64,000 nucleotides of DNA from contig CM097884.1 in assembly GCA_044892505.1 (NCBI GenBank), positions 17,856,001 to 17,920,000 on the forward strand. The letters are read 5' to 3'. Under the pieces are notes generated by a model, which ran no database searches, was not told the origin of the DNA, and worked only from the letters and a program-made list of their open reading frames with translations. Below are positions 1 through 64,000 of this stretch, piece after piece (positions within the stretch are counted from its first letter, which is position 1; every line of letters begins with the position of its first letter). The position numbers and the translations under genes were made by a program. This stretch comes from Schmidtea nova (Eukaryota).

Positions 1-2143
1 AGAACTAATTACAAGAAACCTCTTTTTATGACATCGGCTAATCAACAATCTTTTGATTCTGCTACTATTTGTTATCTTTGTAAGAAAACTTTAGTACAAC
101 CAGTCAGAGACCATGATCATTACACTGGTGAATTTTTGGGAGCTGCTTGTAATTCTTGTAATCAATCCCGTCGTTTATACAAGTTTTTACCCGTTATTTT
201 TCATAATTTAAAGGGTTATGACTTGCACCATATTCTTAAATATGGTTTGGCTAATTTTTCAACTTGGAAAATTTCTTGCATTCCTACAACTAGTGAAAAA
301 TTCTTGACATTGTCTGCAAGGGTTGGTGATTTAACAATTAAATTCATCGATTCTTGTCAGTTTGTAAATTCTAGTTTAAATGACGCTGTTAAGACTCTTA
401 CTTGTTTGCCTTTGACTAGATCTGAATTCACCGGGACTATTGTTGACTGTAAGGGTATTTTTCCTTATGATTTTGCAACATCTTTAGAAATTCTTAACAA
501 CACTTATGAGTTGCCACCAATCTGGAAAGGTGTTAAACAAGATGAATATGACAAGGCATTGGTGATTTGGAGGGAATCCCAGTGTCAAACTCTTTGTGAC
601 TATATGATGGTCTACCTTAAACTGGATGTTTTTCTTCTTGCTGATTTCTTTCAACAGTTTAGGGCTAAATCTATAGCTCACAATAGACTTGAGCCTTTGA
701 ATTTCTTGGGGATTCCAGGTATGTCGTGGGCTTCTGCGCTTATTACCTTGGAAGAACCTATTGAGTTGCTCCAGGATATGGAGATTTATAATTTTTTCGA
801 AGGGGGGATCCGTGGTGGATTGACATTTGTCAACAAGCATCACGTAGTATCCTCCGAAACGACTGAACTTTTATATATTGACATAAATAATTTATACGGG
901 TGGGCTCTAAGTCAAAAATTACCTTATGGTGAATTTAGTTGGATCACAGATCAAAATAAATTTAATTAATTAATTAAATTAATGGATGCTGATTTGGCTA
1001 TTTTGACTTATGGCGTGACTTTTGAAGTGGATCTTGAAATCCCTTCAGAAATTCACGATAAATTAAATGATTTTCCGGTTGCAGCAGAGAAAATGTGTGC
1101 TCCCGGTTCAAAAGTTGAGAAGTTAATGCTTACGCATTATCCAAAGTTCAACTATGTTGTTCATTGGAGGCTTCTCAAGCTTTTTGTTTCTTTGGGTGTT
1201 AAAATAACACGAGTTCATCGGGCTGTTCAGTACAAACAGAAACCCATCTTTAAAAAATACATAGATACGAACACTGAACTTAGGGCAGCTTCTTCTACGG
1301 CTTTAGATAAAAACTATTACAAACTCTTGAATAATAGTCTTTATGGGAAAACGGTTGAAAATCTTAAAAAACGACTTAATTTACGACTTTGTAATTCAGC
1401 ATCAAAACTGATTACATATACTTCAAAACCTACCTTTAAAAAAAACTTATAGAATTGATGATGACCTAGTTTCTGTCTTGCTTAATAAGGACTCTGTGTG
1501 TTTAGATAGACCCAGCTACATTGGTCAAACTGTACTGGATTTATCTAAACTTAGGATGTACCAGCTGCAGTATGAAGAGTTACAAAAATATCGTAACGAA
1601 TTCAACTGCGAAATTAACATCGTTGCTGGTGACACCGATTCATTTTTTCTTGAGATTAGAAATTGTAAGCTTGATATTCTTTTACCGGCCATGATAAGAG
1701 ATAACTTACTTGACACTTCTAATTATGATCCGAATCACCCATTATACAGTAGGAACCTAGATTCCGTCATTGGTAAATTCAAAGACGAGAATAAAGGATT
1801 CAAGTATGATGAGTGGGTATTCCTTAGGCCAAAGTGTTACAGTCTTTTAGGTGATGAAGAGTGCATTAAGGCTAAGGGTATAACATTGAAGGATACTAAA
1901 CTGAATCATCAGTCGTATCTGGATTGTTATAATAATAATTCAATAGTTTCTGTTGATCAGTCGAGAATAGTTAGTAAGAATCATCAACTCTTTACTAATA
2001 AATCTTCTAAGATTGCCTTGACTAATCTTGACGACAAAAGACTTTGGGTGGGAAAAAATGTTAGTCTGGCTTATGGACATTATAAGGGAATTGATGTGGT
2101 TATGGGTGTGCGTGAAGATGCTGCTGATGAACAATTTGCCTGA
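1..2143 (+). pseudogene. polB: Protein-primed family B DNA polymerase (Polinton/adintovirus-like, copy A), open beyond the window start; one in-frame stop (967-969) and one +1 frameshift (A-run at about 1438-1445)
   Basis: EndoVII-like insert CYLC..RDHDHYTG..CNSCN; ExoII FHNLKGYD; ExoIII YLKLDV; motif A YIDINNLYG; motif B KLLNNSLYGK; motif C AGDTDS. ORFs 28-969 and 982-1452 share a frame; 1478-2143 is shifted. Confidence 0.93.
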
Positions 2144-2560
2144 AGATTTATTTAAATAAAGTTTTATTTTTAAATACTTTGTGTTTTTTGTTGTTTTTCT
2201 AGTTAATATTACTTTTTATTGTTGAACGTTAAATTCTGGTTATTTATATGTAAAAGATCTTGAATTTTAACCATTTTTAACCAAGTAAGGTTTTTTCATG
2301 TTAAATTTACCATAGAAGACCAATTTTTCATGTTTTTACTTTTTGACCCTTTTTTGTTCGCCATTGAATTCCCAGTAGATTGGTATAAAAATTATTTAAA
2401 TCCGAGCATTTTTGAAATTTTTGGGTAAAAATTTGAAAAAATTAATTTATTTTATATTTTTTGTAAAAATTATGAAAAAATAAATAAAAATTATTAAATT
2501 ACAGTATTATATCATCAATTGCGTAAGGGATTTCGTGTTATGTAAGAATTTATGTTTTTG

Positions 2561-2905
2561 TAAATAACTACGTAATAATTACGTAATAATTACGTAATAA
2601 TTATGTAATAATTGCATAATAATGACGTAATAATTACGTAATAGTTGCGTAACAATTATTTAATAATGACGTAATAGTTACGTAATAATGACGTAATAAT
2701 TACATAATAATGACGTGATAATTACGTAACAGTTGCGTAACAATTACGTAATAATGACGTAATAGTTACGTAATAATGCTGTAATAATTACGTAATAATT
2801 ACGTAACGATTACGTAACAGTTACGTAATAATATAAAAATACGTAATTTGGGGGTGGGTGGGGGGTGGGGGGGTTGGCAACTGTATAATTATTACGTAAT
2901 ATATA
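2561..2905. repeat. Subterminal tandem array of an 11-bp unit (ACGTAATAATT-like) with TTACGTAA/TGACGTAA cores
   Basis: About 24 imperfect 11-bp units read directly in 2561-2831, plus scattered copies to about 2900. Confidence 0.9.
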
Positions 2906-2953
2906 CAGTTTAGGGATAAATGGCTTGGCCCCGTGTCCTCACTATCCCCTACT
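2850..2953 (+). mobile_element. Right terminus of element A (G-tract, then ...CTATCCCCTACT; reads AGTAGG from the end)
   Basis: The same terminal sequence recurs at 19720-19772, and the two copies diverge immediately after CCCCTACT. 5'-AG/AGT termini are typical of Polintons. Confidence 0.75.
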
Positions 2954-4332
2954 ATTGATATAAATAATTTATATGGGTGGGCCTTAAGCCAACCCCTGCC
3001 TTGTGGTAATTTTGAGTGGGTCACTGATGACCAATTATTAAATAATATCGTTTGTGAGTGCACATCGGAAAATCTCGATACACTTCATTATGGTTACACC
3101 ATAGAAGTGGATTTGGAAATTCCGGCATCGATTCACGACAAACTGGATGATCTTCCAGTTGCCGCTGAAAAGATGTGTGCACCGGGATCCAAGGTTGAGA
3201 AGCTGTTGCTAACGCATCTTCCAAAGAAGAATTATGTTCTTCATTGGCGGCTTCTGCAACTATTTATTAAAATTGGTGTGAAGGTAACGCACATACATCG
3301 CGCTATTAAATTTACACAAAATAAAATCTTTTTTAATTACATAAAAATTAACACAGACTTACGAGCTGCATCAACAAATAAGCTCGATAAGAATTTTTAT
3401 AAATTATTAAATAATAGTCTCTACGGCAAAACCGTAGAGAACTTAAAAAAACGAATAAATTTACGATTGTGTAACTCGGCACAAAAACTGCTGACTTACA
3501 CGTCGAAAGCTAATTTTAAAAAAACTACCAAAATCGACAATGATCTCATCTCCGTATTGCTTCAGAAGGAATCAGTATGTTTGGATAGACCCAGCTACAT
3601 CGGACAAACCGTACTGGATTTATCCAAACTTCGTATGTACCAGCTGCAGTATGAAGAGTTACAAAAATATCGTAACGACTTCAACTGCGAAATTAACATC
3701 GTTGCTGATACTGATTCCTTCTTCTTGGAAATCAAAAATCTGCCTTTAAACACTCTTTTGACCGCCATGATTCGAGATAGGCTTTTGGATACTTCAAATT
3801 ACGACACTCATCATGCATTGTATAGTAGGACCCTTGATTCTGTGATTGGTAAATTTAAGGATGAGAATAAGGGTCTACTGTATGATGAGTGGGTTTTCTT
3901 AAGACCTAAGTGCTATAGTCTTATGGGAGACGAGGCCTGCATGAAAGCCAAGGGTATCTGTTTGAAAGATGCAGGTCTCACACACCAGTCTTACCTTGAC
4001 TGTTTTTTAAATGATAAAATATTTAATGTCCCCCAGTTCCGAATTACGAGCAAAAACCACCAACTTTTCAGTATTAAAAGCAATAAGAGAGCCTTATCTT
4101 GTAGGGATGATAAAAGGAACTGGGTGGATAAAAATAAAAGTTTGGCGTATGGTCATTATATGGGGGGTGACACCACTATATTTGTAGGTGATCGAGATGG
4201 AACAAACCAACAACAACAACAACAACAACAGATTCAACAACAGCTTCAACAACAACAACAACAACAAGGTCCCTCAGATGACCCATATGATTTTTATGAC
4301 CCGACGGCACGGGATTATTTTGGATAATGCGA

Positions 4333-4369
<37 letters not shown>

Positions 4370-4430
4370 CGACGGTGACAATGACAATCAGGATAATGAA
4401 AAAACAAAAAAAAAACAAAAAAAAATATAA
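2954..4430 (+). pseudogene. polB: 3' half of a second, related pPolB (copy B), starting abruptly in motif A; poly-Q then (after a probable +1 slip at about 4318-4321) poly-D C-terminal tail
   Basis: IDINNLYGWAL begins exactly after the element A terminus; KLLNNSLYGK; VADTDS (Gly of GDTDS missing). Colinear with copy A. Confidence 0.9.
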
Positions 4431-4516
4431 AAGATATAGAAAAAAATCAAAAAAAAAAGATTAAACCGAAAGATTAAACCGAAAGATTAAACCGAAAGAT
4501 ATGAGAACGTACAATC

Positions 4517-4532
4517 GGCCCTCTTCAGGGCC
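4517..4532 (+). terminator. Histone-mRNA-type 3' stem-loop 1 (GGCCCT-CTTC-AGGGCC, followed by ACAA)
   Basis: 6-bp stem and 4-nt loop fitting GGYYYU-YYUN-ARRRCC; about 86 nt after the acidic-tail stop. Function inferred. Confidence 0.6.
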
Positions 4533-4722
4533 ACAATTTATGATTGTATAAAAATATTAAATAATAAGTTTTAGAAAATTTAGCTGACCGAAATCAGAAA
4601 TGAAACAAATAATTACCGAAACCGAAAAAATAAAAAAATTAACAGATTACAGAAAACGAAAAGAAAAAACAGAAATCAAAAAGATCAAACAGAAAGCAGA
4701 TTCAAATTGGGAAAGTAATAAC

Positions 4723-4738
4723 GGTCCTCTTTAGGGCC
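4723..4738 (+). terminator. Histone-mRNA-type 3' stem-loop 2 (GGTCCT-CTTT-AGGGCC)
   Basis: Same 6+4+6 geometry with one G-U pair; shares the downstream motif TGATTGTATA with stem-loop 1. Confidence 0.55.
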
Positions 4739-4876
4739 TATACATTTTGATTGTATAATAAATTGCGCAATCAATTAAAACTATGGAATTATTTTTTAGT
4801 TTTTTTTTTGTTTAAAATTGTTCTTAGTTATTATTATTTTTTTTTTATAAGTTATTTTTATAAGTTATTTTCATTA

Positions 4877-5371
4877 NNNNNNNNNNNNNNNNNNNNNNNN
4901 NNNNNNNNNNNNNNNNNNNNNNNNNNNNNNNNNNNNNNNNNNNNNNNNNNNNNNNNNNNNNNNNNNNNNNNNNNNNNNNNNNNNNNNNNNNNNNNNNNNN
5001 NNNNNNNNNNNNNNNNNNNNNNNNNNNNNNNNNNNNNNNNNNNNNNNNNNNNNNNNNNNNNNNNNNNNNNNNNNNNNNNNNNNNNNNNNNNNNNNNNNNN
5101 NNNNNNNNNNNNNNNNNNNNNNNNNNNNNNNNNNNNNNNNNNNNNNNNNNNNNNNNNNNNNNNNNNNNNNNNNNNNNNNNNNNNNNNNNNNNNNNNNNNN
5201 NNNNNNNNNNNNNNNNNNNNNNNNNNNNNNNNNNNNNNNNNNNNNNNNNNNNNNNNNNNNNNNNNNNNNNNNNNNNNNNNNNNNNNNNNNNNNNNNNNNN
5301 NNNNNNNNNNNNNNNNNNNNNNNNNNNNNNNNNNNNNNNNNNNNNNNNNNNNNNNNNNNNNNNNNNNNNNN
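4877..5371. other. Assembly gap (N run)
   Basis: 495 N. Confidence 1.
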
Positions 5372-5398
5372 TTATAATTATTATTATTACAAGTTATT

Positions 5399-5730
5399 NN
5401 NNNNNNNNNNNNNNNNNNNNNNNNNNNNNNNNNNNNNNNNNNNNNNNNNNNNNNNNNNNNNNNNNNNNNNNNNNNNNNNNNNNNNNNNNNNNNNNNNNNN
5501 NNNNNNNNNNNNNNNNNNNNNNNNNNNNNNNNNNNNNNNNNNNNNNNNNNNNNNNNNNNNNNNNNNNNNNNNNNNNNNNNNNNNNNNNNNNNNNNNNNNN
5601 NNNNNNNNNNNNNNNNNNNNNNNNNNNNNNNNNNNNNNNNNNNNNNNNNNNNNNNNNNNNNNNNNNNNNNNNNNNNNNNNNNNNNNNNNNNNNNNNNNNN
5701 NNNNNNNNNNNNNNNNNNNNNNNNNNNNNN
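5399..5730. other. Assembly gap (N run)
   Basis: 332 N. Confidence 1.
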
Positions 5731-5990
5731 ACGTACACAACGATATATTTATAAATTGCATGTGTATTGCAATGTCTTTGTTCATGTTGCACGCGTGTTG
5801 CAAAGTCCTTGCACGTGTGTTGCAATGTCTTTGTTAACTTGCACGCATGTTGCAAAGTCTTTGTTTAGTTTGAAAGATAATAATAATAATTAAATAAAAA
5901 ACATTAGTAGCAGAACATTTAGTATCAGAACCCTGGAAGCAGAACATTGCGATCAGAACCCTGGAAGCAGAACCTCTTCTGTGATGGTTT
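5731..5990. repeat. Short imperfect tandem repeats (TTGCAAAGTCTTTGTT-like; about 27-bp TCAGAACCCTGGAAGCAGAAC)
   Basis: Read directly; the first motif recurs at about 7180-7245. Confidence 0.7.
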
Positions 5991-6212
5991 TGAAGTGCAA
6001 AAGCTTCATACTTGACAAATAATAATTAATTAAAAATGCACACATATAAAAATTTCTTTGTTTAGTTTGCACACCTGTTGTAAATATTTTTGATGACTCT
6101 AATTTTGTCTTATAAAAAAATTTGACTAAAAATAATTTGTCTTAAAAAAATTCGTCTTAAAAAATTTGTCTTAAAAAAATTTGTAAAAAAAAAATTTTTC
6201 AAAAAAAAAAAA

Positions 6213-6353
6213 TTTGGCCTGAAAAAAATAAATTTTTGAAAAAAAAATTTGGCGCAAAAAAAATTTTTGAAAAAAAAATTTGGCGCGAAAAAAATTTTGA
6301 AAAAAAAATTTGGCGCGAAAAAAAAATTTTGAAAAAAAAAATTTGGCGCGAAA
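6213..6353. promoter_or_regulatory. Tandem array of E2F-consensus sites (TTTGGCGCGAAA) in A/T-tract spacers
   Basis: 3 perfect TTTGGCGCGAAA, 1 TTTGGCGCAAAA and 1 degenerate copy, period about 30-32 bp. TTTSSCGC is the E2F consensus; binding is not shown. Confidence 0.55.
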
Positions 6354-6374
6354 AAAAATTTTGAAAAAAAAAAT

Positions 6375-6544
6375 TATGACTCATCGATGACTCATCAAAA
6401 AAAAAGTATGACTCATCGATGCCTCATCGATGACTCATCAAAAAAAATTTCTACCCCCCGGGGGGAGGGGGGTCTTTCTTCTTTTTTTCCCGCCCACGCA
6501 TGAGTCATAATGTCTTTGTTCCCGGCTCCACACATCTACCTACT
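6375..6544 (+). mobile_element. Putative right terminus of element B: ATGACTCAT cluster, G6AG6 tract, ...TCTTTGTTCCCGGCTCC..CCTACT
   Basis: Same layout as 2850-2953; the last 35 or so bases are similar to 8085-8118. Confidence 0.6.
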
Positions 6545-6997
6545 GTTCATAAAATGCAAAATCTTTTCAGTAAATTGAGTCCAATTAAAATGAAACCAGT
6601 TAGGAACGATAACAAATCAACTCAAAAAAAATTTGATTTACGACCGGTTCAGATGTTTCACGATTACCAAATGTTTTTCTTGGTAAACTAAATCTCTTTC
6701 AAGGTCCCAAATCCGGTAAAGCTTTCGACTTCGCAATATTCCAACTTGATTGGTCAGATTTATAAAGAAGATGTTGTTGCAATCAATAAAGTGTTGACGA
6801 AAATCAACAAGAAATTATCTTGCAATGAAACTATATTCATCAACAACAGGAACACCGAATTTCATGATGCATTTCAATCAGTTGAATATACGGATAATGA
6901 AAATTGGTTTATTGATATATCCATCCAAGGATATAAAATCGATCCAAAAGAATCAATGTCTCCAATTTGGAAGATAAAAAGCGCAAGAATTGCATAG
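6545..6997 (+). pseudogene. Fragment of an unknown small element ORF (in-frame stop at 6689-6691), possibly an OB-fold ssDNA-binding protein
   Basis: ORFs 6500-6691 and 6746-6997 are in the same frame. C-terminal DISIQGYKIDPKESMSPIWKIKSARI loosely recalls T7 gp2.5-like viral SSB ends. Confidence 0.3.
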
Positions 6998-7256
6998 TTG
7001 GAATAACATTGTTGTCATATATATATGTGTATTTATTAATAAATGTTGATTAATTCTCACTTTGTGTTTTTGAAAAAATGTTTTGTAAAATTTTATGTTT
7101 TTTAAAAAATTTTAAGTTTTTTATGTTTTTGAATTTTTGACCTTAAAAATGTTAAAATTCCCTAAAAATTAGTCTTTGTTTCTTTGCATTCACTTTGCAA
7201 AGTCTTTGTTAATTTGCACGTGCATTGCTATATCTTTGTTAATATTTGTTTTTGTT

Positions 7257-7529
7257 GATGAGTCATACTGATGAGTCATACCAATGAATCATACCGATGA
7301 GTCATACTGATGCGTCATATTGATGAGTCATACTGATGAGTCATACTGATGAATCATACTGATGCGTCATATTGATGAGTCATACTGATGAGTCATATTG
7401 ATGAGTCATACTGATGCGTCATATTGATGAGTCATACTGATGAGTCATGTAGATGAGTCATGTAGATGAGTCATGTAGATGAGTCATACCAATGAGTCAT
7501 CCAGATAAATCATACCGATGAGTCATTAG
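7257..7529. repeat. Tandem array of a 13-bp unit GATGAGTCATACT (AP-1/TRE core TGAGTCA)
   Basis: 21 units counted, 15 with a perfect TGAGTCA. Confidence 0.92.
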
Positions 7530-7549
7530 GAAAACAATTTAATCTTCAA

Positions 7550-7709
7550 TGGTATGACCATTATACTCACCCTTCAATTACCTTTTGTTTGATATGTATA
7601 TTATAAGGTTTGAAAATGGTTGAAGGTTTTGAACTGTCGAAGGTTAAGGATCATCCATACACCTTCGAGGGTATCCCATCTTACTTACCTCCCAATTACC
7701 TTTTGTTTG

Positions 7710-7742
<33 letters not shown>

Positions 7743-7815
7743 GGATTGTAAAAGGTTGAAGGTTTTTGACCCTTGAAGGTTAAGGACCCTCCATACACCT
7801 TCGAGGGTATGACCA
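7550..7815. repeat. Imperfect direct dimer of about 130 bp, with a (TA)n expansion in the second unit
   Basis: CAATTACCTTTTGTTTGATAT...GGTTGAAGGTTTT...CCATACACCTTCGAGGGTAT occurs twice. Confidence 0.8.
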
Positions 7816-7899
7816 TTGTATAGACCTCTCCAAGACCTTTCGAATGATACCCTTGTTTGAAAGTTTGACCTTATTTGACCCTTGAGAATTTAAATTTAA

Positions 7900-8118
7900 A
7901 ATTTAAATTTGAAATGAGTCATCGATGACGTCATAAAATTCAAATTTGAAATGAGTCATCGATGGTGTGTGTGTAAAAAAAAAATTTTATGACTCATCGT
8001 CTGTGTGTGTAAAAAAAAATAGGGGGGGTTGCAAAAAAAAGGGGGGAGGGGTATGTTCTTTGTTACGTCATCGATTACGTAATAGTTCTTTGTTCCCGGC
8101 TCCTCATGTCTGCCTACT
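7900..8118 (+). mobile_element. Putative right terminus of a third element (C): AP-1/CRE sites, G-tracts, ...CCTACT
   Basis: TCTTTGTTCCCGGCTCCTCATGTCTGCCTACT matches 6513-6544; G-tract ends about 67 nt before the end. Confidence 0.6.
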
Positions 8119-8930
8119 CATATATACAAAAACAAATGAAATGATTAAATCATTCAATTCAAGGTTTCTAAGATTAGAATCACACGATGGACCATGTTAT
8201 TAGAAAGAGAAGTGCAGAGTTGAAATAAAATCATAATGTAATATCTGGTATATTTACTCATTTGAAATCTTTAGATCCAATAATTAAAAAAAGTTCTATA
8301 GGGTCAATTCATGTTGTAGTAAAGATTATTCAAACACCTTGTATTGTATTTAATAATATTAACTTCTTAAGGGGTTTATTTCGTCAAACGAAATAAAAAG
8401 TTTATAATTTTTTACCAAAATAAAGTTATAAACCCAAACACAAAACAGGTCCAAACACGTACTGCACAAGCACTGATCCGATAAATGTAAGTATTTATAT
8501 TGTAAGTATTTATACACAATTTAACTTTATGCGAATATATTCGTCTTATGCGTTTTGTAATGCATATGTTGATGACGTATATATCCGTCATAGCCACTTA
8601 AGAGGCTAATAGTGTTTTGAAATTGTTTATAAAAGATCATTTGAAAGAACCTATAGGCATAAAGATTGGTGATATTGTTATATATGGGTTGACATCAACT
8701 GGTGTATATTTTAATCGAAATAAATCAGATACCAAATTTCATTTCAAGAATATTAGAATTGAATTTTCAATTGGTGCTGTAGAATATATTGATCTTTTAT
8801 ATTATGAAAAATTAATTGATAATCAATCTATTCAAACTGCTTTGAAAATATATATGGACACATGTTAAAACAAAGAGAACATGTTTTACTAATAAAAGAT
8901 AACAAAGTATATTAAATTACAAATACTAAA

Positions 8931-9636
8931 ATGAATGAAGTAAAAGAAGACTTTATTACTCCAGAAGTACATTATTCAAATTTACAAAAGCTTTACAAAC
9001 AAACAAAGCTTTATTGAAAATGTAAACAATAATGACAACAACAAACCAAGTGCTCCAATAGAAAGTAATTTATATGAAATGTACAAACAAAGCAAAATTA
9101 ACGAATTTACAAGAGAACAAAAGAAACTTCAAGATTTTTTATTCCATTATAAAAAATTAAAACGTAGATGGACTAGAACCGATTCTTCAATTAAAATAGC
9201 TGGTATTTCTTTGGGTTTTATTCTTACTTGTTGTTCTGTTGTCATTGCTCCTTTGAGTGCTTTTGGTTTTGGAACTGTTATAATTATTCTAAGTTCAGTT
9301 ACAGATGGAATAAGTGCCCTAGATTTATTTTTAACAGAAGCAATTTCTATTGGTTTAACAAGTAAAAAGAAAAGACATTATAGAGAAGTATGTTTGGAAT
9401 TAGAACTTGGAATAAATAAATTATATCTATATCAAAACAAAGCCATGAGTGGTGACAATTTAACAAATGAAGAAATAGAAACTAGTAAAATTATTATTGA
9501 ACAAGTAAACAAAATAAAATATTCAAAAGAAGTAGATAAAGAAGTTGGAATGATTAAAAAAGAAGTAAAGAAAGATTTGGCTGATAAAATACAAAAAGAT
9601 TATAAATCAAAATTACAAAAATTAAATGAGATTTGA
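8931..9636 (+). pseudogene. Element-associated membrane/coiled-coil protein with a PSAP motif, frameshifted by an 11-bp duplication near 9000
   Basis: ORF 9079-9636 has a long hydrophobic segment (IAGISLGFILTCCSVVIAPLSAFGFGTVIIILSSV) then KKKRH and a coiled coil; KPSAP lies in frame upstream. Confidence 0.55.
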
Positions 9637-9661
9637 TGTTTATAAAATAATAATTATAAAA

Positions 9662-9778
9662 ATGGATCGTCAGAGCGGTCAATATTTTTGCAATTATTGT
9701 GATTCAATTTTTAATGAATATGGTGAATATTTTCAACACAAAACATCAATTGAACATGAAAATAATCTTGATGAATAA
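9662..9778 (+). CDS. 38-aa U1/matrin-type C2H2 zinc-finger ORF
   Basis: Hand translation MDRQSGQYFCNYCDSIFNEYGEYFQHKTSIEHENNLDE gives C-x2-C-x12-H-x5-H; too short for the ORF track. Confidence 0.55.
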   Translation: MDRQSGQYFCNYCDSIFNEYGEYFQHKTSIEHENNLDE

Positions 9779-9879
9779 TTGGAAACAAGAAATATTAAAA
9801 AAATAGAAATAGATTTTAATAAAATATTAAATATGTAAATCATTCAGTAGATCTTTGTAACTACAAATTAATAATATAA

Positions 9880-10270
9880 TTTTGTTGATTTATTTCGTTT
9901 TCATTTGGTAATCTACTACCCTTTTTTTATATTTTCTTCACGCGTTGTAAATCTCAAAATTTTCCAATTTATTGCTTTTTAATATTTTCTTTTGTTAAAT
10001 CAAATTTTGAAAGTGGAATAAAATGATCTATTTCAATTAGTCCTTTATAATCTTTTGTAATAAAATATGGTTTTGAAAATTCTAACCATTCATGTGTTTC
10101 TTTAGAATGTGGAAGTTTTCTTAATTCATCTACTATTCTTGCATTTGGTGTGTTTTTAGCCATCGTTTTGTATTTTCATTTACACATTTTTTACAATTAG
10201 TATTTTTCAAAACGAAATTATCAAGCGATTTTATTTCTTTACATTTGCTACATTTTTTGAAATATTTTTT
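9880..10270 (-). pseudogene. HNH endonuclease with an N-terminal CxxC...CxxC zinc ribbon, frameshifted
   Basis: Fragments KKCSKCKEIKSLDNF..CKKC, IEIDHFIPLSKFDLT and AINWKILRFTTREENIKKG. Confidence 0.65.
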
Positions 10271-10272
10271 TT

Positions 10273-13200
10273 TTAATTTGGAGAGGGTGTAACTTTGTTG
10301 GTAAATTGATAATAATTCAATTCACATGTTTTTGTTTCTTCATAATGTAGATACATCATTCCGTCTTCATCTGGTGGTTGTCTTTTTGATTTATTTAAAT
10401 CATGTTTGAATGTTTTGGGTTGTGCTTCTTCATCAGTAGGTTTCTAACACCTTTTATAAAATCATGACTCCAAGGTTTGGTTGTTATTGACTCTACCTCT
10501 TCTTTACGGTATAATTTGAAAAATTCTTTTGAATATAAAATGTCAGAGTTGTATCCTTTAAAAGTTTTCTTTTCAATTAATATTCCATTATTTAAAACTA
10601 TATTATATTTAATTTTTGGTGCTTGAAATAATCCATATACAATTCCACCATCTCCATAATCATTTTTTCCTTGACCTAAATTACTTCCTACATGTCCAGC
10701 TTTATCTAGTTCATTATAATATATTTTTGAAATATATGTTGAATCTGTGTCTATAATATTCAATTGGTTTCTTGTAAGCATCTATCTCTAGTAAAAAATT
10801 ATTCATAATTCTTCTTGAATGTCCTAATATAAAAGATCCTAAATGTATTAGCACTTCCGAAATTTGTTTTTGGATCTACAACATCAATTTTCTCAGTTTC
10901 AATTTTTTTTCAACAATCCATTTCTTGTTTCCAATTTCAAATCTTGATAAAATCATGTCATCATAATTATCTCGTAATGTTCGTTCACTCCAAATATGCA
11001 TTTCTGTATCACCATATTTTTGAACTGTTTTGCCATATAATGAATTCATCAACAACTTCATTAATTCATCACCAACTGGATCTATATTATTTTTATCACC
11101 TTGATGTTTAATACCATCATTTTCTTGATATGGTTTTCCTTTATATTTTAATCTTATGTTAAATAATAAATTAATATATGAAGTAAACGGAGAAACTTTA
11201 TAATCTTTTTGATATATTATTCCTTCAGATATTCTTGTAATTTTTCCGACTGTTCTAACAATTTCATGGATGTCTACACTGTTTAACCAATCCTCTATAT
11301 AACCATTTCTAAATTTATTAACTTTACGTTTATCAACCCCTTCTTTAATTGGAACATGTTGTAAAAATTCTCTTGTGAATAATAATATCCAACTTTAAAG
11401 AATCCTGCTCTTGGTCTAAAGTTTTGAGTATTAAATAGATTTAATATTTCTATTTCTTCAGATTGTTTAAAAACTCGAGCCATTTCTACTTTTGGATATT
11501 CAGAATTTTCATCTTCCATTGCTGACGGATATAAACTTGTTGCATCAAAAGCCATTAAAAATCTTCATCAAACCATTCTAAATTCATTACTTTATTTCTT
11601 GATTCTCAAAACATGTTTGTTGTGTTATTCTTGGTTATTTTTTCTGGATTCTTTTCACACCATTCAAAAATACTAGCAAAATTACCAAATAAACTATAAT
11701 TATCTCTTTCAATAATTTTTTTTGTCTTGCTTAGAATATTCTTTTGTTTTATATTTTTGTAATAATTTTAATCCAGAATTTTGTTCTAATATTTCTAATG
11801 CTGGATATACAATTAAATAAAATAATTCTTGATTAAATATGAAATATCAACATAATTTGGGCTTTGCCTATCTTTATGTGGTAAATCTAAATATTCGTTT
11901 AATATTGTCTCAATGTTTTCCATTTTTGGGATTCAAATGTATTAATGTTTGCAGAAACTCGACCACCTTTTACACTTTTTCTTATAAACCATCGAACATT
12001 AGGATCAACATATGTTGATATTTTTTCTCGTTCATCAATTGGTTTTTTTAATTCTTGTTCATTATGATGTTTTACCCAACCTTTTAATGCTAATGATGGT
12101 GATGACATGCATGAAGACATGTTTTGTCCAACCTATTCTTCCATTATTGACGAATATTGTATAATAATTATTGCTAGTGATATAGCATCTAATTTTAAAT
12201 ATGGTTCCCATTGTGATTTGAAATCCAAATAATTTTCTAAAGTTATATTATCATGTTCTAAATTTGATTTACTAAATTCTATTGGAAGTTTAAATGCTTT
12301 ACATATATTTTCCAAACTATTTTTTATATGATTAAGAGAACATTTAAATATTATCTTTTGAAAAAATCTATTACCTATTGGATTTTTAATGTTTGGATGT
12401 TTTTCTTTAAATTTATCCTTTATTATCTTTTGATTATATTCTGATGTGTAAATATTTTTAAATTGAAGGTTAATTATACCTTGTGTTGTTTTTAAAATTT
12501 TATATGGAACAATTCCATGTTCTTGCAAACTAAATAATTATCAAATTTACTTCCATTATGTGCAATTAAATAAGCATTTGTTTGATTAGGAATATTTCCT
12601 ATGTATTTAAACATTTCAATAATTCAATCAACTACTATAAATATTTTAGCTTTTTCTTTTAATATTTCTTGTTGTATTTTGTCTTGTTTTAATTCTAATT
12701 TTTCACCCAATACTTTTTTAACATCTTTTAAAGATATTAATCCGGCCGCCCATTGTTTAAAATAACAATCTGTTGTATTTGGTGAAGCTTCTAAATCCCA
12801 AGCAAACGTTTCATCTTCAGATATTTTTTATACGAGTTTTGTATTCTGAAACTTGTACAATATTTTCAGAATTACAATCAACATGTAGTTTAATATAATT
12901 TTTATTTACCTCTTTTATTCCTTCTTTTTATAATATTTATCAATTAAGCAGAAATGATTTTCATACAAGTATAAAACCATGTTGAATTTACATGATTGAA
13001 CATTAGTTTTGGGATATAAATGTCTATCTTTTTCACTATAATATAAAATATTAATATTTTGACTTTTACAAAAACTAGGTATTATAGCTAAAGTCATAAT
13101 TCCAGAACGATAATCCCTTTCATTTTTATACAAATATTCTTCGTATTTTTCCACCATTATTATTGAAATACATGATATTATATTTCCAATATGACAATTT

Positions 13201-14053
13201 TTTCCACTTTAACTTTTTTTTCAAAATTAGCTTCTAATTCTCCTCTTCCACATTCTCAATATGAATTTGAAATCAAACACCATTTCTTTTGTTTAAATAA
13301 AATACTCCAATTATCAGGGTTTTCATGATTGGTAAAATAACCATCTAAATCACAATATTCTATATGCAACTCTTGTGTTATAAATTTAATTATTTGTTTT
13401 GGTGATTTTTTCCATCTCTCTAGCAATAATTTCTATTACACATTTTATAAAACAATTTCCATCTGATGGAATATAACAATATTCTCCTTTGTATTCATTA
13501 ATTTTGTATTTAAAATTTACTCCTTTTCCAAAATCACTTCTTGTTAATCTTTTAAAATGATCTTTAACAAATCTTTTCACTCCAGTAAATTTATATTCCT
13601 CCATGTCTGATGTTTCATTAAATGATTCTCTATAACCTTGTAACATTTTTATAGTTATTAAATTTAAATCTATTACTTTAATTGTTGTTTTTGTTCTACT
13701 ATTCCATAATTCATCAAAGACACTTACCATATATCCTCATTGAATTCTTTTATCAACATCATCAAGAACTTTGGAAAAATCTTCATCATAATATCTTATT
13801 ATTTTAATTAGGTTTGGGCTGTTTGTTTTCTCTACTTGTGTTTTTGTCTTTTTCTTTTCTTTTCTATTTCTTTTTTTCTTTCTTCTGTCTTAGTTATTAA
13901 TTCTTTAAATATTTTTGCCATTAATTTTTCTTGTAAGAGTTGTTTATTTTCATCTTTTAAACGTTTAAGTTCATCTTGTAATCGTTTATTTTCATCTAGA
14001 ATTTTTTTCCATTGCAAGGAACTCCTTAATTTAGAAATCGGTTTTGCGGCCAT
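10273..14053 (-). pseudogene. polB: Second-lineage protein-primed PolB polyprotein (element D) with an N-terminal OTU-like protease; many frameshifts
   Basis: Motifs in order on the minus strand: CYIPSDGNCF and LYENHFCL (OTU Cys/His), FAWDLEA (ExoI), IAHNGSKFD (ExoII), YLKLDAI (ExoIII), AFDATSLYP (A), KLLMNSLYGK (B), IDTDS (C). Confidence 0.88.
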
Positions 14054-14121
14054 TTTTTAAGAATAAAATTTTAATTATGCTTTTTGCCCACAAATAATAA
14101 AAAGTTTTTCGTGTAAATCAC

Positions 14122-14289
14122 AGTAGTATATATCGAAATTGGGTATCCTGAAAACCTTAAAATCTTGCCCGTATAAACTGAGTGAAATGAACGTTTGAGG
14201 GCGAACCCGCCCGCAAAAGTGAATGAGCGAATGTTTACGGGCAATATTTTGGGGTTTGCGGTATATCCAACTTCGTATATAATACTACT
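14122..14289. repeat. 168-bp imperfect palindrome with AGTAGT...ACTACT ends
   Basis: Arms of about 56 bp (AGTAGTATATATCGAAATTGGG...TTGCCCGTATAAAC and GTTTACGGGCAA...ATACTACT); no TSD seen. Confidence 0.8.
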
Positions 14290-14639
14290 TAATAAAATTC
14301 TTTAAAACTAGTTATAGCACTCAGGAAAAAATCATCGTTCGGTCAATAACACCATATATGCTTAATTACCGCACTGAGAAAAATAATTCCTTAACTTATG
14401 AGATCTTATGGGATTAATTACATTACTTGGAAACATGGGCGCCCGCAAAAAATTTTCTAGGGGATGGGGCAAAATATTTTTAGTTATGTTTTAATGTAGT
14501 TTTAATTTACTGTAGCGTATTTGTATGGTGAACGAACGGACAGGACACTGTAGTAATGGAGGGCATACTGTAGTAACAAATTTTTTATTAACACATTTTA
14601 TGTATATAACAAAAAATATTACAATATAAATTTAAAATA

Positions 14640-15980
14640 AAATTTATTCTTTAAACAATAACTGGAGTCGTCTGTTATCGGTACCAAACATAATTCAAAG
14701 AAATGTAATATGATTCTGAACGTTAATTATTTTGAACAAACATTGCGCTTGGCCAAGCCACTACTCCTCATATAGCCAGGTATGAGACGAAGCGCTTTGG
14801 ATGTTTGCACTCACTTCGATGAAAATATGGATCCGAACACTGAAAGGACTCCAACGAACTGATGATTCACCAAAGCGACTAATGACGGTACAACGACTAG
14901 GTGGACCATCATCAGACGTATGGAAATAGTTTTAATGAGAAAAAATATAAATATGCATATAAATAAATAAGTGAATAACAACATAATAATTTTAGTTTGT
15001 GAGAAAATGTGATCAAAGTAAAAATAAAAATTTAAAAAGAAATATTTTAATTCTTAAAAAAAATAATAAATACATATTTAACCATATAATAACACATTAC
15101 CAAACTTGAAAATCAATCAAAACACCTACGGCAGGGTAACAAAAGCATGATTTGCTAGCCTGCATGACAGAAAAATTCAAGATAATTACTCTTCTGCTTG
15201 GTTCGAAAGAGGTTGGGAATCGATTGAATCGTGCCCATCTAGAATCACGAGTACGTATCAAAACTTCTGGATTCTGCAAGTCGGAAATCAATAGATTGTT
15301 TCTGGAACTTTTTGAGGGGTTCGCTTTTATCGATTTTTACCAGTTGATTTTGTAAAAATTTCACTCTCGTAGAAATTTCTCAAAATTTTCGAGCAAATTC
15401 TGATAACTTCCCTTTTGATGGAGGTATATATAGCTGTTCAAACTGTTATTTTTGTTTATGCATTAAAACAAATTGTTTTAGAAGGAATTTTTGATTCTTT
15501 CGAAATTAGTTTTAATAATTTTAGACAAAATTGAATTATTATTTTTGCATAAAATTTTAAATAAACTTTAAATAATTTATTTTTGATCTAAAATTTTATT
15601 TTTAAATCAAAGTTTTTCTAATTTAGTTTAATTTAACAAAATCTTTAACTAAAACAATTTTCTTTCATATTTCTTTGAATTTTTAAGCTAAAATCGAAAA
15701 TTTCCTCCAAAACTTTTCCTAGTTTGTTGTCTTATTACATAATTGATGTTTTTATGTTATATGTGTTTTTCACGTGTATACTTAATGCGCTTTTGTTCAT
15801 TTTAATTTTTTAAACGTGTATTAATTATTTATTTATGGCTTTTATTATTATTGTGTTTTACTTGGTGTTTTTCTCGATCATATTTTAAGTTTACTTCGTG
15901 CGCGCTCTCTACATGCTGTATTACCGCGCTATTCAAACTAAATTCAGTTTATGTCCAACAAAATGTAATTAAAAACTTTA
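14640..15980 (-). repeat. Old non-coding interspersed repeat family, copy R (part B)
   Basis: Reverse-complement blocks GTAGAGAGCGCGC, GAACAATTTGTTTT and AGTGGCTTGGCCAAG match 53380-54565 and 61860-63064. Confidence 0.7.
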
Positions 15981-15989
15981 ATTTTATCC

Positions 15990-18900
15990 GATATTTTAAT
16001 CAATAAATTAAATGATGTTATTAATGAGATGGGGTTTGTCAAAATACAATTTTATGTTGACGTAGAGTTTGAAAAAGATGGTGAATTTCAATCATTTATC
16101 ATTTTAAACTCTGCAAGACCAATTAGTGATTCCTTTTTTAGATGAAGGTATCACCCTTTTAAATGAAGTAATTGGGTTATCAACAAACTCAACGAAATCC
16201 ATTTTGTTGTAATTAAATTTGCCCAAATTAGCCGATTAATTGGCAGAGGTCATATAAATACTCCTCGATCTTTAGATGCGAAACATTGTACTGTAAATGT
16301 AATTAATTCTGATGATTTCTGTTTCATTTATAGCATTTTGGCTATTTTGAAATATGATGAGGTAGATAATAATATAAATCGAGCAAATAATTATAATATT
16401 AATGATCTTGACTTTGACCATTCTGAAATGCCCATGAGACTTTGTAATATTCCAAAGTTTGAGGCTAAAAACACTGGACTTTCTATTGTTGTTTTATCTT
16501 ATGATGAAGATGCTCTTCTTGATACTTTGGCAAACCTTGAAGTTTTTAAATACCCTTGTCTTGACATTATCCACAGGTCGAAAGTTATTTGGTGGTACTC
16601 CTATTAACTTGATTTTGTTGGAAAGTGGTGATGCATATCATTATTTTGCAGTCACCGATCTTGATAGGCTTTTGAATCTTGATGATCGTACAATTTCCAA
16701 TACTCGCATTCAAAGTATATGGTGTCATCGATGCTTGAATGGATTTCGAAAACAGGAAGCATTCGATTGTCATCAACAGTTGTGTGCTAAAAATCAATTA
16801 GGCACAACTCTTTATACTCTGCCTAGAAATAAAAATTTGAAATTTAGTAATTGGGGCAAAACAATTACTCTACCTTTTGTTGTTTACGCCGATTTTGAAG
16901 CTATCTTATCTACTGATGATAAGTACTTTCGAAGACATGTCCCAATCTCTGCCGATCTTTTACTTGTAAATAATTTCACTGGCGAAAAAAGTTACAAGAG
17001 TTTCTTAGGTCTTGATTGCGTGACTAATTTTTTTACTGAAATTAGTTACTTGTCAGAATTTATTGTTTATCCCTTTTATAAAAATAATTTCAAGAAACCT
17101 TTTTTTTATGACAGCGGCTAATCAACAATCTTTTGCTTCTGCTACTATTTTTTATCTTTGTAAGAATACTTTAGTAAAACCAGTCAGAGACCATGATCAC
17201 TACACTGGAGACTTTTTGGGTGCAACATGTAATTCTTGTATCAAATCCCGTCGGTTATACAAAATTTTACCCGTTATTTTCTATAATTTTAAGGGATATG
17301 ACTTGTACCATATCTGTTAAATATGGATTGGCTAATTTTAAAAATGGGAAAATTTGTTTTATTACAACAACTAGTGAAAAATTCTTAACTTTATCTGTAA
17401 GAGTCGGTGATTTAACCATTAAATTCATCGATTCTTGTCAGTTTATTAATTCTAGCTTAAATGAAGTTGTTAAAACACTTACTTGTTTGCTTTTGACTAG
17501 ATATGAATTCTCAGGGAGTATTGTTGATTGTAAAGGTATTTTTTCCTTATAATTTTTCATCATCTTTAGAAATTCTTAACAACACTTATGAGTTACCACC
17601 AATTTGGGAAGGTGTTACCCAAACCGAATATGACAAGGTATTGGTGATTTGGAGGGAATCAAAGTGTGAAACTGTGTGACTATATGATGGTCTACCTTAA
17701 ACTGGATGTTTTTCTTCTTGCTGATCTCTTTCAACAGTTTAGGGCAAAATCTATAGCTCACAATTGACTTGAGCCTTTGAATTTTTTGTGGATTCCAGGT
17801 ATGTCGTGGGCTTCTGCGCTTATTACCTCGGATGAACCTATTGAGTTGCTCCAGGATATGGAGATTTATAATTTTTTCGAAGGGGGGATCCGTGGTGATT
17901 TTACATTTGTCAACAAGCACCATCTAGTATCCTCCGAAATGACTGAACTTTTATATATTGACGTAAATAATTTATATGGGTGTTCTTTAGGCCAAAAAGT
18001 ACCTTATGGTGAGTTTAATTGGATCACAGATCAAACTAAATTTAATAAATAAATTAAATTAATGGATGCTGATTTAGCTATTTTAACTTATGGCGTGACT
18101 TTTGAAGTGGATCTTGAAATTCCTTCAGAAATACATGATAAATTAAATGATTTCCCGGTTGCAGCAGAGAAAATGTGTGCTCCGGGTTCAAAGGTTGAGA
18201 AGTTAATGCTTACGCATTATCCAAAATTCAACTATGTTGTTCATTGGAGGCTTCTTAAGCTTTTTATTTCTTTGGGTGTCAAAATAACTAGAGTTCATCG
18301 GGCTGTTCAGTATAAACAGAAACCCATTTTAAAAAATTATATTGACACAAACACTAGACTTATGACAGCTTCTTCTACGGCTTAGTTAAGAACTATAACA
18401 AAATCTTGAATAAAAGTTTTTATAGGAAAACTGTTGAAAATCTTAAGAAAAGACTATTTTACGACTATATAATTCAGCATCAAAACTGATTACATATACT
18501 TCAAAACCTACTTTTCGAAAAACTTATAGGATTGATGATGACCTAATTTCTATCTTGTTTAATAAGGACTCTGTGTGTTTAGATAGACCCAGCTACATTG
18601 GGCTAGGTGTGTCTGGGTTTGTGTTTCTTAGGCCAAAGTGTTACAATCTTTAGGTGATAAAGAGTGCATTAGGGCTAAGGTTATAACATTGAATGATACT
18701 GAATTGAATCATCAGTCGTACCTGGATTGTTATAATGATAATTAAATAGTTTCTGTTGATCAGTCGAGAATAGTTAGTGAGAATCATCAACTCTTTACTA
18801 CTAAATCTTCTAAGATCGCTTTGGCTAATCTTAATGACAAAAGACTTTGGGTGGGAAAAAATGTTAGTCTGGTCTATGGATATTATAATGGAATTGATAT

Positions 18901-19772
18901 GGTTATGGGGGTGTGAGAAGATGCTAATGAACCCGATAAAGAATTTGCCTGAAGATCCGAAGATTTATTTAAATAAAGATTTTTTTTAAAAATACTTTGT
19001 GTTTTTATATGTGTTTTTTATTGTTGAGCGTTAAATTCTGATTATTTTGATGTAAAAATTATTGAATTTTGACCATCTCTACCCAAGTAAGGTTAATTCG
19101 TGTAAAATTGATCGGAGTTGACCAATTTTTCCTATTTTCATTTTTGACACTTTTTTGTTCGCCGTTCAATTCTCAGTAGATTGATATAAAAATTATTGAA
19201 ATCTGAGCATTTTTGAAAATTTTGGAATTTCCCTTTTTACGAGTAAAATTTGAACGGATGAGTTCAATTTTTCATGTTTTTACTTTTTGACCTTTTTTTG
19301 TTCGCCATTCAATTCTCAGTAGATTGGTATAAAAATTATTTGATTTTAAGCATTTCTGAAATTCTTTGGAAAAATATTGAAAAAATTAATTAATTTTATA
19401 TTTTCTATAAAAAATTATCAAAAAATAAATAAAAATTATTAAATTTCAGTATTACATTATTAATCACGTAATAATCAAGCTATTTATGTAATTTTAAAAA
19501 GTGTTTTGTAATGATCACGAAATTTGTAAATCTTTATATAATAAATGAAGGATTATATAATGAATACGTGACGATTTCATAACATATGATGTATAACATA
19601 ATAATCGTGAAATAATGTATTACTCATTGATTATGTAACGGTTATGTAGCATAAATAAAGTATTACATCCTGATTACATAACGCATAAAATATTATGAAA
19701 CTTCCGGGGGACATATAATATATACAGTTTAAGGATATATGTCTTGTGCTTGTCCGCTCACTATCCCCTACT
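15990..19772 (+). mobile_element. polB: 5'-truncated, decayed copy (A2) of element A: vOTU, C2H2, Exo with EndoVII insert, Pol, then subterminal region and terminus
   Basis: NSDDFCFIYSIL and YHYFAV (vOTU); WCHRCLNGF..H; VYADFEA. Bases 17100-18990 are closely similar to 1-2160. About 290 bp covering motif C is deleted near 18600. Terminus CTATCCCCTACT. Confidence 0.88.
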
Positions 19773-21411
19773 CTCGGCTAATCAGAATGCTCTATTCTCA
19801 CACTAATTGGTAAGTGTTTATTTAATATCAGTTTTATTTGCAATTAAATTAATTTCACTTTTTAAGAATCATCTTATTTTCTGATTGGGTACATATTTAT
19901 TTTTTTTATTTTTTAATTTATTCATAGAGCAGCTCATATTCCGGGGTAATTATTTGTTTTGTGCGTAATTGATTTTTATTTACTTAAGGCATTTCTGGCC
20001 TTTCTCCTTTTTTATAGGTAATTATTGTTTATGTACTTTTATTTTTCTGTAGTTTTCTAATTTCTATTTTGCAATTTAGGCCCTACTAACTCCGGTTCTG
20101 TTCTCCACGAGGATTCCCAGGATTTTATTATGTATTCGTGTTTCTTTTTATTCTTCTATGCTTTTGTTAATTGGTTTTATTTTCAGATTCTCCTCTAATG
20201 GTGGTAATTTATCTTTATTAAATTCATTGGTATATTTATTATGTATAATTTATTTGTGTTCTAAACCCTATTTGGCTGGTCCAACAGCAGGTCGGATTTA
20301 CATACGAAGGACAGTGAGAGAATTGAATGGGGAAGATCATTGCTCCTATATCGAATACGAAAAAGCATGATCCAAGATAAAAAATAAACCAACAGAATGT
20401 GTAGGCATCATTTAGAACTAGTATAAATAGACGCTGAAAAATCATAACTTAACCATTAATTTTGAGGACGGATAATTAACTTTATATTTTTGGAGAGTGA
20501 TTCTATTCTACCAGCCAGCGCTAGTGACGATTGAGTTTATTCAGTGGAGCGAATCGAACGTAGGTAATAATAAATATGATAATAAATATTAAGCTGTACA
20601 TTTTAAAGTTTTTAATAAACCTTCAAATCATAATTTTGTTTTTCGTAAAATATTATCATGTTTGTTCAAATGATTCCCGATTAAGGTTTAGGGTTGGTGC
20701 ACACGTCACAAATTCCAAATCGGTTAAAACTGCTTGGGTTGCATAGTCAGTTATACGTTGGTACAATCGTTTTACAAAATTTTACAGAATGACGAAGGAA
20801 TAAAAAGGGTGTTATTTAGATAATTTTGGGATAATTAAAAGTTGATCTGAGATAAGTCTGAGATAAGAAAGCTAGAAATAGATAATGTGACAAGATTGTT
20901 AAGTAAATATGTGCGTAAGGCTTACTATTGATAGCAAGAACCCGAAAAAGAGAATATAGTGAGTAGTAGTTTTGGCAACGAAGCTCATCTGCTCACTAGA
21001 TTCTCGCCACTGTGTACATTACCGACATAATTTATCAAGGAGTAATTATGGTTACACAAGTGAGGTAGTTAACATTTATGATGGGGTGGGTTGTAGTAAT
21101 ATCTAGAGATCAATAATTATTCCGTAAGAACCCATAACACCAACAAGTTTAATTTTTATGGCAATTCTCTACCTAATTTTCATCCAATTCATAACAGTAG
21201 TATTTATTAGAACCTTTTAACTAAAAATCTTGGAGCTTAAATGTGACGAACCTCTGACTTCCAAATTATTAAACGTCAAACATACAAAGTTAACGGAAGT
21301 GTTTGGAAGATAAATTAGAAATTGAGGGACCGAACATTAAAATTGGCATATATCTTCTATCGATTGCTCTTGAACCCGTAGAAATTACTGTATCAAATAT
21401 AGTTATGGTAA
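19773..21411 (-). repeat. Continuation of repeat copy R (blocks D and A) on the other side of the A2 insertion
   Basis: 20300-20400 (rc) matches 61690-61770; 20900-21190 (rc) matches 52870-53150. Confidence 0.6.
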
Positions 21412-21521
21412 AGTGATGTTCATTAATTACCTTTGTTTAAATAATATCAAGTGGCACTGTTTTAAAAATATATATTTTAATTTTTTAAATTGTTAATATG
21501 CATTATGAAGAGATTGTAACT
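21412..21521 (+). repeat. 5' LTR (AGT...ACT)
   Basis: 4 mismatches to 25825-25934. Confidence 0.93.
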
Positions 21522-21554
21522 GGCTACCACGCCGAATAAATTGAACCGATTCAC

Positions 21555-22714
21555 GTGGTGACAAGAAATCAGCATAGAAAGATGATTATGGAATCTTTGC
21601 CTAAACAGGCAAAAGACATTTTGAATTTTAATGTCAGAAGATTCGACGGCCGAAGCACGGTAGAAGCAGAGAAATGGCTCAAGGATATTGAATATTGGAC
21701 GCTACTAAATGATCTAGATTTAGTAAGTATTTTTGATTTATTATTGTCTGAAGAGGTATCTATTCTCTGGAAAGAATTTAAGGACATTGCCACAACGAAT
21801 GAAAAAGCTCGTGAATGGTTTAATGAAACATTTACCAAAAAGAAGTCCATTATGGATAAGATTTGTGACTTATCAGCAATAAAACAAATTAACGATGAAA
21901 GATTTATCACAATCGAGATACGAGTAAAGAAACTTGTTGACGAAGTTTTTGACTGTGGAATTTCAAAAGAAAATATTGTTGAACTGATTTTGTGCAGCAG
22001 AGTTCGGAACGACCGTTTGAAAGAAAATATTTCAACGAAGGCTAATATCTCGAGAGAAGAAATTAGAAATTTAGCAAAAGTATATGAGGCACGAGAAGGC
22101 TACGATACAAAAGAACGATTTGAAGAAGTTCAGGCAGTAGTGAAATCAACCTATGCAAACGTTGCTCAAGATAAACAGAAGCAATGGACTAAAAAACATC
22201 TTTAAATAATAGAATGTATTCGAGTCGTCAACCAGAAATAAGTTATCAAAATAGAAATGAAAGAAGCGAAAGACAAATTGATAGAGTGAAACCCGTGGTA
22301 GAACAATATAATGAGAGGACAACTATGGACCGTAGACCACCACCGTTAGTTTCAATGAAACATATCGCAAGGAAAGTTTATAATAGATGTTGTGGTCTAC
22401 CTGAACCAGCAGAAGAAAGGTTAAGATCTGGTAAATGCTTTTGTTGTGGACAAAGTGACCATATGCGATTTGAGTGTCCTTTGAAGGACAAATGCTTAAT
22501 ATGCGGTAAAGAAGGTCATTCATTTAGAAATTGCAATTTGTTAGTGAAATCAAGAAGTAATACACAAAGACTGGAACGAAGAGTGTACTGTATACACGAA
22601 GAAGACGATGACAGATCAGATGAATTGATAGCCCCAGTCATACATAATGTTGAGACTCAAAAAAATCAAGAAGTCCCTGTTGTCTACATTTCGTCAGTAG
22701 GGTCGAGACAGTAG
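21555..22714 (+). pseudogene. gag: Gag with two CCHC zinc knuckles, frameshifted at about 22200
   Basis: CFCCGQSDHMRFEC and CLICGKEGHSFRNC. Confidence 0.88.
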
Positions 22715-25700
22715 ATGAGTATAAAAAACGTAATGTTGTAAAGAAGGATGTGATTTTTAAGAAGGATGATGACAGAAAGTGGAGTACGATTGAAATAAAT
22801 GAATTTTATGTAGAGATGCTATGGAATTCAGGAGCTTCAATCAGTGTGATGAGTGAGAAATGTTGGAGATTGATTGGCAGTCCAACATTGATGGAAAGCA
22901 GAATACGGTTGAGTGGAGTATTTTCAAAAGAAGACGAGAAACCTCTCGGAAGCGTTAAAATCGTTGCAAAATGGAACAACAAATGTCGAGAATTGAATGT
23001 TATTATTGTTAGAAATATTCATCCAGATTTTATAGGAGGTGTAGACACCATGAGAATATTTGGCATGAAGCTTAAAGAAGTCAATAATATAGATGCATCG
23101 TTAGTTACCCAGAGATTTACAGATTCTGATCGGTTAAAGTTTGCGTTATCGATGCTCAAGTTGGACAAGAATTCGAAGTTGGGTACTTTAATATCTAAGT
23201 TTAGCAACATTTTTATGGCATCCAGATTTGACTTAGGTCATACAAAAAAATAACACATGAAATAACGACTTCAGGTCCTCCAATTTTACAAAATCCAAGA
23301 AGACATTCCATGCATTTAGAAGTCAAAATTGAAGAGTTAATACATAATTTATTAGAAGCTGGAGTTGTGAGAAAATGTCAGAGTCCGTGGAACACACCGC
23401 TAGTAATAGTCAGAAAACCGGATGGCTCTATAAGAATGTGTCTAGATTTTAGGCTATTAAATTCAGTTACAGAAAAGTTTTCATTCCCGATGCCAGACAT
23501 GCAATTATTATTGGATTGTCTCGGTAAGTCAAAGATATTTTCATCAATTGATTTAGGTCAAGCCTATTATCAGGTAGAGTTGCATGAAAATTCCCAAACC
23601 AAGACGGCATTTAGTACAAAAGAAGGACAATTCTGTTTTAACAGGTTACCATTTGGTTTATCAACAGCTCATGTGACTTTTCAGAAACTGATGCATAAGA
23701 TATTGGAAGGATTAATTTTCAAAGGAGTGGTTGTCTATCTTGATGACATTTTAATATATGCTGAAAATCAGAAAACGCATGATAAACTTCTACTTAAAGT
23801 ATTCACACGCATTAGAGATGCCGGTTTGAAAGTCAATCCCGAGAAATGCGCACTCCATAAAAGCATATTAAATTTCATTGGTCATACAGTGAGTGAAAAG
23901 GGAATTCAAACAAACAAAAGAAAGATTTCAGAAATTGAAAATGCAACTGAACCGAAGAGTGTTACAGAATTGAGGTCATTCTTAGGTTTAACTAATTATT
24001 ATCGGCGGTTTATCAAAAATTATTCAATGATAGCAGCACCTTTGAATGCCGCAACAACAGGAAATGATAAAATTATTGTTTGGACTGAAGAATGTAGAAA
24101 AAGTTTTATCAATTTAAAGAAACTCTTGTGTGAAGCACCAATATTAGAATTTCCAAGGGCAGATCGACTATTTATTCTTGATACGGATGCTAGTTTTGGG
24201 GCCATAGGTGCAGTTTTATCTCAGATTAAGGAAGATGGCACTGAGGGAGCGATAGCGTATGGTTCAAGACATTTGACATCACATGAAATGGGATATTGTG
24301 TTACTAGAAAAGAGTTGTTGGCACTTCACGAGTTTATTGTACATTTCAAGCAATATTTATATGGAAAAAAATTTGTAGCCAGAACGGATCACAAGGCATT
24401 GACGTTTATGAACACGAAAAAGAAACCAATAAACCCGCAGTTTCAGACATGGATGGCAAATTTATCTGAATATGATTTTGAATTAAAATATAGGAAGGGA
24501 GAAGAACATGGAAATGCAGATGGTATGTCTCGTTTAAATAATATCATATGCGCTCATTGTCAGATGAAACACAAGGATGCCAAAGAGACAAAATGTAGAA
24601 CTCGTTACATTAATAGTCTACAAGGAAGTTCAAACATTATGAAAATTATTAAACAGCAGCAAAACGAAGAAAACATTATTTCAGAAATCATATCACATTT
24701 TAATGGAAATGAGGATCATATATCTTATGAAACAATCAGTAGCAGTATTTTCAAGTATCTAAAAATATTACAGATACAAGATGACGTATTGATGATTAAT
24801 GCAGACGGAAAACTTGCAGTTGTAGTACCTGACAAGTACGTAAAAACATTGGTAAATTATTTTGATATTGAACTGTGTCATCTGGGTATCAAGAAAACCT
24901 TATTTTATTTAAAAGACTTTTTCTTTTGGCCATCAATGAATCAGAGTATAACTGAATGTATTAATAAATGCAACATTTGTGCTAGTAGAAAGATTGATCA
25001 AGGAAGAACAAAAGAAATTTTATTTCCAATAACAGGAGAGCGGTTTTTAAAACAGATAGTAGTGGATATTGCATATATGGAGACAAAAGCAAGTAAGAAA
25101 TATATGATAGTGATAATAGATCGTTTTAGTAAATTGGTCAGCAACAAAAAACGCAGGATGAATCAACAATTTTGAATGTCACTTTAAATAATTGGATATA
25201 TCGTTTTGGTAGACCAGAAAGCATTCTTACAGATAGAGGAAGAATTTTTAAAGGATCAATGTTTCGTGATTGGATGGAGAAATTTGGTATAAAACAAGAA
25301 TTCAGTTCACCATATCAACATCGATCAAATGGTTTAGCAGAACGAATCATAAGAACAGTTCGGGACATGATGGCAACATCATTGACAGAGATTAGAACAG
25401 AGAATAATTGGTGCAGATTGTTACCAAAGATTGAATTTAGTTTGAATGCTACAACACAAAACTCAACAAATTTCTCACCTTTTGAAATTGTACATAGTCG
25501 GAAGATTAATTTATATTCTAGATTAGGACATAAAAAAGCAAAGACGAAATTGTGGATAAAACAAAAACTAATCTAGAGAAAGCAGCTACAACAATGCAAA
25601 ATAGAGATTAAGAACACCGGGGTACTCGAGTATTCACAGTCGGAGAGAAAGTATTAGTTCGCTTGGAACCACATAGACGAAAGAAGGAGGGAATCTAATA

Positions 25701-25810
25701 TGAAGGACCTAACAAAATTTTAAAATTCTTATCACTAAGACAAGTTGAATTACAATTTCTAAACTCAATCAAATCAAGAAGAATTGAATGGCTGAAGAGA
25801 TTCAAAGAAA
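22660..25810 (+). pseudogene. pol: Pol (protease, RT, RNase H, integrase), several frameshifts
   Basis: LWNSGA (catalytic Asp replaced by Asn); YLDD; LDTDAS; integrase H/C-C and ILTDRG...NGLAER. Confidence 0.93.
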
Positions 25811-25824
25811 ATGAAGAGGAGGAG

Positions 25825-25934
25825 AGTGATGTTCAATAATTACCTTTGTTTAAATAATATCAAGTGGCACTGTTTTAAAAATATATATTTTAATTTGTTA
25901 AATTGTTAGTATGCATTATAAAGAGATTGTAACT
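25825..25934 (+). repeat. 3' LTR
   Basis: Preceded by the polypurine tract and followed by TSD GGTAA. Confidence 0.93.
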
Positions 25935-27695
25935 GGTAACAACGCTTACTTTTTGCGAGACGTTTCGTCCAATAGTTGCATTACTGACGTTGCTTGCGAC
26001 GGGTAACTACTGGTTAAAACAACAGCTGTTGAGGTTCCCAGAATCTCAACTTGGTATCTTATATAAATAAATAAGATAACACTGGTTCAAAGAATTTATT
26101 CAAATACAACAAATACAAATTACCTAAAAATATTATAGATTCACAATGTTGTTCCTATAATGTGTAAATATATATGTATGCGTGTGTATGTGTGAATGCC
26201 TTCTGAGCTCGATATCTTGTATGCTCGAAATTATTATTTCAATAGTCGATAACAACTATGAAATTCTTCTTACGCAAAGATTTTATGGGTGATTTGACTG
26301 AAAAATCAGTCAGTTTATATACTAAATTTTAAGGCACTTAATCTGTCAATAATGATTGTTATTTTGCCTCTTGAGTTGATTGAAATTGTTTTTGAAAATA
26401 GAGTTTTTTTCAAAACAGAATTGTTTTCAAAATTATTTTTTAACCTTGAGATATTATTTCATTTTTCTGACCTTGTAGGTCATAAATATAATTTATTTAA
26501 ACAAACAGTAATTTATTTATTTTTAATTTATTTAAACAATCTGTATTATTTATTTATTTTATTATTATTATTTATTGAATTAAAATATTAAAATATAAAT
26601 GAAAATATAATCCATTTTCCAAATAGTTAAAAAATTAATTTACATAAAATATTTACAAACACAAAATATTCTTTCAAATTTATATAAAATTTTTTCCATC
26701 ACCATAAAAAATATCAATACATGTTCACAATATCACAAATGATAAATTGTCAAATTATAAATTGTCATGCTGATAAATTGTCATTATAAAAATTAATTGT
26801 CAACAATATTTTATTAACAGAAACAAAATAAAATTATCCCATAAAAATAAAAATTGCCAGATAGTCACAGCTTAATCACATAATTTTCATCATCATAAAA
26901 CAAAAGTCAAATGAGATCAACAGTAAAATATCATCATATAAAATCACTAAAATGATAATGTCGTTGAAGTTGATATTTTCCATTGATTATTGAATTGTCA
27001 TTGCCATCTGATCCACATGTATATTTATCCTGTACATTCCATTTTCTACTGTATAATATTTTAATTTTAAAACCCTTATTCTACGCCCATCTTCTAACAC
27101 AGCTATTTAGTTACCATAAAATTAAATCTTGCTATGGTCCCAATATTTAGATATTCTATGGAGCTAGTCGTCGAAAATATTATGTTTTAAGGAATCTGTC
27201 GCTTAAAGTGTACAAGGCGAGGAGTATAGAGAATGAAAAGTAAAGAAATAAGTAGCTAAGATTTGTGACCAGTTTGGCATGAGTTCATTATCAGCTATCT
27301 TCTATTGACATAAGCGAACCCGTTGTAGATAATTAGCTGTCATGGTAACATAACTCACCTGTCCACTGATTCCAAAAGTCGTAATGTAAATTGTCTTCGG
27401 AAAGTCATTGGTACATGTACGAAGGAGTATTGTTCGTGAAGCACTTATTTGTGAAATCCTTTCATATGACCTAGACCAAAATATGTATGATCAAAACTTT
27501 TTATACATACGAGAATAGCAGTGAATTTAAAACATTTTAATTTTCCTTATATTGAATCGATTTTTTATGAAAGTCTTTTGGCTGATTACCCGAAATTTAT
27601 TTTCAAATCCAGGAAGTTTATACTAACTTACTTAATCTTTTTACATTATAAATTTCCTGTTACCATAAATTTTGAAAGCAAACGAGTTTATTTAA

Positions 27696-30003
27696 CCCTA
27701 AAGCTCTTAACATGAGACTGAGGGTCTCTTTTTTTCAATTCATATAAATTTCTGCTTTTAAATCTGTTTTTACACTTGATACTTTTATCAATTCTTAAGT
27801 AACCGCCAATTTTAAAAGAAAACCCGAAAAAATATTTATAGCAGGATAATCCCGTTACTTATTTGAGTTTAATTTTTATTACGTAAATTCTTACACAGAG
27901 ACTACAAATCTCTTTGCTTATTTTGTGTTGCATTATTACAGAAAACGTATTTATTTTGCATTTGAAATAAATATTATGTGCAGTGTGTGATAAAAAAATT
28001 TAAAAAATTAGTATAATAAATAAAAAATTAGTATTCTATCTATTACGTTTGTTTTTCTGTTATCATAGTGGTAAGTGAATATATTTTTATATCATATTTG
28101 TTTTATTACCATATATTTATATTATAGAAAATGTCAAATAAACCGTTATCAACGGCTGAAATGATAAAAACTTTAGAAGAAAGTGAAGAAGAAGAAAGTA
28201 TTGCTGAAGAGCCATATTTGAATTTTCAAAGTGATTCCGAAGATGAAATAATTTCCGAAGCTTCTGAAGTTGAGGATAAAATAGAGGGTATAGATAATGA
28301 AGCAGAAATACCAGTTCCTGCAGTAAATCTTGTTAGACGAGATGGTACAATATGGAATAGGGTACCATCTGCTCAATCAAGAACAGGACGTCACAATATA
28401 GTAAGAGAAGCTGTAGACAAGATAACACTGCCACCCGGATATGAAGTTGTCGATTTTCTTGATTGTTTTAAATTATTTATAAATAATTCAATTCAAAATT
28501 ATTATGAAGCATACAAACGAGGAAGGTGAAAATAAAAAATGGCAGAACACGGGTGAAGATGAGCTATATGCATTTTTTGGACTTTTGATTACAGCAAGTC
28601 ATTTAAAATGGAATGCAAAAAATTATAGAAGCTTCTGGGACTCGTTCTATGGATCTCCAATTTTTAAGGCCACAATTGGACTTACACGCCTTGAGAATAT
28701 ATTAAGATTCTTACGTTTTGTTGACAAAAATACAAGAAGTGAAAGGCGTAAGGCAGATAAGCTGTGTCCCATTCGTGATGTATGGGAAATGATAAACAAA
28801 AGTCTAGGAAAGTGTTACATGTCGTGAGAAAATTTGACAGTAGATGAGCAATTGACACCTTGCAGATCTCGATGTTCATTGTTTCAGTATATGCATAGTA
28901 AGCCATTTAAGTATGGCATAAAAATTTGATGTATTTGTGATTCTAAAACTGCACATCCACTTATGGACATACCATACACGAGCAAAGAAGGTAATACTAG
29001 AGCTATTGGTTTAGCGCGAAATGTTGTTGAACGCTTATGTACACCATTTTTTGGAACCAATAGAAATATAACTATGGATAACTACTTTACCAGTATTTTA
29101 CTTTACCAACTAGTAGAAAGCTTATTATCGAATGGTTTGACGTTAGTGGGAACTTCGAGAAAAAATAAAAGTTGCATTCCTATCGATTTGTTACCAAATA
29201 AAATCAGAGAAGCAAGATCAACATTATTTGATTTCAAAAAAAATTACCATAGCATCGCATGCCCCTAAGCCCAAGAAAGCAGTTAATCTTTTATCTATAA
29301 TGTTGAGAAACCAATATCATCCATAAACTTATATTACAATGAAATTAAGTCTGGCGTTGACACTTTAGATCAAATGGTTTACGAATATATGATAAAAAGA
29401 CAAACCGTTGGACTTTTGCCTTTGTTATGAATCTTATTGATGTAGTCAACAACGCAGTGTACATTATTTGGTGCAAAAAATTTCCTTATTGGAATTCAAA
29501 CAAATCAAACAAAAGAAATTTATTTCTCAGAGGTCTTGGCGAGGAACTTGTTGCTCCACTGTTAAAAAAACTTCAAATCGTGTCACGTATAGCAGCATCA
29601 AAAGTATTATAGCATGTACAAACTATAGACGGAAAAGTTGGCGGATCCAGTTTTTCAAATATATCTTCACCAACAAAACGTAGGAGAGTCCTTGAGGAAG
29701 ATGTAAATATACCAAATAAGCGTCGCAGACGCCATGTGCCTATACTCGAAAGCAAAGATGCAAAAAGAATCTATATAATGACCATTCCACATCGATCCGT
29801 GAATGTTTTACATGGATGAATAAATGAATTTTATTTTAAAAACTACACATAAAAATCACAAAATATATTTTTATAATTTGATAAATAAATTTGTCAAAAA
29901 AATTTAATTAATTATTTTTTTTCATCAAAAACTAATATTTACATACACAGACTGCAAAGCTCTTCTTAAGAAGTTATGTTAAAAAATGTTAAGAGGGTTA
30001 GGG
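27696..30003 (+). mobile_element. Full-length defective piggyBac transposon
   Basis: TTAA TSDs (27692-27695, 30004-30007); TIR CCCTAANNCTCTTAACAT. Transposase fragments 28131 to about 29790 contain VDEQL, SKPFKYGIK, MDNYFTSI and SGVDTLDQM. Confidence 0.93.
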
Positions 30004-30675
30004 TTAATGTTTTTAATTTATTTCGTAAAATTAATCACTTCATAAAATTTCATTTTATACAAGTTTGAACATTAAATAATATTAACTTTTTTAATTCGGT
30101 TAATATATATTTTTAAGTCTCGTAACACACACATACACACACAGTAATTGTAACTTGTGAATGGCGGTCTGCTAATTAACCGTTGAAGAGAATAACCTCA
30201 ACAGGTTGTGAATTATTCAAAGCATTCATGGTAGTTAGTTGTATTTTGGGATGAGAATTACGGATTAACAGGTATTTTTACTACTCGATAATGTCAGAGT
30301 GACAAAAAAGAATGACGAATTGACCTAAATAAACTGTGTACACTCACACACATCAGTATAATTTAGGATTTGCATTTTCTATATACAAAACAAGACAGTT
30401 TATTTAAATAATTGTTTCAAAACATTATAAACCAAACAAATCACCATTCTGTATAAAACACGGAATGTTTATCAAAATAACTTCAGAATAACTGCAATAA
30501 ATTATTATTAGGATATATGTGAATTTTTATCAAATGGGGTTCCGAAAATATTGTTCAATCTCAATTAAAATAAAAAGTGATAAAGTCTTATATACATGGC
30601 TTTGTGATGAGACCACTTGAATCTTTCTGATCAGTTACATTACGTGATATCATATATACATATACATAACAATAC

Positions 30676-33600
30676 TCAATTTGAATCACAATTGTTTCTA
30701 GAATTATTATAATCATTAGGACTGTTTTCATTCATGTTTTCTGGGAAAATAATAGAATTAGGTTCAAAAACTTGTTGATTATACTGCTTATGATCTCCTG
30801 ACAGTAATAATGACAAAGCAGAACTGTTTTCTTTTTTCAATTTTAAAAATAAATTATGACCATCTTTATCTGCTGACAAATTCGAAGCATTTATTATGAC
30901 ACGAGAATTATCGAGATGTGTTGGATTCAATTTTGATTTCGAAATGTTAAAATTATTAATATCCGATGTGCTAGTTTGCGTATTTCCAGAAATATTTATA
31001 GAATAGGATTTTTCTATCGTTGATATTTGACTATTTTCTTCAGTTGCAGAATCAAAAATATCTTCTTTCATAGCATTATCGGAAGAATAAACATCCATAA
31101 ATTTACTATTCATATCGGGATTTATTATGTGCAGGGTAGGTTTTGATTTTTTTGAATAAATTTCTTTCATTCTATTTATTTCATCAACTAACACTTTATT
31201 TTGCTGTTCCAGGTTTGCAACTCTGTTTTCCAAACACTTAACATATTCTTTCTTTTTCCGCCGACATTCTCTAGCTGCCTCTCTAGAAAATGTATTAAGA
31301 ATTTCAATAAATTTCTGTGTGATCATTTAAATTATTATTATTAATTGATACAGTGGAATAATTACAAATTTATTTCAAACATCGCAATATATCCTGGATT
31401 TGCTTATAATGACTAACTAGTTTACACTCTTTTTTTAACTCTTTCTTTTAACTTCCAATTTCTGTTTGTTTTCTTGTCAAACTTTGGATCGATTTTTAAC
31501 CCACTTCCCGATATCCAATCGATCTGAAAATTTGCGAGCACACTCGTGGTGGCCCACAAATTATTCCATTGAAAAATTGAAAAATTTTGAAACAATGTGA
31601 TTTTTCAATTTACTTTTGCCAAGAAACTACCGAACAATGAAACGACAATAAAATTAACCGAGAACATGAGAAAAAGAAAGAGTTACATTAAAAACTTGTT
31701 TTTATGGGTTCCTTTTTTCAATGAATAAAAACATTTGAAATGTTTTACCCACTTGTTCATTTATTTTGTTATTTTTTTTAATTTCTAATGTTTTAAAATA
31801 TATATTATATGAAATTTTGTTATTTTAAATAATTTTATGTAATTTAAGATGCAGTTTTAAAATTCAAAATATATTTTAGAATTTTGACTTGGATTTTTTA
31901 TTTAAAATACTGAATACTGCAATTCCTATATCGTATGTACAAAATCAAAGGCTCGTATTTTTCTGGTCAGAATTTTAATATGGTTATGGTCAGAATTTTA
32001 ATATGGTTATGGTTAGAATTTATATTACATTGGTCAGAATTTATATTAAATGGTCAGAATTTATATTAAATGGTCAGAATTTAAATTGGATTGGTCAGAA
32101 ATTATATTAATCAGTATATTAATCAGTTGACTTGGATTTTTTATTTAAAATACTGAATACTGCAATTCCTATATCGTATGTACAAAATCAAAGGCTCGTA
32201 TTTTTCTGGTCAGAATTTTAATATGGTTATGGTCAGAATTTATATTACATTGGTCAGAATTTATATTAAATGGTCAGAATTTATATTAATCAGTATATTA
32301 ATCAGTTGACTTGGATTTTTTATTTAAATACTGAATACTGCAATTCCTATAGCGTACGTACAAAATCAAAGGCTCGTATTTTTCTGGTCAGAATTTTAAT
32401 ATGGTTATGGTCAGAATTTATATTACATTGGTCAGAATTTATATTAAATGGTCAGAATTTATATTAATCAGTATATTAATCAGTTGACTTGGATTTTTTA
32501 TTTAAAATACTGAATACTGCAATTCCTATAGCGTACGTACAAAATCAAAGGCTCGTATTTTTCTGGTCAGAATTTTAATATGGTTATGGTCAGAATTTTA
32601 ATATGGTTATGGTTAGAATTTATATTACATTGGTCAGAATTTATATTAAATGGTCAGAATTTATATTAAATGGTCAGAATTTAAATTGGATTGGTCAGAA
32701 ATTATATTAATCAGTATATTAATCAGTTGACTTGGATTTTTTATTTAAAATACTGAATACTGCAATTCCTATATCGTATGTACAAAATCAAAGGCTCGTA
32801 TTTTTCTGGTCAGAATTTTAATATGGTTATGGTCAGAATTTATATTACATTGGTCAGAATTTATATTAAATGGTCAGAATTTATATTAATCAGTATATTA
32901 ATCAGTTGACTTGGATTTTTTATTTAAATACTGAATACTGCAATTCCTATAGCGTACGTACAAAATCAAAGGCTCGTATTTTTCTGGTCAGAATTTTAAT
33001 ATGGTTATGGTCAGAATTTATATTACATTGGTCAGAATTTATATTAAATGGTCAGAATTTATATTAATCAGTATATTAATCAGTTGACTTGGATTTTTTA
33101 TTTAAAATACTGAATACTGCAATTCCTATAGCGTACGTACAAAATCAAAGGCTCGTATTTTTCTGGTCAGAATTTTAATATGGTTATGGTCAGAATTTTA
33201 ATATGGTTATGGTTAGAATTTATATTACATTGGTCAGAATTTATATTAAATGGTCAGAATTTATATTAAATGGTCAGAATTTAAATTGGATTGGTCAGAA
33301 ATTATATTAATCAGTATATTAATCAGTTGACTTGGATTTTTTATTTAAAATACTGAATACTGCAATTCCTATATCGTATGTACAAAATCAAAGGCTCGTA
33401 TTTTTCTGGTCAGAATTTTAATATGGTTATGGTCAGAATTTATATTACATTGGTCAGAATTTATATTAAATGGTCAGAATTTATATTAATCAGTATATTA
33501 ATCAGTTGACTTGGATTTTTTATTTAAATACTGAATACTGCAATTCCTATAGCGTACGTACAAAATCAAAGGCTCGTATTTTTCTGGTCAGAATTTTAAT

Positions 33601-36600
33601 ATGGTTATGGTCAGAATTTATATTACATTGGTCAGAATTTATATTAAATGGTCAGAATTTATATTAATCAGTATATTAATCAGTTGACTTGGATTTTTTA
33701 TTTAAAATACTGAATACTGCAATTCCTATAGCGTACGTACAAAATCAAAGGCTCGTATTTTTCTGGTCAGAATTTTAATATGGTTATGGTCAGAATTTTA
33801 ATATGGTTATGGTTAGAATTTATATTACATTGGTCAGAATTTATATTAAATGGTCAGAATTTATATTAAATGGTCAGAATTTAAATTGGATTGGTCAGAA
33901 ATTATATTAATCAGTATATTAATCAGTTGACTTGGATTTTTTATTTAAAATACTGAATACTGCAATTCCTATATCGTATGTACAAAATCAAAGGCTCGTA
34001 TTTTTCTGGTCAGAATTTTAATATGGTTATGGTCAGAATTTTAATATGGTTATGGTTAGAATTTATATTACATTGGTCAGAATTTATATTAAATGGTCAG
34101 AATTTATATTAAATGGTCAGAATTTAAATTGGATTGGTCAGAAATTATATTAATCAGTATATTAATCAGTTGACTTGGATTTTTTATTTAAAATACTGAA
34201 TACTGCAATTCCTATATCGTATGTACAAAATCAAAGGCTCGTATTTTTCTGGTCAGAATTTTAATATGGTTATGGTCAGAATTTATATTACATTGGTCAG
34301 AATTTATATTAAATGGTCAGAATTTATATTAATCAGTATATTAATCAGTTGACTTGGATTTTTTATTTAAAAAACTGAATACTGCAATTCCTATAGCGTA
34401 TGTACAAAATCAAAGGCTCGTATTTTTCTGGTCAGAATTTTAATATGGTTATGGTCAGAATTTTAATATGGTTATGGTTAGAATTTATATTACATTGGTC
34501 AGAATTTATATTAAATGGTCAGAATTTATATTAAATGGTCAGAATTTAAATTGGATTGGTCAGAAATTATATTAATCAGTATATTAATCAGTTGACTTGG
34601 ATTTTTTATTTAAAATACTGAATACTGCAATTCCTATATCGTATGTACAAAATCAAAGGCTCGTATTTTTCTGGTCAGAATTTTAATATGGTTATGGTTA
34701 GAATTTATATTAAATGGTCAGAATTTAAATTGGATTGGTCAGAAATTATATTAATCGGTAAAAATCGGTTGACCATCGGTGTTATCGTATGAGATTGGTA
34801 CGACTGTTCGACTGCAGCGCCAGCATCTGTCATTGCCATCTTGACAGTTCCGACCTGCCGACGCTGAATCAACAGCCATTGTAACAACACCAACTACAGA
34901 CCTTATTGTGGTAAATTAAGAAATGTGTTCATATGAATTTTATTTTCAATATTTTATTGATTAATTTTAGCTTCTACCCTATTATGATGGAAAACGCTGT
35001 CAAATTATATGTATCCAGTGATGAATCTAATGATGAATTCAATGATAAAACAGGCTTGAGTACAACCAGAAGAAATAAGAGAACTCGTAGCTGGTATATG
35101 AGCAACACATGATACAAAGGAAGAGGCAGTTAATGCAGTAAAAGCTGAAACAATATGGAGTTACCATTACAAAAGTGTTACCAGTGATGGTAAAAAAGTC
35201 TACTATCGTTGCAATGTTGTTAAAAGAAGATGACAGCAATGCGACGCTGGATTGTACATTTTCTATAGCATCAATAAAACCGATGCAATCATATTTAGAA
35301 CAAATGAAGGACATTCACATGAAGCGTTAGAAGTGAACACGGTGAAGTTAAATGTTGACATTAAAAATAAAATAAAATCATTATTCGATCTAAAAGTAAA
35401 ACCAAAGAAAATAATGGAGATATTGCATGAACAGGGAATTAATTTGAAAAAAACAGCTATCCAATTATTTGACAAAATTAAGGCACGAAACTTACGGTCC
35501 AAGCAAAATTAGTTTAGGTGAACTGGAAAAATGGTGCTTAGAACATTCTACAATACCTGTAAATGATGATACTTCATATGTACAATTTACATATTAAAAT
35601 GTAAAACATTCAATGTTTGAATATTCCAAATATATAAAATATTTATCAAAAAATATATCATTTATTAACAACCATAAAATAAAATTATTAAACATTTTGA
35701 AAAAGTTATTAAACATTTTGATAAACCCTGTATTAATTTCTGTTGTTTTATGTTAGTAGGATCAAAAAAAATACAAATATCCATTTAAAAATAATTTTTC
35801 TTAAGAAGAAAGTTAACTAAATTTTAAAGTTGAATAATTTTTAATAGACTACAAAGTAATTTTGGTCACCTATCTTTTTTTCAATTTCAAATATTTCCAT
35901 TTTTAAGACTAAATCAAATTTTTTGTCATTGGTACACTTTTAAAAGGTAGTGCCCAAAACTCGTAGGCCAAAGAAAATATTTTGATTTAGTCTTAAAATA
36001 AATGAAAATATCTAAAATTCAATAACAGAAATTTGTAATTTTTGATGAAAATTATAACATGAAACTTTATAATTTAAAATATTTAACATAATTTAATAGT
36101 TATAATTTACCTATTTTTCAACAATCTAATTTCTTTACGCTTCCCAAACTCTTCGTTATTCATTAATCCCAATTTGGATTTGTTAGTCAATTTAGAATTA
36201 GGAGAAACTTCTGAACACGATGAATTTGATTTATTAGGCAGATTATTTAAATTGATTGAAAGAGGATTACTACAATTGCTAGAAATTAACTTCGCTAAAG
36301 ATGTAACATTTAAAGATTCAGAATGATTGGAATTAGATGATATAGTATTGTTGACACTGTCTCCACAATTTTGATTATAACCTCCAGCAGCAACGATTAT
36401 TTGCTGAAATTGTGATATAGAACTTAATTTGAATCATTTATTAAAATAGAATGATTGTTATTATAAAACTGCAGCAATCAAGCTTTAACTGTTGATTGTA
36501 AAAATACAACCATGCAAAACTAGTAATAATATTGTGATAAATTAGATCAATTACTATATAGGCTCATTTGAAATTTTTAATTATATTTTAGTTCTATTAA

Positions 36601-39600
36601 GAATTAAAATTTAAAATTAAAAAAAATAGATATTTTATTAAGTTCAGATAATTATATTTATTTGCAAATCCAATATTCTTTTTAAAAAATGTAAAATTAA
36701 AATTCACAAACTCATCAATAAAAATAAATTTAGTTCAGATTTTAACAAGAAAAATTACTCGAATAGAAAAGCAACGGCAATCCGAGAATTTCACGACTCT
36801 AGACAACCAGTGTAGCCAACAGCAAGCAGCATAGCCAAATATAAAGAATATTAACCTATATTTGTTATAATTGGCATGTATTGTTTTAAAACAATAATTT
36901 AATGTCACGTGTATTGTCTAAAAGTTATACTCACATAAAATTACTCCGAAAGCGTCTAATAAAATATAATTAATCTATTGTTAACATTATTTTAAGATTT
37001 TTATTGAAATTTTAAGATTTAACCAGTTGAATGTGTCAGATTTATTTTTCAGTGTTACTGGTGGAATTTAATTGGCTAAATCCGCGCGTCCCTTTGATCA
37101 AATTACTTAAGTCCAACAAATAACAATGTTTATTGAGTTTTTAGCATAACACACAGTTGATAAATATGAAAGTTTATCAATAAAGAACTATACGATGATC
37201 CTCTGGAAAGAAAAAATTACTCTTTTAGTAAATTTCTCAATTATTGCTACAATATAAAATTCTTATTTCTGTCAGTTTTCTAAAACTATTTTTCTCGTGA
37301 ACTCTATCAAGTTTTCTGGCGCTGGTTGTATTGTTGCCTCCTTTTATAGCGTTTTGTATCTTATATTATTACCGGTTAAACCCCAAAAATAAATTGGGTT
37401 TTTTTCAAATACGAATGATGCCAAAGATGGTTCCTGAGAACTGGAATAATTGAACATAAATGGTTATCGAACTTTACAGAGACCAATTATACAACTGAAC
37501 CTAAATTTGAAAGACCAACAATGTGCCTGTTGCAATAGCGAATCTTGTTTCCTTTAGGGGATTATCGTCGAATTTTAATTAATATATTCATCTTAAACTT
37601 TTTATTTGCTACCCACTCATGCCTTTTCCTTGGAAAATATTGATTTTTGATTGTAATTAATTGCTCTTAATTTCAATTTTTACACTAAAATTTTATTTTC
37701 ACATTTTTTAACATCAACAAATATTTAAATAGCTTAGGATTAACGTAAAGGGACCAGTAAAGTGACTTGGTTGGACTGTCACGTAATTGAGTTGTCTGGA
37801 AATTATATCAGTGTTTTTACAGTGACACAAGGTTTTTTCCTTACTGTTTGATACTGGCTAGTGAAGCAATACTTATTAGTTTTGCTATTTAACTTAAAAG
37901 TTGTTTCTTGTTGTCAAAACTGAGAACCTAATCTTAATTTATCAATGTTTAGTACTCATTTTTTTTATTTGTAAAACAAAAATATGTTACTTTTTAATAT
38001 TTTTTAAAATATTAATTTTAATAAAAATATTAATCTCAGATAACAATGTCAAAAAACGGCCGTACGTCGACAGATGATAGAATTCCTCTTTTAAAAATAA
38101 GCAACTTTTCGATTCTTTCGGAAGATAAAACAAGTATTAAGAAACACGTCTCGTCACAGACGATACTTATTTGCTACAGGCTTCAACAAAGCTAAGTATT
38201 TATTTCATAATGTTGAATTCGGACCAATGAAGAAAGAATTAGCAATAACCGATCCAGTCATTACGTACCTCACTATAATTTATAAAACCTTCGATCGTAA
38301 ATTTAAACTTATTCGTACATCATTAGGGTCACTATTAGAGAAGAAATTATAAAACATGTATCTGCATCTTATGCAAATGATGAACTTTTGAAAACTTAAA
38401 AAAATATTAATTTTGCAACAAACAAAACTTAAAGATTTTGCATCACATCTGTGAGGATAACAAAATAGATATACTTTTCAGATTAAAATGAATTTAAAAA
38501 CAAATAAAATTTGATAATACGATTATAAAAATAATAAATTAAATTTAAATACTGAAGTTATTAATTGGCTTGACTATAAATTTCATATTTAAGAATGATT
38601 GAAAATTGAAAATATATAATATTGATCGAATGCTTGTGTATGAATATTCTTTATTCAATTGTTAATTCATACTTACAAAAATATCCTCAAATATAAAAAT
38701 AAATTGTTTGAATAATATTGAGATTGTATTGTGTTGTAAAAATAGTTTTTTGAAATTTGCTATGGATGTTTTTAATTTAATCAAACAAATAATAGCGTTC
38801 ATGAGGGAAAATTCTGAAATAAGTGTCAGTTCAATTATTGGAATATTAAAGAAAAACTATAGAAAATTGAAATTTCATTTTTATTAATAATTCTGAATTT
38901 TAAATTTTAAAATTCTGAATTTTCACCATTACTATTATTTATTATTATTTAGTTTTATTATTTTGATATAAGATTAAAAATATTATTAAAAATAAAAATA
39001 ATGGTTTAATTTATATTACTTGCTGAGAATATTGATTAGAATTTTGAAGTGATATTGGTATCAAAACTGTATTTTGAGAATCTTGAGTTTGCTTTGAATA
39101 ATGTAATAGTGCTTGAGGCTGGTTAAATGCCAGAGTAGATAGATTAGAATTATCTTAAATTTTAAAAATAATATTTATAATTATTTTTATTGAAATCAAG
39201 GCATTTTATTTTAAATAAACACTCATTGATTAAGTTAATTAAGTTAATTATCAAATTTATTCATTTTAAGCAATGATAAAAATGTATAAGAAATATTTAA
39301 CTGATTTAAAATTTATTTGAATTCTTTTTTAAAAATAAACTTGGATATCAATTGGAAAAATTATTCTCACTTGTTTTTAATAATAATAAATAAATAAAAT
39401 AGAATGACTACATGTTATGAGTGTATTTCTTTTTACAATCAAAAATGATATTTTTTTGGTTTTTTCTTTCTCAATTTATAGTTATTTTATAAGAGTCAAA
39501 ATAGTTAAATTAACTATACAATATTAACTTAAAATTTGTACTCATGATATTTTTAGTCATGTCAAAACGCTCAACAGTTCGGAAATGTTTAAAACGTGGA

Positions 39601-42600
39601 TCTAAATAAAATTGAAAGGCATATTCGACTTCTGAATTCTTAGAGTCTCTTAAACTAAGAGACTCTTAGACCATTTTAAACCATTAGAATACAAAAAATT
39701 GTGAATAACTGATATAAAACTTTAAACCAGCTCTTCTAAACAAAAATTCTGAATTTTCAAGTACATCATATCTATACTTAACACAACTTTAAGATCAAGT
39801 ATGGTAAATTTTGTAAAAGCAAGATAGGTTAGAATATATTCTTTCCATATTTACAGTAGATGACAGATTTCTAATTAATTCAATTTCTTATAAAGGATTA
39901 TAAAGGCTTATAAAGGATTCGTGAAATATCAGGGGTTTTTATGCCAAAATCTAGAAAAACAATATATACTAATTTTACGGCGAACAAAAATCGAACTTTA
40001 AAATGCTTGTGCGAAATAATACAAAATCAGAAGAAGTCGAATGATGTGATATAAGTCTGAAAAAAATATTTAAGCGTTACAGTTTAGAATATTTATTATT
40101 TACAATCTGGCAATAACATAAATTATGAAAAATGGACGATATTTCAAATGTACCTATTCTTAATTCCAGTAGTAGTTTCATAGAAGAAAAATTATTAGGC
40201 AATTTAAAAGCTCTGGAGTCAAAAATAATATTTTAAAACAATATCTTGTCATCCAGTAAGGCAAATATCTACATTTTATTCTAGATTGCAAGACGCATTG
40301 GAATTCTCTGATCCCAATGGTCTAACAGATTTTACTGTGTAAAAAATATATCAAAAGTGCAAATGAGAAAAATATCAAATACCAAACGATTGAGATCTGA
40401 GAAGGCATGCTTGAAATTACGAAACAGCAGAAGTAGTTTATTTTAAAAACTTCAAGAAATAAATAATGAGGTGAAAAGAAAACTTAATAATTTAATTGAA
40501 TGAATAAGACAACCGAGGAATACAAATTTACGAACCTTATTATCCTCTAACAAAAAATCACAATTAAATATCCTATGGAATTAATTAATCAATTATTCAT
40601 AAAATAACAACAACGAGCAGTAAGAACAAGAATGCAAATGTATCTGATTTGGCTTTGAAATGTGAATCAATCATCTGGACCAAGAATTCCAAAGGAAAAT
40701 TAATTCGATAGCGGAAGTTATGCCCGTCAAGAAGACTGACGTTTAAAAAATTAAATTATTTTATTTGAACTGAAAACGACGAGACTTGCTGGAAAAATTA
40801 TCCTAGGTTGCTATAACAATAAAACCAACATCAACATTAAATGAACGAGTATTCTCAATCACGGGGAATTTTAAAAACAGAATCTGTTCAAAATTAAGTT
40901 GTAAATCACTTAACGCATTAGTATTTATGAAATATTATTTTTCGAAAAAATAAGTCTTAGTATGAGACTTATTGTGAATTGAAATTTTATATTTTTAGTT
41001 AAATAAATTAGTTTCGAATTTCAAAGATGTTTATAAGATCTTTTAGTAGGTTAACTGTTTTTAAGGAATTTATTATTTGATTACCGGTTAGTAAAAAAGT
41101 CAAATAACTACCAACTCTACTTAACATTCTTAGCATTAGAACTTTCAAAATATGATTTGTCTTGTAATTATTTGAAAAAAAATTACAAGAAAAATTCAAA
41201 ATATCTCATTTTAGAGCTAAATTTATATAATAAGCCCACCCAATAATAAATTAAGAACTTTCCAAAATATTAATTTTAAAAAATATTTATGGTTACACTC
41301 ATATATAATACATCAGGGGTCGGCAACCTATGGCACGCGTGCCAGATTTGGCACGCGGTGGAGTTGTCAATGGCATTTTATGTTGTTTGTTTTTCAATTA
41401 AATATATATTAAAAGATAATTTTGGGATCAAATTATTTTCATAAACTGTATTATTTAAAGTTACAGACATATACCAGTACTTATTTGTAAAAAGAAATAA
41501 GGTGGCACCCTGAATTAATTGGCTGAGTGGCTTGGCACACCACAGCTAAAAGATTGCCGACCCCTGTCATACATAGTAAATTTCAATGCGGATCTGGCAG
41601 TCAAAATATTTTATAATGAAATTTCAACAAAAAATCATTTTTCCAAATAATTATTTAATTTTGTCCAGTGAAATTCTAGCAAGTTATTTGTTGAATAATT
41701 CATTAAATTATTCTATAATATCACACTGAAATAGCATAATTCCAAAAAAAACAACCTCAAATAATAACAAAATGTACAAAAATAAAACGAGCTTACCTTA
41801 CGACTGTTTTAAGATTTCCCAAGACGTTGAAATCATAAAAATAATAACAGGTTAGGGCTTTGGAAGCTTTATCTCTTGCATATATAAATATACAATTTTT
41901 GAGATTTGATTTGTTATTGACAGAATCGTTTTTTACTAATAGTATGGTTATTATTAAGCGCATGTTTAGCAAATTAAATTTAATGCGAAATCACATAATC
42001 TATAGTATTAATAGAATAGTAGGTTTGCATTTATTTAATGCTCTACTACATAAATCTCAAATTACGCTACGCTTTTTGTGTTATGGAGTCTTATTTTATT
42101 TACCGCAAGATTAACTTTTCATAAATAGATTAATTTCAAATTCTTGTTATTTATAATTCATTATTTTATAATATTAACAATATATAACCTTTTAAAATGA
42201 AAAAATTTACTTTGAGATATTTGTATTGTTGTTATGTAATTAGATGAATTTTCGGAATTACCACCTTGATCACTTGATGTTGCTAGATTCTGTGAGTTTT
42301 GATTTAAACTTGATGTCTGCAAGAGAAATGTTGCCGGTAGTGATGAACCGGAATTGAGATTAGCTTGAAGATTTCGTATTATTGAAGGAGCAGTAGAATT
42401 AGAAATTTTAGAATTAATGCTATCTGTAATCGAATCTGTGTGGGATATTTTCCCCTTTTCACCAAGATTTACGATAGAACTTACATCTATTAAGTTACTC
42501 AAATTACTTGGATTCCCACTTTCCAAATTTTCAAGAATTTTCCTAAAAATTATAAACATTATCGATTTAATAATTAACAAATTTAATATCTACTAAAAAT

Positions 42601-45600
42601 AAACTAGTTTCATCTTATTATGGATTTTTAACATATATATGATAAATATATTTATGTTTAATTATAAATTTTATATTTAATTAAAAAACAAAAACCAATC
42701 CAAAATTATATTCCACACGATATATTTTAAGAAACTCCTCGTCAATAGATGCTTTTTAGTCAAATATTCCAATACAGATCAAATAAATAGATTCATTTAA
42801 ACAAAATAATCATAATTTTTAAATTACACCCAAGTCTTTTTTACATGGTGGATAAGTACCGAGTAAACATAGATAAAACGTGTAAAAATTGTATTAATAT
42901 AGAAAATTACTACCAAAGAATATAAAGCATTTTTGTAAATTAGATCCAATAATAGCAGAGTTAAGAAGTTTATTTGTTTAATAATAAGTTTAGAAAAATA
43001 AGCGTATTTATTGTATGTACAATGTACAATGTAGTATATTTTGTGTACACCCATGTCTCTTTTTACACACACTATTGTTAATTAAAAAATACATTTATAA
43101 TTAACAATAGTGTGTAAAAAGACACGAGAGTGTACACAAAATATACTAGTTTTATTTTTTTAAATCATCAAAAAATTTTAAAAACGATATAATTTTTTGC
43201 AATTTTAAAATAAATTTATTTTAAAAAATCATTTTTAAAAAAAATTTGTTTTCAAGATGAATTTTAAAATAGTTTTATATTTATAAACATTATGATAGAA
43301 GACTAAATTCATCATTATCAAATGACAATGCTTTAAAACTCGAGTACAGAGAAGACAAAGTGTGGCATTTTCCCCCATTACATTTGAAAAATTAAACGAA
43401 TATAGAATAAATATCAGAAGAAAAAAAATAAGAATCGTCAACAATCACATCAGTGAATATAATCATATCGCAAAAATTGAAGTAAACACACGCACTCAAA
43501 ATTGTCACATTCCCATATTCATAAACATCAATATGATTGAAAACAACGCTCATTCGCATTAATTGTCTGTTCTGTAACTAGAATACAGAAAAGACAGTCT
43601 TTTCCAGTGTTAATGTTAATAATAATTTTAGTTAATTTATATTTCGATTTGTAATAATAATTTATATCAATAACAATTATAATTTTAATAATTTTAGTGT
43701 CAATATTAATTTTTTTTAACTTACTATTTGTACAACTCATTTAAATATTTACACTGTCTAATTTCGATGAAAAACTACTTATTACCATTAATTAATGATT
43801 TATTTTCCTTAATAATTTAATTTATTTTTATTAATTATTTATTTTCATTGAGTTTGATCAACTTGTAAATTGAAATTCCCTCCAAATTTATTGCATTAAT
43901 TACTTATGTCATGGGAATAGCACTATTCCTATTTTCTGTACAATTCTTAGCTTGTAACTGACAAACTCAAAGTGATAGTTTTAAGTTTCACGTTTCACGT
44001 TTCACGTAAATACTTAAGTATTCATACCCATTAGTATCTCAATAAGCTCAACTACCTAATGCTTTGTAGGTAATTGCGGAAGTCTTACTTGAACATATAA
44101 ATACGATTGGTTGAAGAAGAACAAGAGCCTATAGTAATAAATTCCCATTAACTTAAATTTTTATTCGGAAATCTTTTCACTTCAAAGAGCCAAATATTAA
44201 ATTTTGATCCAGTTTAAAAAATTAAAGAGCCACTTGAAAAATACATGGTATATTCCTCAATCAAAATTGCATAAAGGTAACTTAAATGTCATAACAAACA
44301 CAAAAAATAAAATGCAGTTTTATTACAAAATAACTAATACAAATTTGCATTTAAAAATAAATATAAACGTGACACAAAAATAAGAAAAAGAAATTTAATC
44401 AATTTAATTAAATTAAAATAAATCAATTGATTTAAATATTAATTAGAAAAGTAATCAATTTTAAAAAAATATCTTTGTTTATTTAAACTTAAATTGAATG
44501 TGAACATTTTAAAAGAACCTATTTAGGGAAAATATCATCACGTGATGAAATTATAACGGCAAAACACACAAGAGCTACATGAAAAATCTCAAAGAGCCAC
44601 ATGCGACTCGCAGGCCGCAGGTTCCCGACTCCCATCCTAGATGAACACTTAACAAATTTTAATACAAAAAAAAATAATTTTTGCTTTGCAATTTATTTTA
44701 ATAATTAATTTCACAATATTTTTATTAAAATAAACTTTTTTCCCTCACTAGCTAAATAAAACGGATTCGCAAAAAGCAATAATTCCTTTTATATACTTAT
44801 ATTTTAATGTAAAATTAATTATTGTCTTCAATAAAATTATTTTAGTGATGAAATTTTTACCAATTATATTTTTTAATTTATGAATCAATTGGTTTTGGTT
44901 TAATCTGAAAATAGACATTTTAGTTAGAGTTGACTATTAGGCTTTTTATCACAACAAATAATCTTTTTAATTGAAACTTTTAATTTTCTTCTCAATGTCG
45001 ATGTCAGTGGCTATTTTAGGCTTTTTAAAAAACTTTTTAAGTGTGAATCGATCTTTTTGATTGAAATTATTTTCATCTTAATAGTTATATCTACTTATAT
45101 AATATTCAATAAATTTTTCTATATTTTTGAGAGTAACTCTACCTCAGATTAATTTTAACTGAAACTACTTATTTTAGTGAGATTGAATTTTTCGGTTTTT
45201 TATTATGAATGACTCCTTTTTTAAGATTTTTTAACGATAGTTTTGACAGGCTCTTAATTTTTTTAATTGAGTTAAATAGTCTTTTTATAACATTTTAGTT
45301 ACATCAAATATTTTTTACCAGATATCGATATTACACATTTTTAGCTGAAAATTTTAAATATTTAAGCTTTTCAATAAATATTTAATTTTTAGAAAGAAGC
45401 TTTTTAGCAAGAGTTGACCGCTTTTATGTATGATTAATCACCTTTTTATAAGAATCAAATATACCCTTGTTTGTATAAATAAAAGAAATTAGTTAATAAT
45501 TATTAATTAAATATTTTTAGTGTAAAAATTGTTCAAATAATTATGAAAATTTATTAAATTTTTACATAATAATTATGAAAATAAACTATTAAATGTTAAT

Positions 45601-47408
45601 AAAAACTTAATTATTTAATAAAATAGATTGTTACTTATAGTTAACATTGGACCTTTATAATAATAGTTGATGTTTTAAACTTTGTAAGTGAGTCAATTTT
45701 TAGGCTTTTTATTAAGTTGATTTTTTATGCATTTTAGTGAATTAATCAAGATTTTGAGTTGACCATTTTTCGTAAAATTTTAGTTAGAAAAATAAATTTT
45801 AATTTTATGATTAACTGTAAATAGGATTCCACCACTGTAGAACGATTATATCAGAAAAATTACAGAAAAATGTTATACAGTCTATTATGCAATGAACTCG
45901 GAATCACATATATTAATACATAATTTTCTATAAAACAGTACTTCTTTTCAGTGGAGGTTATATAGAGTTTTCTGCATAATATTAAGTAGTATTATAAAGC
46001 CATAGCTTGGATCTGTGAACTCATACTGCCCTAGTGATATGGAATTATTTTACAGTTTAATCTCTAAAGCTACCTTTCTAAATTTGAAACAACTTTCTTT
46101 TATTTTTGGCCATTATTTTTGGGATCACTTACAATTGTAAACAAACATTTTCATTTATGAATATGAACAAAACTAAAACACCTAACAGTCTTGGAAATAG
46201 TATTCTTTAGCAATTTTCCATATGCCAACACCAAACATTGATCCAAACATTCAAAAATTGATTTCTGAAAAGTAAAATCATCCGTAACAGTAAAATTAAT
46301 GTTAGAAAAACGAGAAAAAAGTATTTTCCTATAATTTTTAGCATGTTTTCACATAACTTGGCGGACTCATGTCCAGCATTAAGTGGTCCCTAGTTAATAA
46401 TTATTGATCTAACTCATTCAAATATTTTTGGAAAAATTCAAGGAAATATCCCTCTTAAATATATTATGATTTTGAATTTGATATTCTTAAAGAACTTTTT
46501 ATAAAAAAGATATCCTTTGTGGATAACATAAATGTAACGTCAAGTAGAAGTACGTATATGGTGTGTTTGACGTCGAGTGAAAAGAAAATTACCATTTGCT
46601 ATTAAAATTCTAAATGTTAGTAAAAACTTAAAACAATATCGGGTAAATTTAAATACCGCCAATTTATATTACGAACCCAGAAATACATTTTTGTAAATAA
46701 ATTACTCGCTTATCTGGTTAAACTTTCTCAAATTATTTCGTAATATATTCCATTCATACATGTATTCCTTATAAATTTTGCTTGTGGCTTTATAGTTACT
46801 TTTTATAGAATATTAATTAGATTTCGCTTCCATTAGCTTCTAAATACTTGAATAAAGCATTGCCGAAAATTCTTGTTCGGATTAAATTATTTTGATTTGT
46901 TGTCTTAAATATTTGAAATTCACAAAAAAGATCAAATGTAACCAAAATTAGAGATATTTATGTTATATAAGATTGTTCTACAGTTGTAAAAGTTGTTGAT
47001 GATTAAAAATCCTTGTTTTAAATGAATAGAATGAAATTGAGTTCAACATAATTTTGCCACAAACATCAGAATTTTAATGCAAAATCTAGTTAGTTGAATT
47101 TGTCGAAATAATAATAAAAAATAGGAAATGAGATTTTCCCAATTTGTGATTGGATGTTTTCTGGATATCAAGAAAAACAATACCACGGAATTACCGATTT
47201 TCCAATTTATTTTTTCAACTTTGGTCTACATGAAAAAAATGGTTTGAAGCAGTTATAAGTTTATAATAGAACGAAAATTGAATTTTTCATACTAATATAC
47301 ACATAGGCGTACTAAATAATTCTAAATTTAGATGGCCCCGTTTGTTTATATTGTACTTGTAATAATAATAAATAACAATAACTAGAGAAAGAGTCTATCC
47401 AAAAAAGT

Positions 47409-47465
<57 letters not shown>

Positions 47466-50400
47466 TACACGTGTGCATAATGCACAATATAACATGATAT
47501 AATTCTAGATTTAGATGGTCCAATTGTGCATAACGTACCGACATAAAGAAGCAGAAGCAATTTTATTCTCAGTCTTATAAGACACTAAGTAATTCATAAA
47601 ATGAACAGCAATAAATTGATGTCTATTGTAGTGCAGTTTGCTGGTAGTTGTTATTTTTATGATTATGATTATTGCTATTCTTGTATGGTGTAAGCGCCGT
47701 CATTGTTATGGACGGTGCCTTTGCGGTCACCGGGGACCCCCCTTTTTTGTGTGTGTTAATTGTTATTATTGTTGTAATTATGATTATTATTATTAGAATT
47801 CAAATTTTCAATTTGAATCCAGCAGCTTACTATAGTAATAAACTATAGTAAGTTAAGGATAAAAAAAATTAGAAAAATTGATTTTTTTAAATATAAAATA
47901 TTAAACGAATTATCCTGTCAACGAACAAAGAATTAAAAAACTAATTAACTTGGCTACAACGGGGAATTACTGAAATTTGCAAACAAATCCTAAAACTAAA
48001 TTAACTCAATATCTACGCTGGTACAGAATATCAATCAAAAGGCCTCAGATCTTTTACAAAATCCAAATAAAAGAATCACTGTAAAGATTAATACCACAAC
48101 AACAACTATCATCCTACCATCCCTTCGCAATAAACTATCAAATATCCTAATCCGATATTAAAGCAAAAACTAAACAAACTATTGTTCGATTTGTGGTCAG
48201 ATCGTTCACAAAAATCTAATACAAAAATCTACAACAACCACAACTATCATCACACAATCCTATCGCAATAAACTATCCAATATAAAGTAAAAACTGAACA
48301 ATCTATTGGCCGTTTAGTGATCCGACAGTTTACAAAGTAATTGCATTGTGATTGTTTTTATAATAACGTATCATTTTGTTTATAGTGTTTACGCATAACA
48401 TAGCATACACCCCGAGTGTCTGCACACAATTACCGCAAGACTCTCTCGGGCACTATAACATTTCTTCACACACACAAGATACTGCGTCGTATTTACATAT
48501 AATAACATACTTTCTTTCGTATTTAATATCGAACTTTACCTTTTATTGACTTTGTAAAAAGTGTATATAGTTTCAACGTTAAAAATCGTATCGTTATAGC
48601 CTATTTGCCTAATAAACGTTTTTTAATGTAAGAAAGGATGTAATAAATGGTCTAGCAAAGGAAAACATATCCAACTGAGATTCATCTGTGTATTTTTTCA
48701 AAATGTTCTAGGAGAATGAAGCCAATTATACTACGAATGCGTGAGAACAAATGGGTGCTAATAGGCTTGGCAATGTGGATGTTCCTAAAATTTATAACTT
48801 GATACGTGGTGCGCCCAATAAGTCGTGAGACTAATATAGAAATAATAATAGTAAAAAAATTGATACAGGCATATTTAAACTTCAACATATATAGGTAAAG
48901 AAAATGTATTTTGTTTTAATAATCCATTATTGTTTAAGTATATTTTTGCGAACATTCGAAAAATGCCTCTGGAAACTATTCAATACCGTAGCGTTATTCG
49001 CTTTCTCTTTCTGGAAGGAAAAATAGAGAAGAGGTTCTTTTTTTTCAACTCTAAACTTAGATGCCAACAGATAGTGGAAGCCTATCTGATCTTTGGCCAC
49101 TCCAAGTTTATATTCCCACTGCAGGCAGAGGATGTGGCTAAAGCCTTTATTGATGCCTTTCACCAGAAAATCAAAACCATGCTAAAAAAGAATATTATAG
49201 ACCTTCCAAATTCCTCTCCCTTCATGGACTCGATTATCTATACTCCCAAGGAAAAGGGTGGCACAGGCATAACAAAAATAAGAGATGAACAAATGATACA
49301 ATGTATAACAAGATTTATTAAGTTATACAATAGTAATCATAAGGCAATAAATAGAATCCTTGTGGAAGAACTGATTGATATAGCAGCTGTCAGATCCGAA
49401 ATTCCTATTTCATCAATCTCCGAAGCATTTAAGTGGTTTGATGGCTCCACCCCTTACGTCAAGAAGAATAACACTAAAACCTCCTGGCTAATGAGAGTCA
49501 AAAATGCCATTGACAACCTAAGAAAAAATCACAATATTAATATAAAATTTACCTTTAGAGGAATAATTCTCGGTACAGAAACAGAATGCTCGGCAAAGGA
49601 TAAATCTACGCTTACCTATGATGTCCAAGAACTTTCCAAAAACCTTCACTGGATGTTGAAAGAACAATACCTTATCACCTGGAAAGCTGCTACATGCCAA
49701 GGTTATATCCACAGGCTCCCAGTCTCAGATTATATGGAAAAATCCTTTCCGAAAATACTGAACGATAATGAATGGCGATTTCTTGTTAAAGCATGGTCTA
49801 ATATGCTCGATCTCAACTTCAAGCAATCGAAACAAGGTGGGAGAATTGGATCGATAAGCTGCAGAAGATGCCAATATATCAAAGAATGCTCTCCTCATGT
49901 CATCAACCATTGCAACTTTGAAAATGCAATTAGAACCGCAAAGCATAATGAAGTCCAAAAACTGCTTGCAAAACTCCTAAAATCCAAAGAGTTGGCCTTC
50001 GAGCTTGAATCCAGACCTCCTGAATCCACCCAAAATCTTCGACCAGACATCATCATTCGTCAAAAAGATAAAATAACAATCTTGGATATCAAGTGCCCCT
50101 TCGATGATTCCAGACTCGTAACAAGAACTGCGATAAATACCGACTTCTAGCTACCAAAATCCAAACAGTTACAGGAATCAAGACCACAGTCCAAACGTTC
50201 GTGATTTGTTCCCTTGGTACGTGGGATAAAAGAAATAACGATGTCCTCAAAATGCTTGGTTTCAAATTCTCTGATTACAAGAATTACAAAAATGATATGA
50301 TCAAGAAGGTGATAACCGGATCCCGAATGACCTACGACCTTCATCGAGGGTTCAATGTTTAATACCTAGTGTACTCTAGCTCCAATTGATGTCCCATTAT

Positions 50401-52405
50401 CTTCGAAGTTTCGAGATAATTGCTATACTTGTCCTAAGTGGCAATTAGAATTGTTGTATTAATAAATTTTAGTCATTCAATACCGTAGCGTTATTCGCTG
50501 TCTCTTTCTGGAAGAAAAAATAGAGAAGAGGTTCTTTCTGAACTGAAAGCTGTTTACCAACAAGAGTGCCCATCCACAGCAACAATTTATCGTTGGTTCA
50601 ATTACTTTCAGAGTGGTAGAACCTCCGTGGTGGACGAAGAAAGATCTGGAAGACCCTCAGAAATTGATGAAAAAATAACGCAAAAGCTGCAGACAATCGT
50701 GCAAAACAAGAGAAAAATAACGACGAGAGAGCTCACAACCCGTCTAAATGTGAACAAAGGAACTGTGCATACTCTCCTCATTGAAAGTGGTATTCGAAAA
50801 CTATGTTCCCGTTTTGTGCCACGCTTCTTAACGGTGGAAATGCGACAACGACGCTTGGAATGCTGCTTGGAGAATCTGCAGATCAGGACCAATGTTGGAG
50901 ACCATTTCATTGATAATATAATCACTGTGGACGAGACAACCTTGTCCTTTTATGTCCCCGAATCTAAAAGAGAGTCTCAAGAATGGAAACTGCCAGGTGT
51001 AAGCAGCTCACTGAAAATGCGGTCCTCAACTTGCCATCGAAAGGCTCTCATGCTGACAGTTTTTGGGACGCCAATGGCATTATTCTGACTGACTTTGCTG
51101 AATCCGGCGTGAAGATCAATAGTTCTTACTACTCCAACATCGTGCAGCAAGCACGGAAGGCACAACACAAGAGCAGAGTGTCTGATCTCTATTTTTTACA
51201 CGATAATGCTCCCATCCACACCAGCAGCGTTTCCATGGCCAAAATTGAGCGTTGCGGGCTCAATTTGCTTCCCCATCCACCATACAGCCCCGATTTGGTT
51301 CCCTCCAAGATTTTCGTGTTTAAAAATCTTAAGAAGCATCTGCGGGGCCATGTGTTTGCGGAAAAACATGATTTGAGAGCAGCCGTGGAGAGTTTTCTGG
51401 GAGAAAAGCCTCCAGAATTCTTCAAAAACGCCTTCGAAAACCTCGTTATTCGCTGGGAAAATTGTGTCAGTGCAGAAGGAAATTATTTTGAGAAATGGTG
51501 CCTATATACCATGCTTGTTCTAAATACAAAGTTTTGTGTTGATATCTTAAGTCTTTCTATTTTAGTCCCACGACTTATTGGGCGCACCACGTATATAGAC
51601 AATTTTAAACATTTAATTGTTTTTAACATTTAATAATTAAAAAAAATATTATTAAATGGAAACAGGTTTGTGAGGTCCTTAAGCATTGTTTGCTTCTGTT
51701 GCCTCATTGTTACGCCGCTAATTAGACCTTTTGTCTAATCTCCACTGAACATATATCATTTGTCAATAATACAATAGCACATTTTGCATATATCATAACC
51801 ATATCATTGATCATATCAGAACTGAATCAAATTAAATAATATACGGAAATATTGCATATTATTTATTGATTAAAAGATTACTAAAATAATTATGCCAATT
51901 TTATACATAAAGGTAACAAAATTAAATCTTAGTAATAAAAAAGTTTTAAAAAAATATTATTTGCTTATTTATGTAATAAATAACATATGATAACGACAAT
52001 TTTAATTGTAAGCTTTAATTCAAATCAAAAATTGTACTTCTTTTACATTTACAAAATATGTCATTAAAATAGATTACGCTTACTTATAAACAGAATTTAA
52101 GTTGGAATAATCTGATTTTTCCTCCTTTAAGTGCTTCTAGAATACGAAATAAGTAACTTAATAAACTTATTTCGAAAAATATTGTAACATAAAATTTTTA
52201 TTAAAATGTTAATAATTATTATTGACTTTTGAACTTAATTTAAATTCACTTAAAATTCAAGATTATCTATATTTTATTATAATACCTTTTGTACTAATGG
52301 TATTAATTGTTCCGGTAAAACTTCAGGGGTAAAAATAATTGTTTGTGATTCTCCATTTGCATTAGGTATTGCTATCAGATATTGATGACTATCATCAAAC
52401 GACAT
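30676..52405 (-). CDS. CREB: CREB/CREM/ATF1-family bZIP factor. Predicted exons 52405-52286, 52136-52084, 42542-42211, 39153-39020, 36403-36111, 31282-30676 (1539 nt, 512 aa)
   Basis: bZIP KRKEIRLLKN-R/EAARECRRKKKEYVKCLENRV; Q2-like ALLHYSKQTQDSQNTVLIP; KID remnant Y-K/KILENL. All junctions are GT-AG with matching phases. The KID and bZIP introns fall at the positions known from vertebrate CREB1. Confidence 0.85.
31886..34760. repeat. Intronic satellite: monomers of 243/179/178 bp built from GGTCAGAATTTATATTAAAT-like subrepeats, with a 600-bp higher-order period
   Basis: Monomer starts (GACTTGGATTTT) at 31886, 32129, 32308, 32486, 32729...; identical ORF-track hits at 32270, 32870 and 33470. 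Confidence 0.95.
34983..35570 (+). pseudogene. N-terminal fragment of a MULE-like transposase (WRKY/FLYWCH-type Zn finger)
   Basis: KVYYRCNVVKRR*QQCDAGLYIF...NEGHSH, then PKKIMEIL and ELEKWC-like sequence. Confidence 0.6.
41314..41566. mobile_element. hAT-derived MITE
   Basis: TIR CAGGGGTCGGCAA / TTGCCGACCCCTG; 8-bp TSD TAATACAT/TCATACAT. Confidence 0.9.
43032..43148. repeat. 117-bp near-perfect palindrome (MITE-like)
   Basis: TAGTATATTTTGTGTACAC...GTGTACACAAAATATACTA, arms about 52 bp. Confidence 0.85.
44585..44640. mobile_element. Decayed hAT (Buster-like) element end
   Basis: AAAGAGCCACATGCGACTCGCAGGCCGCAGGTTCCCGACTCC resembles hAT subterminal sequence; partner end not found. Confidence 0.4.
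47416..47462. repeat. (TA)n microsatellite
   Basis: Read directly. Confidence 0.95.
48805..51591 (+). mobile_element. Mariner (DD34D-type) transposon, defective, interrupted by a non-LTR insertion
   Basis: 38-bp TIR CGTGGTGCGCCCAATAAGTCGTG...; TA TSDs. Transposase from ATG 48963 contains YRWF..F..G, ITVDET, LHDNA and HPPYSPDL; the third Asp is lost. Confidence 0.95.
49041..50474 (+). mobile_element. 5'-truncated non-LTR retrotransposon of the REL group (R2/NeSL/R4-like): RT thumb, CCHC and PD-(D/E)xK endonuclease
   Basis: YTPKEKGGTG; CRRC..PHVINHC..KHN; RPDIII..DIKCPFD; after a frameshift KYRLLA..SLGTW..SRMTYDLH. AATAAA at about 50461. Flanked by a 63-bp direct repeat. Confidence 0.9.
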
Positions 52406-52595
52406 TTAAGGTTAGTTTGAAATCTAAATCAAATATTGCTATCAATGTTCACCTTCAACATTTACGAATTTATTACGTACACTTTTATTACCAATTAATT
52501 AAAAATAATTCATTAATTATTTTTAATTAAAAAAATTTTAAAATTGTATGCTTTATTTTTACTTACATGTATTTTAAAAATTAACCACTCTTAAT

Positions 52596-52650
52596 CAAGA
52601 TGGCTGTCACGTCATAACAATCTTGAGGACGTCAATTTGGCGTCATAATT
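52596..52650 (-). promoter_or_regulatory. Putative CREB promoter: three CRE half-sites (TGACG) and a YY1-like GCCATCTTG
   Basis: CGTCA at 52610, 52630 and 52641; GTAAGT donor at about 52561-52566 suggests a 5' UTR exon. Confidence 0.4.
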
Positions 52651-52869
52651 TTCAAGGTTAAATCTTCATTTAAACAAGTCTTGAAATAAACTTGAAAATT
52701 TTGAAATCAATTATATGGAAATTTTTTAATATGAAAATATTTAAATATGGAAATTTTAAAAATATAATATTAGTTAATTAGTAATTATAATAATAACGAA
52801 AGGTTCTAATAACTCAAGGGTTTAGAAAAATTGGGTAAAGTGTCTTAAGATAGAGTAAATAATTGCGAA

Positions 52870-55100
52870 ATAATTTTTTTATGAATTGTTATAAATTGAA
52901 TGAAAATTAGGTCGAGAATTGCCAAAAATAATTAATTTTAAAAAATCGAAATTGTTGGTGTTATGGGTTATTGTGAAATTACTGGTGGGTTGTTGACCGT
53001 CAATATGACCTTGACGTTACTATGGCTCTCATCAACAACACAACATACAAAACATTAGCTTAACCATCCCGTTGCCCGTCACAGTGTAACGTTGGTAATG
53101 CAACAAATGGGTGGGTATTCGCAATCAGTGAGCGTCGCAAATTCGAAACTATGATTGACCGAATATCTCCTGGGTCCAAGGGCTACCGATAGAAGGTTTA
53201 ATGTCCATTTATGTCCCTTATGCAGCATCAATTCTTAATCTGCTGCGGAAAAATTAAACGACTCCTATACTGAAGAAATCAACCATATCGTCGTAATTTA
53301 TCATGGAAGTCAAGTGCGAGTCACTAATCAGCATTTCAATTTACGTCAACGGGAGCGAGATGTGTTTCTGATTACTGTAAAAGTTTTTGCAATTACTAAT
53401 TTCCATGTGTTGGGCAAAAACTGCAAATTGTTTTAATAAAGCAATAACCCCATAAGTAGAGAGCGCGCAAGATTCAATTTTAACCCAAACACCCATTAGA
53501 AACCGAAGCGATTGAGTGAAAAACGTCAAAAAGGTGAAGTGGACTCAAGCACATCAATCAGTAGAGAAAGCGCTAGCTGTAAATTTGCAAGTCCTTACAA
53601 TAAAACCTCTAGAGAAATTAAAAGTTGTCAAAAGAAGAATGTTTGAAAGTTTGAATAGGCGGAAAACCCATTGAAAATGCCCATAAAGAACAGAATTGTG
53701 TCATAAAACTTCGGTGCAGAAAAAAATTAACAAAACTTTAGAAGTGAATTGTGATTTTACCATAAAATTTCACATTAAAGATAAAAAGAACTAATTTTGA
53801 TCGAAATATAGCAAATTAAACCAAATTGAATAAATTCTGATTCAAAAATAAAAATTTTGGATTAAAATAAATCAATTATAGTTTATAAAAAATTATTACG
53901 TAAAAATATGGATTTAATTTTGCGGAAAATTATTAGAATTAATTTTTAGAAATTAAAAAAGAACATTCTAGAACAATTTGTTTTACTGCACTAGTGAAGG
54001 TAACACACAATCGATGGTATATATACCGCCATCAAAATGGCAATAATCAGAATTTGTGAGAATTTTATGAAAGAATTTTTTAAAATTTTAATTTTGAAGA
54101 ACTCGAATTTTCCGGAAAAAGTTGTAAGTATCATTCTTTTGTTCGGTGTGGGGTCATTGAACATCATGCCCCTTCAATTACCCCGTACCCAGTATTATTT
54201 TATTATTGTTAATTTTATATTATTGATTATTATTCTTATATTATCATCATCAATTTTAATTATTATCCAAAATATTAAATGAAAGTTGTTTTTCTTTGTT
54301 TTTCATTATTTGAATTTAATCATGTCATAAATTCCCAGATGTAACAAAAATTGATCTTATAATAATAATTATTGTACCAAGATAAAAGTAATAATTCTTT
54401 TTTTCTTCAATACCCCCTGAAACCTGGTGGGTTGGAAGTAGCCTGAGCGAATCGCTGGTTTGATTCGTAATCGATCAGCCCATATTTCCGAGTTCAGGTG
54501 ATGCGCCCAAACATCCATGATCACTTCATCCCAACTGGGGATCAGTGGCTTGGCCAAGGGCAAGGTGTTATATTAATGATCTAAAATTTATAGTAGTGTA
54601 GTTTATTTGATTTATATTTTTTTTTAACATAATGAGCACTTAAAACCTAATACTACATAAAAACGTAAATGTCAATTCATCCATCAATGTCTTTTCCATT
54701 ATATAATTTAATTGTACAAGAATATTCTACTCGTCATTCGCCTTCACTCTCGCTACAATTGTCATCTTATCCGAAAACACAAGTAAAATAGAAGCTAAAA
54801 TTGAAAAGAGAATCGTTTGAAATAATGCTCAAAGCTGATATAATGATCACGAAATGAAACGAATTATGAAGACAAGTATTGATTGATCTGAATTAAACCT
54901 CATTCATTATCTAAATAATTTTCTCTAGTGAACCTTGTTTTCGGGAGCCTGAAGTTCTTAAGTGAAGTGTCTCGAAAATTTCGAGCGCACTTTGGTTGGG
55001 AAATTCATGTTCGAACGAAACCAAAATTCACCTTACTTGATGTCGAAAACCATTCTTTGAAAATTTTATAATTTATTTTAATTTAATTTTCATTTAGTAT
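52870..55100 (+). repeat. Non-coding interspersed repeat family, copy P (blocks A-B-C)
   Basis: 52982-53215 is highly similar to 63660-63890; 53450-54565 aligns to 61870-63064. Confidence 0.75.
54435..54565 (+). ncRNA. Candidate structured RNA element (unidentified) within the repeat family; homologues at 62937-63064 (+) and 14741-14882 (-)
   Basis: Compensatory stem changes across three copies; the length differences break any shared reading frame. Confidence 0.4.
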
Positions 55101-57073
55101 ATAGAATTTTTTTAGATTGAATTCTTATTTGGATTGCGAAATTCATGGATAAAAATTTATTATTACGTAGATTTCGTTTTTTGATCATAAAAAATAAAAA
55201 TTTACTTTTTATTATATTGCGAAAAAATTTATAATGAAAAAATTGTAAACCAAAAATTTTCCTAAGAGTTTGTAAATCAAAAATTATATTGAAACCCATG
55301 AAAATTATAAATCGAAAATATTGTTATTATATAAAATTTTTTTATCATTTTATAAAATTCCAAATTCGAAATTTCATAGGAAAAATTTACGATTAATATA
55401 TATATATATTCTTAAAATATAAAAATTTGAATTCAACAAATGTATATTATAAAAATTAGAAATTTTATTTAAGATTTGTAAAAATTATTATAAAAATTAT
55501 TATTATTATTTTAATTCTGAAAATATTTTATATATAAATATATTATTTTATAAAGTACCCCCCACGATATCACACAAGTCATATTACATCCATATTTGCA
55601 AAACAATACATCCATTCCATTCAATAACACCATCCATACTAATACCACATGCAGCATTTGCTTAAATACAACACACACACATACACTACCACATTTCAGT
55701 CTATAGGATCTTCTATGCTAAATAATACAATAAACAATACATCCACTCACCAACATACACAACGTGATTTCATCTAACAATATCCACTAGCATCATACAT
55801 CCAGACAATTCCCACAGATATTCATATAATCCCATCCATTGTTTATAGCCTATTACCGCAGTATCATTCCCAACATACAAACACACGCAATCACATAAAA
55901 TCATAACAATAGGGCATTCATTTCAAACGTACTATAAAACATACATACACACATCTCCGAACTTATTTCAATTTGTTTCACCAAACCACAACGTACAACA
56001 TATCCATGCAAGAAATGTCATAAGAATTCGCAACCCCGTTATTTACAAAACTCATCTGAACTATCGGCTAAAAATCCAGAATCCCCAATGGTTTTACTTT
56101 GTACTAAATCATACATGCTCACCTCACCGGTAATTTTAAAAGTTCCTATCAATTGTATTCATTATTTATAAAGTGGTTACAGTGTACAATAAACTTTACC
56201 CAGTAGGATAATGTAATCTCCAGGATTTACGATAACAAACCTCAAATCAGATCAAAGTGTAAAAAATTAGATCTAAAACGATCTAAAACTTCAAACGGTA
56301 TGTTGGCGTAGGATGAAATACCTACCAAATTAATGGCAAAATAATTACACCAAATGAATATTAAAGAAAAAGGTAGCAATAAAATTTGAAACAGTACAAA
56401 TGAAAAATTGAAAAATTGTGAACTTGATTTTTTTTAATACAATTTAACAAAAATTTGATACCAATTAAAAATTAAAAAATTGAGAACCCGATTTTTATTG
56501 ATAAAATTTAACTGAAAAATAAAATGTATTTTCCGAAAATATACCGATCGAATTTAATAGCCACGACAATTGTAGTGGTCTAGAAGGTCGATATTGAAGT
56601 TTTCCTCAAAGTATTAAAGGAACATGGTCTGCCTCAAACTTTCACTTTATTCAGTGATATTAGATTTTCAACAGTTCATTTTAATGACGAGTTAACTCCA
56701 AAAACAATCAAAGCACTAATAATTGAAGCTTCAGAATGGTTTTGAAATCATATACAGTGAAAATCGAACTTATCATGATATATGTGCTCAATTATCTTAA
56801 AATTGAGAAATTCCAAGTCAAAACAATTTGAATAATTTAACCATAAATGTTTTTCTCAAAACTTTATATATTTGATAACTTGATTGTGATGTTGGCTGAT
56901 TTGGCGTTTCTGAATTGTTTGAGTTGTTTTTTTTTATTTACTTTTATTTACTTAAAAATATGGTGTTTGTTTTAATATTTCTTTGGAATTAAATTCTTTT
57001 CCTTGAGTTTAAAATTTGTTTGAAATACAAATTCATATTAACTCTTGTTTTTATATTCTTGGATATAATATTG

Positions 57074-58000
57074 ATGATTTCTTTCAAAATTTATTTTACA
57101 ACGGTCAGTTTTATTTTACTACTGTTAATTTTTGGTTCATCAACTGGCTTGTTTATCAAACCCTGTCCAAGTGTTTATACACCATATTTGGAACACTTAA
57201 TATTATGCGAGAGTGGTGGATTAGATGGAATACCAACCGACCTTCATGAAGAAACATTAAAAGTTATTTTAGTTAGACATAAATGCTCTCAAACATTTCT
57301 CAGTCGGCAAAACCTTTCCAAATTCACAAAACCAAAATATTCGTTTGAACAGTTGTCGATACGCCTGAGTAATATTCAGATTATTCGTTTTCAAACTTTT
57401 TATGACGCGAGTGATTTGGATTTTATGGATCTATCAGAAAGTCAGAAATTGTATATTGGTAACAGAGCTTTCGACAATTTGAAATCAAAGCACCTTGAGC
57501 TCGATTTAGTCAGTAATTTAGAATTAAGCGAAGACACACTTCAAGGGTTGTTAGTAGCATCTCTGTCAATTGAAAAAAACCAACTCCGAGCAATTCCTTG
57601 CAGATAAATTCAACCACTGTCCCGTGAATCGCGAGCTCTGTTTTTATCGAATAATAAATTGATGAGTTTGATCTCGAGATACGATTCGGTATTTCGACAA
57701 ATAAACATTCTTGATCTCCGTGGCAAACCATTCATCTGTTCATGCAACATGCTATGGCTGAGAAACCCACCAAAAATGGTGTCAGAAGTGGGATGGGAAT
57801 CTCGTATTCGTCGAGCCGCCGAATAGAAAATGCAACATACGCTGGGCCGTTGGTAAAGTCAGCGGAAATCATTACTCAACCAACGTGGAAGTCGATGGCC
57901 CTCCGAAACACGTCATTCATCTTTAAAGGGTCTCCAACTGTGATGATATTACTGAACGAACAGAACTGATAAGCGACAGGGACCGAGATGATTCAGAATT
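57074..58000 (+). pseudogene. Intronless secreted/surface leucine-rich-repeat protein, disrupted
   Basis: Signal-like MISFKIYFTTVSFILLLLIFG; LRR-NT CPS..C; LRR units; in-frame stop at 57605-57607; then LFLSNNKL and LRR-CT LDLRGKPFICSCNMLWL. Confidence 0.75.
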
Positions 58001-58439
58001 TATTAGTGTAGTTTCACCAAGAACGAGAAGAGAGCGCCGACCACCAGAATAGACGAAAGACTATCAAATTGATCTTAAGATCACGGGGGCATGAAATGAT
58101 GCAGTTTCTTGTGCGTCATGATCTATGACATCATAGGTTAATGGCAACGTAATATTTTATTAAAAATTACGTCGCAGTTCTTCTTCAAGATATAAATAAT
58201 TGTGTTTTAAATAAATACCATGATTCTTCCATTTGTTTTTTAGCAATTGATGCTCAGAATCATTACTCAATTTATAAAAACACGTAGAATAAAGTATTTT
58301 ACTCATAAAATTCGGGTTTTCACTCAAAAAGATCCTACTTTATTAATTATAATACCTATTTCAATTTAGAATGATAAAATCATAGAGGAATATTTAGTTT
58401 AACTATCGAAAATTATCTGCATATGTGTTGCAACGTCAG

Positions 58440-59640
58440 GGATCACAATCCCTTTCAATCAAATCCTATCACACGCAAATTCTACTATCACAAACATACA
58501 ATTCAGTTTTGAAACACCGAAAGTAGAAATAAAATACCGTTTTTAGATACCATGGTAAATTTCAAAAAAGGCCGAAATATACTAAATGTAAACACTGAGC
58601 TATTTTCTAAAAGTTTACATAGTGGTCATATCCTCCCACGGAAAAGCCACGTTCCACTTTAACGCAAAATCGCATTACTAATATGAGATAGAAAAAGAGC
58701 CATAAGAAACTGTTCAAGCGCAAACAAAATACAAGAAACATTAGAAAACTTCAAAATACTATTCCTCCAAAATGGATATCCTGAAGAATTTGTAAAAAAC
58801 ACTTCCTTAACGAACCATACCCATATAAACGCAAAAATTAGAAACACCAGAAACACAATAACAATAGCAAACACACAACATATCTAAGATTACCCTGCTT
58901 AACCCCTTTACCGTGGAAAAAAAACTTTGTTTGTAATGCAAACCGTGTATTTATTTCTTTCATAATTTGATATGTTATGTTTTCCTGGCAAAATAAAATG
59001 ATTTTTATGTGAAAATGAGTCGTTTTTTAGAAATTGTGAGGAAAATAAGAAAAACCTGAATTGTTGTACTTTTTTTAAAAAGAATTGCACTGTTAAGCCC
59101 AACAATTTGTATGACGAGTTAACTCGTGACACATGGTAAAGGTGTTAAATGACACTACAGCCAATAAAATCACCAACATTTTTAACCTAACAAATTTGCC
59201 TATCTACATCCGTCCTACTTTCATAACCTCTGAGCCGTTAAAATCACAACTCCAAAAGCCACCAATTTCCAACATCTCCAAACATAAATGTCTTTGCCGT
59301 TCCACAACCAGATAATTTTGCTTTTCCAAAAATATAGTATATAAACTTTCTTGTCAAAAATATAACGCTACTTATATAGGAGAAACACATAGAACTTTTC
59401 GCATCCGACTTAATGAACACATTAAAAACAAAACCAGTAATTATTACGAACAATGGGAAAAAGTAAATAAAACAACTCCACATATAGAAGAAACAAAATG
59501 CTAGATGCTACAAGAGGGATTCAAAAATTCAATACAAAGATTAGCTTCCGAGACTTTTTACATCAAAAAATACAAACCATCCATCAACATTCGATTTGTA
59601 CAAAAAACATCATGTTTAAAATGAAAATTAAAACAAATTT
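58440..59640 (+). mobile_element. Penelope-like element fragment (RT C-terminus and GIY-YIG endonuclease)
   Basis: PFLD-like motif, NGYPEEFV, and VYKLSC..YIGETHRTFRIRLNEH. Confidence 0.8.
58903..59144. mobile_element. piggyBac-type MITE inserted in the Penelope fragment
   Basis: TTAA TSDs; TIR CCCCTTTACCGTG / CATGGTAAAGGTG. Removing it restores RLPCLNDTTANK. Confidence 0.85.
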
Positions 59641-60429
59641 ATTTTCATCCAATAAAATCATTATAAAATATAAAATAAATAATTAAGGTTAGTATTTAGA
59701 ATTAAATTAATATAACGATTGTAATACACAGTTGATAAAGGCTGTGCCGAAATATCCAATGCCTTCTTGAGGCGTTAATTTCGCATTATCACGGTTTTCA
59801 TCGACGCTTGAGTAAACCACGTACATCTCATCTCCTCAATAACATCCGCTTGATTAACAACTTTCCGTCGGAGCGCTTTCGCTATATTCCTGGATTCAGT
59901 TCCTCTTTCGGCTTCTTTCATCTGCAATCATGAGATAAATATTGATAACAATTATGTTTATTATTTCCTTTAAATTTCATAAGCTGACCATGAAGATTTT
60001 ACTACTCTCTTCACTTCTATCCATTATTCAAACATTCCTAACATATCATCCTTAGTCATTCATTTCTCGATCCACACCAACACTCTTCTGCCTTTATGTT
60101 TCCTATACTTTTCATATCCATCTCTACTTATGAGGCATACAATTGCTGCATCAAACAATCACATCCACAAAAATTAGCATGAAATGAAATGAGAATAATT
60201 ATAATTAACAAATACAACGATAATATTAATGTAAATTGGAAAATCCTTTTTACTAATGAGAAAACAAATCAGCCTTCAGCAATCAAATCATAGAGGATCC
60301 ATAATCCAGCCCAGGGAGTATTCTGCCTAATCTTTCAGAATGCCTGCTTGACTGTAGATATTGGGATTCGGCGTCCAAGATAGATATTATTCTTGGATAG
60401 ATATACCTCTTGGAATTGATGCCTCGAGT

Positions 60430-60903
60430 TCAGGTTGACTTGCCCCTCCACTCCTCCTCGAATTCAAACTGGAGGTTGGGGTAAACGATCGCCTCGATTG
60501 TCTGGAGATGTCGTGGTGAAGCTAGTAATATATATCCGACTCTATTCAATTCTTGGATACTGATTGACTGTCCATAAATGATCCATCGGGTAGTGCCCTT
60601 CTCATCTCGCAGTTCCACAAGCCATTTGGGTCTAGCGGTATGCTGTTCTTCTTCAGGAAGGAACCAATGGGGTCGACCCTCCCATTGTATGTCGTAGTTC
60701 GACTGCTCCCATAAGCCAAACAGGGCGGGTTTCTGGAATTCGTGTTTCCATCTCCTCATATAATCATTTACTGTCCGGCCCACGGACGAAGGAAGTTCCT
60801 TCACTGTCGAATACGCTGGTTTGTGGACTTTTCTGTCTCTAAAATAAACGATTCTCTTGATCAACCCTATCCCTGGTTTCTTTCCGTTTTGAATAATCGG
60901 CAT
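60430..60903 (-). CDS. Unidentified 157-aa ORF, probably part of a decayed coding region spanning about 59700-61560
   Basis: GC-richer open frame with protein-like composition; no motif recognised. Confidence 0.35.
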   Translation of the reverse strand: MPIIQNGKKPGIGLIKRIVYFRDRKVHKPAYSTVKELPSSVGRTVNDYMRRWKHEFQKPALFGLWEQSNYDIQWEGRPHWFLPEEEQHTARPKWLVELRDEKGTTRWIIYGQSISIQELNRVGYILLASPRHLQTIEAIVYPNLQFEFEEEWRGKST

Positions 60904-61689
60904 AGATCTATAATTTTGATTAAACTGAATAAAATAGTCATTTCCCCTTACTAATGACTTTAAATTTAATTTGTGCGCGCCTCAAATCTTTCTCTGTTAT
61001 CACAAATTTTGCTCAATACCCAACAATAACGTCTTATTCAAATAAAAATAATCTTAATAATATACAATTTTCCATGATTGGTTATTGATTTGTTGATTTA
61101 GCCTACTGATTAAAAGTGCTCATCAATGTCTACTAATAAATAACATTCAACTAAATAAACAATTCCATTTGTTAGTACCTACTCAAAATATTCTGAATTC
61201 ATTGATATAACTATTATTATGAATAAAAATGAGTCCCGGAAAGGCGTCTACATTCATAATACGTGTCATCATCCGCATTCAACATTCTATCCTCATCACT
61301 ACATCCACATTCATTATGCTCGAATTGCTTCCAATTCATTATTCTATCATCATCTCTATATCTGCATCAAATCCGACACGGTATTCAACAAACAATTGCT
61401 TTGTGATTCGCATTTACAACTTCTTTTATGTGAATTACAATTTCATTCAAAATAACCTTTTATCAAACAAGTGCACCGTGACATTCCATCGTGCGCTGTA
61501 TTTGGATGGTTCAACACTATTAAATAATGCGTGTATTCACTTTTTGCACGTTTTAATTGATTGATTAAAACAATCAAAATTAATTTAAATTCTGTTTTCC
61601 TTCCTTTCTCTGTTATTTTTTCGTTATTTAAATGGGTATTTGTTCTACAATGTTTAATAAATTATTTTCTTTATTCAAATACCAATTAT

Positions 61690-63900
61690 ATTCTTTGATC
61701 ATGCTTTTCGTATAAAAGCAATAATCTTCCCATTCAATTCTTGTGCAGTCCTTCCTATGTAAATCTAACCTGAACTCAAATTCTGTGCTCTCTTTTTAGA
61801 TGCCTCTTTTCTCCCGTTTCATCTGTTCGGCAAAAACTATATATTGTTTAAATGAAGCGGTAACACAACAAGTAGAGAGCGCACAAGATTCTAATTTAAC
61901 CAAAACATCAATTAAAACCGAAGTAGTTAAATGAAAACACGCCTAAAATTATAGTGGACAAAAGCGCATTAGCAAGTAGAGAGCGCGCAAAGTTCAAATT
62001 TAAAATTCCTTGACCCAAAACATCAAGTAAAACCAAATTGGTAAAAGGGAGCACTTATAAAAAACTAGAATAGACAGAGAACACATTGAGCGCATTCATG
62101 ACATGGACCCTCGGTTGTGGAAATTTAGCATGTTTTCAGAAGGAAAATTGTGATTTTATCTTAAAAATTCGTAAAAATGTAAAAGAAAAACAATTTTGAT
62201 CAAAAATGTAACAAATTAAATCAAATTAGAATATACTTTAATTCAAAGGTAAAACCTTAGATTAAAAATAAATTATTTAAAGTGTTATGAAAATTTGATG
62301 TTAAAAATTAATTTGATTTTGCCGAAAATTGTTGAAATTAATTTTGAGAAAATTAGAAACTCTTTCTAGAACAATTTGTTTTAATACATTAATGAAAATA
62401 ACAAGCAGAAAATAATATAAATACCCCCATAAAAATGGAGAGAATTTAGAATTTGCAGAGAATTTTGCAAGAGAATTGCAAGAATTTGTTGCTGAATTTT
62501 GTTGCTAAAATTTTCTTTTGGTTTTTAGCAGGGAAATTTTAAGAGAGAATCTCTTACTGCCAACTAGTATACCAGTATAACTCTACCAGAATACTTTGAG
62601 AAGAAGAATACTTGCAACCGTTAATCGAATCATTTCGTAAGAAACTTGATTTTGTTTCCTAATTGTAAAAGCCCGCGAGATCATGCCCTCGCTACCAGAC
62701 CTAGATATTTTGATTTATTTTAACCTTCGTCTATGTATTATTATGTAATATGCTATGTAATCTTTTATGAAAATTATAATTTTCTAATCAAATTCGCATT
62801 TTAAATTTTGTCACATTTTCTCATAAACTAATATCACCTTATTATTATTTATCATATATACATCTATATTTTTTGTACTTTATTAAAACCACTTCCATAC
62901 ATTCTAACATCAGTCCGGCCCCAAGCTGTATTGATGAAAGTAGCCTGGGTGGATCGCTGTTCGGTTCGTTACTGGCCAGCTATTATTTCCGCCTCAGGTG
63001 AAGCCCACACATCCATGATCACTTCATCTCATATTGAGAAACAGTGGCTTGGCCAAGGGCAAGGATTTTTTCAAATTAATTTTACGCCTAGAATCCTATT
63101 ACATTTTTATTAAAGTGCGATACGGTATTCGAAGACGCAAATGAATATTTTATTTATAATATTGTAGTTATATTTATTTATATTAACTTATAAAACTCTT
63201 ATATCTACATAACAATTCGGACATAATAAAAATAAATCGAAATATGCGTTCGACTCGTCAATCGCTTTAAATCAATAAACGTCGTCTTTACTTCACTTTG
63301 AAAGAATTTACAAAGTTATTCGGAAAGTTAAACGTATAAAAGATCATAAATGACCACTAAAAGAGTAGTAAAAATGTTATATTGAATGATGCTTACAGAT
63401 TTTGCTCGATAACAGTTCGTTGAATCTTTACTCTAAATCGTAAAAACCATTGATAAAAACTTCTAAGAGTTGCAGAGATCGCCAAGAGAACCGTCTTGAA
63501 ATTTTATATATACTTTATTTTTAGAAATTTGTATGTGATCGGAATTAATTTTTGTAAAAAATTATAATTTATTTTTATAGATAATTAAATGTATAAATTT
63601 TTTTAATTAATGGACTAGGAAATTTATGAATTAAAATTTTATTTATTGTATAAACTTTTGGTGGGTTGTTGATCGTCAATATGACCTTGAAGTTGCTATG
63701 GCTCATATCAACAACGCAACATACAAAACATTAGATTAACTATCTTGTTGCGCATCACAATGTAACGTCGGTAATGCAACAAATGGGTGGGTATTCGCAA
63801 TCAGTGAGCGTCGAAACTTCGAAACTATGATTGACGAATATCTCCTGGGTCCAAGGGCCACCCATAGATGGTTTAATGTCCATTTTGTCCCTTCCTCAAC
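61690..63900 (+). repeat. Non-coding interspersed repeat family, copy Q (blocks D-B-C-A)
   Basis: Block alignments to copies P and R, as given for those features. Confidence 0.75.
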
Positions 63901-64000
63901 AATCTATCTATAAACATTCAATAATATTTTAATCGGAATTTTAAAATAAATAATCTACGTCAATATAAATTTATTATTTCATCAAAATGAAACTTTCCAA

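Follow-up and report, generated by a model that had tools for sequence, protein, structure and literature searches.

The window analysed here is a stretch of 64,000 nucleotides from Schmidtea nova (contig CM097884.1, positions 17,856,001 to 17,920,000). Its first part consists of Polinton/Maverick elements lying within one another, several of which begin upstream of the window. Each nested element is bounded by paired inverted termini (TIRs) and a 6-bp duplication (TSD). The parts are listed below, with window positions unless the contig is named.

1 to 2143, plus strand: 3′ part of the pPolB gene of element A, interrupted by a stop near 969 and by a shift of frame near 1412-1452
Contig 17,843,221 (12,779 bases before the window begins) to window 2953: element A, 15,733 bp
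1588 to 2953: right TIR of A, about 1.37 kb, 93.6% identical to the left TIR, with the polB 3′ end, an 11-bp array (2563-2832) and a G-tract
2954 to 2959, plus strand: TSD of A, ATTGAT, the same 6 bases that precede A's left terminus, lying in motif A of B's polB
2954 to 4327, plus strand: 3′ half of the pPolB gene of element B, the 5′ half lying upstream of A
Contig 17,828,883 to window 6544: element B, 17.9 kb without A
5756 to 6544: right TIR of B, about 0.8 kb, 96.1% identical to the left TIR
6545 to 6550, plus strand: TSD of B, GTTCAT, with identical copies on either side, breaking a 147-aa ORF in one TIR of element C
6545 to 8118: outer part of that TIR of C, 94.5% identical to the other TIR, with an ORF remnant (6545-6997) and a 13-bp array (7256-7526)
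Contig 17,782,460 to window 8118: element C, 16.4 kb net of B and E, with minus-strand genes
Contig 17,784,717-17,816,301: element E, inside C, carrying palindrome H in its polB
Contig 17,796,200-17,812,663: palindrome H, in E's polB
8119 to 8124, plus strand: TSD of C, CATATA, with left copy CATTTA
8119 to 14050, minus strand: host element G, of an older, distant Polinton lineage, with polB fragments at 10395-13736 (PF03175, E 2.4e-10)
15969 to 19772, plus strand: D, a decayed A-like right half, 88-90% identical to A's polB, with 11 lesions per 1000 aa

These parts form a genuine four-level nest, in which G hosts C, C hosts both B and E, B hosts A, and E hosts H. With six virus-like Polinton elements it is larger than the original prediction had claimed, and its termini, duplications and order of insertion can be read directly. 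Paired TIRs and TSDs were found for A, B, C, E and H, with matching TSDs spanning 15.7, 33.7, 81.7, 31.6 and 16.5 kb, respectively, and beyond each insert the interrupted genes pick up again where expected. The insertions of A into B's polymerase and of B into a C-like element had been predicted, as had left termini upstream, and both insertions were borne out by the paired TIRs and TSDs of A, B and C. The ATTGAT and GTTCAT duplications are exact, the latter in a TIR gene of C. The predicted CATATA matches at five of six positions, and is backed by 11/11 relatives of G that run through the site unbroken, with a single 6-mer. H's duplication is exact as well. E's TSD sits in a TAA run (a microsatellite) and is therefore uninformative by itself. 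Of 12 further paired ends elsewhere, 11 show an exact 6-bp TSD; in the twelfth it is offset by three extra terminal bases. Many genomic copies end at the identical base with different flanks, which shows that the termini are real. The TIRs are 0.8-1.7 kb long, 93.6-96.1% identical and all begin with AGTAG; A, B, C and E have AGTAGG or AGTAGA. Without inserts, A, B, C and E measure 15.7, 17.9, 16.4 and 15.1 kb, within the 15-25 kb range of Polintons. Copies of E are 98.5-100% alike (an internal E stretch, kept out of the counts below).

The nest was first suspected from four CCTACT ends (2953, 6544, 8118 and 19772), which are indeed present. The last G-run stops 80, 72, 67 and 62 nt before them, and motif arrays precede three of the four (11-bp, about 32-bp at 6173-6375, and 13-bp). 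At 2954 the sequence begins IDINNLY, polB motif A, as described. The common orientation of the ends, which had also been noted, is uninformative, since both TIRs of an element read alike and the genes of C lie on the minus strand and those of A, B and E on the plus strand. Three of the ends belong to one nested stack. The fourth is that of D, for which no left terminus was found within 100 kb upstream; as a decayed remnant of this kind D adjoins the proven nest but is not counted in it. The CCTACT count is weak evidence for ends, with 18 matches against 10.3 expected, a number that 3 of 100 shuffles reach.

Uninterrupted forms of the target sites were also found. The ORF that is 5′-truncated at 6545, as had been noticed, is uninterrupted in C's other TIR, which represents the empty site for B, and a C-family copy elsewhere lacks the interruption. 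Among public contigs over 6300-8400, those of one run reach 6545 from C's own upstream sequence, i.e., the empty form. One contig passes 8118 without differences, and is not counted as bridging because it has only 26 letters on one side. With the adjoining remnants F and D and one more fragment included, some nine units lie in about 120 kb; a search for a right end of F found none. The edges of the nest are sharp: Polinton DNA makes up 557 of the 20,000 bp immediately upstream and none of the 44,200 bp downstream.

Genes for pPolB, integrase, ATPase, protease and a double-jelly-roll capsid were observed directly in the elements. PolB was identified in the 3′ half of B's gene (PF03175, E 5.8e-11), with homologues in A, C and E (tblastn), and integrase in A (PF00665, rve, E 2.8e-8). 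Matches were also obtained for an A32-like packaging ATPase (PF04665, E 9.9e-7), an adenain-like cysteine protease in B (PF00770, E 8.1e-6; homologues in A, C, E and F) and a TBP-like gene (PF00352, E 1.9e-13). The major capsid protein is modelled as a double jelly roll (pLDDT 91, pTM 0.88) with Foldseek matches (best E 2.5e-16) to capsids of iridovirus, PBCV-1 and mavirus; in the case of host element G, a DJR-like capsid gene is present in a relative (PF21738, E 7e-18). ORFs of 340-348 aa at the expected penton position have no Pfam match, and the profile-to-sequence Pfam scans gave no OTU match. Conserved GT-AG intron candidates of 39-44 nt occur in the integrase and protease genes; the integrase genes of A, B, C and E are split at the identical place by a candidate of 40-44 nt. 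Among the public runs listed none is of RNA, and contigs over the integrase gene are cut at the intron candidate and so are uninformative on splicing. The presence of such candidates suggests a lineage adapted for transcription in the nucleus.

Comparisons with published systems refer to the available portions of the texts cited. In size (15-18 kb), TIRs starting with AGTAG, 6-bp TSD, pPolB, rve integrase, A32-like ATPase, adenain-like protease and double-jelly-roll capsid the elements resemble Polintons/Mavericks, or adintoviruses (PMC8097293, PMC8502044, PMC6431247), and the match to PF03175 agrees with how PMC8502044 defines the 'Alpha' PolB. They differ from reference Polintons in the TBP-like gene, in termini that are AGTAGG or AGTAGA instead of (AGT)2, and in the intron candidates, intact vertebrate elements being intronless.

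One Polinton clade occupies roughly between a fifth and a quarter of this genome. The share was sampled directly in 60 random 10-kb stretches (600 kb) and amounts to 21.5% with the first library, 15.4% by protein matches alone and 23.0% with an extended library; under a strict rule, 23.3% of sample windows are Polinton (bootstrap 15.6-31.7%). In all, about 14,000-19,000 element equivalents take up 15-31% of the 1.25-Gb genome. Copies are mostly young, and several families are concurrent. Tens to hundreds of copies are reported for animal Polintons, and vertebrates average 22, with a maximum of 287 (PMC8097293), far from the number found here. The Trichomonas vaginalis genome is about one-third Maverick (PMC10120064), and a Maverick expansion is described in Dugesia, with no Maverick percentage in the available text (bioRxiv 10.64898/2025.12.11.693146). 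As in these two, Polinton expansion is a main component of genome size in S. nova, here in an animal with a directly sampled share that approaches that of Trichomonas; this saturation is notable in itself.

Since one clade fills so much of the genome, the nest most likely arose by chance, as several families recently expanded in parallel and integrated nearly at random; saturation itself produces nesting, which largely explains the finding as posed. At each step a retroviral-type integrase would act on a linear element copied by polB, making a 6-bp staggered cut with a weak central pyrimidine-purine preference. With about a fifth of the genome Polinton, some one in five new insertions would land in a relative, and each nest would be a growing target, giving a few deep stacks per genome without targeting. 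Dated insertions are plentiful enough here for target choice to be measured. The best-scoring 20-30 ends per family were sampled (140 loci), and 30 were dropped: 7 in the nest itself, 12 partner ends, 8 palindrome centres and 3 others (a duplicate on a small contig, a truncated end and a tandem duplicate); one retained locus (L250) may also be a palindrome centre. By direct count, Polinton DNA flanks 2/13 ends of A, 9/28 of B, 4/22 of C, 4/24 of H and 3/23 of E, in total 22/110 independent ends (20%, CI 13-29%) against a background of 23.3% (binomial p=0.50). The preferential insertion into relatives that had been suggested is thus not supported, although enrichment of up to about 1.8-fold is still compatible with the count, because the background is today's share and was lower at the time of the insertions. 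The insertions in relatives fall in polB, capsid, ATPase, penton-like and TIR regions.

In simulations of random insertion at 23%, a genome holds 9.3 clusters of at least five elements, about 1.5-1.6 of at least six, and 10.7 elements four levels deep. Nested clusters of at least eight number 0.1 (0-0.5) per genome in this simulation, which models nesting and not adjacency. The present nest, with about nine units in about 120 kb including adjoining remnants, sits in the tail of this null.

That local density is also what a mild, chromatin-guided preference would produce, a rather unlikely alternative in which a putative chromodomain at the integrase's C-terminal end steers or admits integration into the silenced chromatin of earlier Polintons; fat-tailed clusters and an excess of nesting of up to about 2-fold would follow. 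Chromodomain targeting is reportedly a known phenomenon in LTR retrotransposons, described by Gao and colleagues in 2008. Here, a chromodomain match occurs in 4/4 integrases scanned (E 4e-5 to 9e-4, all below Pfam's cut-off), and the nearest solved chains, HP1/Swi6, are not significant (E 0.14-0.4). A young Tc1 family has only 1 of 30 insertions in Polinton DNA, fewer than the background predicts (p=0.008) and fewer than among Polinton ends (Fisher p=0.03); for mariner the count is 1 of 13 (both pooled against the 22/110, Fisher p=0.024). However, avoidance by Tc1 itself could explain this gap equally well, and for Penelope, whose ends are imprecise and which targets microsatellites, the count does not differ from background (4/30, p=0.28). 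Moreover, the ends of the Polintons themselves are in no excess (20% versus 23%), and the hosts form no special age class. Several hosts are 97-99% like nest members, yet lesion density does not differ, with 4.6 lesions per 1000 aa in hosts against 3.8 in random Polinton windows (p=0.13; 17 hosts, median 2.0; 67 windows, median 0), and targeting of young elements was rejected. Neither is the neighbourhood enriched: Polinton DNA occurs at 5/20 points within 0.5 Mb versus 60/240 in the background, a comparison of low power, and a regional hot zone was likewise set aside.

A reused landing site, also proposed originally, or a locus-specific trap, whether a sequence-specific target or a sink resembling a piRNA cluster, would fit the very high, sharply bounded local density and the two of five nested insertions in polB genes, but is improbable. 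Two of five is unremarkable because polB makes up about a quarter of an element, and the five targets (ATTGAT, GTTCAT, CATATA, TAATAA, GACGTG) differ and lie in different genes or positions. Targets are diverse genome-wide as well, the commonest 6-mer occurring 3 times in 110, and the other flanks listed repeat no nest site, including that at polB motif A. The flank CTCCCG, present at 6/20 A-end loci, was considered as a hot spot and proved to be internal, marking the centre of a single palindromic family; the end count leaves out such centres. Misassembly is highly improbable: the repeats are high-copy and none of the public contigs listed formally bridges a junction, but a collapse would not create matching TSDs and genes that resume across the inserts.

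The nesting has partial parallels. Ngaro elements occur in EMALEs, with a reported affinity (PMC8547959), retrotransposons in cryptophyte PLVs (PMC12220804) and TE cargo in insect polintons (bioRxiv 10.1101/2025.02.07.637071). As in these cases, mobile elements lie inside integrated virus-like elements; there they are retroelements, whereas here Polintons lie in Polintons at the chance rate. The available texts on Trichomonas (PMC10120064) and Dugesia (10.64898/2025.12.11.693146) contain no test of nesting against a null.

Besides full elements, the genome contains dispersed palindromes of 13-16 kb with 6-bp TSDs. Two families (pal-A and pal-E) carry two full-length polB genes and nothing else recognisable, and a 7.3-kb monomer form is also present. 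The ORFs hold polB motifs A, B and C. PolB is the only gene detected in pal-A and in the H palindromes, where it is a 3′ fragment (tblastn), and the same holds for pal-E by ORF lists; integrase and virion genes were not found by these searches. H, pal-A and pal-E are non-autonomous and presumably mobilised in trans; these offshoots, fold-back in structure and mobile, encode just the polymerase and probably rely on full elements for their movement. Mobile polintons without polB (10.1101/2025.02.07.637071) and an integrated, integrase-less PLV (PMC11296320) are comparable in this respect, as far as these texts describe them.

Small linear DNA viruses form snap-back defective genomes and head-to-head dimer replicative forms. 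The palindromes share with such genomes arms that are nearly identical within a copy. Unlike all three comparators, they keep polB twice while losing integrase and virion genes, are fixed in chromosomes with TSDs, and have at their centre a mini-element with two autonomous-type termini. One tentative reading, which we hold to be possible although the odds are against it, is a satellite ecology in which polB-only replicons, as 7.3-kb monomers and 13-16 kb head-to-head dimers around a captured mini-element, are copied by fold-back, integrated in trans by autonomous elements and possibly packaged near unit length. They would then be either fossil intermediates of replication or defective-interfering genomes, derived from an animal Polintovirus that has come to occupy a fifth of its host's DNA, and an unobserved Polinton replication cycle would be testable from sequence. 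To our knowledge, virions and replication intermediates have never been seen for animal Mavericks, and this genome offers a system for seeking both. The polB-only monomers and dimers bear on how the elements replicate and on whether they are themselves parasitised.

Examination of 120 kb upstream of the window confirmed the predicted nesting of Polinton elements and extended it beyond the original prediction. The units of the nest are as follows, where C3 is contig CM097884.1 (assembly G000), bare positions refer to the window and TSD stands for target site duplication:

C3:17,843,221 to window 2953: element A, 15,733 bp, TSD ATTGAT on both sides
C3:17,828,883 to window 6544: element B, TSD GTTCAT
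C3:17,782,460 to window 8118: element C, flanked by CATTTA (left) and CATATA (right)
C3:17,784,717-17,816,301: element E, in a TAA run behind the polB of C
C3:17,796,200-17,812,663: palindrome H, TSD GACGTG, within the polB of E

As proposed, A lies inside the polB gene of B, at motif A, with ATTGAT on both flanks. B in turn lies inside C, where it interrupts a 147-aa gene within one terminal inverted repeat (TIR); its left terminus was found upstream and the expected GTTCAT is present. This 147-aa ORF occurs twice in C, once per TIR, and the copy in the other TIR is kept empty, i.e., uninterrupted. For C, the anticipated CATATA was recovered at the right flank, whereas the left flank reads CATTTA. 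The older host of C, Polinton G, is uninterrupted across the insertion site in 11/11 relatives. G represents a distant Polinton lineage, with a polB of PF03175 and a DJR-like capsid in one relative. A C-family copy of 16.1 kb on contig C1, 98.5% alike, carries no interruption.

Net of inserts, the elements measure 15.1-17.9 kb. Compared among A, B, C and E, the 3′ halves of polB are 69-74% identical, and these elements therefore represent four families. Judged by lesion density, all are young, with 0-0.9 lesions per 1000 aa compared to 4-11 in the adjoining remnants F (upstream) and D (right half ending at 19772). F (stretches L030-L028, G000:C3:17,759,979-17,777,777) is an older, B-like Polinton, truncated past its ATPase and carrying a Penelope-like insertion in polB; another fragment lies upstream of it. 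A RING-finger ORF (PF13920, E 6e-9; L028:4465-4887) is located in or beside the left part of G. A 168-bp imperfect hairpin (14122-14289) between AGTAGT and ACTACT, situated where G ends and showing no TSD, is possibly a mini-element or the terminus of G. The TIRs carry genes (1588-2953, 6545-8118 and their upstream partners), the polB 3′ end being duplicated in the repeat of A.

The landmarks from which the nest was first proposed are all present, i.e., four CCTACT ends with G-runs 62-80 nt ahead, the arrays, polB motif A at 2954 and a truncated ORF at 6545. By itself, the CCTACT hexamer hardly exceeds chance (18 matches vs 10.3 expected). The three ends assigned to the nest are true termini, and other genomic copies end at the identical base with unrelated flanks. 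Their supposed common orientation does not hold, as C has its genes on the other strand from A, B and E.

The elements fit the Polinton/Maverick definition in the text of PMC8097293 and PMC6431247 in genes, TIRs and 6-bp TSDs. They encode pPolB, an rve integrase (E 2.8e-8), an A32 ATPase (E 9.9e-7) and an adenain-like protease (E 8.1e-6), and the predicted fold of the capsid (pLDDT 91) corresponds to that of double-jelly-roll capsids (best E 2.5e-16). A TBP-like gene (PF00352, E 1.9e-13; L022:9048-9485, minus strand; homologues in B, C and E) adjoins the ATPase in 4/4 families, and a weak chromodomain match is located at the end of each of the four integrases scanned. In A, B, C and E, both the integrase gene and the protease gene contain candidate AT-rich GT-AG introns at a position common to the four families (e.g., L021 ~1180-1225), of 40-44 nt in the integrase and at least 39 nt in the protease, whereas intact vertebrate Mavericks are described as intronless (PMC8097293).

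The surrounding assembly is AT-rich and comprises 1.25 Gb. In sixty random 10-kb stretches from the three large contigs (C1 up to its final 5 Mb, C2 up to its final 31 Mb, and no small contigs), the Polinton clade covers 21.5%, protein matches alone 15.4%, and 23.0% with an extended library (bootstrap 15.5-31.0%). Gene counts correspond to ~14,000-19,000 element equivalents, with wide error. Vertebrate Mavericks reach a mean of 22 and a maximum of 287 copies (PMC8097293), and about one-third of the Trichomonas genome is Maverick (PMC10120064). For Dugesia a Maverick expansion is described, the text passages giving no percentage and the supplements possibly holding one (10.64898/2025.12.11.693146). 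The kind of element is known and its state here is unusual; the significance rests on the genome share and on the polymerase-only palindromes described below, less on the nest itself.

The suggestion that Polintons preferentially insert into relatives is not supported. For 140 ends belonging to five families (the best-scoring 20-30 per family), the sequence outside the terminus was classified by the rule used for the background; after removal of 30 non-independent rows, 22 of 110 ends lay within Polinton DNA (20%, CI 13-29%) compared to 23.3% in the background (p=0.50). A reused landing site finds no support either, target sequences being diverse across the 110 ends, with a weak central pyrimidine-purine bias (71/110 and 72/110, p ~0.003 and ~0.002) and with microsatellites slightly over-represented (9/110 vs 4%, p=0.04). 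Host Polintons are no younger than average Polinton DNA, and the megabase around the nest is not above background (5/20 vs 60/240). Simulated sequential random insertion up to 23% of the genome yields 9.3 clusters of at least five elements, 1.6 of at least six and 10.7 four-level elements per genome, so that a six-element nest is rare, yet about one is expected; across shares of 16-31%, clusters of at least six number 0.2-11. The window was chosen for its striking appearance. Against random insertion, the nest plus remnants comprise about nine units and lie beyond the simulated tail (0.1 clusters of at least eight, counting nested elements only and leaving out adjacency). As the Polinton share was lower in the past, an enrichment of up to ~1.8-fold is possible. 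Among controls, 1/30 insertions of a very young Tc1/IS630-like family (L166-L195; family of L028:2324-4263; 40/40 scored ends 100% identical), 1/13 of a mariner family and 4/30 of Penelope lie in Polinton DNA. Unlike Tc1, Polintons, at 22/110, thus show no avoidance of Polinton DNA, which may reflect steering or indifference.

Boundaries, TSDs, insertion order, gene content and rates being established directly, the process may be pictured from what is known of the Polinton family, with copying by a protein-primed polB and insertion by an integrase with a 6-bp stagger. Saturation would put a fifth of the target space into relatives, and every nest would enlarge its own target.

H belongs to a set of palindromic offshoots:

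L258-L263, L256-L257, L366-L367 (e.g., G000:C1:127,678,255-127,692,465); L348-L353; L264-L267: dispersed whole-element palindromes, 13-16 kb, with Polinton termini and 6-bp TSDs

H is 16.5 kb long, with arms 99.4% alike and a polB 3′ fragment as sole gene; of two further copies in the H family, one is 14.3 kb long and palindromic across its centre, and the other measures 13.4 kb. The pal-A family, reached by tracing a recurrent CTCCCG flank, has four copies of 13.8-14.3 kb with two inverted arms, one full-length polB ORF of 1238-1239 aa per arm (motifs A, B and C confirmed in one ORF) and a central 0.7-1.1 kb mini-element bearing both A-type termini. Two additional copies lack polB (13.9 kb) or have a truncated arm. 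Its TSDs are AAGCGC, TCTGCC, AATATT, ATCTAG and an AT run. The pal-E family (13.5, 14.2 and 15.4 kb; TSDs TTCATA, GGCGAA and an AAT run) follows the same plan around an E-type mini-element. Lengths were read from 20-kb stretches, much longer forms being beyond reach. Integrase, ATPase and capsid were looked for in the H, pal-A and pal-E elements and none was found.

An arm query gave 2,558 first-look candidates in the genome, and a palindrome centre is present in 1/60 random stretches. Among 20 matched elements, 17 have the palindromic centre and three a single arm. One of the single-arm forms is a monomer of 7,290 bp (L364-L365, G000:C1:511,616,325-511,623,614) that has a separate TSD, AAAATG; it is ordered mini-element, arm, polB, terminus, i.e., half of the pal-A dimer. 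Arms diverge by 0-0.33% within a copy vs 0.18-4% between copies (8/11 copies, tandem repeats not disturbing); two near-identical copies show no such gap. Palindromes and monomer are probably non-autonomous, polymerase-only replicons integrated in trans, and the dimer would arise through fold-back at the central inverted repeat. As an integrated monomer exists, unit length is not required. A 7.2-kb element (L270-L271 ~9662-16834) has a mini-A at each end and a different polB between; with a neighbouring end of H type and a polB of the A family, it forms another small nest.

The nesting described in the text of PMC8547959, PMC12220804 and 10.1101/2025.02.07.637071 concerns retroelements within virus-like elements (virophages, PLVs or polintons), whereas here Polintons lie within Polintons. 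In the main text of PMC10748475, 'palindrom', 'nested' and 'nonautonomous' are absent. A literature search, with most subscription papers and Repbase outside its scope, found no published test of Polinton-in-Polinton targeting and no account of polB-only palindromes.

Besides Polintons, the sequence examined contains a bZIP host gene and Tc1, mariner, Gypsy and Penelope-like elements, a content resembling that of an animal genome. A bZIP exon (30676-31326) adjoins a complex tandem array (31964-34760) with periods of 20, 178, 243, 422 and 600. Other elements in the window are:

21412-25945: decayed Gypsy-like LTR element
28128-29268: piggyBac-like transposase remnant
48802-51594: mariner holding a non-LTR fragment

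What the first reader, a model, noticed from the sequence alone, without database searches (positions are those of the whole stretch)
4517..4760. Two replication-dependent-histone-type 3' stem-loops downstream of a Polinton-like polB, with no histone gene
Seen: GGCCCT-CTTC-AGGGCC-ACAA (4517-4532) and GGTCCT-CTTT-AGGGCC (4723-4738) on the polB sense strand. Each is followed 8-9 nt later by the same TGATTGTATA, and no histone ORF lies upstream. Known: a 6-bp stem with a 4-nt loop of this consensus is the SLBP-bound histone mRNA end; C at loop position 1 is the C. elegans variant; the U7-pairing HDE lies just downstream. Inference: the element may use host SLBP/histone processing to make S-phase-restricted, non-polyadenylated polymerase mRNA. 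I do not know of this being described for Polintons or adintoviruses.
Basis: partly seen in the sequence, partly recalled or inferred. Interest (0 to 1): 0.85.

Follow-up and report, generated by a model that had tools for sequence, protein, structure and literature searches.

The report
Polinton polymerase with histone mRNA end
Thousands of copies of a virus-like jumping element in this animal genome carry, right behind their DNA polymerase gene, the same hairpin and downstream signal that ends the host's own histone genes, which likely lets the element make its polymerase message the way cells make histone messages during DNA replication.

Summary
Observation confirmed, interpretation largely supported by genomics, RNA untested. 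Both hairpins belong to a Polinton/Maverick family with thousands of copies (2,580 flank-anchored first hairpins). They sit only behind pPolB, on its sense strand, outside the terminal repeat. The host's replication-dependent histone genes end in the same three-part signal (TGAGAA-type box, GG(C/T)CCT-CTT(T/C)-AGG(G/A)CC, TGATTGT 7-9 nt downstream); histone variants lack it. The host has SLBP and an Lsm10-like gene; U7 was not found. Both 16-mers are identical across subfamilies whose silent polB sites differ at 42-60% and whose spacers are near shuffle level. A second lineage with another gene order keeps 3-4 signals behind polB. Most hairpin-less lineages instead have AATAAA plus a U-rich tract. 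Best reading: the element borrowed histone-type 3' processing for its polymerase mRNA, probably tying it to S phase (0.65). Against: no RNA data, 21 of 30 sampled polB ends lack the signal, covariation not significant, first downstream element predicted to be masked. Ten paper searches found no description. The scan earlier noted non-histone genes and a gene-less repeat with such ends in other genomes (unchecked notes), not a Polinton.

The parts
2954..4327 (+). 3' part of the pPolB gene of the hairpin-bearing Polinton (family A); in this copy the gene is split by a nested Polinton
   Evidence: PF03175 E 2.6e-11; 5' part lies upstream of the window, junctions carry the duplicated 6-mer ATTGAT
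4328..4501 (+). A-rich, U-poor 3' UTR spacer without a U-rich tract
   Evidence: sequence; T content 11-19% in 9 hairpin-bearing copies against 36-64% in 19 hairpin-less ones
4502..4509 (+). upstream box TGAGAACG, shared with host histone 3' ends at about the same distance from the stem
4517..4532 (+). histone-type stem-loop 1, followed by ACA
   Evidence: RF00032 32.2 bits; flank-only score from host histone ends is the best of 126,070 window positions
4541..4547 (+). downstream element 1 (TGATTGT), 8 nt after the stem; predicted to pair with 4510-4516
   Evidence: same motif and spacing as 12 of 17 host histone ends; fold
4708..4715 (+). upstream box of the second signal (TGGGAAAG)
4723..4738 (+). 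histone-type stem-loop 2 with a U-G pair at position 3; lacks the 3' ACA
   Evidence: RF00032 13.3 bits; identical 16-mer in host H3 genes
4748..4754 (+). downstream element 2 (TGATTGT), 9 nt after the stem
4757..4762 (+). AATAAA followed by U-rich sequence: possible fallback poly(A) site, present in this subfamily only
   Evidence: sequence
5756..6544 (.). right terminal inverted repeat of the family A Polinton, ending in CT; 6-bp target-site duplication GTTCAT at 6545-6550
   Evidence: inverted match of 805 bp at 96% to the left end upstream of the window; junctions
1..2953 (+). right end of a nested, hairpin-less Polinton (family B): broken polB 1-2143, AATAAA 2155-2160 with U-rich tract, terminal repeat; internal control, not part of the signal

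Best explanation
A high-copy Polinton family carries two copies of the host's own histone 3'-end signal directly behind its DNA polymerase gene, and likely uses them to have that mRNA cut by the histone pathway instead of polyadenylated. Shown: identity of the signal with host replication-dependent histone ends, its place behind polB only, its conservation between diverged lineages, and the lack of a normal AATAAA/U-rich site in front of it. Inferred: SLBP binds stem-loop 1, opens the pairing that hides the downstream element, a U7-type snRNP pairs with UGAUUGU and the RNA is cut a few bases after the stem; signal 2 and the AATAAA behind it are backups. Further inferred: the mRNA then accumulates and is translated mainly in S-phase cells, so that polymerase is made when dNTPs and replicating chromatin are available, in the dividing stem and germ cells through which a new copy is inherited.
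For: Host match: 17 of 30 histone-fold loci end in the same box + hairpin + TGATTGT-type motif; the 13 without are variant-type or broken. Flanks alone rank signal 1 first of 126,070 window positions. Selection: both 16-mers identical in three subfamilies with 42-60% divergence at fourfold sites and spacers near shuffle level; 87 of the first 100 flank-anchored sites have the exact 16-mer. RNA-type variation: pair 3 is C-G, U-G or U-A in 25 of 26 element hairpins, as in host histones. Gene-specific: in one copy examined, four other genes have AATAAA + T-rich tract and none a hairpin. Follows polB, not the terminus, in a second lineage with other gene order. Mutually exclusive with AATAAA/U-rich sites in most lineages. 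Host machinery: SLBP domain E 1.3e-18, Lsm10-like best PDB hit E 2.9e-05. Stem-loop histone mRNAs are poly(A)-poor in a planarian (PMC10954484, section read).
Against: No transcript evidence of any kind. 21 of 30 polB ends sampled without regard to the hairpin lack it, including close sister subfamilies, so it is dispensable. U7 snRNA not identified; Lsm11 not identified among 20 LSM matches (only one was checked against PDB). Covariation rests on one pair; 35 of 500 shuffles reach it. Downstream element 1 is predicted to be paired with the 5' flank and reads TGATCGT in 8 of 25 copies, a form not seen in the 17 host ends. Signal 2 lacks the host's 3' ACA and its flanks score poorly at fixed spacing (-18.7); an AATAAA follows it in this subfamily. 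Poly(A)-less stem-loop mRNAs are PIWI targets in planarian stem cells (PMC10954484), a cost to the element. No related locus from another organism showed the signal (0 of 5 metagenome loci with long downstream sequence).
Confidence: 0.65

Rival explanations
1. The hairpins bind SLBP inside a longer, polyadenylated RNA (like the long H2A.X form) and act on translation, stability or as an SLBP decoy; the RNA is not mainly cut there.
For: Downstream element 1 is predicted to be masked; AATAAA + U-rich tract follows signal 2 in the main subfamily; 2-4 tandem copies suit a binding platform; SLBP binds the poly(A) H2AFX isoform (PMC4604434 passages).
Against: The downstream motif and its 7-9 nt spacing are kept in 24 of 25 first and 25 of 25 second signals, which binding alone would not need; two other subfamilies lack the AATAAA behind signal 2.
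Confidence: 0.17
2. The signal is used for cutting, but its purpose is to stop read-through into the terminal repeat or the convergent gene (avoiding double-stranded RNA and silencing), not cell-cycle timing.
For: polB is the last gene before the terminal repeat in family A and faces a convergent gene in the second lineage, where 3-4 signals are stacked.
Against: Hairpin-less lineages end polB with an ordinary poly(A) site in the same position, so termination does not need this signal.
Confidence: 0.08
3. A DNA-level site (palindromic protein-binding, replication or packaging signal) that only resembles the histone hairpin.
For: The 16-mer is a near-palindrome close to the element end; the termini hold many palindromic boxes.
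Against: One-sided flanks equal to host histone ends; T-G at pair 3 is tolerated; present at one end only and outside the terminal repeat; internal, behind polB, in the second lineage.
Confidence: 0.05
4. A passively captured piece of a histone gene, spread by the element's success, without function.
For: Signal 2 with its upstream box is nearly the same as one host H3 end; the genome holds another dispersed histone-derived repeat; 3' modules may be swapped between subfamilies.
Against: No change in 32 hairpin bases between subfamilies whose silent sites differ at 42-60% and whose spacers are near random likeness; kept in lineages with polB only 66-71% identical.
Confidence: 0.05

Closest known systems
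Metazoan replication-dependent histone mRNA 3' end (stem-loop RF00032 + histone downstream element; SLBP, U7 snRNP)
   Same: 6-bp stem, 4-nt loop, invariant G-C and U-A pairs, conserved downstream motif at fixed distance; sequence equal to the host's own histone ends.
   Different: Sits behind a 4-kb viral-type polymerase ORF, 110-190 nt after the stop instead of 27-44 nt, in 2-4 tandem copies, at thousands of dispersed loci. Histone mRNAs are described as the only known non-polyadenylated cellular mRNAs (PMC4604434, passages).
Polinton/Maverick elements (adintovirus-type, PF03175 PolB; PMC8502044 passages)
   Same: pPolB, rve integrase, A32-like ATPase, adenovirus-type protease, DJR-like capsid, long terminal inverted repeats, AG...CT ends, 6-bp target duplication.
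   Different: Histone-type signal in place of a poly(A) site behind polB; not found described. Also encodes a TBP-like protein.
H2A.X (H2AFX) dual 3' end
   Same: Stem-loop and downstream element followed by a poly(A) site.
   Different: A host histone gene with one hairpin; here the later AATAAA is present in one subfamily only.

Membership tests
Histone-type 3' end signal | Stem-loop of RF00032 type | tested here: met
   32.2 bits, E 2e-07, under the gathering score 34 but within the host histone range 25.7-34.4; second hairpin 13.3 bits
Histone-type 3' end signal | Same hairpin as the host's replication-dependent histone genes, absent from variants | tested here: met
   17 of 30 histone-fold loci carry it; variant-type genes do not
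Histone-type 3' end signal | Downstream element shared with host histone genes at fixed distance | tested here: met
   TGATTGT or TGATCGT at +7 to +9 in 49 of 50 element signals; TGATTGT-type at +7/+8 in 17 of 17 host ends
Histone-type 3' end signal | Complementarity to the host U7 snRNA 5' end | tested here: inconclusive
   U7 not found by Rfam or patterns
Histone-type 3' end signal | Host has SLBP and U7-specific Sm proteins | tested here: inconclusive
   SLBP domain met, Lsm10-like met, Lsm11 not identified
Histone-type 3' end signal | Compensatory base changes in the stem | tested here: inconclusive
   97.4% of cells paired, one pair with C-G/U-G/U-A; 35 of 500 shuffles as high
Histone-type 3' end signal | Poly(A)-minus RNA end just after the stem, SLBP-bound, S-phase regulated | not testable with these tools
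   no RNA holder listed; contigs only
Replication-dependent histone gene | Encodes a histone | tested here: not met
   upstream ORF is pPolB; no histone ORF among the element's ORFs scanned
Polinton/Maverick | pPolB and retrovirus-like integrase | tested here: met
   PF03175, PF02945; PF00665
Polinton/Maverick | Terminal inverted repeats, AG...CT ends, 6-bp target duplication | tested here: met
   4 of 4 family A copies and the nested element checked
Polinton/Maverick | Packaging ATPase, protease, capsid proteins | tested here: met
   Pox_A32, Peptidase_C5; 405-aa ORF nearest to PF21738 DJR-like clusters at 0.98, recognition value below the tool's mark, so a lead; minor capsid not tested

The most novel reading that the evidence does not exclude
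An animal DNA virus-like element makes its replication polymerase from a non-polyadenylated, SLBP/U7-processed mRNA, hijacking the histone pathway to switch itself on only in S-phase stem and germ cells; the pathway is then not reserved for histones, and Polinton lineages switch between poly(A) and histone-type ends as alternative strategies.
Probability: 0.5. Interest if true: 0.93.

Novelty: new variant of a known kind. Interest (0 to 1): 0.85.

Why it matters
Histone mRNAs are held to be the only cellular mRNAs that end in this stem-loop. A mobile, virus-like element that uses the same signal for its DNA polymerase would be a new way of timing viral or transposon replication to the host cell cycle. 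It would also explain why such transcripts are missed in poly(A) libraries, and it gives a natural experiment: sister lineages in one genome with either a poly(A) site or the histone signal behind the same gene. The shared TGATTGT motif also predicts the 5' end of this host's unidentified U7 snRNA.

Tried and rejected
Rfam at gathering score: 0 hits in the window. The loose hairpin pattern has a high reversed-pattern control (7,333 against 4,808), so that count alone proves little; the flank-anchored pattern has 2,580 against 0. U7: Rfam search rang nowhere; patterns gave 105 against 68 control and 9 against 4; of 39 loci folded none had a convincing U7-like hairpin. Expression: no RNA holder listed; four runs of unknown kind, contigs only, cannot show ends or level. 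Other organisms: 10 metagenome loci, none with an RF00032 hit, three too short downstream; viral contigs gave no relative, no match to the element's signal and one chance match inside a phage ORF for the vertebrate-type pattern. A pattern meant to count the second lineage was badly built and its 0 means nothing. Host naming by sequence failed. Ideas rejected: Helitron or MITE end hairpin (context is a Polinton with its own ends); a histone gene carried by the element (the scattered H2B-like fragments are a separate repeat without the signal, 0 of 16 loci). Trees are quick trees on 130-175 columns with 13 and 16 rows dropped for stops, duplication or short matches; they need 3 and 5 changes but do not rule out one origin. 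One paper on the evolution of histone 3' processing was not held. bioRxiv supplements were not seen; repeat annotations there could bear on novelty.

Full report
Observation. Both hairpins and the repeated TGATTGTATA are at the stated places. They are the only two matches of the relaxed pattern in the window (chance mean 0.19; 2 of 100 shuffles reach 2). Rfam RF00032 gives 32.2 and 13.3 bits, both under the gathering score of 34; four of five host histone ends tested score 25.7-34.4 and one was not listed.

What the element is. The window lies in a 1.25-Gb animal genome with three large chromosomes. That size fits the larger Schmidtea planarians (10.64898/2025.12.11.693146, passages; the chromosome number is recalled); sequence look-ups did not name the host, so 'planarian' is an inference. 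The hairpin pair recurs genome-wide: 7,333 matches to a loose pattern (reversed control 4,808) and 2,580 to a pattern anchored on the flanks of hairpin 1 (control 0). All 15 first-hairpin loci printed have a polB 3' end upstream. Longer stretches show 17-18 kb Polintons with terminal inverted repeats, ATPase, integrase, protease, a DJR-like capsid lead, a TBP-like gene and pPolB as last gene, AG...CT ends and 6-bp target duplications in 4 of 4 copies checked. 9 of 16 copies examined have an unbroken frame of 1,300 codons or more, so the family is young. The window's copy is dead: another, hairpin-less Polinton is inserted in its polB (duplicated ATTGAT). The hairpins lie outside the terminal repeat and at one end only.

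Match to the host's histone genes. Of 30 histone-fold loci, 17 have the hairpin 27-44 nt after the stop; the 13 without are H3.3-like, H2A.Z-like, other variants or broken (labels from recalled diagnostic residues). The 17 distinct host ends share a TGAGAA-type box about 12-15 nt upstream, GG(C/T)CCT-C(T/A)T(T/C)-AGG(G/A)C(C/T), ACA, and TGATTGT (12), TGGTTGT (3) or a one-letter variant (2) 7-8 nt after the stem. The element has all three parts. With the stem left out, a matrix from the host flanks ranks signal 1 first of 126,070 window positions; signal 2 scores poorly at fixed spacing because its spacer is 9 nt and it lacks ACA. The genome has one SLBP-domain match and two similar Lsm10-like genes, one of which was checked and hits human Lsm10 best. 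U7 was not found. In S. mediterranea stem-loop histone mRNAs are under-represented in oligo-dT libraries (PMC10954484, passages and section 28). Host histone genes here are partly dispersed over two chromosomes, so processing does not seem to need one cluster (inference).

Selection. Among 33 copies (most fetched because they had a hairpin), three subfamilies differ at 42-60% of fourfold-degenerate polB sites, yet the commonest 16-mer at each position is the same in all three; the third subfamily is one copy. Spacers between subfamilies align little better than shuffles. In the first 100 flank-anchored sites 87 have the exact 16-mer. Across 26 chosen element hairpins 97.4% of cells pair; pair 3 takes C-G, U-G and U-A like the host genes, but 35 of 500 shuffles reach that covariation.

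Distribution. A polB C-terminal motif has 14,217 matches (control 63). Of the first 30, 9 carry the pair and 21 none. In 28 of them with a measurable UTR, the 9 hairpin-bearing ones have 11-19% T in the first 100 nt and no T-rich tract behind any AATAAA; 16 of the 19 hairpin-less ones have AATAAA followed by 53-72% T. In one copy, four other genes have AATAAA with a T-rich tract and only polB has the hairpins. A search for the GGACC stem variant found, among 30 of 42 loci read, 10 host histone genes and otherwise mostly polB ends, including older subfamilies. One decayed lineage with polB 68-71% identical and a different gene order has 3-4 signals behind polB, facing a convergent gene in the middle of the element; another at 66% has one. 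Quick trees need 3-5 gains or losses and do not exclude one origin. No metagenome relative showed the signal.

Mechanism. Most likely the polB pre-mRNA is bound by SLBP at stem-loop 1 and cut by a U7-type complex, with signal 2 and a following AATAAA as backups (inferred). The 5' flank of stem 1 is predicted to pair with its downstream element (-17.7 kcal/mol, z -4.1), a feature of three subfamilies but not of four host ends checked; SLBP-induced opening of a hidden downstream element is described for mouse H4-12 (PMC1635294, abstract), but it could equally weaken cutting there. S-phase coupling follows from established SLBP biology and is untested here. No RNA run was listed and the four contig sets say nothing on ends. 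Rivals: internal SLBP-binding element or decoy in a poly(A) RNA; cutting only to stop read-through; DNA site; passive relic.

Comparison and novelty. It works like a replication-dependent histone 3' end but is not a histone gene; the carrier is a regular Polinton (PMC8502044, passages). Histone mRNAs are called the only known non-polyadenylated cellular mRNAs, and SLBP CLIP found no non-histone target in HeLa cells (PMC4604434, passages). A 2026 preprint found no SLBP or processing factors in large DNA viruses and its passages do not mention such signals on viral genes (10.64898/2026.10.14.759114, passages). Ten searches (listings only unless named above) gave no description of a Polinton, virus or transposon gene with this signal; subscription papers and preprint supplements were not covered. 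Earlier scan notes report non-histone genes and a gene-less repeat with histone-type ends in other genomes (unchecked) and nothing for Polintons.

Verdict. Real, conserved, host-matched signal on a viral-type polymerase gene; new variant of known parts; interest 0.85, held below the top for lack of RNA evidence.

Noticed in passing
L084:6935-7396 (-), and related copies L077, L251, L257: These Polinton families encode a 154-aa TBP-like protein (PF00352 E 8.5e-14; best PDB hits TATA-binding proteins), divergently transcribed from the ATPase.
   Followed up: partly
G000, e.g. L292-L296, L298, L300-L307: A dispersed repeat of about 320 bp made of an H2B coding fragment (about residues 33-100) with shared ends, 78-86% alike between copies, without stem-loop; a histone-derived SINE- or MITE-like family.
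   Followed up: partly
host histone loci L031-L060: All 17 host histone ends carry an extra conserved box (TGAGAATG-like) 12-15 nt upstream of the stem, and a downstream element TGATTGT that is not purine-rich; both could be lineage-specific processing features.
   Followed up: partly
window 2579-2899, 6377-6507, 7259-7525, 4762-4771: Terminal regions of the Polintons hold arrays of bZIP-type boxes (TTACGTAA, TGA(C/G)TCA, TGACGTAA) and one ATTGCGCAAT just after signal 2 (factor names recalled).
   Followed up: no
window 30676-31326 (-): Intronless 216-aa bZIP ORF (PF00170 E 1.3e-13); host or element origin not checked.
   Followed up: no
G000: About 14,200 polB C-terminal motifs, in many families and often nested: an extreme Polinton load.
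   Followed up: partly
G000, control: The reversed hairpin pattern (CCRRGAHTTYTCYYGG) has 4,808 matches, suggesting another high-copy palindromic repeat.
   Followed up: no
window 10395-13736 (-), 16167-18385 (+), 21540-25576 (+), 28128-29612 (+), 50983-51633 (+): Further decayed elements: a second type of PF03175 polB, another Polinton polB, a Ty3/Gypsy element, a piggyBac-like fragment (label by eye) and a DDE transposase.
   Followed up: no
L289, L290: Two near-identical Lsm10-like genes on different chromosomes.
   Followed up: partly

Follow-up and report, generated by a model that had tools for sequence, protein, structure and literature searches.

The 15-mer AGTGGCTTGGCCAAG occurs exactly three times in the window (the whole 64-kb stretch of DNA analysed here), and only in three dispersed copies that we call P, Q and R. 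This raises the questions of what carries these copies, whether their RNA is kept as a structure, and what such a structure might do. A sequence-only reading had suggested selection on single-stranded RNA structure inside a non-coding mobile element, possibly a new self-cleaving ribozyme or a packaging or priming signal.

Motif copies in the window

With up to three mismatches allowed, the 15-mer gave five matches in the window against 0.41 expected, and none of 100 shuffles reached five. The motif copies and the LTR sequence around them are as follows.

54407..54565, plus strand: structured RNA, copy P (D0 hairpin 54417-54438, D1 54441-54499, D2 54505-54561)
62893..63064, plus strand: structured RNA, copy Q, with D0, D1 and D2 present
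14741..14925, minus strand: structured RNA, copy R, with D0, D1 and D2 present
53408..56573, plus strand: LTR of copy P, 5' start TGTTGGG, with homology stopping at about 56573
61824..63658, plus strand: LTR of copy Q, the 5' 1.8 kb, broken by an inverted LTR copy
14582..15960, minus strand: LTR of copy R, 5' part, with homology to Q traced as far as 14582
63659..64000, minus strand: 3' end (...CCCACCA) of a separate LTR copy that was inserted into Q in reverse and runs past the window
52983..53227, minus strand: 3'-end fragment of a further LTR copy, directly upstream of P in the opposite direction

The window copies are 5' LTR parts, truncated or interrupted (or solo LTRs), and the 3' end of the LTR of copy P was looked for in the window and not found. 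A covariance model of D1 and D2 matched the window three times; model scores were 111 bits for P (54437-54565), 116 bits for Q (62939-63064) and 98.5 bits for R (14741-14880). D0 of copy P is reduced by deletion.

The stems that had been read by eye are present with the sequences and coordinates first given. Stem 1 is GCCTGAG/TTCAGGT in P, GCCTGGG/CTCAGGT in Q and GCTTTGG/TCGAAGT in R; stem 2 is GCCC/GGGC in P and Q and GTGC/GCGC in R; and stem 3 is CACT/AGTG (CGCT/AGTG in R), closing a variable hairpin. The AT-rich flanks had been described as widely diverged, which does not hold, as they are homologous LTR sequence that is 64-70% alike across 0.3-1.2 kb between the window copies.

The host is a Burro-type giant retrotransposon

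The motif is hosted by the LTR of a Burro-type giant Ty3/gypsy retrotransposon of about 30 kb with thousands of copies, an assignment that rests on layout and domains set beside the published description of Burro. Searches of the motif's own genome returned more than 2,000 first-look candidates per motif query. A 20-mer from the motif had 2,417 exact genome matches, and the last 16 bp of the LTR gave 6,502 exact 3' ends genome-wide. Comparison of flanks yielded sharp LTR ends (5' TGTTGGG, 3' CCCACCA), which delimit a TG...CA repeat of 3.7-5 kb with 4-bp target duplications and the motif about 1.1 kb inside. Across 20 long loci, both ends were recognized by pattern in eight, six of which were solo copies with a perfect 4-bp target duplication; LTRs delimited by pattern measured 3.9-4.7 kb, with one of 6.0 kb that carried an insertion.

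Elements with a primer-binding site (PBS) and two LTRs complete this picture. A PBS pattern after the LTR 3' end had 1,977 matches at a fixed 10-nt spacer, compared with none for a control pattern. This PBS is the complement of the 3' end of a tRNA-Pro(TGG) gene, present as a tandem array in the same genome. All 20 PBS-bearing loci shared the common 3' end, and the motif was present in 19 of the 20 LTRs fetched. When PBS-bearing elements were traced downstream, a second LTR was found in six of six, with 97.6-100% identity and matching 4-bp target duplications; total lengths were 17.7, 21.0, 22.8, 24.3, 29.5 and 29.8 kb. By motif type, a PBS stood behind 5 of 10 P-like, 14 of 22 S, 0 of 5 Q and 0 of 3 R LTR ends, a small and biased sample. 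Since the primer site is this separate tRNA-Pro PBS, 2.5-3.3 kb downstream of the motif, the proposal that the motif is a priming signal is not supported.

The two longest elements encode, by Pfam, gag, CCHC, MATH, fusion glycoprotein, protease (PR), reverse transcriptase (RT), RNase H, integrase and ankyrin domains, in frames of 2,375+2,630 and 2,408+2,584 amino acids that were read as separate pieces. The order PR-RT-RH-IN was present in two elements; three frames from shorter elements that were scanned had PR and/or ankyrin without RT. Burro/GYPSM1 elements of dugesiid planarians are described as giant Ty3/gypsy elements of about 30 kb in thousands of copies, with a frame of about 5,000 amino acids that holds gag, CCHC, MATH, a fusion glycoprotein between gag and pol, PR, RT, RH, IN and ankyrin (PMC6431247). 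This shared layout suggests that the host organism is a planarian. BIR, BCL2-like, dUTPase and SUMO-like domains had no Pfam match at E 0.001 in the element frames; several of these had been detected in published work by profile-profile search. The 40 nt before the 3' LTR are identical in six of six elements and are not purine-rich. We found no polypurine tract there, so plus-strand priming must differ. The host is thus a mobile element, as first suggested, but a coding one.

Several other possibilities were considered and set aside. A stand-alone, non-autonomous element was rejected on the 1,977 PBS-followed ends and the two-LTR coding elements. Early samples had shown no internal sequence common to 78 3' flanks or 91 5' flanks, a sampling artefact, and PBS patterns with a 0-4 nt spacer plus TGGY had shown no common site, an artefact of the pattern. 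Neighbouring copies 7-30 kb apart gave eight candidates and no LTR pairs. Matches outside the genome (two viral contigs and two metagenome contigs) were chance matches in GC-rich coding DNA.

A three-domain RNA

The motif is about 170 nt long and consists of three separate hairpin domains connected through linkers of 2-5 nt. D0 is a hairpin opened by CYGA. D1 comprises stem 1 (about 11 bp), an asymmetric loop with UC opposite CCAU(A/U)UU, and the inner stem H2. In D2, stem 2 is followed by a loop with MCAU opposite CC(A/C)A, then by an imperfect stem and stem 3, and finally by a UCAU loop together with the variable hairpin. The three stems noticed at first are therefore part of a larger fold, in which D0, the extension of stem 1 and H2 had been overlooked.

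We compared the structure across seven subfamilies (210 copies: P 48, R 39, Q 33, S 15, U 25, V 25 and W 25), with 29 further copies, in small clusters or as singletons, outside these counts. Consensus folding per subfamily recovered the three-domain layout in Q, S, R, U and V and part of it in P and W. Folding of single copies was modestly better than that of shuffles (z -0.2 to -1.8, sense strand). The opening pair of stem 1, first described as always G-U, is G-U in five subfamilies and G-C in V and W.

Conserved letters of the motif lie in its loops. TCAT loop letters occur in 72-100% of copies in all seven subfamilies, and the conserved YCAU/CCAA letters are unpaired, as would be expected of protein-binding sites. 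TGGCCA, a palindrome half paired in H4, is found in 76-94% of P, Q, U, S and R copies, in 44% of V and in 16% of W (old, decayed), and is broken in one PBS-bearing variant. The 15-mer is invariant among the three window copies, as had been noted, but not family-wide: its 10-nt palindrome is present in 81% of P, 76% of Q, 68% of U, 12% of V, 10% of R and no S or W copies.

Base pairs are kept by compensating changes

Across 35 homologous pairs in the seven subfamilies, standard pairing was found in 235 of 237 subfamily-by-pair cells. All 29 types of double change retained pairing, as did 9 of 10 types of single change, and compensatory change was seen in 22 of the 35 pairs. In controls for the 237 cells, the maximum was 213 in 10,000 shuffles, and slid registers gave 64-96. 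The pair registers were fitted by hand after two earlier attempts had failed, and the helices were picked from the same sequences, which together with the relatedness of the subfamilies means that the shuffles overstate significance. We consider this pair conservation strong evidence that carries no formal probability. A second view, free of hand fitting, came from a plain MAFFT alignment of 23 copies over D1-D2, with 84.4% paired versus 76.0% when shuffled and covariation of 0.343 versus 0.199, which 0 of 500 shuffles reached. On this alignment, further pair types were no more numerous than in shuffles.

Sequence identity between subfamily representatives was 0.69-0.76 in the motif, 0.66-0.82 in the first 450 bp of the LTR, 0.57-0.64 in the 250 bp downstream of the motif and 0.89-0.96 in the last 230 bp. 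The motif is therefore set apart by how it changes and not by how well it is conserved. Together, these results strongly support a base-paired RNA structure in the LTR of a mobile element, kept by compensating changes, and with it the initial idea of selection on single-stranded RNA structure.

The strand can also be assigned. On the sense strand the cells include 16 G-U and no A-C pairs, which places the structure in the sense RNA. This bears on the idea that the motif acts purely at the DNA level, through factor sites or as single-stranded hairpins in reverse transcription, with no role as RNA. CCATNTT, which resembles a YY1 site, occurs in the D1 loop and next to the TATA box, and strong-stop DNA would be long and single-stranded. 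However, strong-stop DNA is the opposite strand, on which the 16 G-U(T) cells become mismatches, and factor sites cannot explain the 29 compensatory types, so that a DNA-only role seems hardly credible.

The structure is also restricted to one family. Run on 32 sources, the D1-D2 covariance model matched only LTR copies of this family, one per LTR, with no match in internal regions or in the LTRs of two other Burro-like families. Presence once per LTR and confinement to one family fit a family-specific recognition signal.

Comparison with known RNA classes

A scan against Rfam did not identify the motif as a known RNA: there was no match in the window at E up to 5, none for hammerhead, twister, pistol or hatchet, and the best overlap in a young LTR scored 15 bits, where the cut-off is 80. 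Resemblance to U1 snRNA, box C/D, Pol III A/B boxes and dicistrovirus IRES loops, judged on generally known features, failed across subfamilies.

A compact, GC-rich, multi-stem RNA with invariant loop letters could be a novel class of self-cleaving ribozyme cutting in both LTR copies. Retrozymes provide a precedent, with hammerhead ribozymes borne on LTRs (PMC4918200), and stem 1 has the 7 bp and the G-U or G-C opening of an HDV-like P1. Yet rough descriptors, drawn from general knowledge of these classes, found no hammerhead, twister or pistol in 210 copies, and the HDV descriptor matched 9 of 210 compared with 11 of 210 shuffled copies, with no nested double pseudoknot. No conserved pseudoknot was found across the seven subfamilies, and among additional 4-bp loop-loop pairings none was common to all (the best, between linker and D1 loop, occurred in four of seven); the hairpins remain separate. 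Cleavage would also presumably cost an autonomous element its cap, along with the 3' end on which strand transfer depends. The proposed self-cleaving or HDV-like ribozyme, whose G-U opening is moreover not universal, is quite improbable.

Predicted transcript of the LTR

Signals for transcription and processing were predicted around the motif from sequence patterns. In the window, these are as follows.

54018..54052, plus strand: predicted TATA box with a TCAG-like initiator about 28 nt downstream, copy P
62416-62423, plus strand: predicted TATA counterpart, copy Q
15425-15432, minus strand: predicted TATA counterpart, copy R
54122..54128, plus strand: predicted GTAAG splice-donor-like site, copy P, between predicted start and motif
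62634-62641, plus strand: predicted donor counterpart, copy Q
54149..54186, plus strand: second small hairpin with an ATCATGC loop, copy P, about 270 nt upstream of the motif, stem drawn by eye
62680, plus strand, and 15151, minus strand: small-hairpin counterparts, placed by eye

The TATA near LTR +600 with a TCAG initiator 28 nt on was seen in the window copies and one young LTR. Pattern matching located a TATA-type motif in 106 of 208 copies, 440-600 nt 5' of the structured RNA, and GTRAG followed in 88 of these 106, when by chance about half of such stretches are expected to have it. In example rows, GTRAG often reads (A/T)ATGTAAG just 5' of the small ATCATG-loop hairpin. Of 140 LTR ends (112 located), 77 had ATTAAA or AATAAA at a distance of about 220 nt from the end.

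Each functional step that we suggest from here is inferred. Transcription would start at the TATA and initiator near LTR +625 and stop at the A(T/A)TAAA some 220 nt short of the LTR end; the R region would then be about 3 kb long, with the motif 400-600 nt into the transcript. If the upstream donor were spliced to a TTTTAG acceptor located about 2.3 kb downstream, the motif would fall within an intron and be kept only in unspliced RNA. Contigs from four sequencing runs of unknown library type, over the 5' part of one LTR, contained no GT-AG joint, though such contigs are not informative on ends or strand. We note that contigs from three of four such runs were deeper over the motif than those of the fourth, which GC bias could explain.

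A candidate signal on unspliced RNA

Tentatively, and at a level that falls a little short of probable, we favor the view that the motif is bound by protein and thereby singles out unspliced genomic RNA to be exported from the nucleus and packaged. The loops that the stems display would be read by Gag or by a host export factor. Freely varying stems with fixed loop letters, a predicted intron 3' of the donor and restriction to one family are what point to a protein-read signal on unspliced RNA. The firm parts are the identity of the host, one copy per LTR, the pairs across seven subfamilies, the sense-strand G-U pairs and the unpaired YCAU/CCAA loops. LTRs elsewhere provide precedents for structured export elements: the RcRE lies in the U3 region of HERV-K, and a CTE derives from an LTR (PMC11379458).

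Packaging, one of the roles suggested at the outset, is plausible. Retroviral and Ty packaging signals usually flank the PBS, and the distance of 2.5-3.3 kb upstream of the PBS speaks against this role. A motif in R would also occur twice, once at each end, as well as on transcripts of the LTR alone, and this makes it weaker for selecting full-length RNA. Further points against export or packaging are that the start, splice and poly(A) sites are predictions and that the single-copy fold z is weak.

The same predicted order within one LTR (start, donor, motif, acceptor, poly(A) signal) could instead reflect a switch of splicing or polyadenylation, in which the motif governs the upstream donor or silences the poly(A) signal of the 5' LTR. 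The motif contains clusters of YCAY, a known target of Nova-type splicing factors, and the distance of about 8.7 kb from the predicted start to the first in-frame ATG of the long frame calls for splicing. Foamy viruses, which have a donor ahead of the poly(A) site in the LTR, face such a 5'/3' problem (PMC3694450). However, the motif lies about 300 nt from the donor, the acceptor and poly(A) signal are each more than 2 kb away, and a search confined to the motif itself found no pairing with either site. We regard such a switch as rather unlikely.

A role in RNA stability or translation (an ENE-like element, an exonuclease block or an IRES) was also weighed. The D1 internal loop has a U-rich strand, the predicted leader is very long, and an ENE stabilizes the RNA of the Evade LTR retrotransposon (PMC12501189). 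The loop is nevertheless U-rich on one side only, the opposite strand being a 2-nt UC, there is neither a conserved pseudoknot nor an Rfam match, and no conserved reading frame opens right behind the motif. This role is improbable.

An arginine-rich protein encoded in longer LTRs

Longer LTR variants contain an ORF of 187 amino acids that ends about 410 bp before the LTR end. It is under strong purifying selection as judged by codon changes, with dN/dS of 0.04-0.13 in the 6 of 15 comparisons with unsaturated silent sites. An AG acceptor stood immediately before its ATG in five of five copies read, and the motif would sit in an intron of the ORF's transcript. The ORF was seen in S, P, U, V and W-associated loci, with 5,373 first-look candidates. 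It was present in 1 of 25 complete LTRs of 3.3-5.2 kb, a length filter that disfavours ORF-bearing variants, and was not found in pieces of two long-frame elements or in the window copies. Pfam and a word-indexed protein search gave no match to the protein; a search of 1.84 billion representatives gave three matches, two of them credible distant homologues, and the basic tail is conserved as far as these. In the predicted model, of very low confidence overall with a pTM of 0.27, long helices are followed by a disordered linker and then by a C-terminal helix that holds the Arg-rich stretch. The C-terminal string V/I-I-D-I/L-T resembles a SUMO-interacting motif.

This protein raises the possibility of a Rev/RRE-like pair, in which the motif would be the response element of the 187-aa LTR protein, exporting or activating unspliced RNA in trans. 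Rev-like proteins are translated from spliced transcripts, and their target is a structured element in RNA that is still unspliced (PMC3856414). Purifying selection on the ORF, the acceptor at its ATG, its occurrence in loci associated with five subfamilies, the conserved basic tail and the low-confidence placement of the Arg-rich stretch as one helix after a linker are all consistent with such a pair. Scarcity of the ORF among complete LTRs and in the long-frame pieces means that trans action would be needed, however, and the two other Burro-like families have a related ORF without this RNA. Additionally, the basic stretch may merely be a nuclear localisation signal, no clear export signal was identified in the protein, and the possibly SUMO-interacting tail suggests an anti-silencing role instead. 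We consider the pair unlikely. In its fullest form, a Rev/RRE-like system would lie wholly within the LTR of an invertebrate Ty3/gypsy element, with a three-domain RNA, a spliced Arg-rich gene and thousands of solo LTRs able to supply the protein in trans, a minority possibility in our estimate.

Novelty and relation to known systems

The literature covered, with the original genome paper and repeat-database entries outside its scope, yielded no description of structured RNA, an ORF or cis-acting RNA signals in Burro LTRs. The host element is an additional member of an already known kind, and the RNA belongs to no Rfam family. We regard it as a real, well-supported and uncatalogued cis-acting RNA in a known class of element, whose function we infer from sequence. 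In planarian stem cells, Burro elements are described as ranking with the most active transposons (PMC6884822), and they are also described as targets of PIWI control (PMC8532177). A small fold with seven natural variants offers a handle on the export, packaging or processing of an RNA of 26 kb whose R region is predicted to span several kilobases. Should the motif be bound by the LTR protein, regulation in the style of complex retroviruses would extend to Ty3/gypsy elements.

The host shares with Burro/GYPSM1 a length of about 30 kb, LTRs, thousands of copies and domain order; for the RNA structure and the ORF inside the LTR we saw no counterpart in the description of Burro (PMC6431247). As in the foamy-virus LTR, a predicted donor and a poly(A) signal lie in one repeated region with RNA structure between them (PMC3694450); here the distances are about 3 kb, and the structure does not include the donor as far as seen. 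The ENE of Evade (Copia93), also in the RNA of an LTR retrotransposon, likewise has a stem interrupted by an internal loop; the motif differs in that its loop is U-rich on one side only and in that it sits within the LTR and not in the preceding spacer (PMC12501189).

Psi, DIS and PAL signals, as generally known, are comparable in having tandem hairpins 3' of the donor, and TGGCCA is present in most copies of five subfamilies. In contrast with these signals, the motif is separated from the PBS downstream by kilobases and occurs in both LTRs, and its palindrome is part-buried in a stem. HDV-like ribozymes and retrozyme hammerheads share the G-U or G-C opening helix and the location in a retroelement terminal repeat, but the motif is without a double pseudoknot or hammerhead core and its host is autonomous.

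The HTLV-1 Rex response element is a multi-stem RNA within an LTR. Compared with the RcRE of HERV-K, the motif is about 170 nt versus 433 nt (PMC11379458) and has no sequence or Rfam similarity. In contrast with the RcRE and Rex systems, the protein gene lies inside the LTR itself and is missing from many copies, and binding is only putative. Like the HERV-K RcRE and the Rex element, however, the motif is a multi-stem RNA within an LTR, in a family that encodes a small Arg-rich protein predicted to be made from spliced RNA.

LTR borders, priming sites and leader

Directly before the 3' LTR, all six elements examined, including that at L326:1800-1840 (a locus fetched from the same genome), carry an identical 40 nt with a small hairpin, and no polypurine tract was found upstream of the 3' LTR in any of the six. 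The spacer between the primer-binding site and the LTR end is unusually long, at 10 nt. The pattern of the tRNA to which this site is complementary, tRNA-Pro(TGG), had 1,105 matches genome-wide, and one locus holds an array:

G000:C1:459.6 Mb (L422): tandem tRNA-Pro(TGG) array, period 308 bp

At loci L309 and L328, the long frame, which encodes gag through ankyrin, has its first in-frame ATG ~5.3 kb from the LTR end and ~8.7 kb from the predicted transcription start. Scanning is an implausible route to translation of this frame.

Insertion targets and a second hairpin

Target sites of the LTR are AT-rich and palindromic, with several lying within (AT)n runs. Across all loci, 37 of 169 junction flanks showed similarity to a different copy of the LTR itself, in some cases in head-to-head orientation. 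Within the LTR, a second hairpin with the loop ATCATG lies ~270 nt upstream of the structured-RNA motif. Its stems differ between subfamilies, and the loop string occurs in 103 of 208 copies.

Window 54149-54186, 62672-62694 and 15130-15163: second hairpin (stem read by eye)

Other elements and host gene in the window

The DNA polymerase B element fragments are duplicated, with 17.08 kb between the copies. At 4512-4557, a match resembling the histone 3' stem-loop scored 32.2 bits, under the cut-off of 34.

1-4327 and 16167-19772: protein-primed DNA polymerase B element fragments (PF03175)
21540-25576, 28128-29268 and 48879-51633: broken Ty3/gypsy gag-pol, transposases of piggyBac-like and mariner-like type, and a non-LTR fragment (read from translations)
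30676-31326, 36107-36433, 42161-42589 (-): exons of a host bZIP gene resembling CREB/CREM (Pfam identifies the bZIP in 30676-31326)

A small ORF in Burro-like LTRs

LTRs of at least three Burro-like families contain a small ORF, preceded by a predicted TTT(T/G)TAG acceptor.

L242:2566-3126 (-): LTR small ORF
L141:8379-8933 (+): LTR small ORF
L039:4973-8016: LTR stretch with small ORF

The ORF stops ~400 bp short of the LTR end, and its product has a basic C-terminal stretch and closes with a string resembling a SUMO-interacting motif; a Pfam search with the ORF returned no match. In the motif-bearing Burro-type family this ORF is under strong purifying selection. One database prediction, P0002, is a homologue of the ORF fused to a calponin-homology protein, a fusion that likely reflects an LTR exon absorbed into a host gene model.
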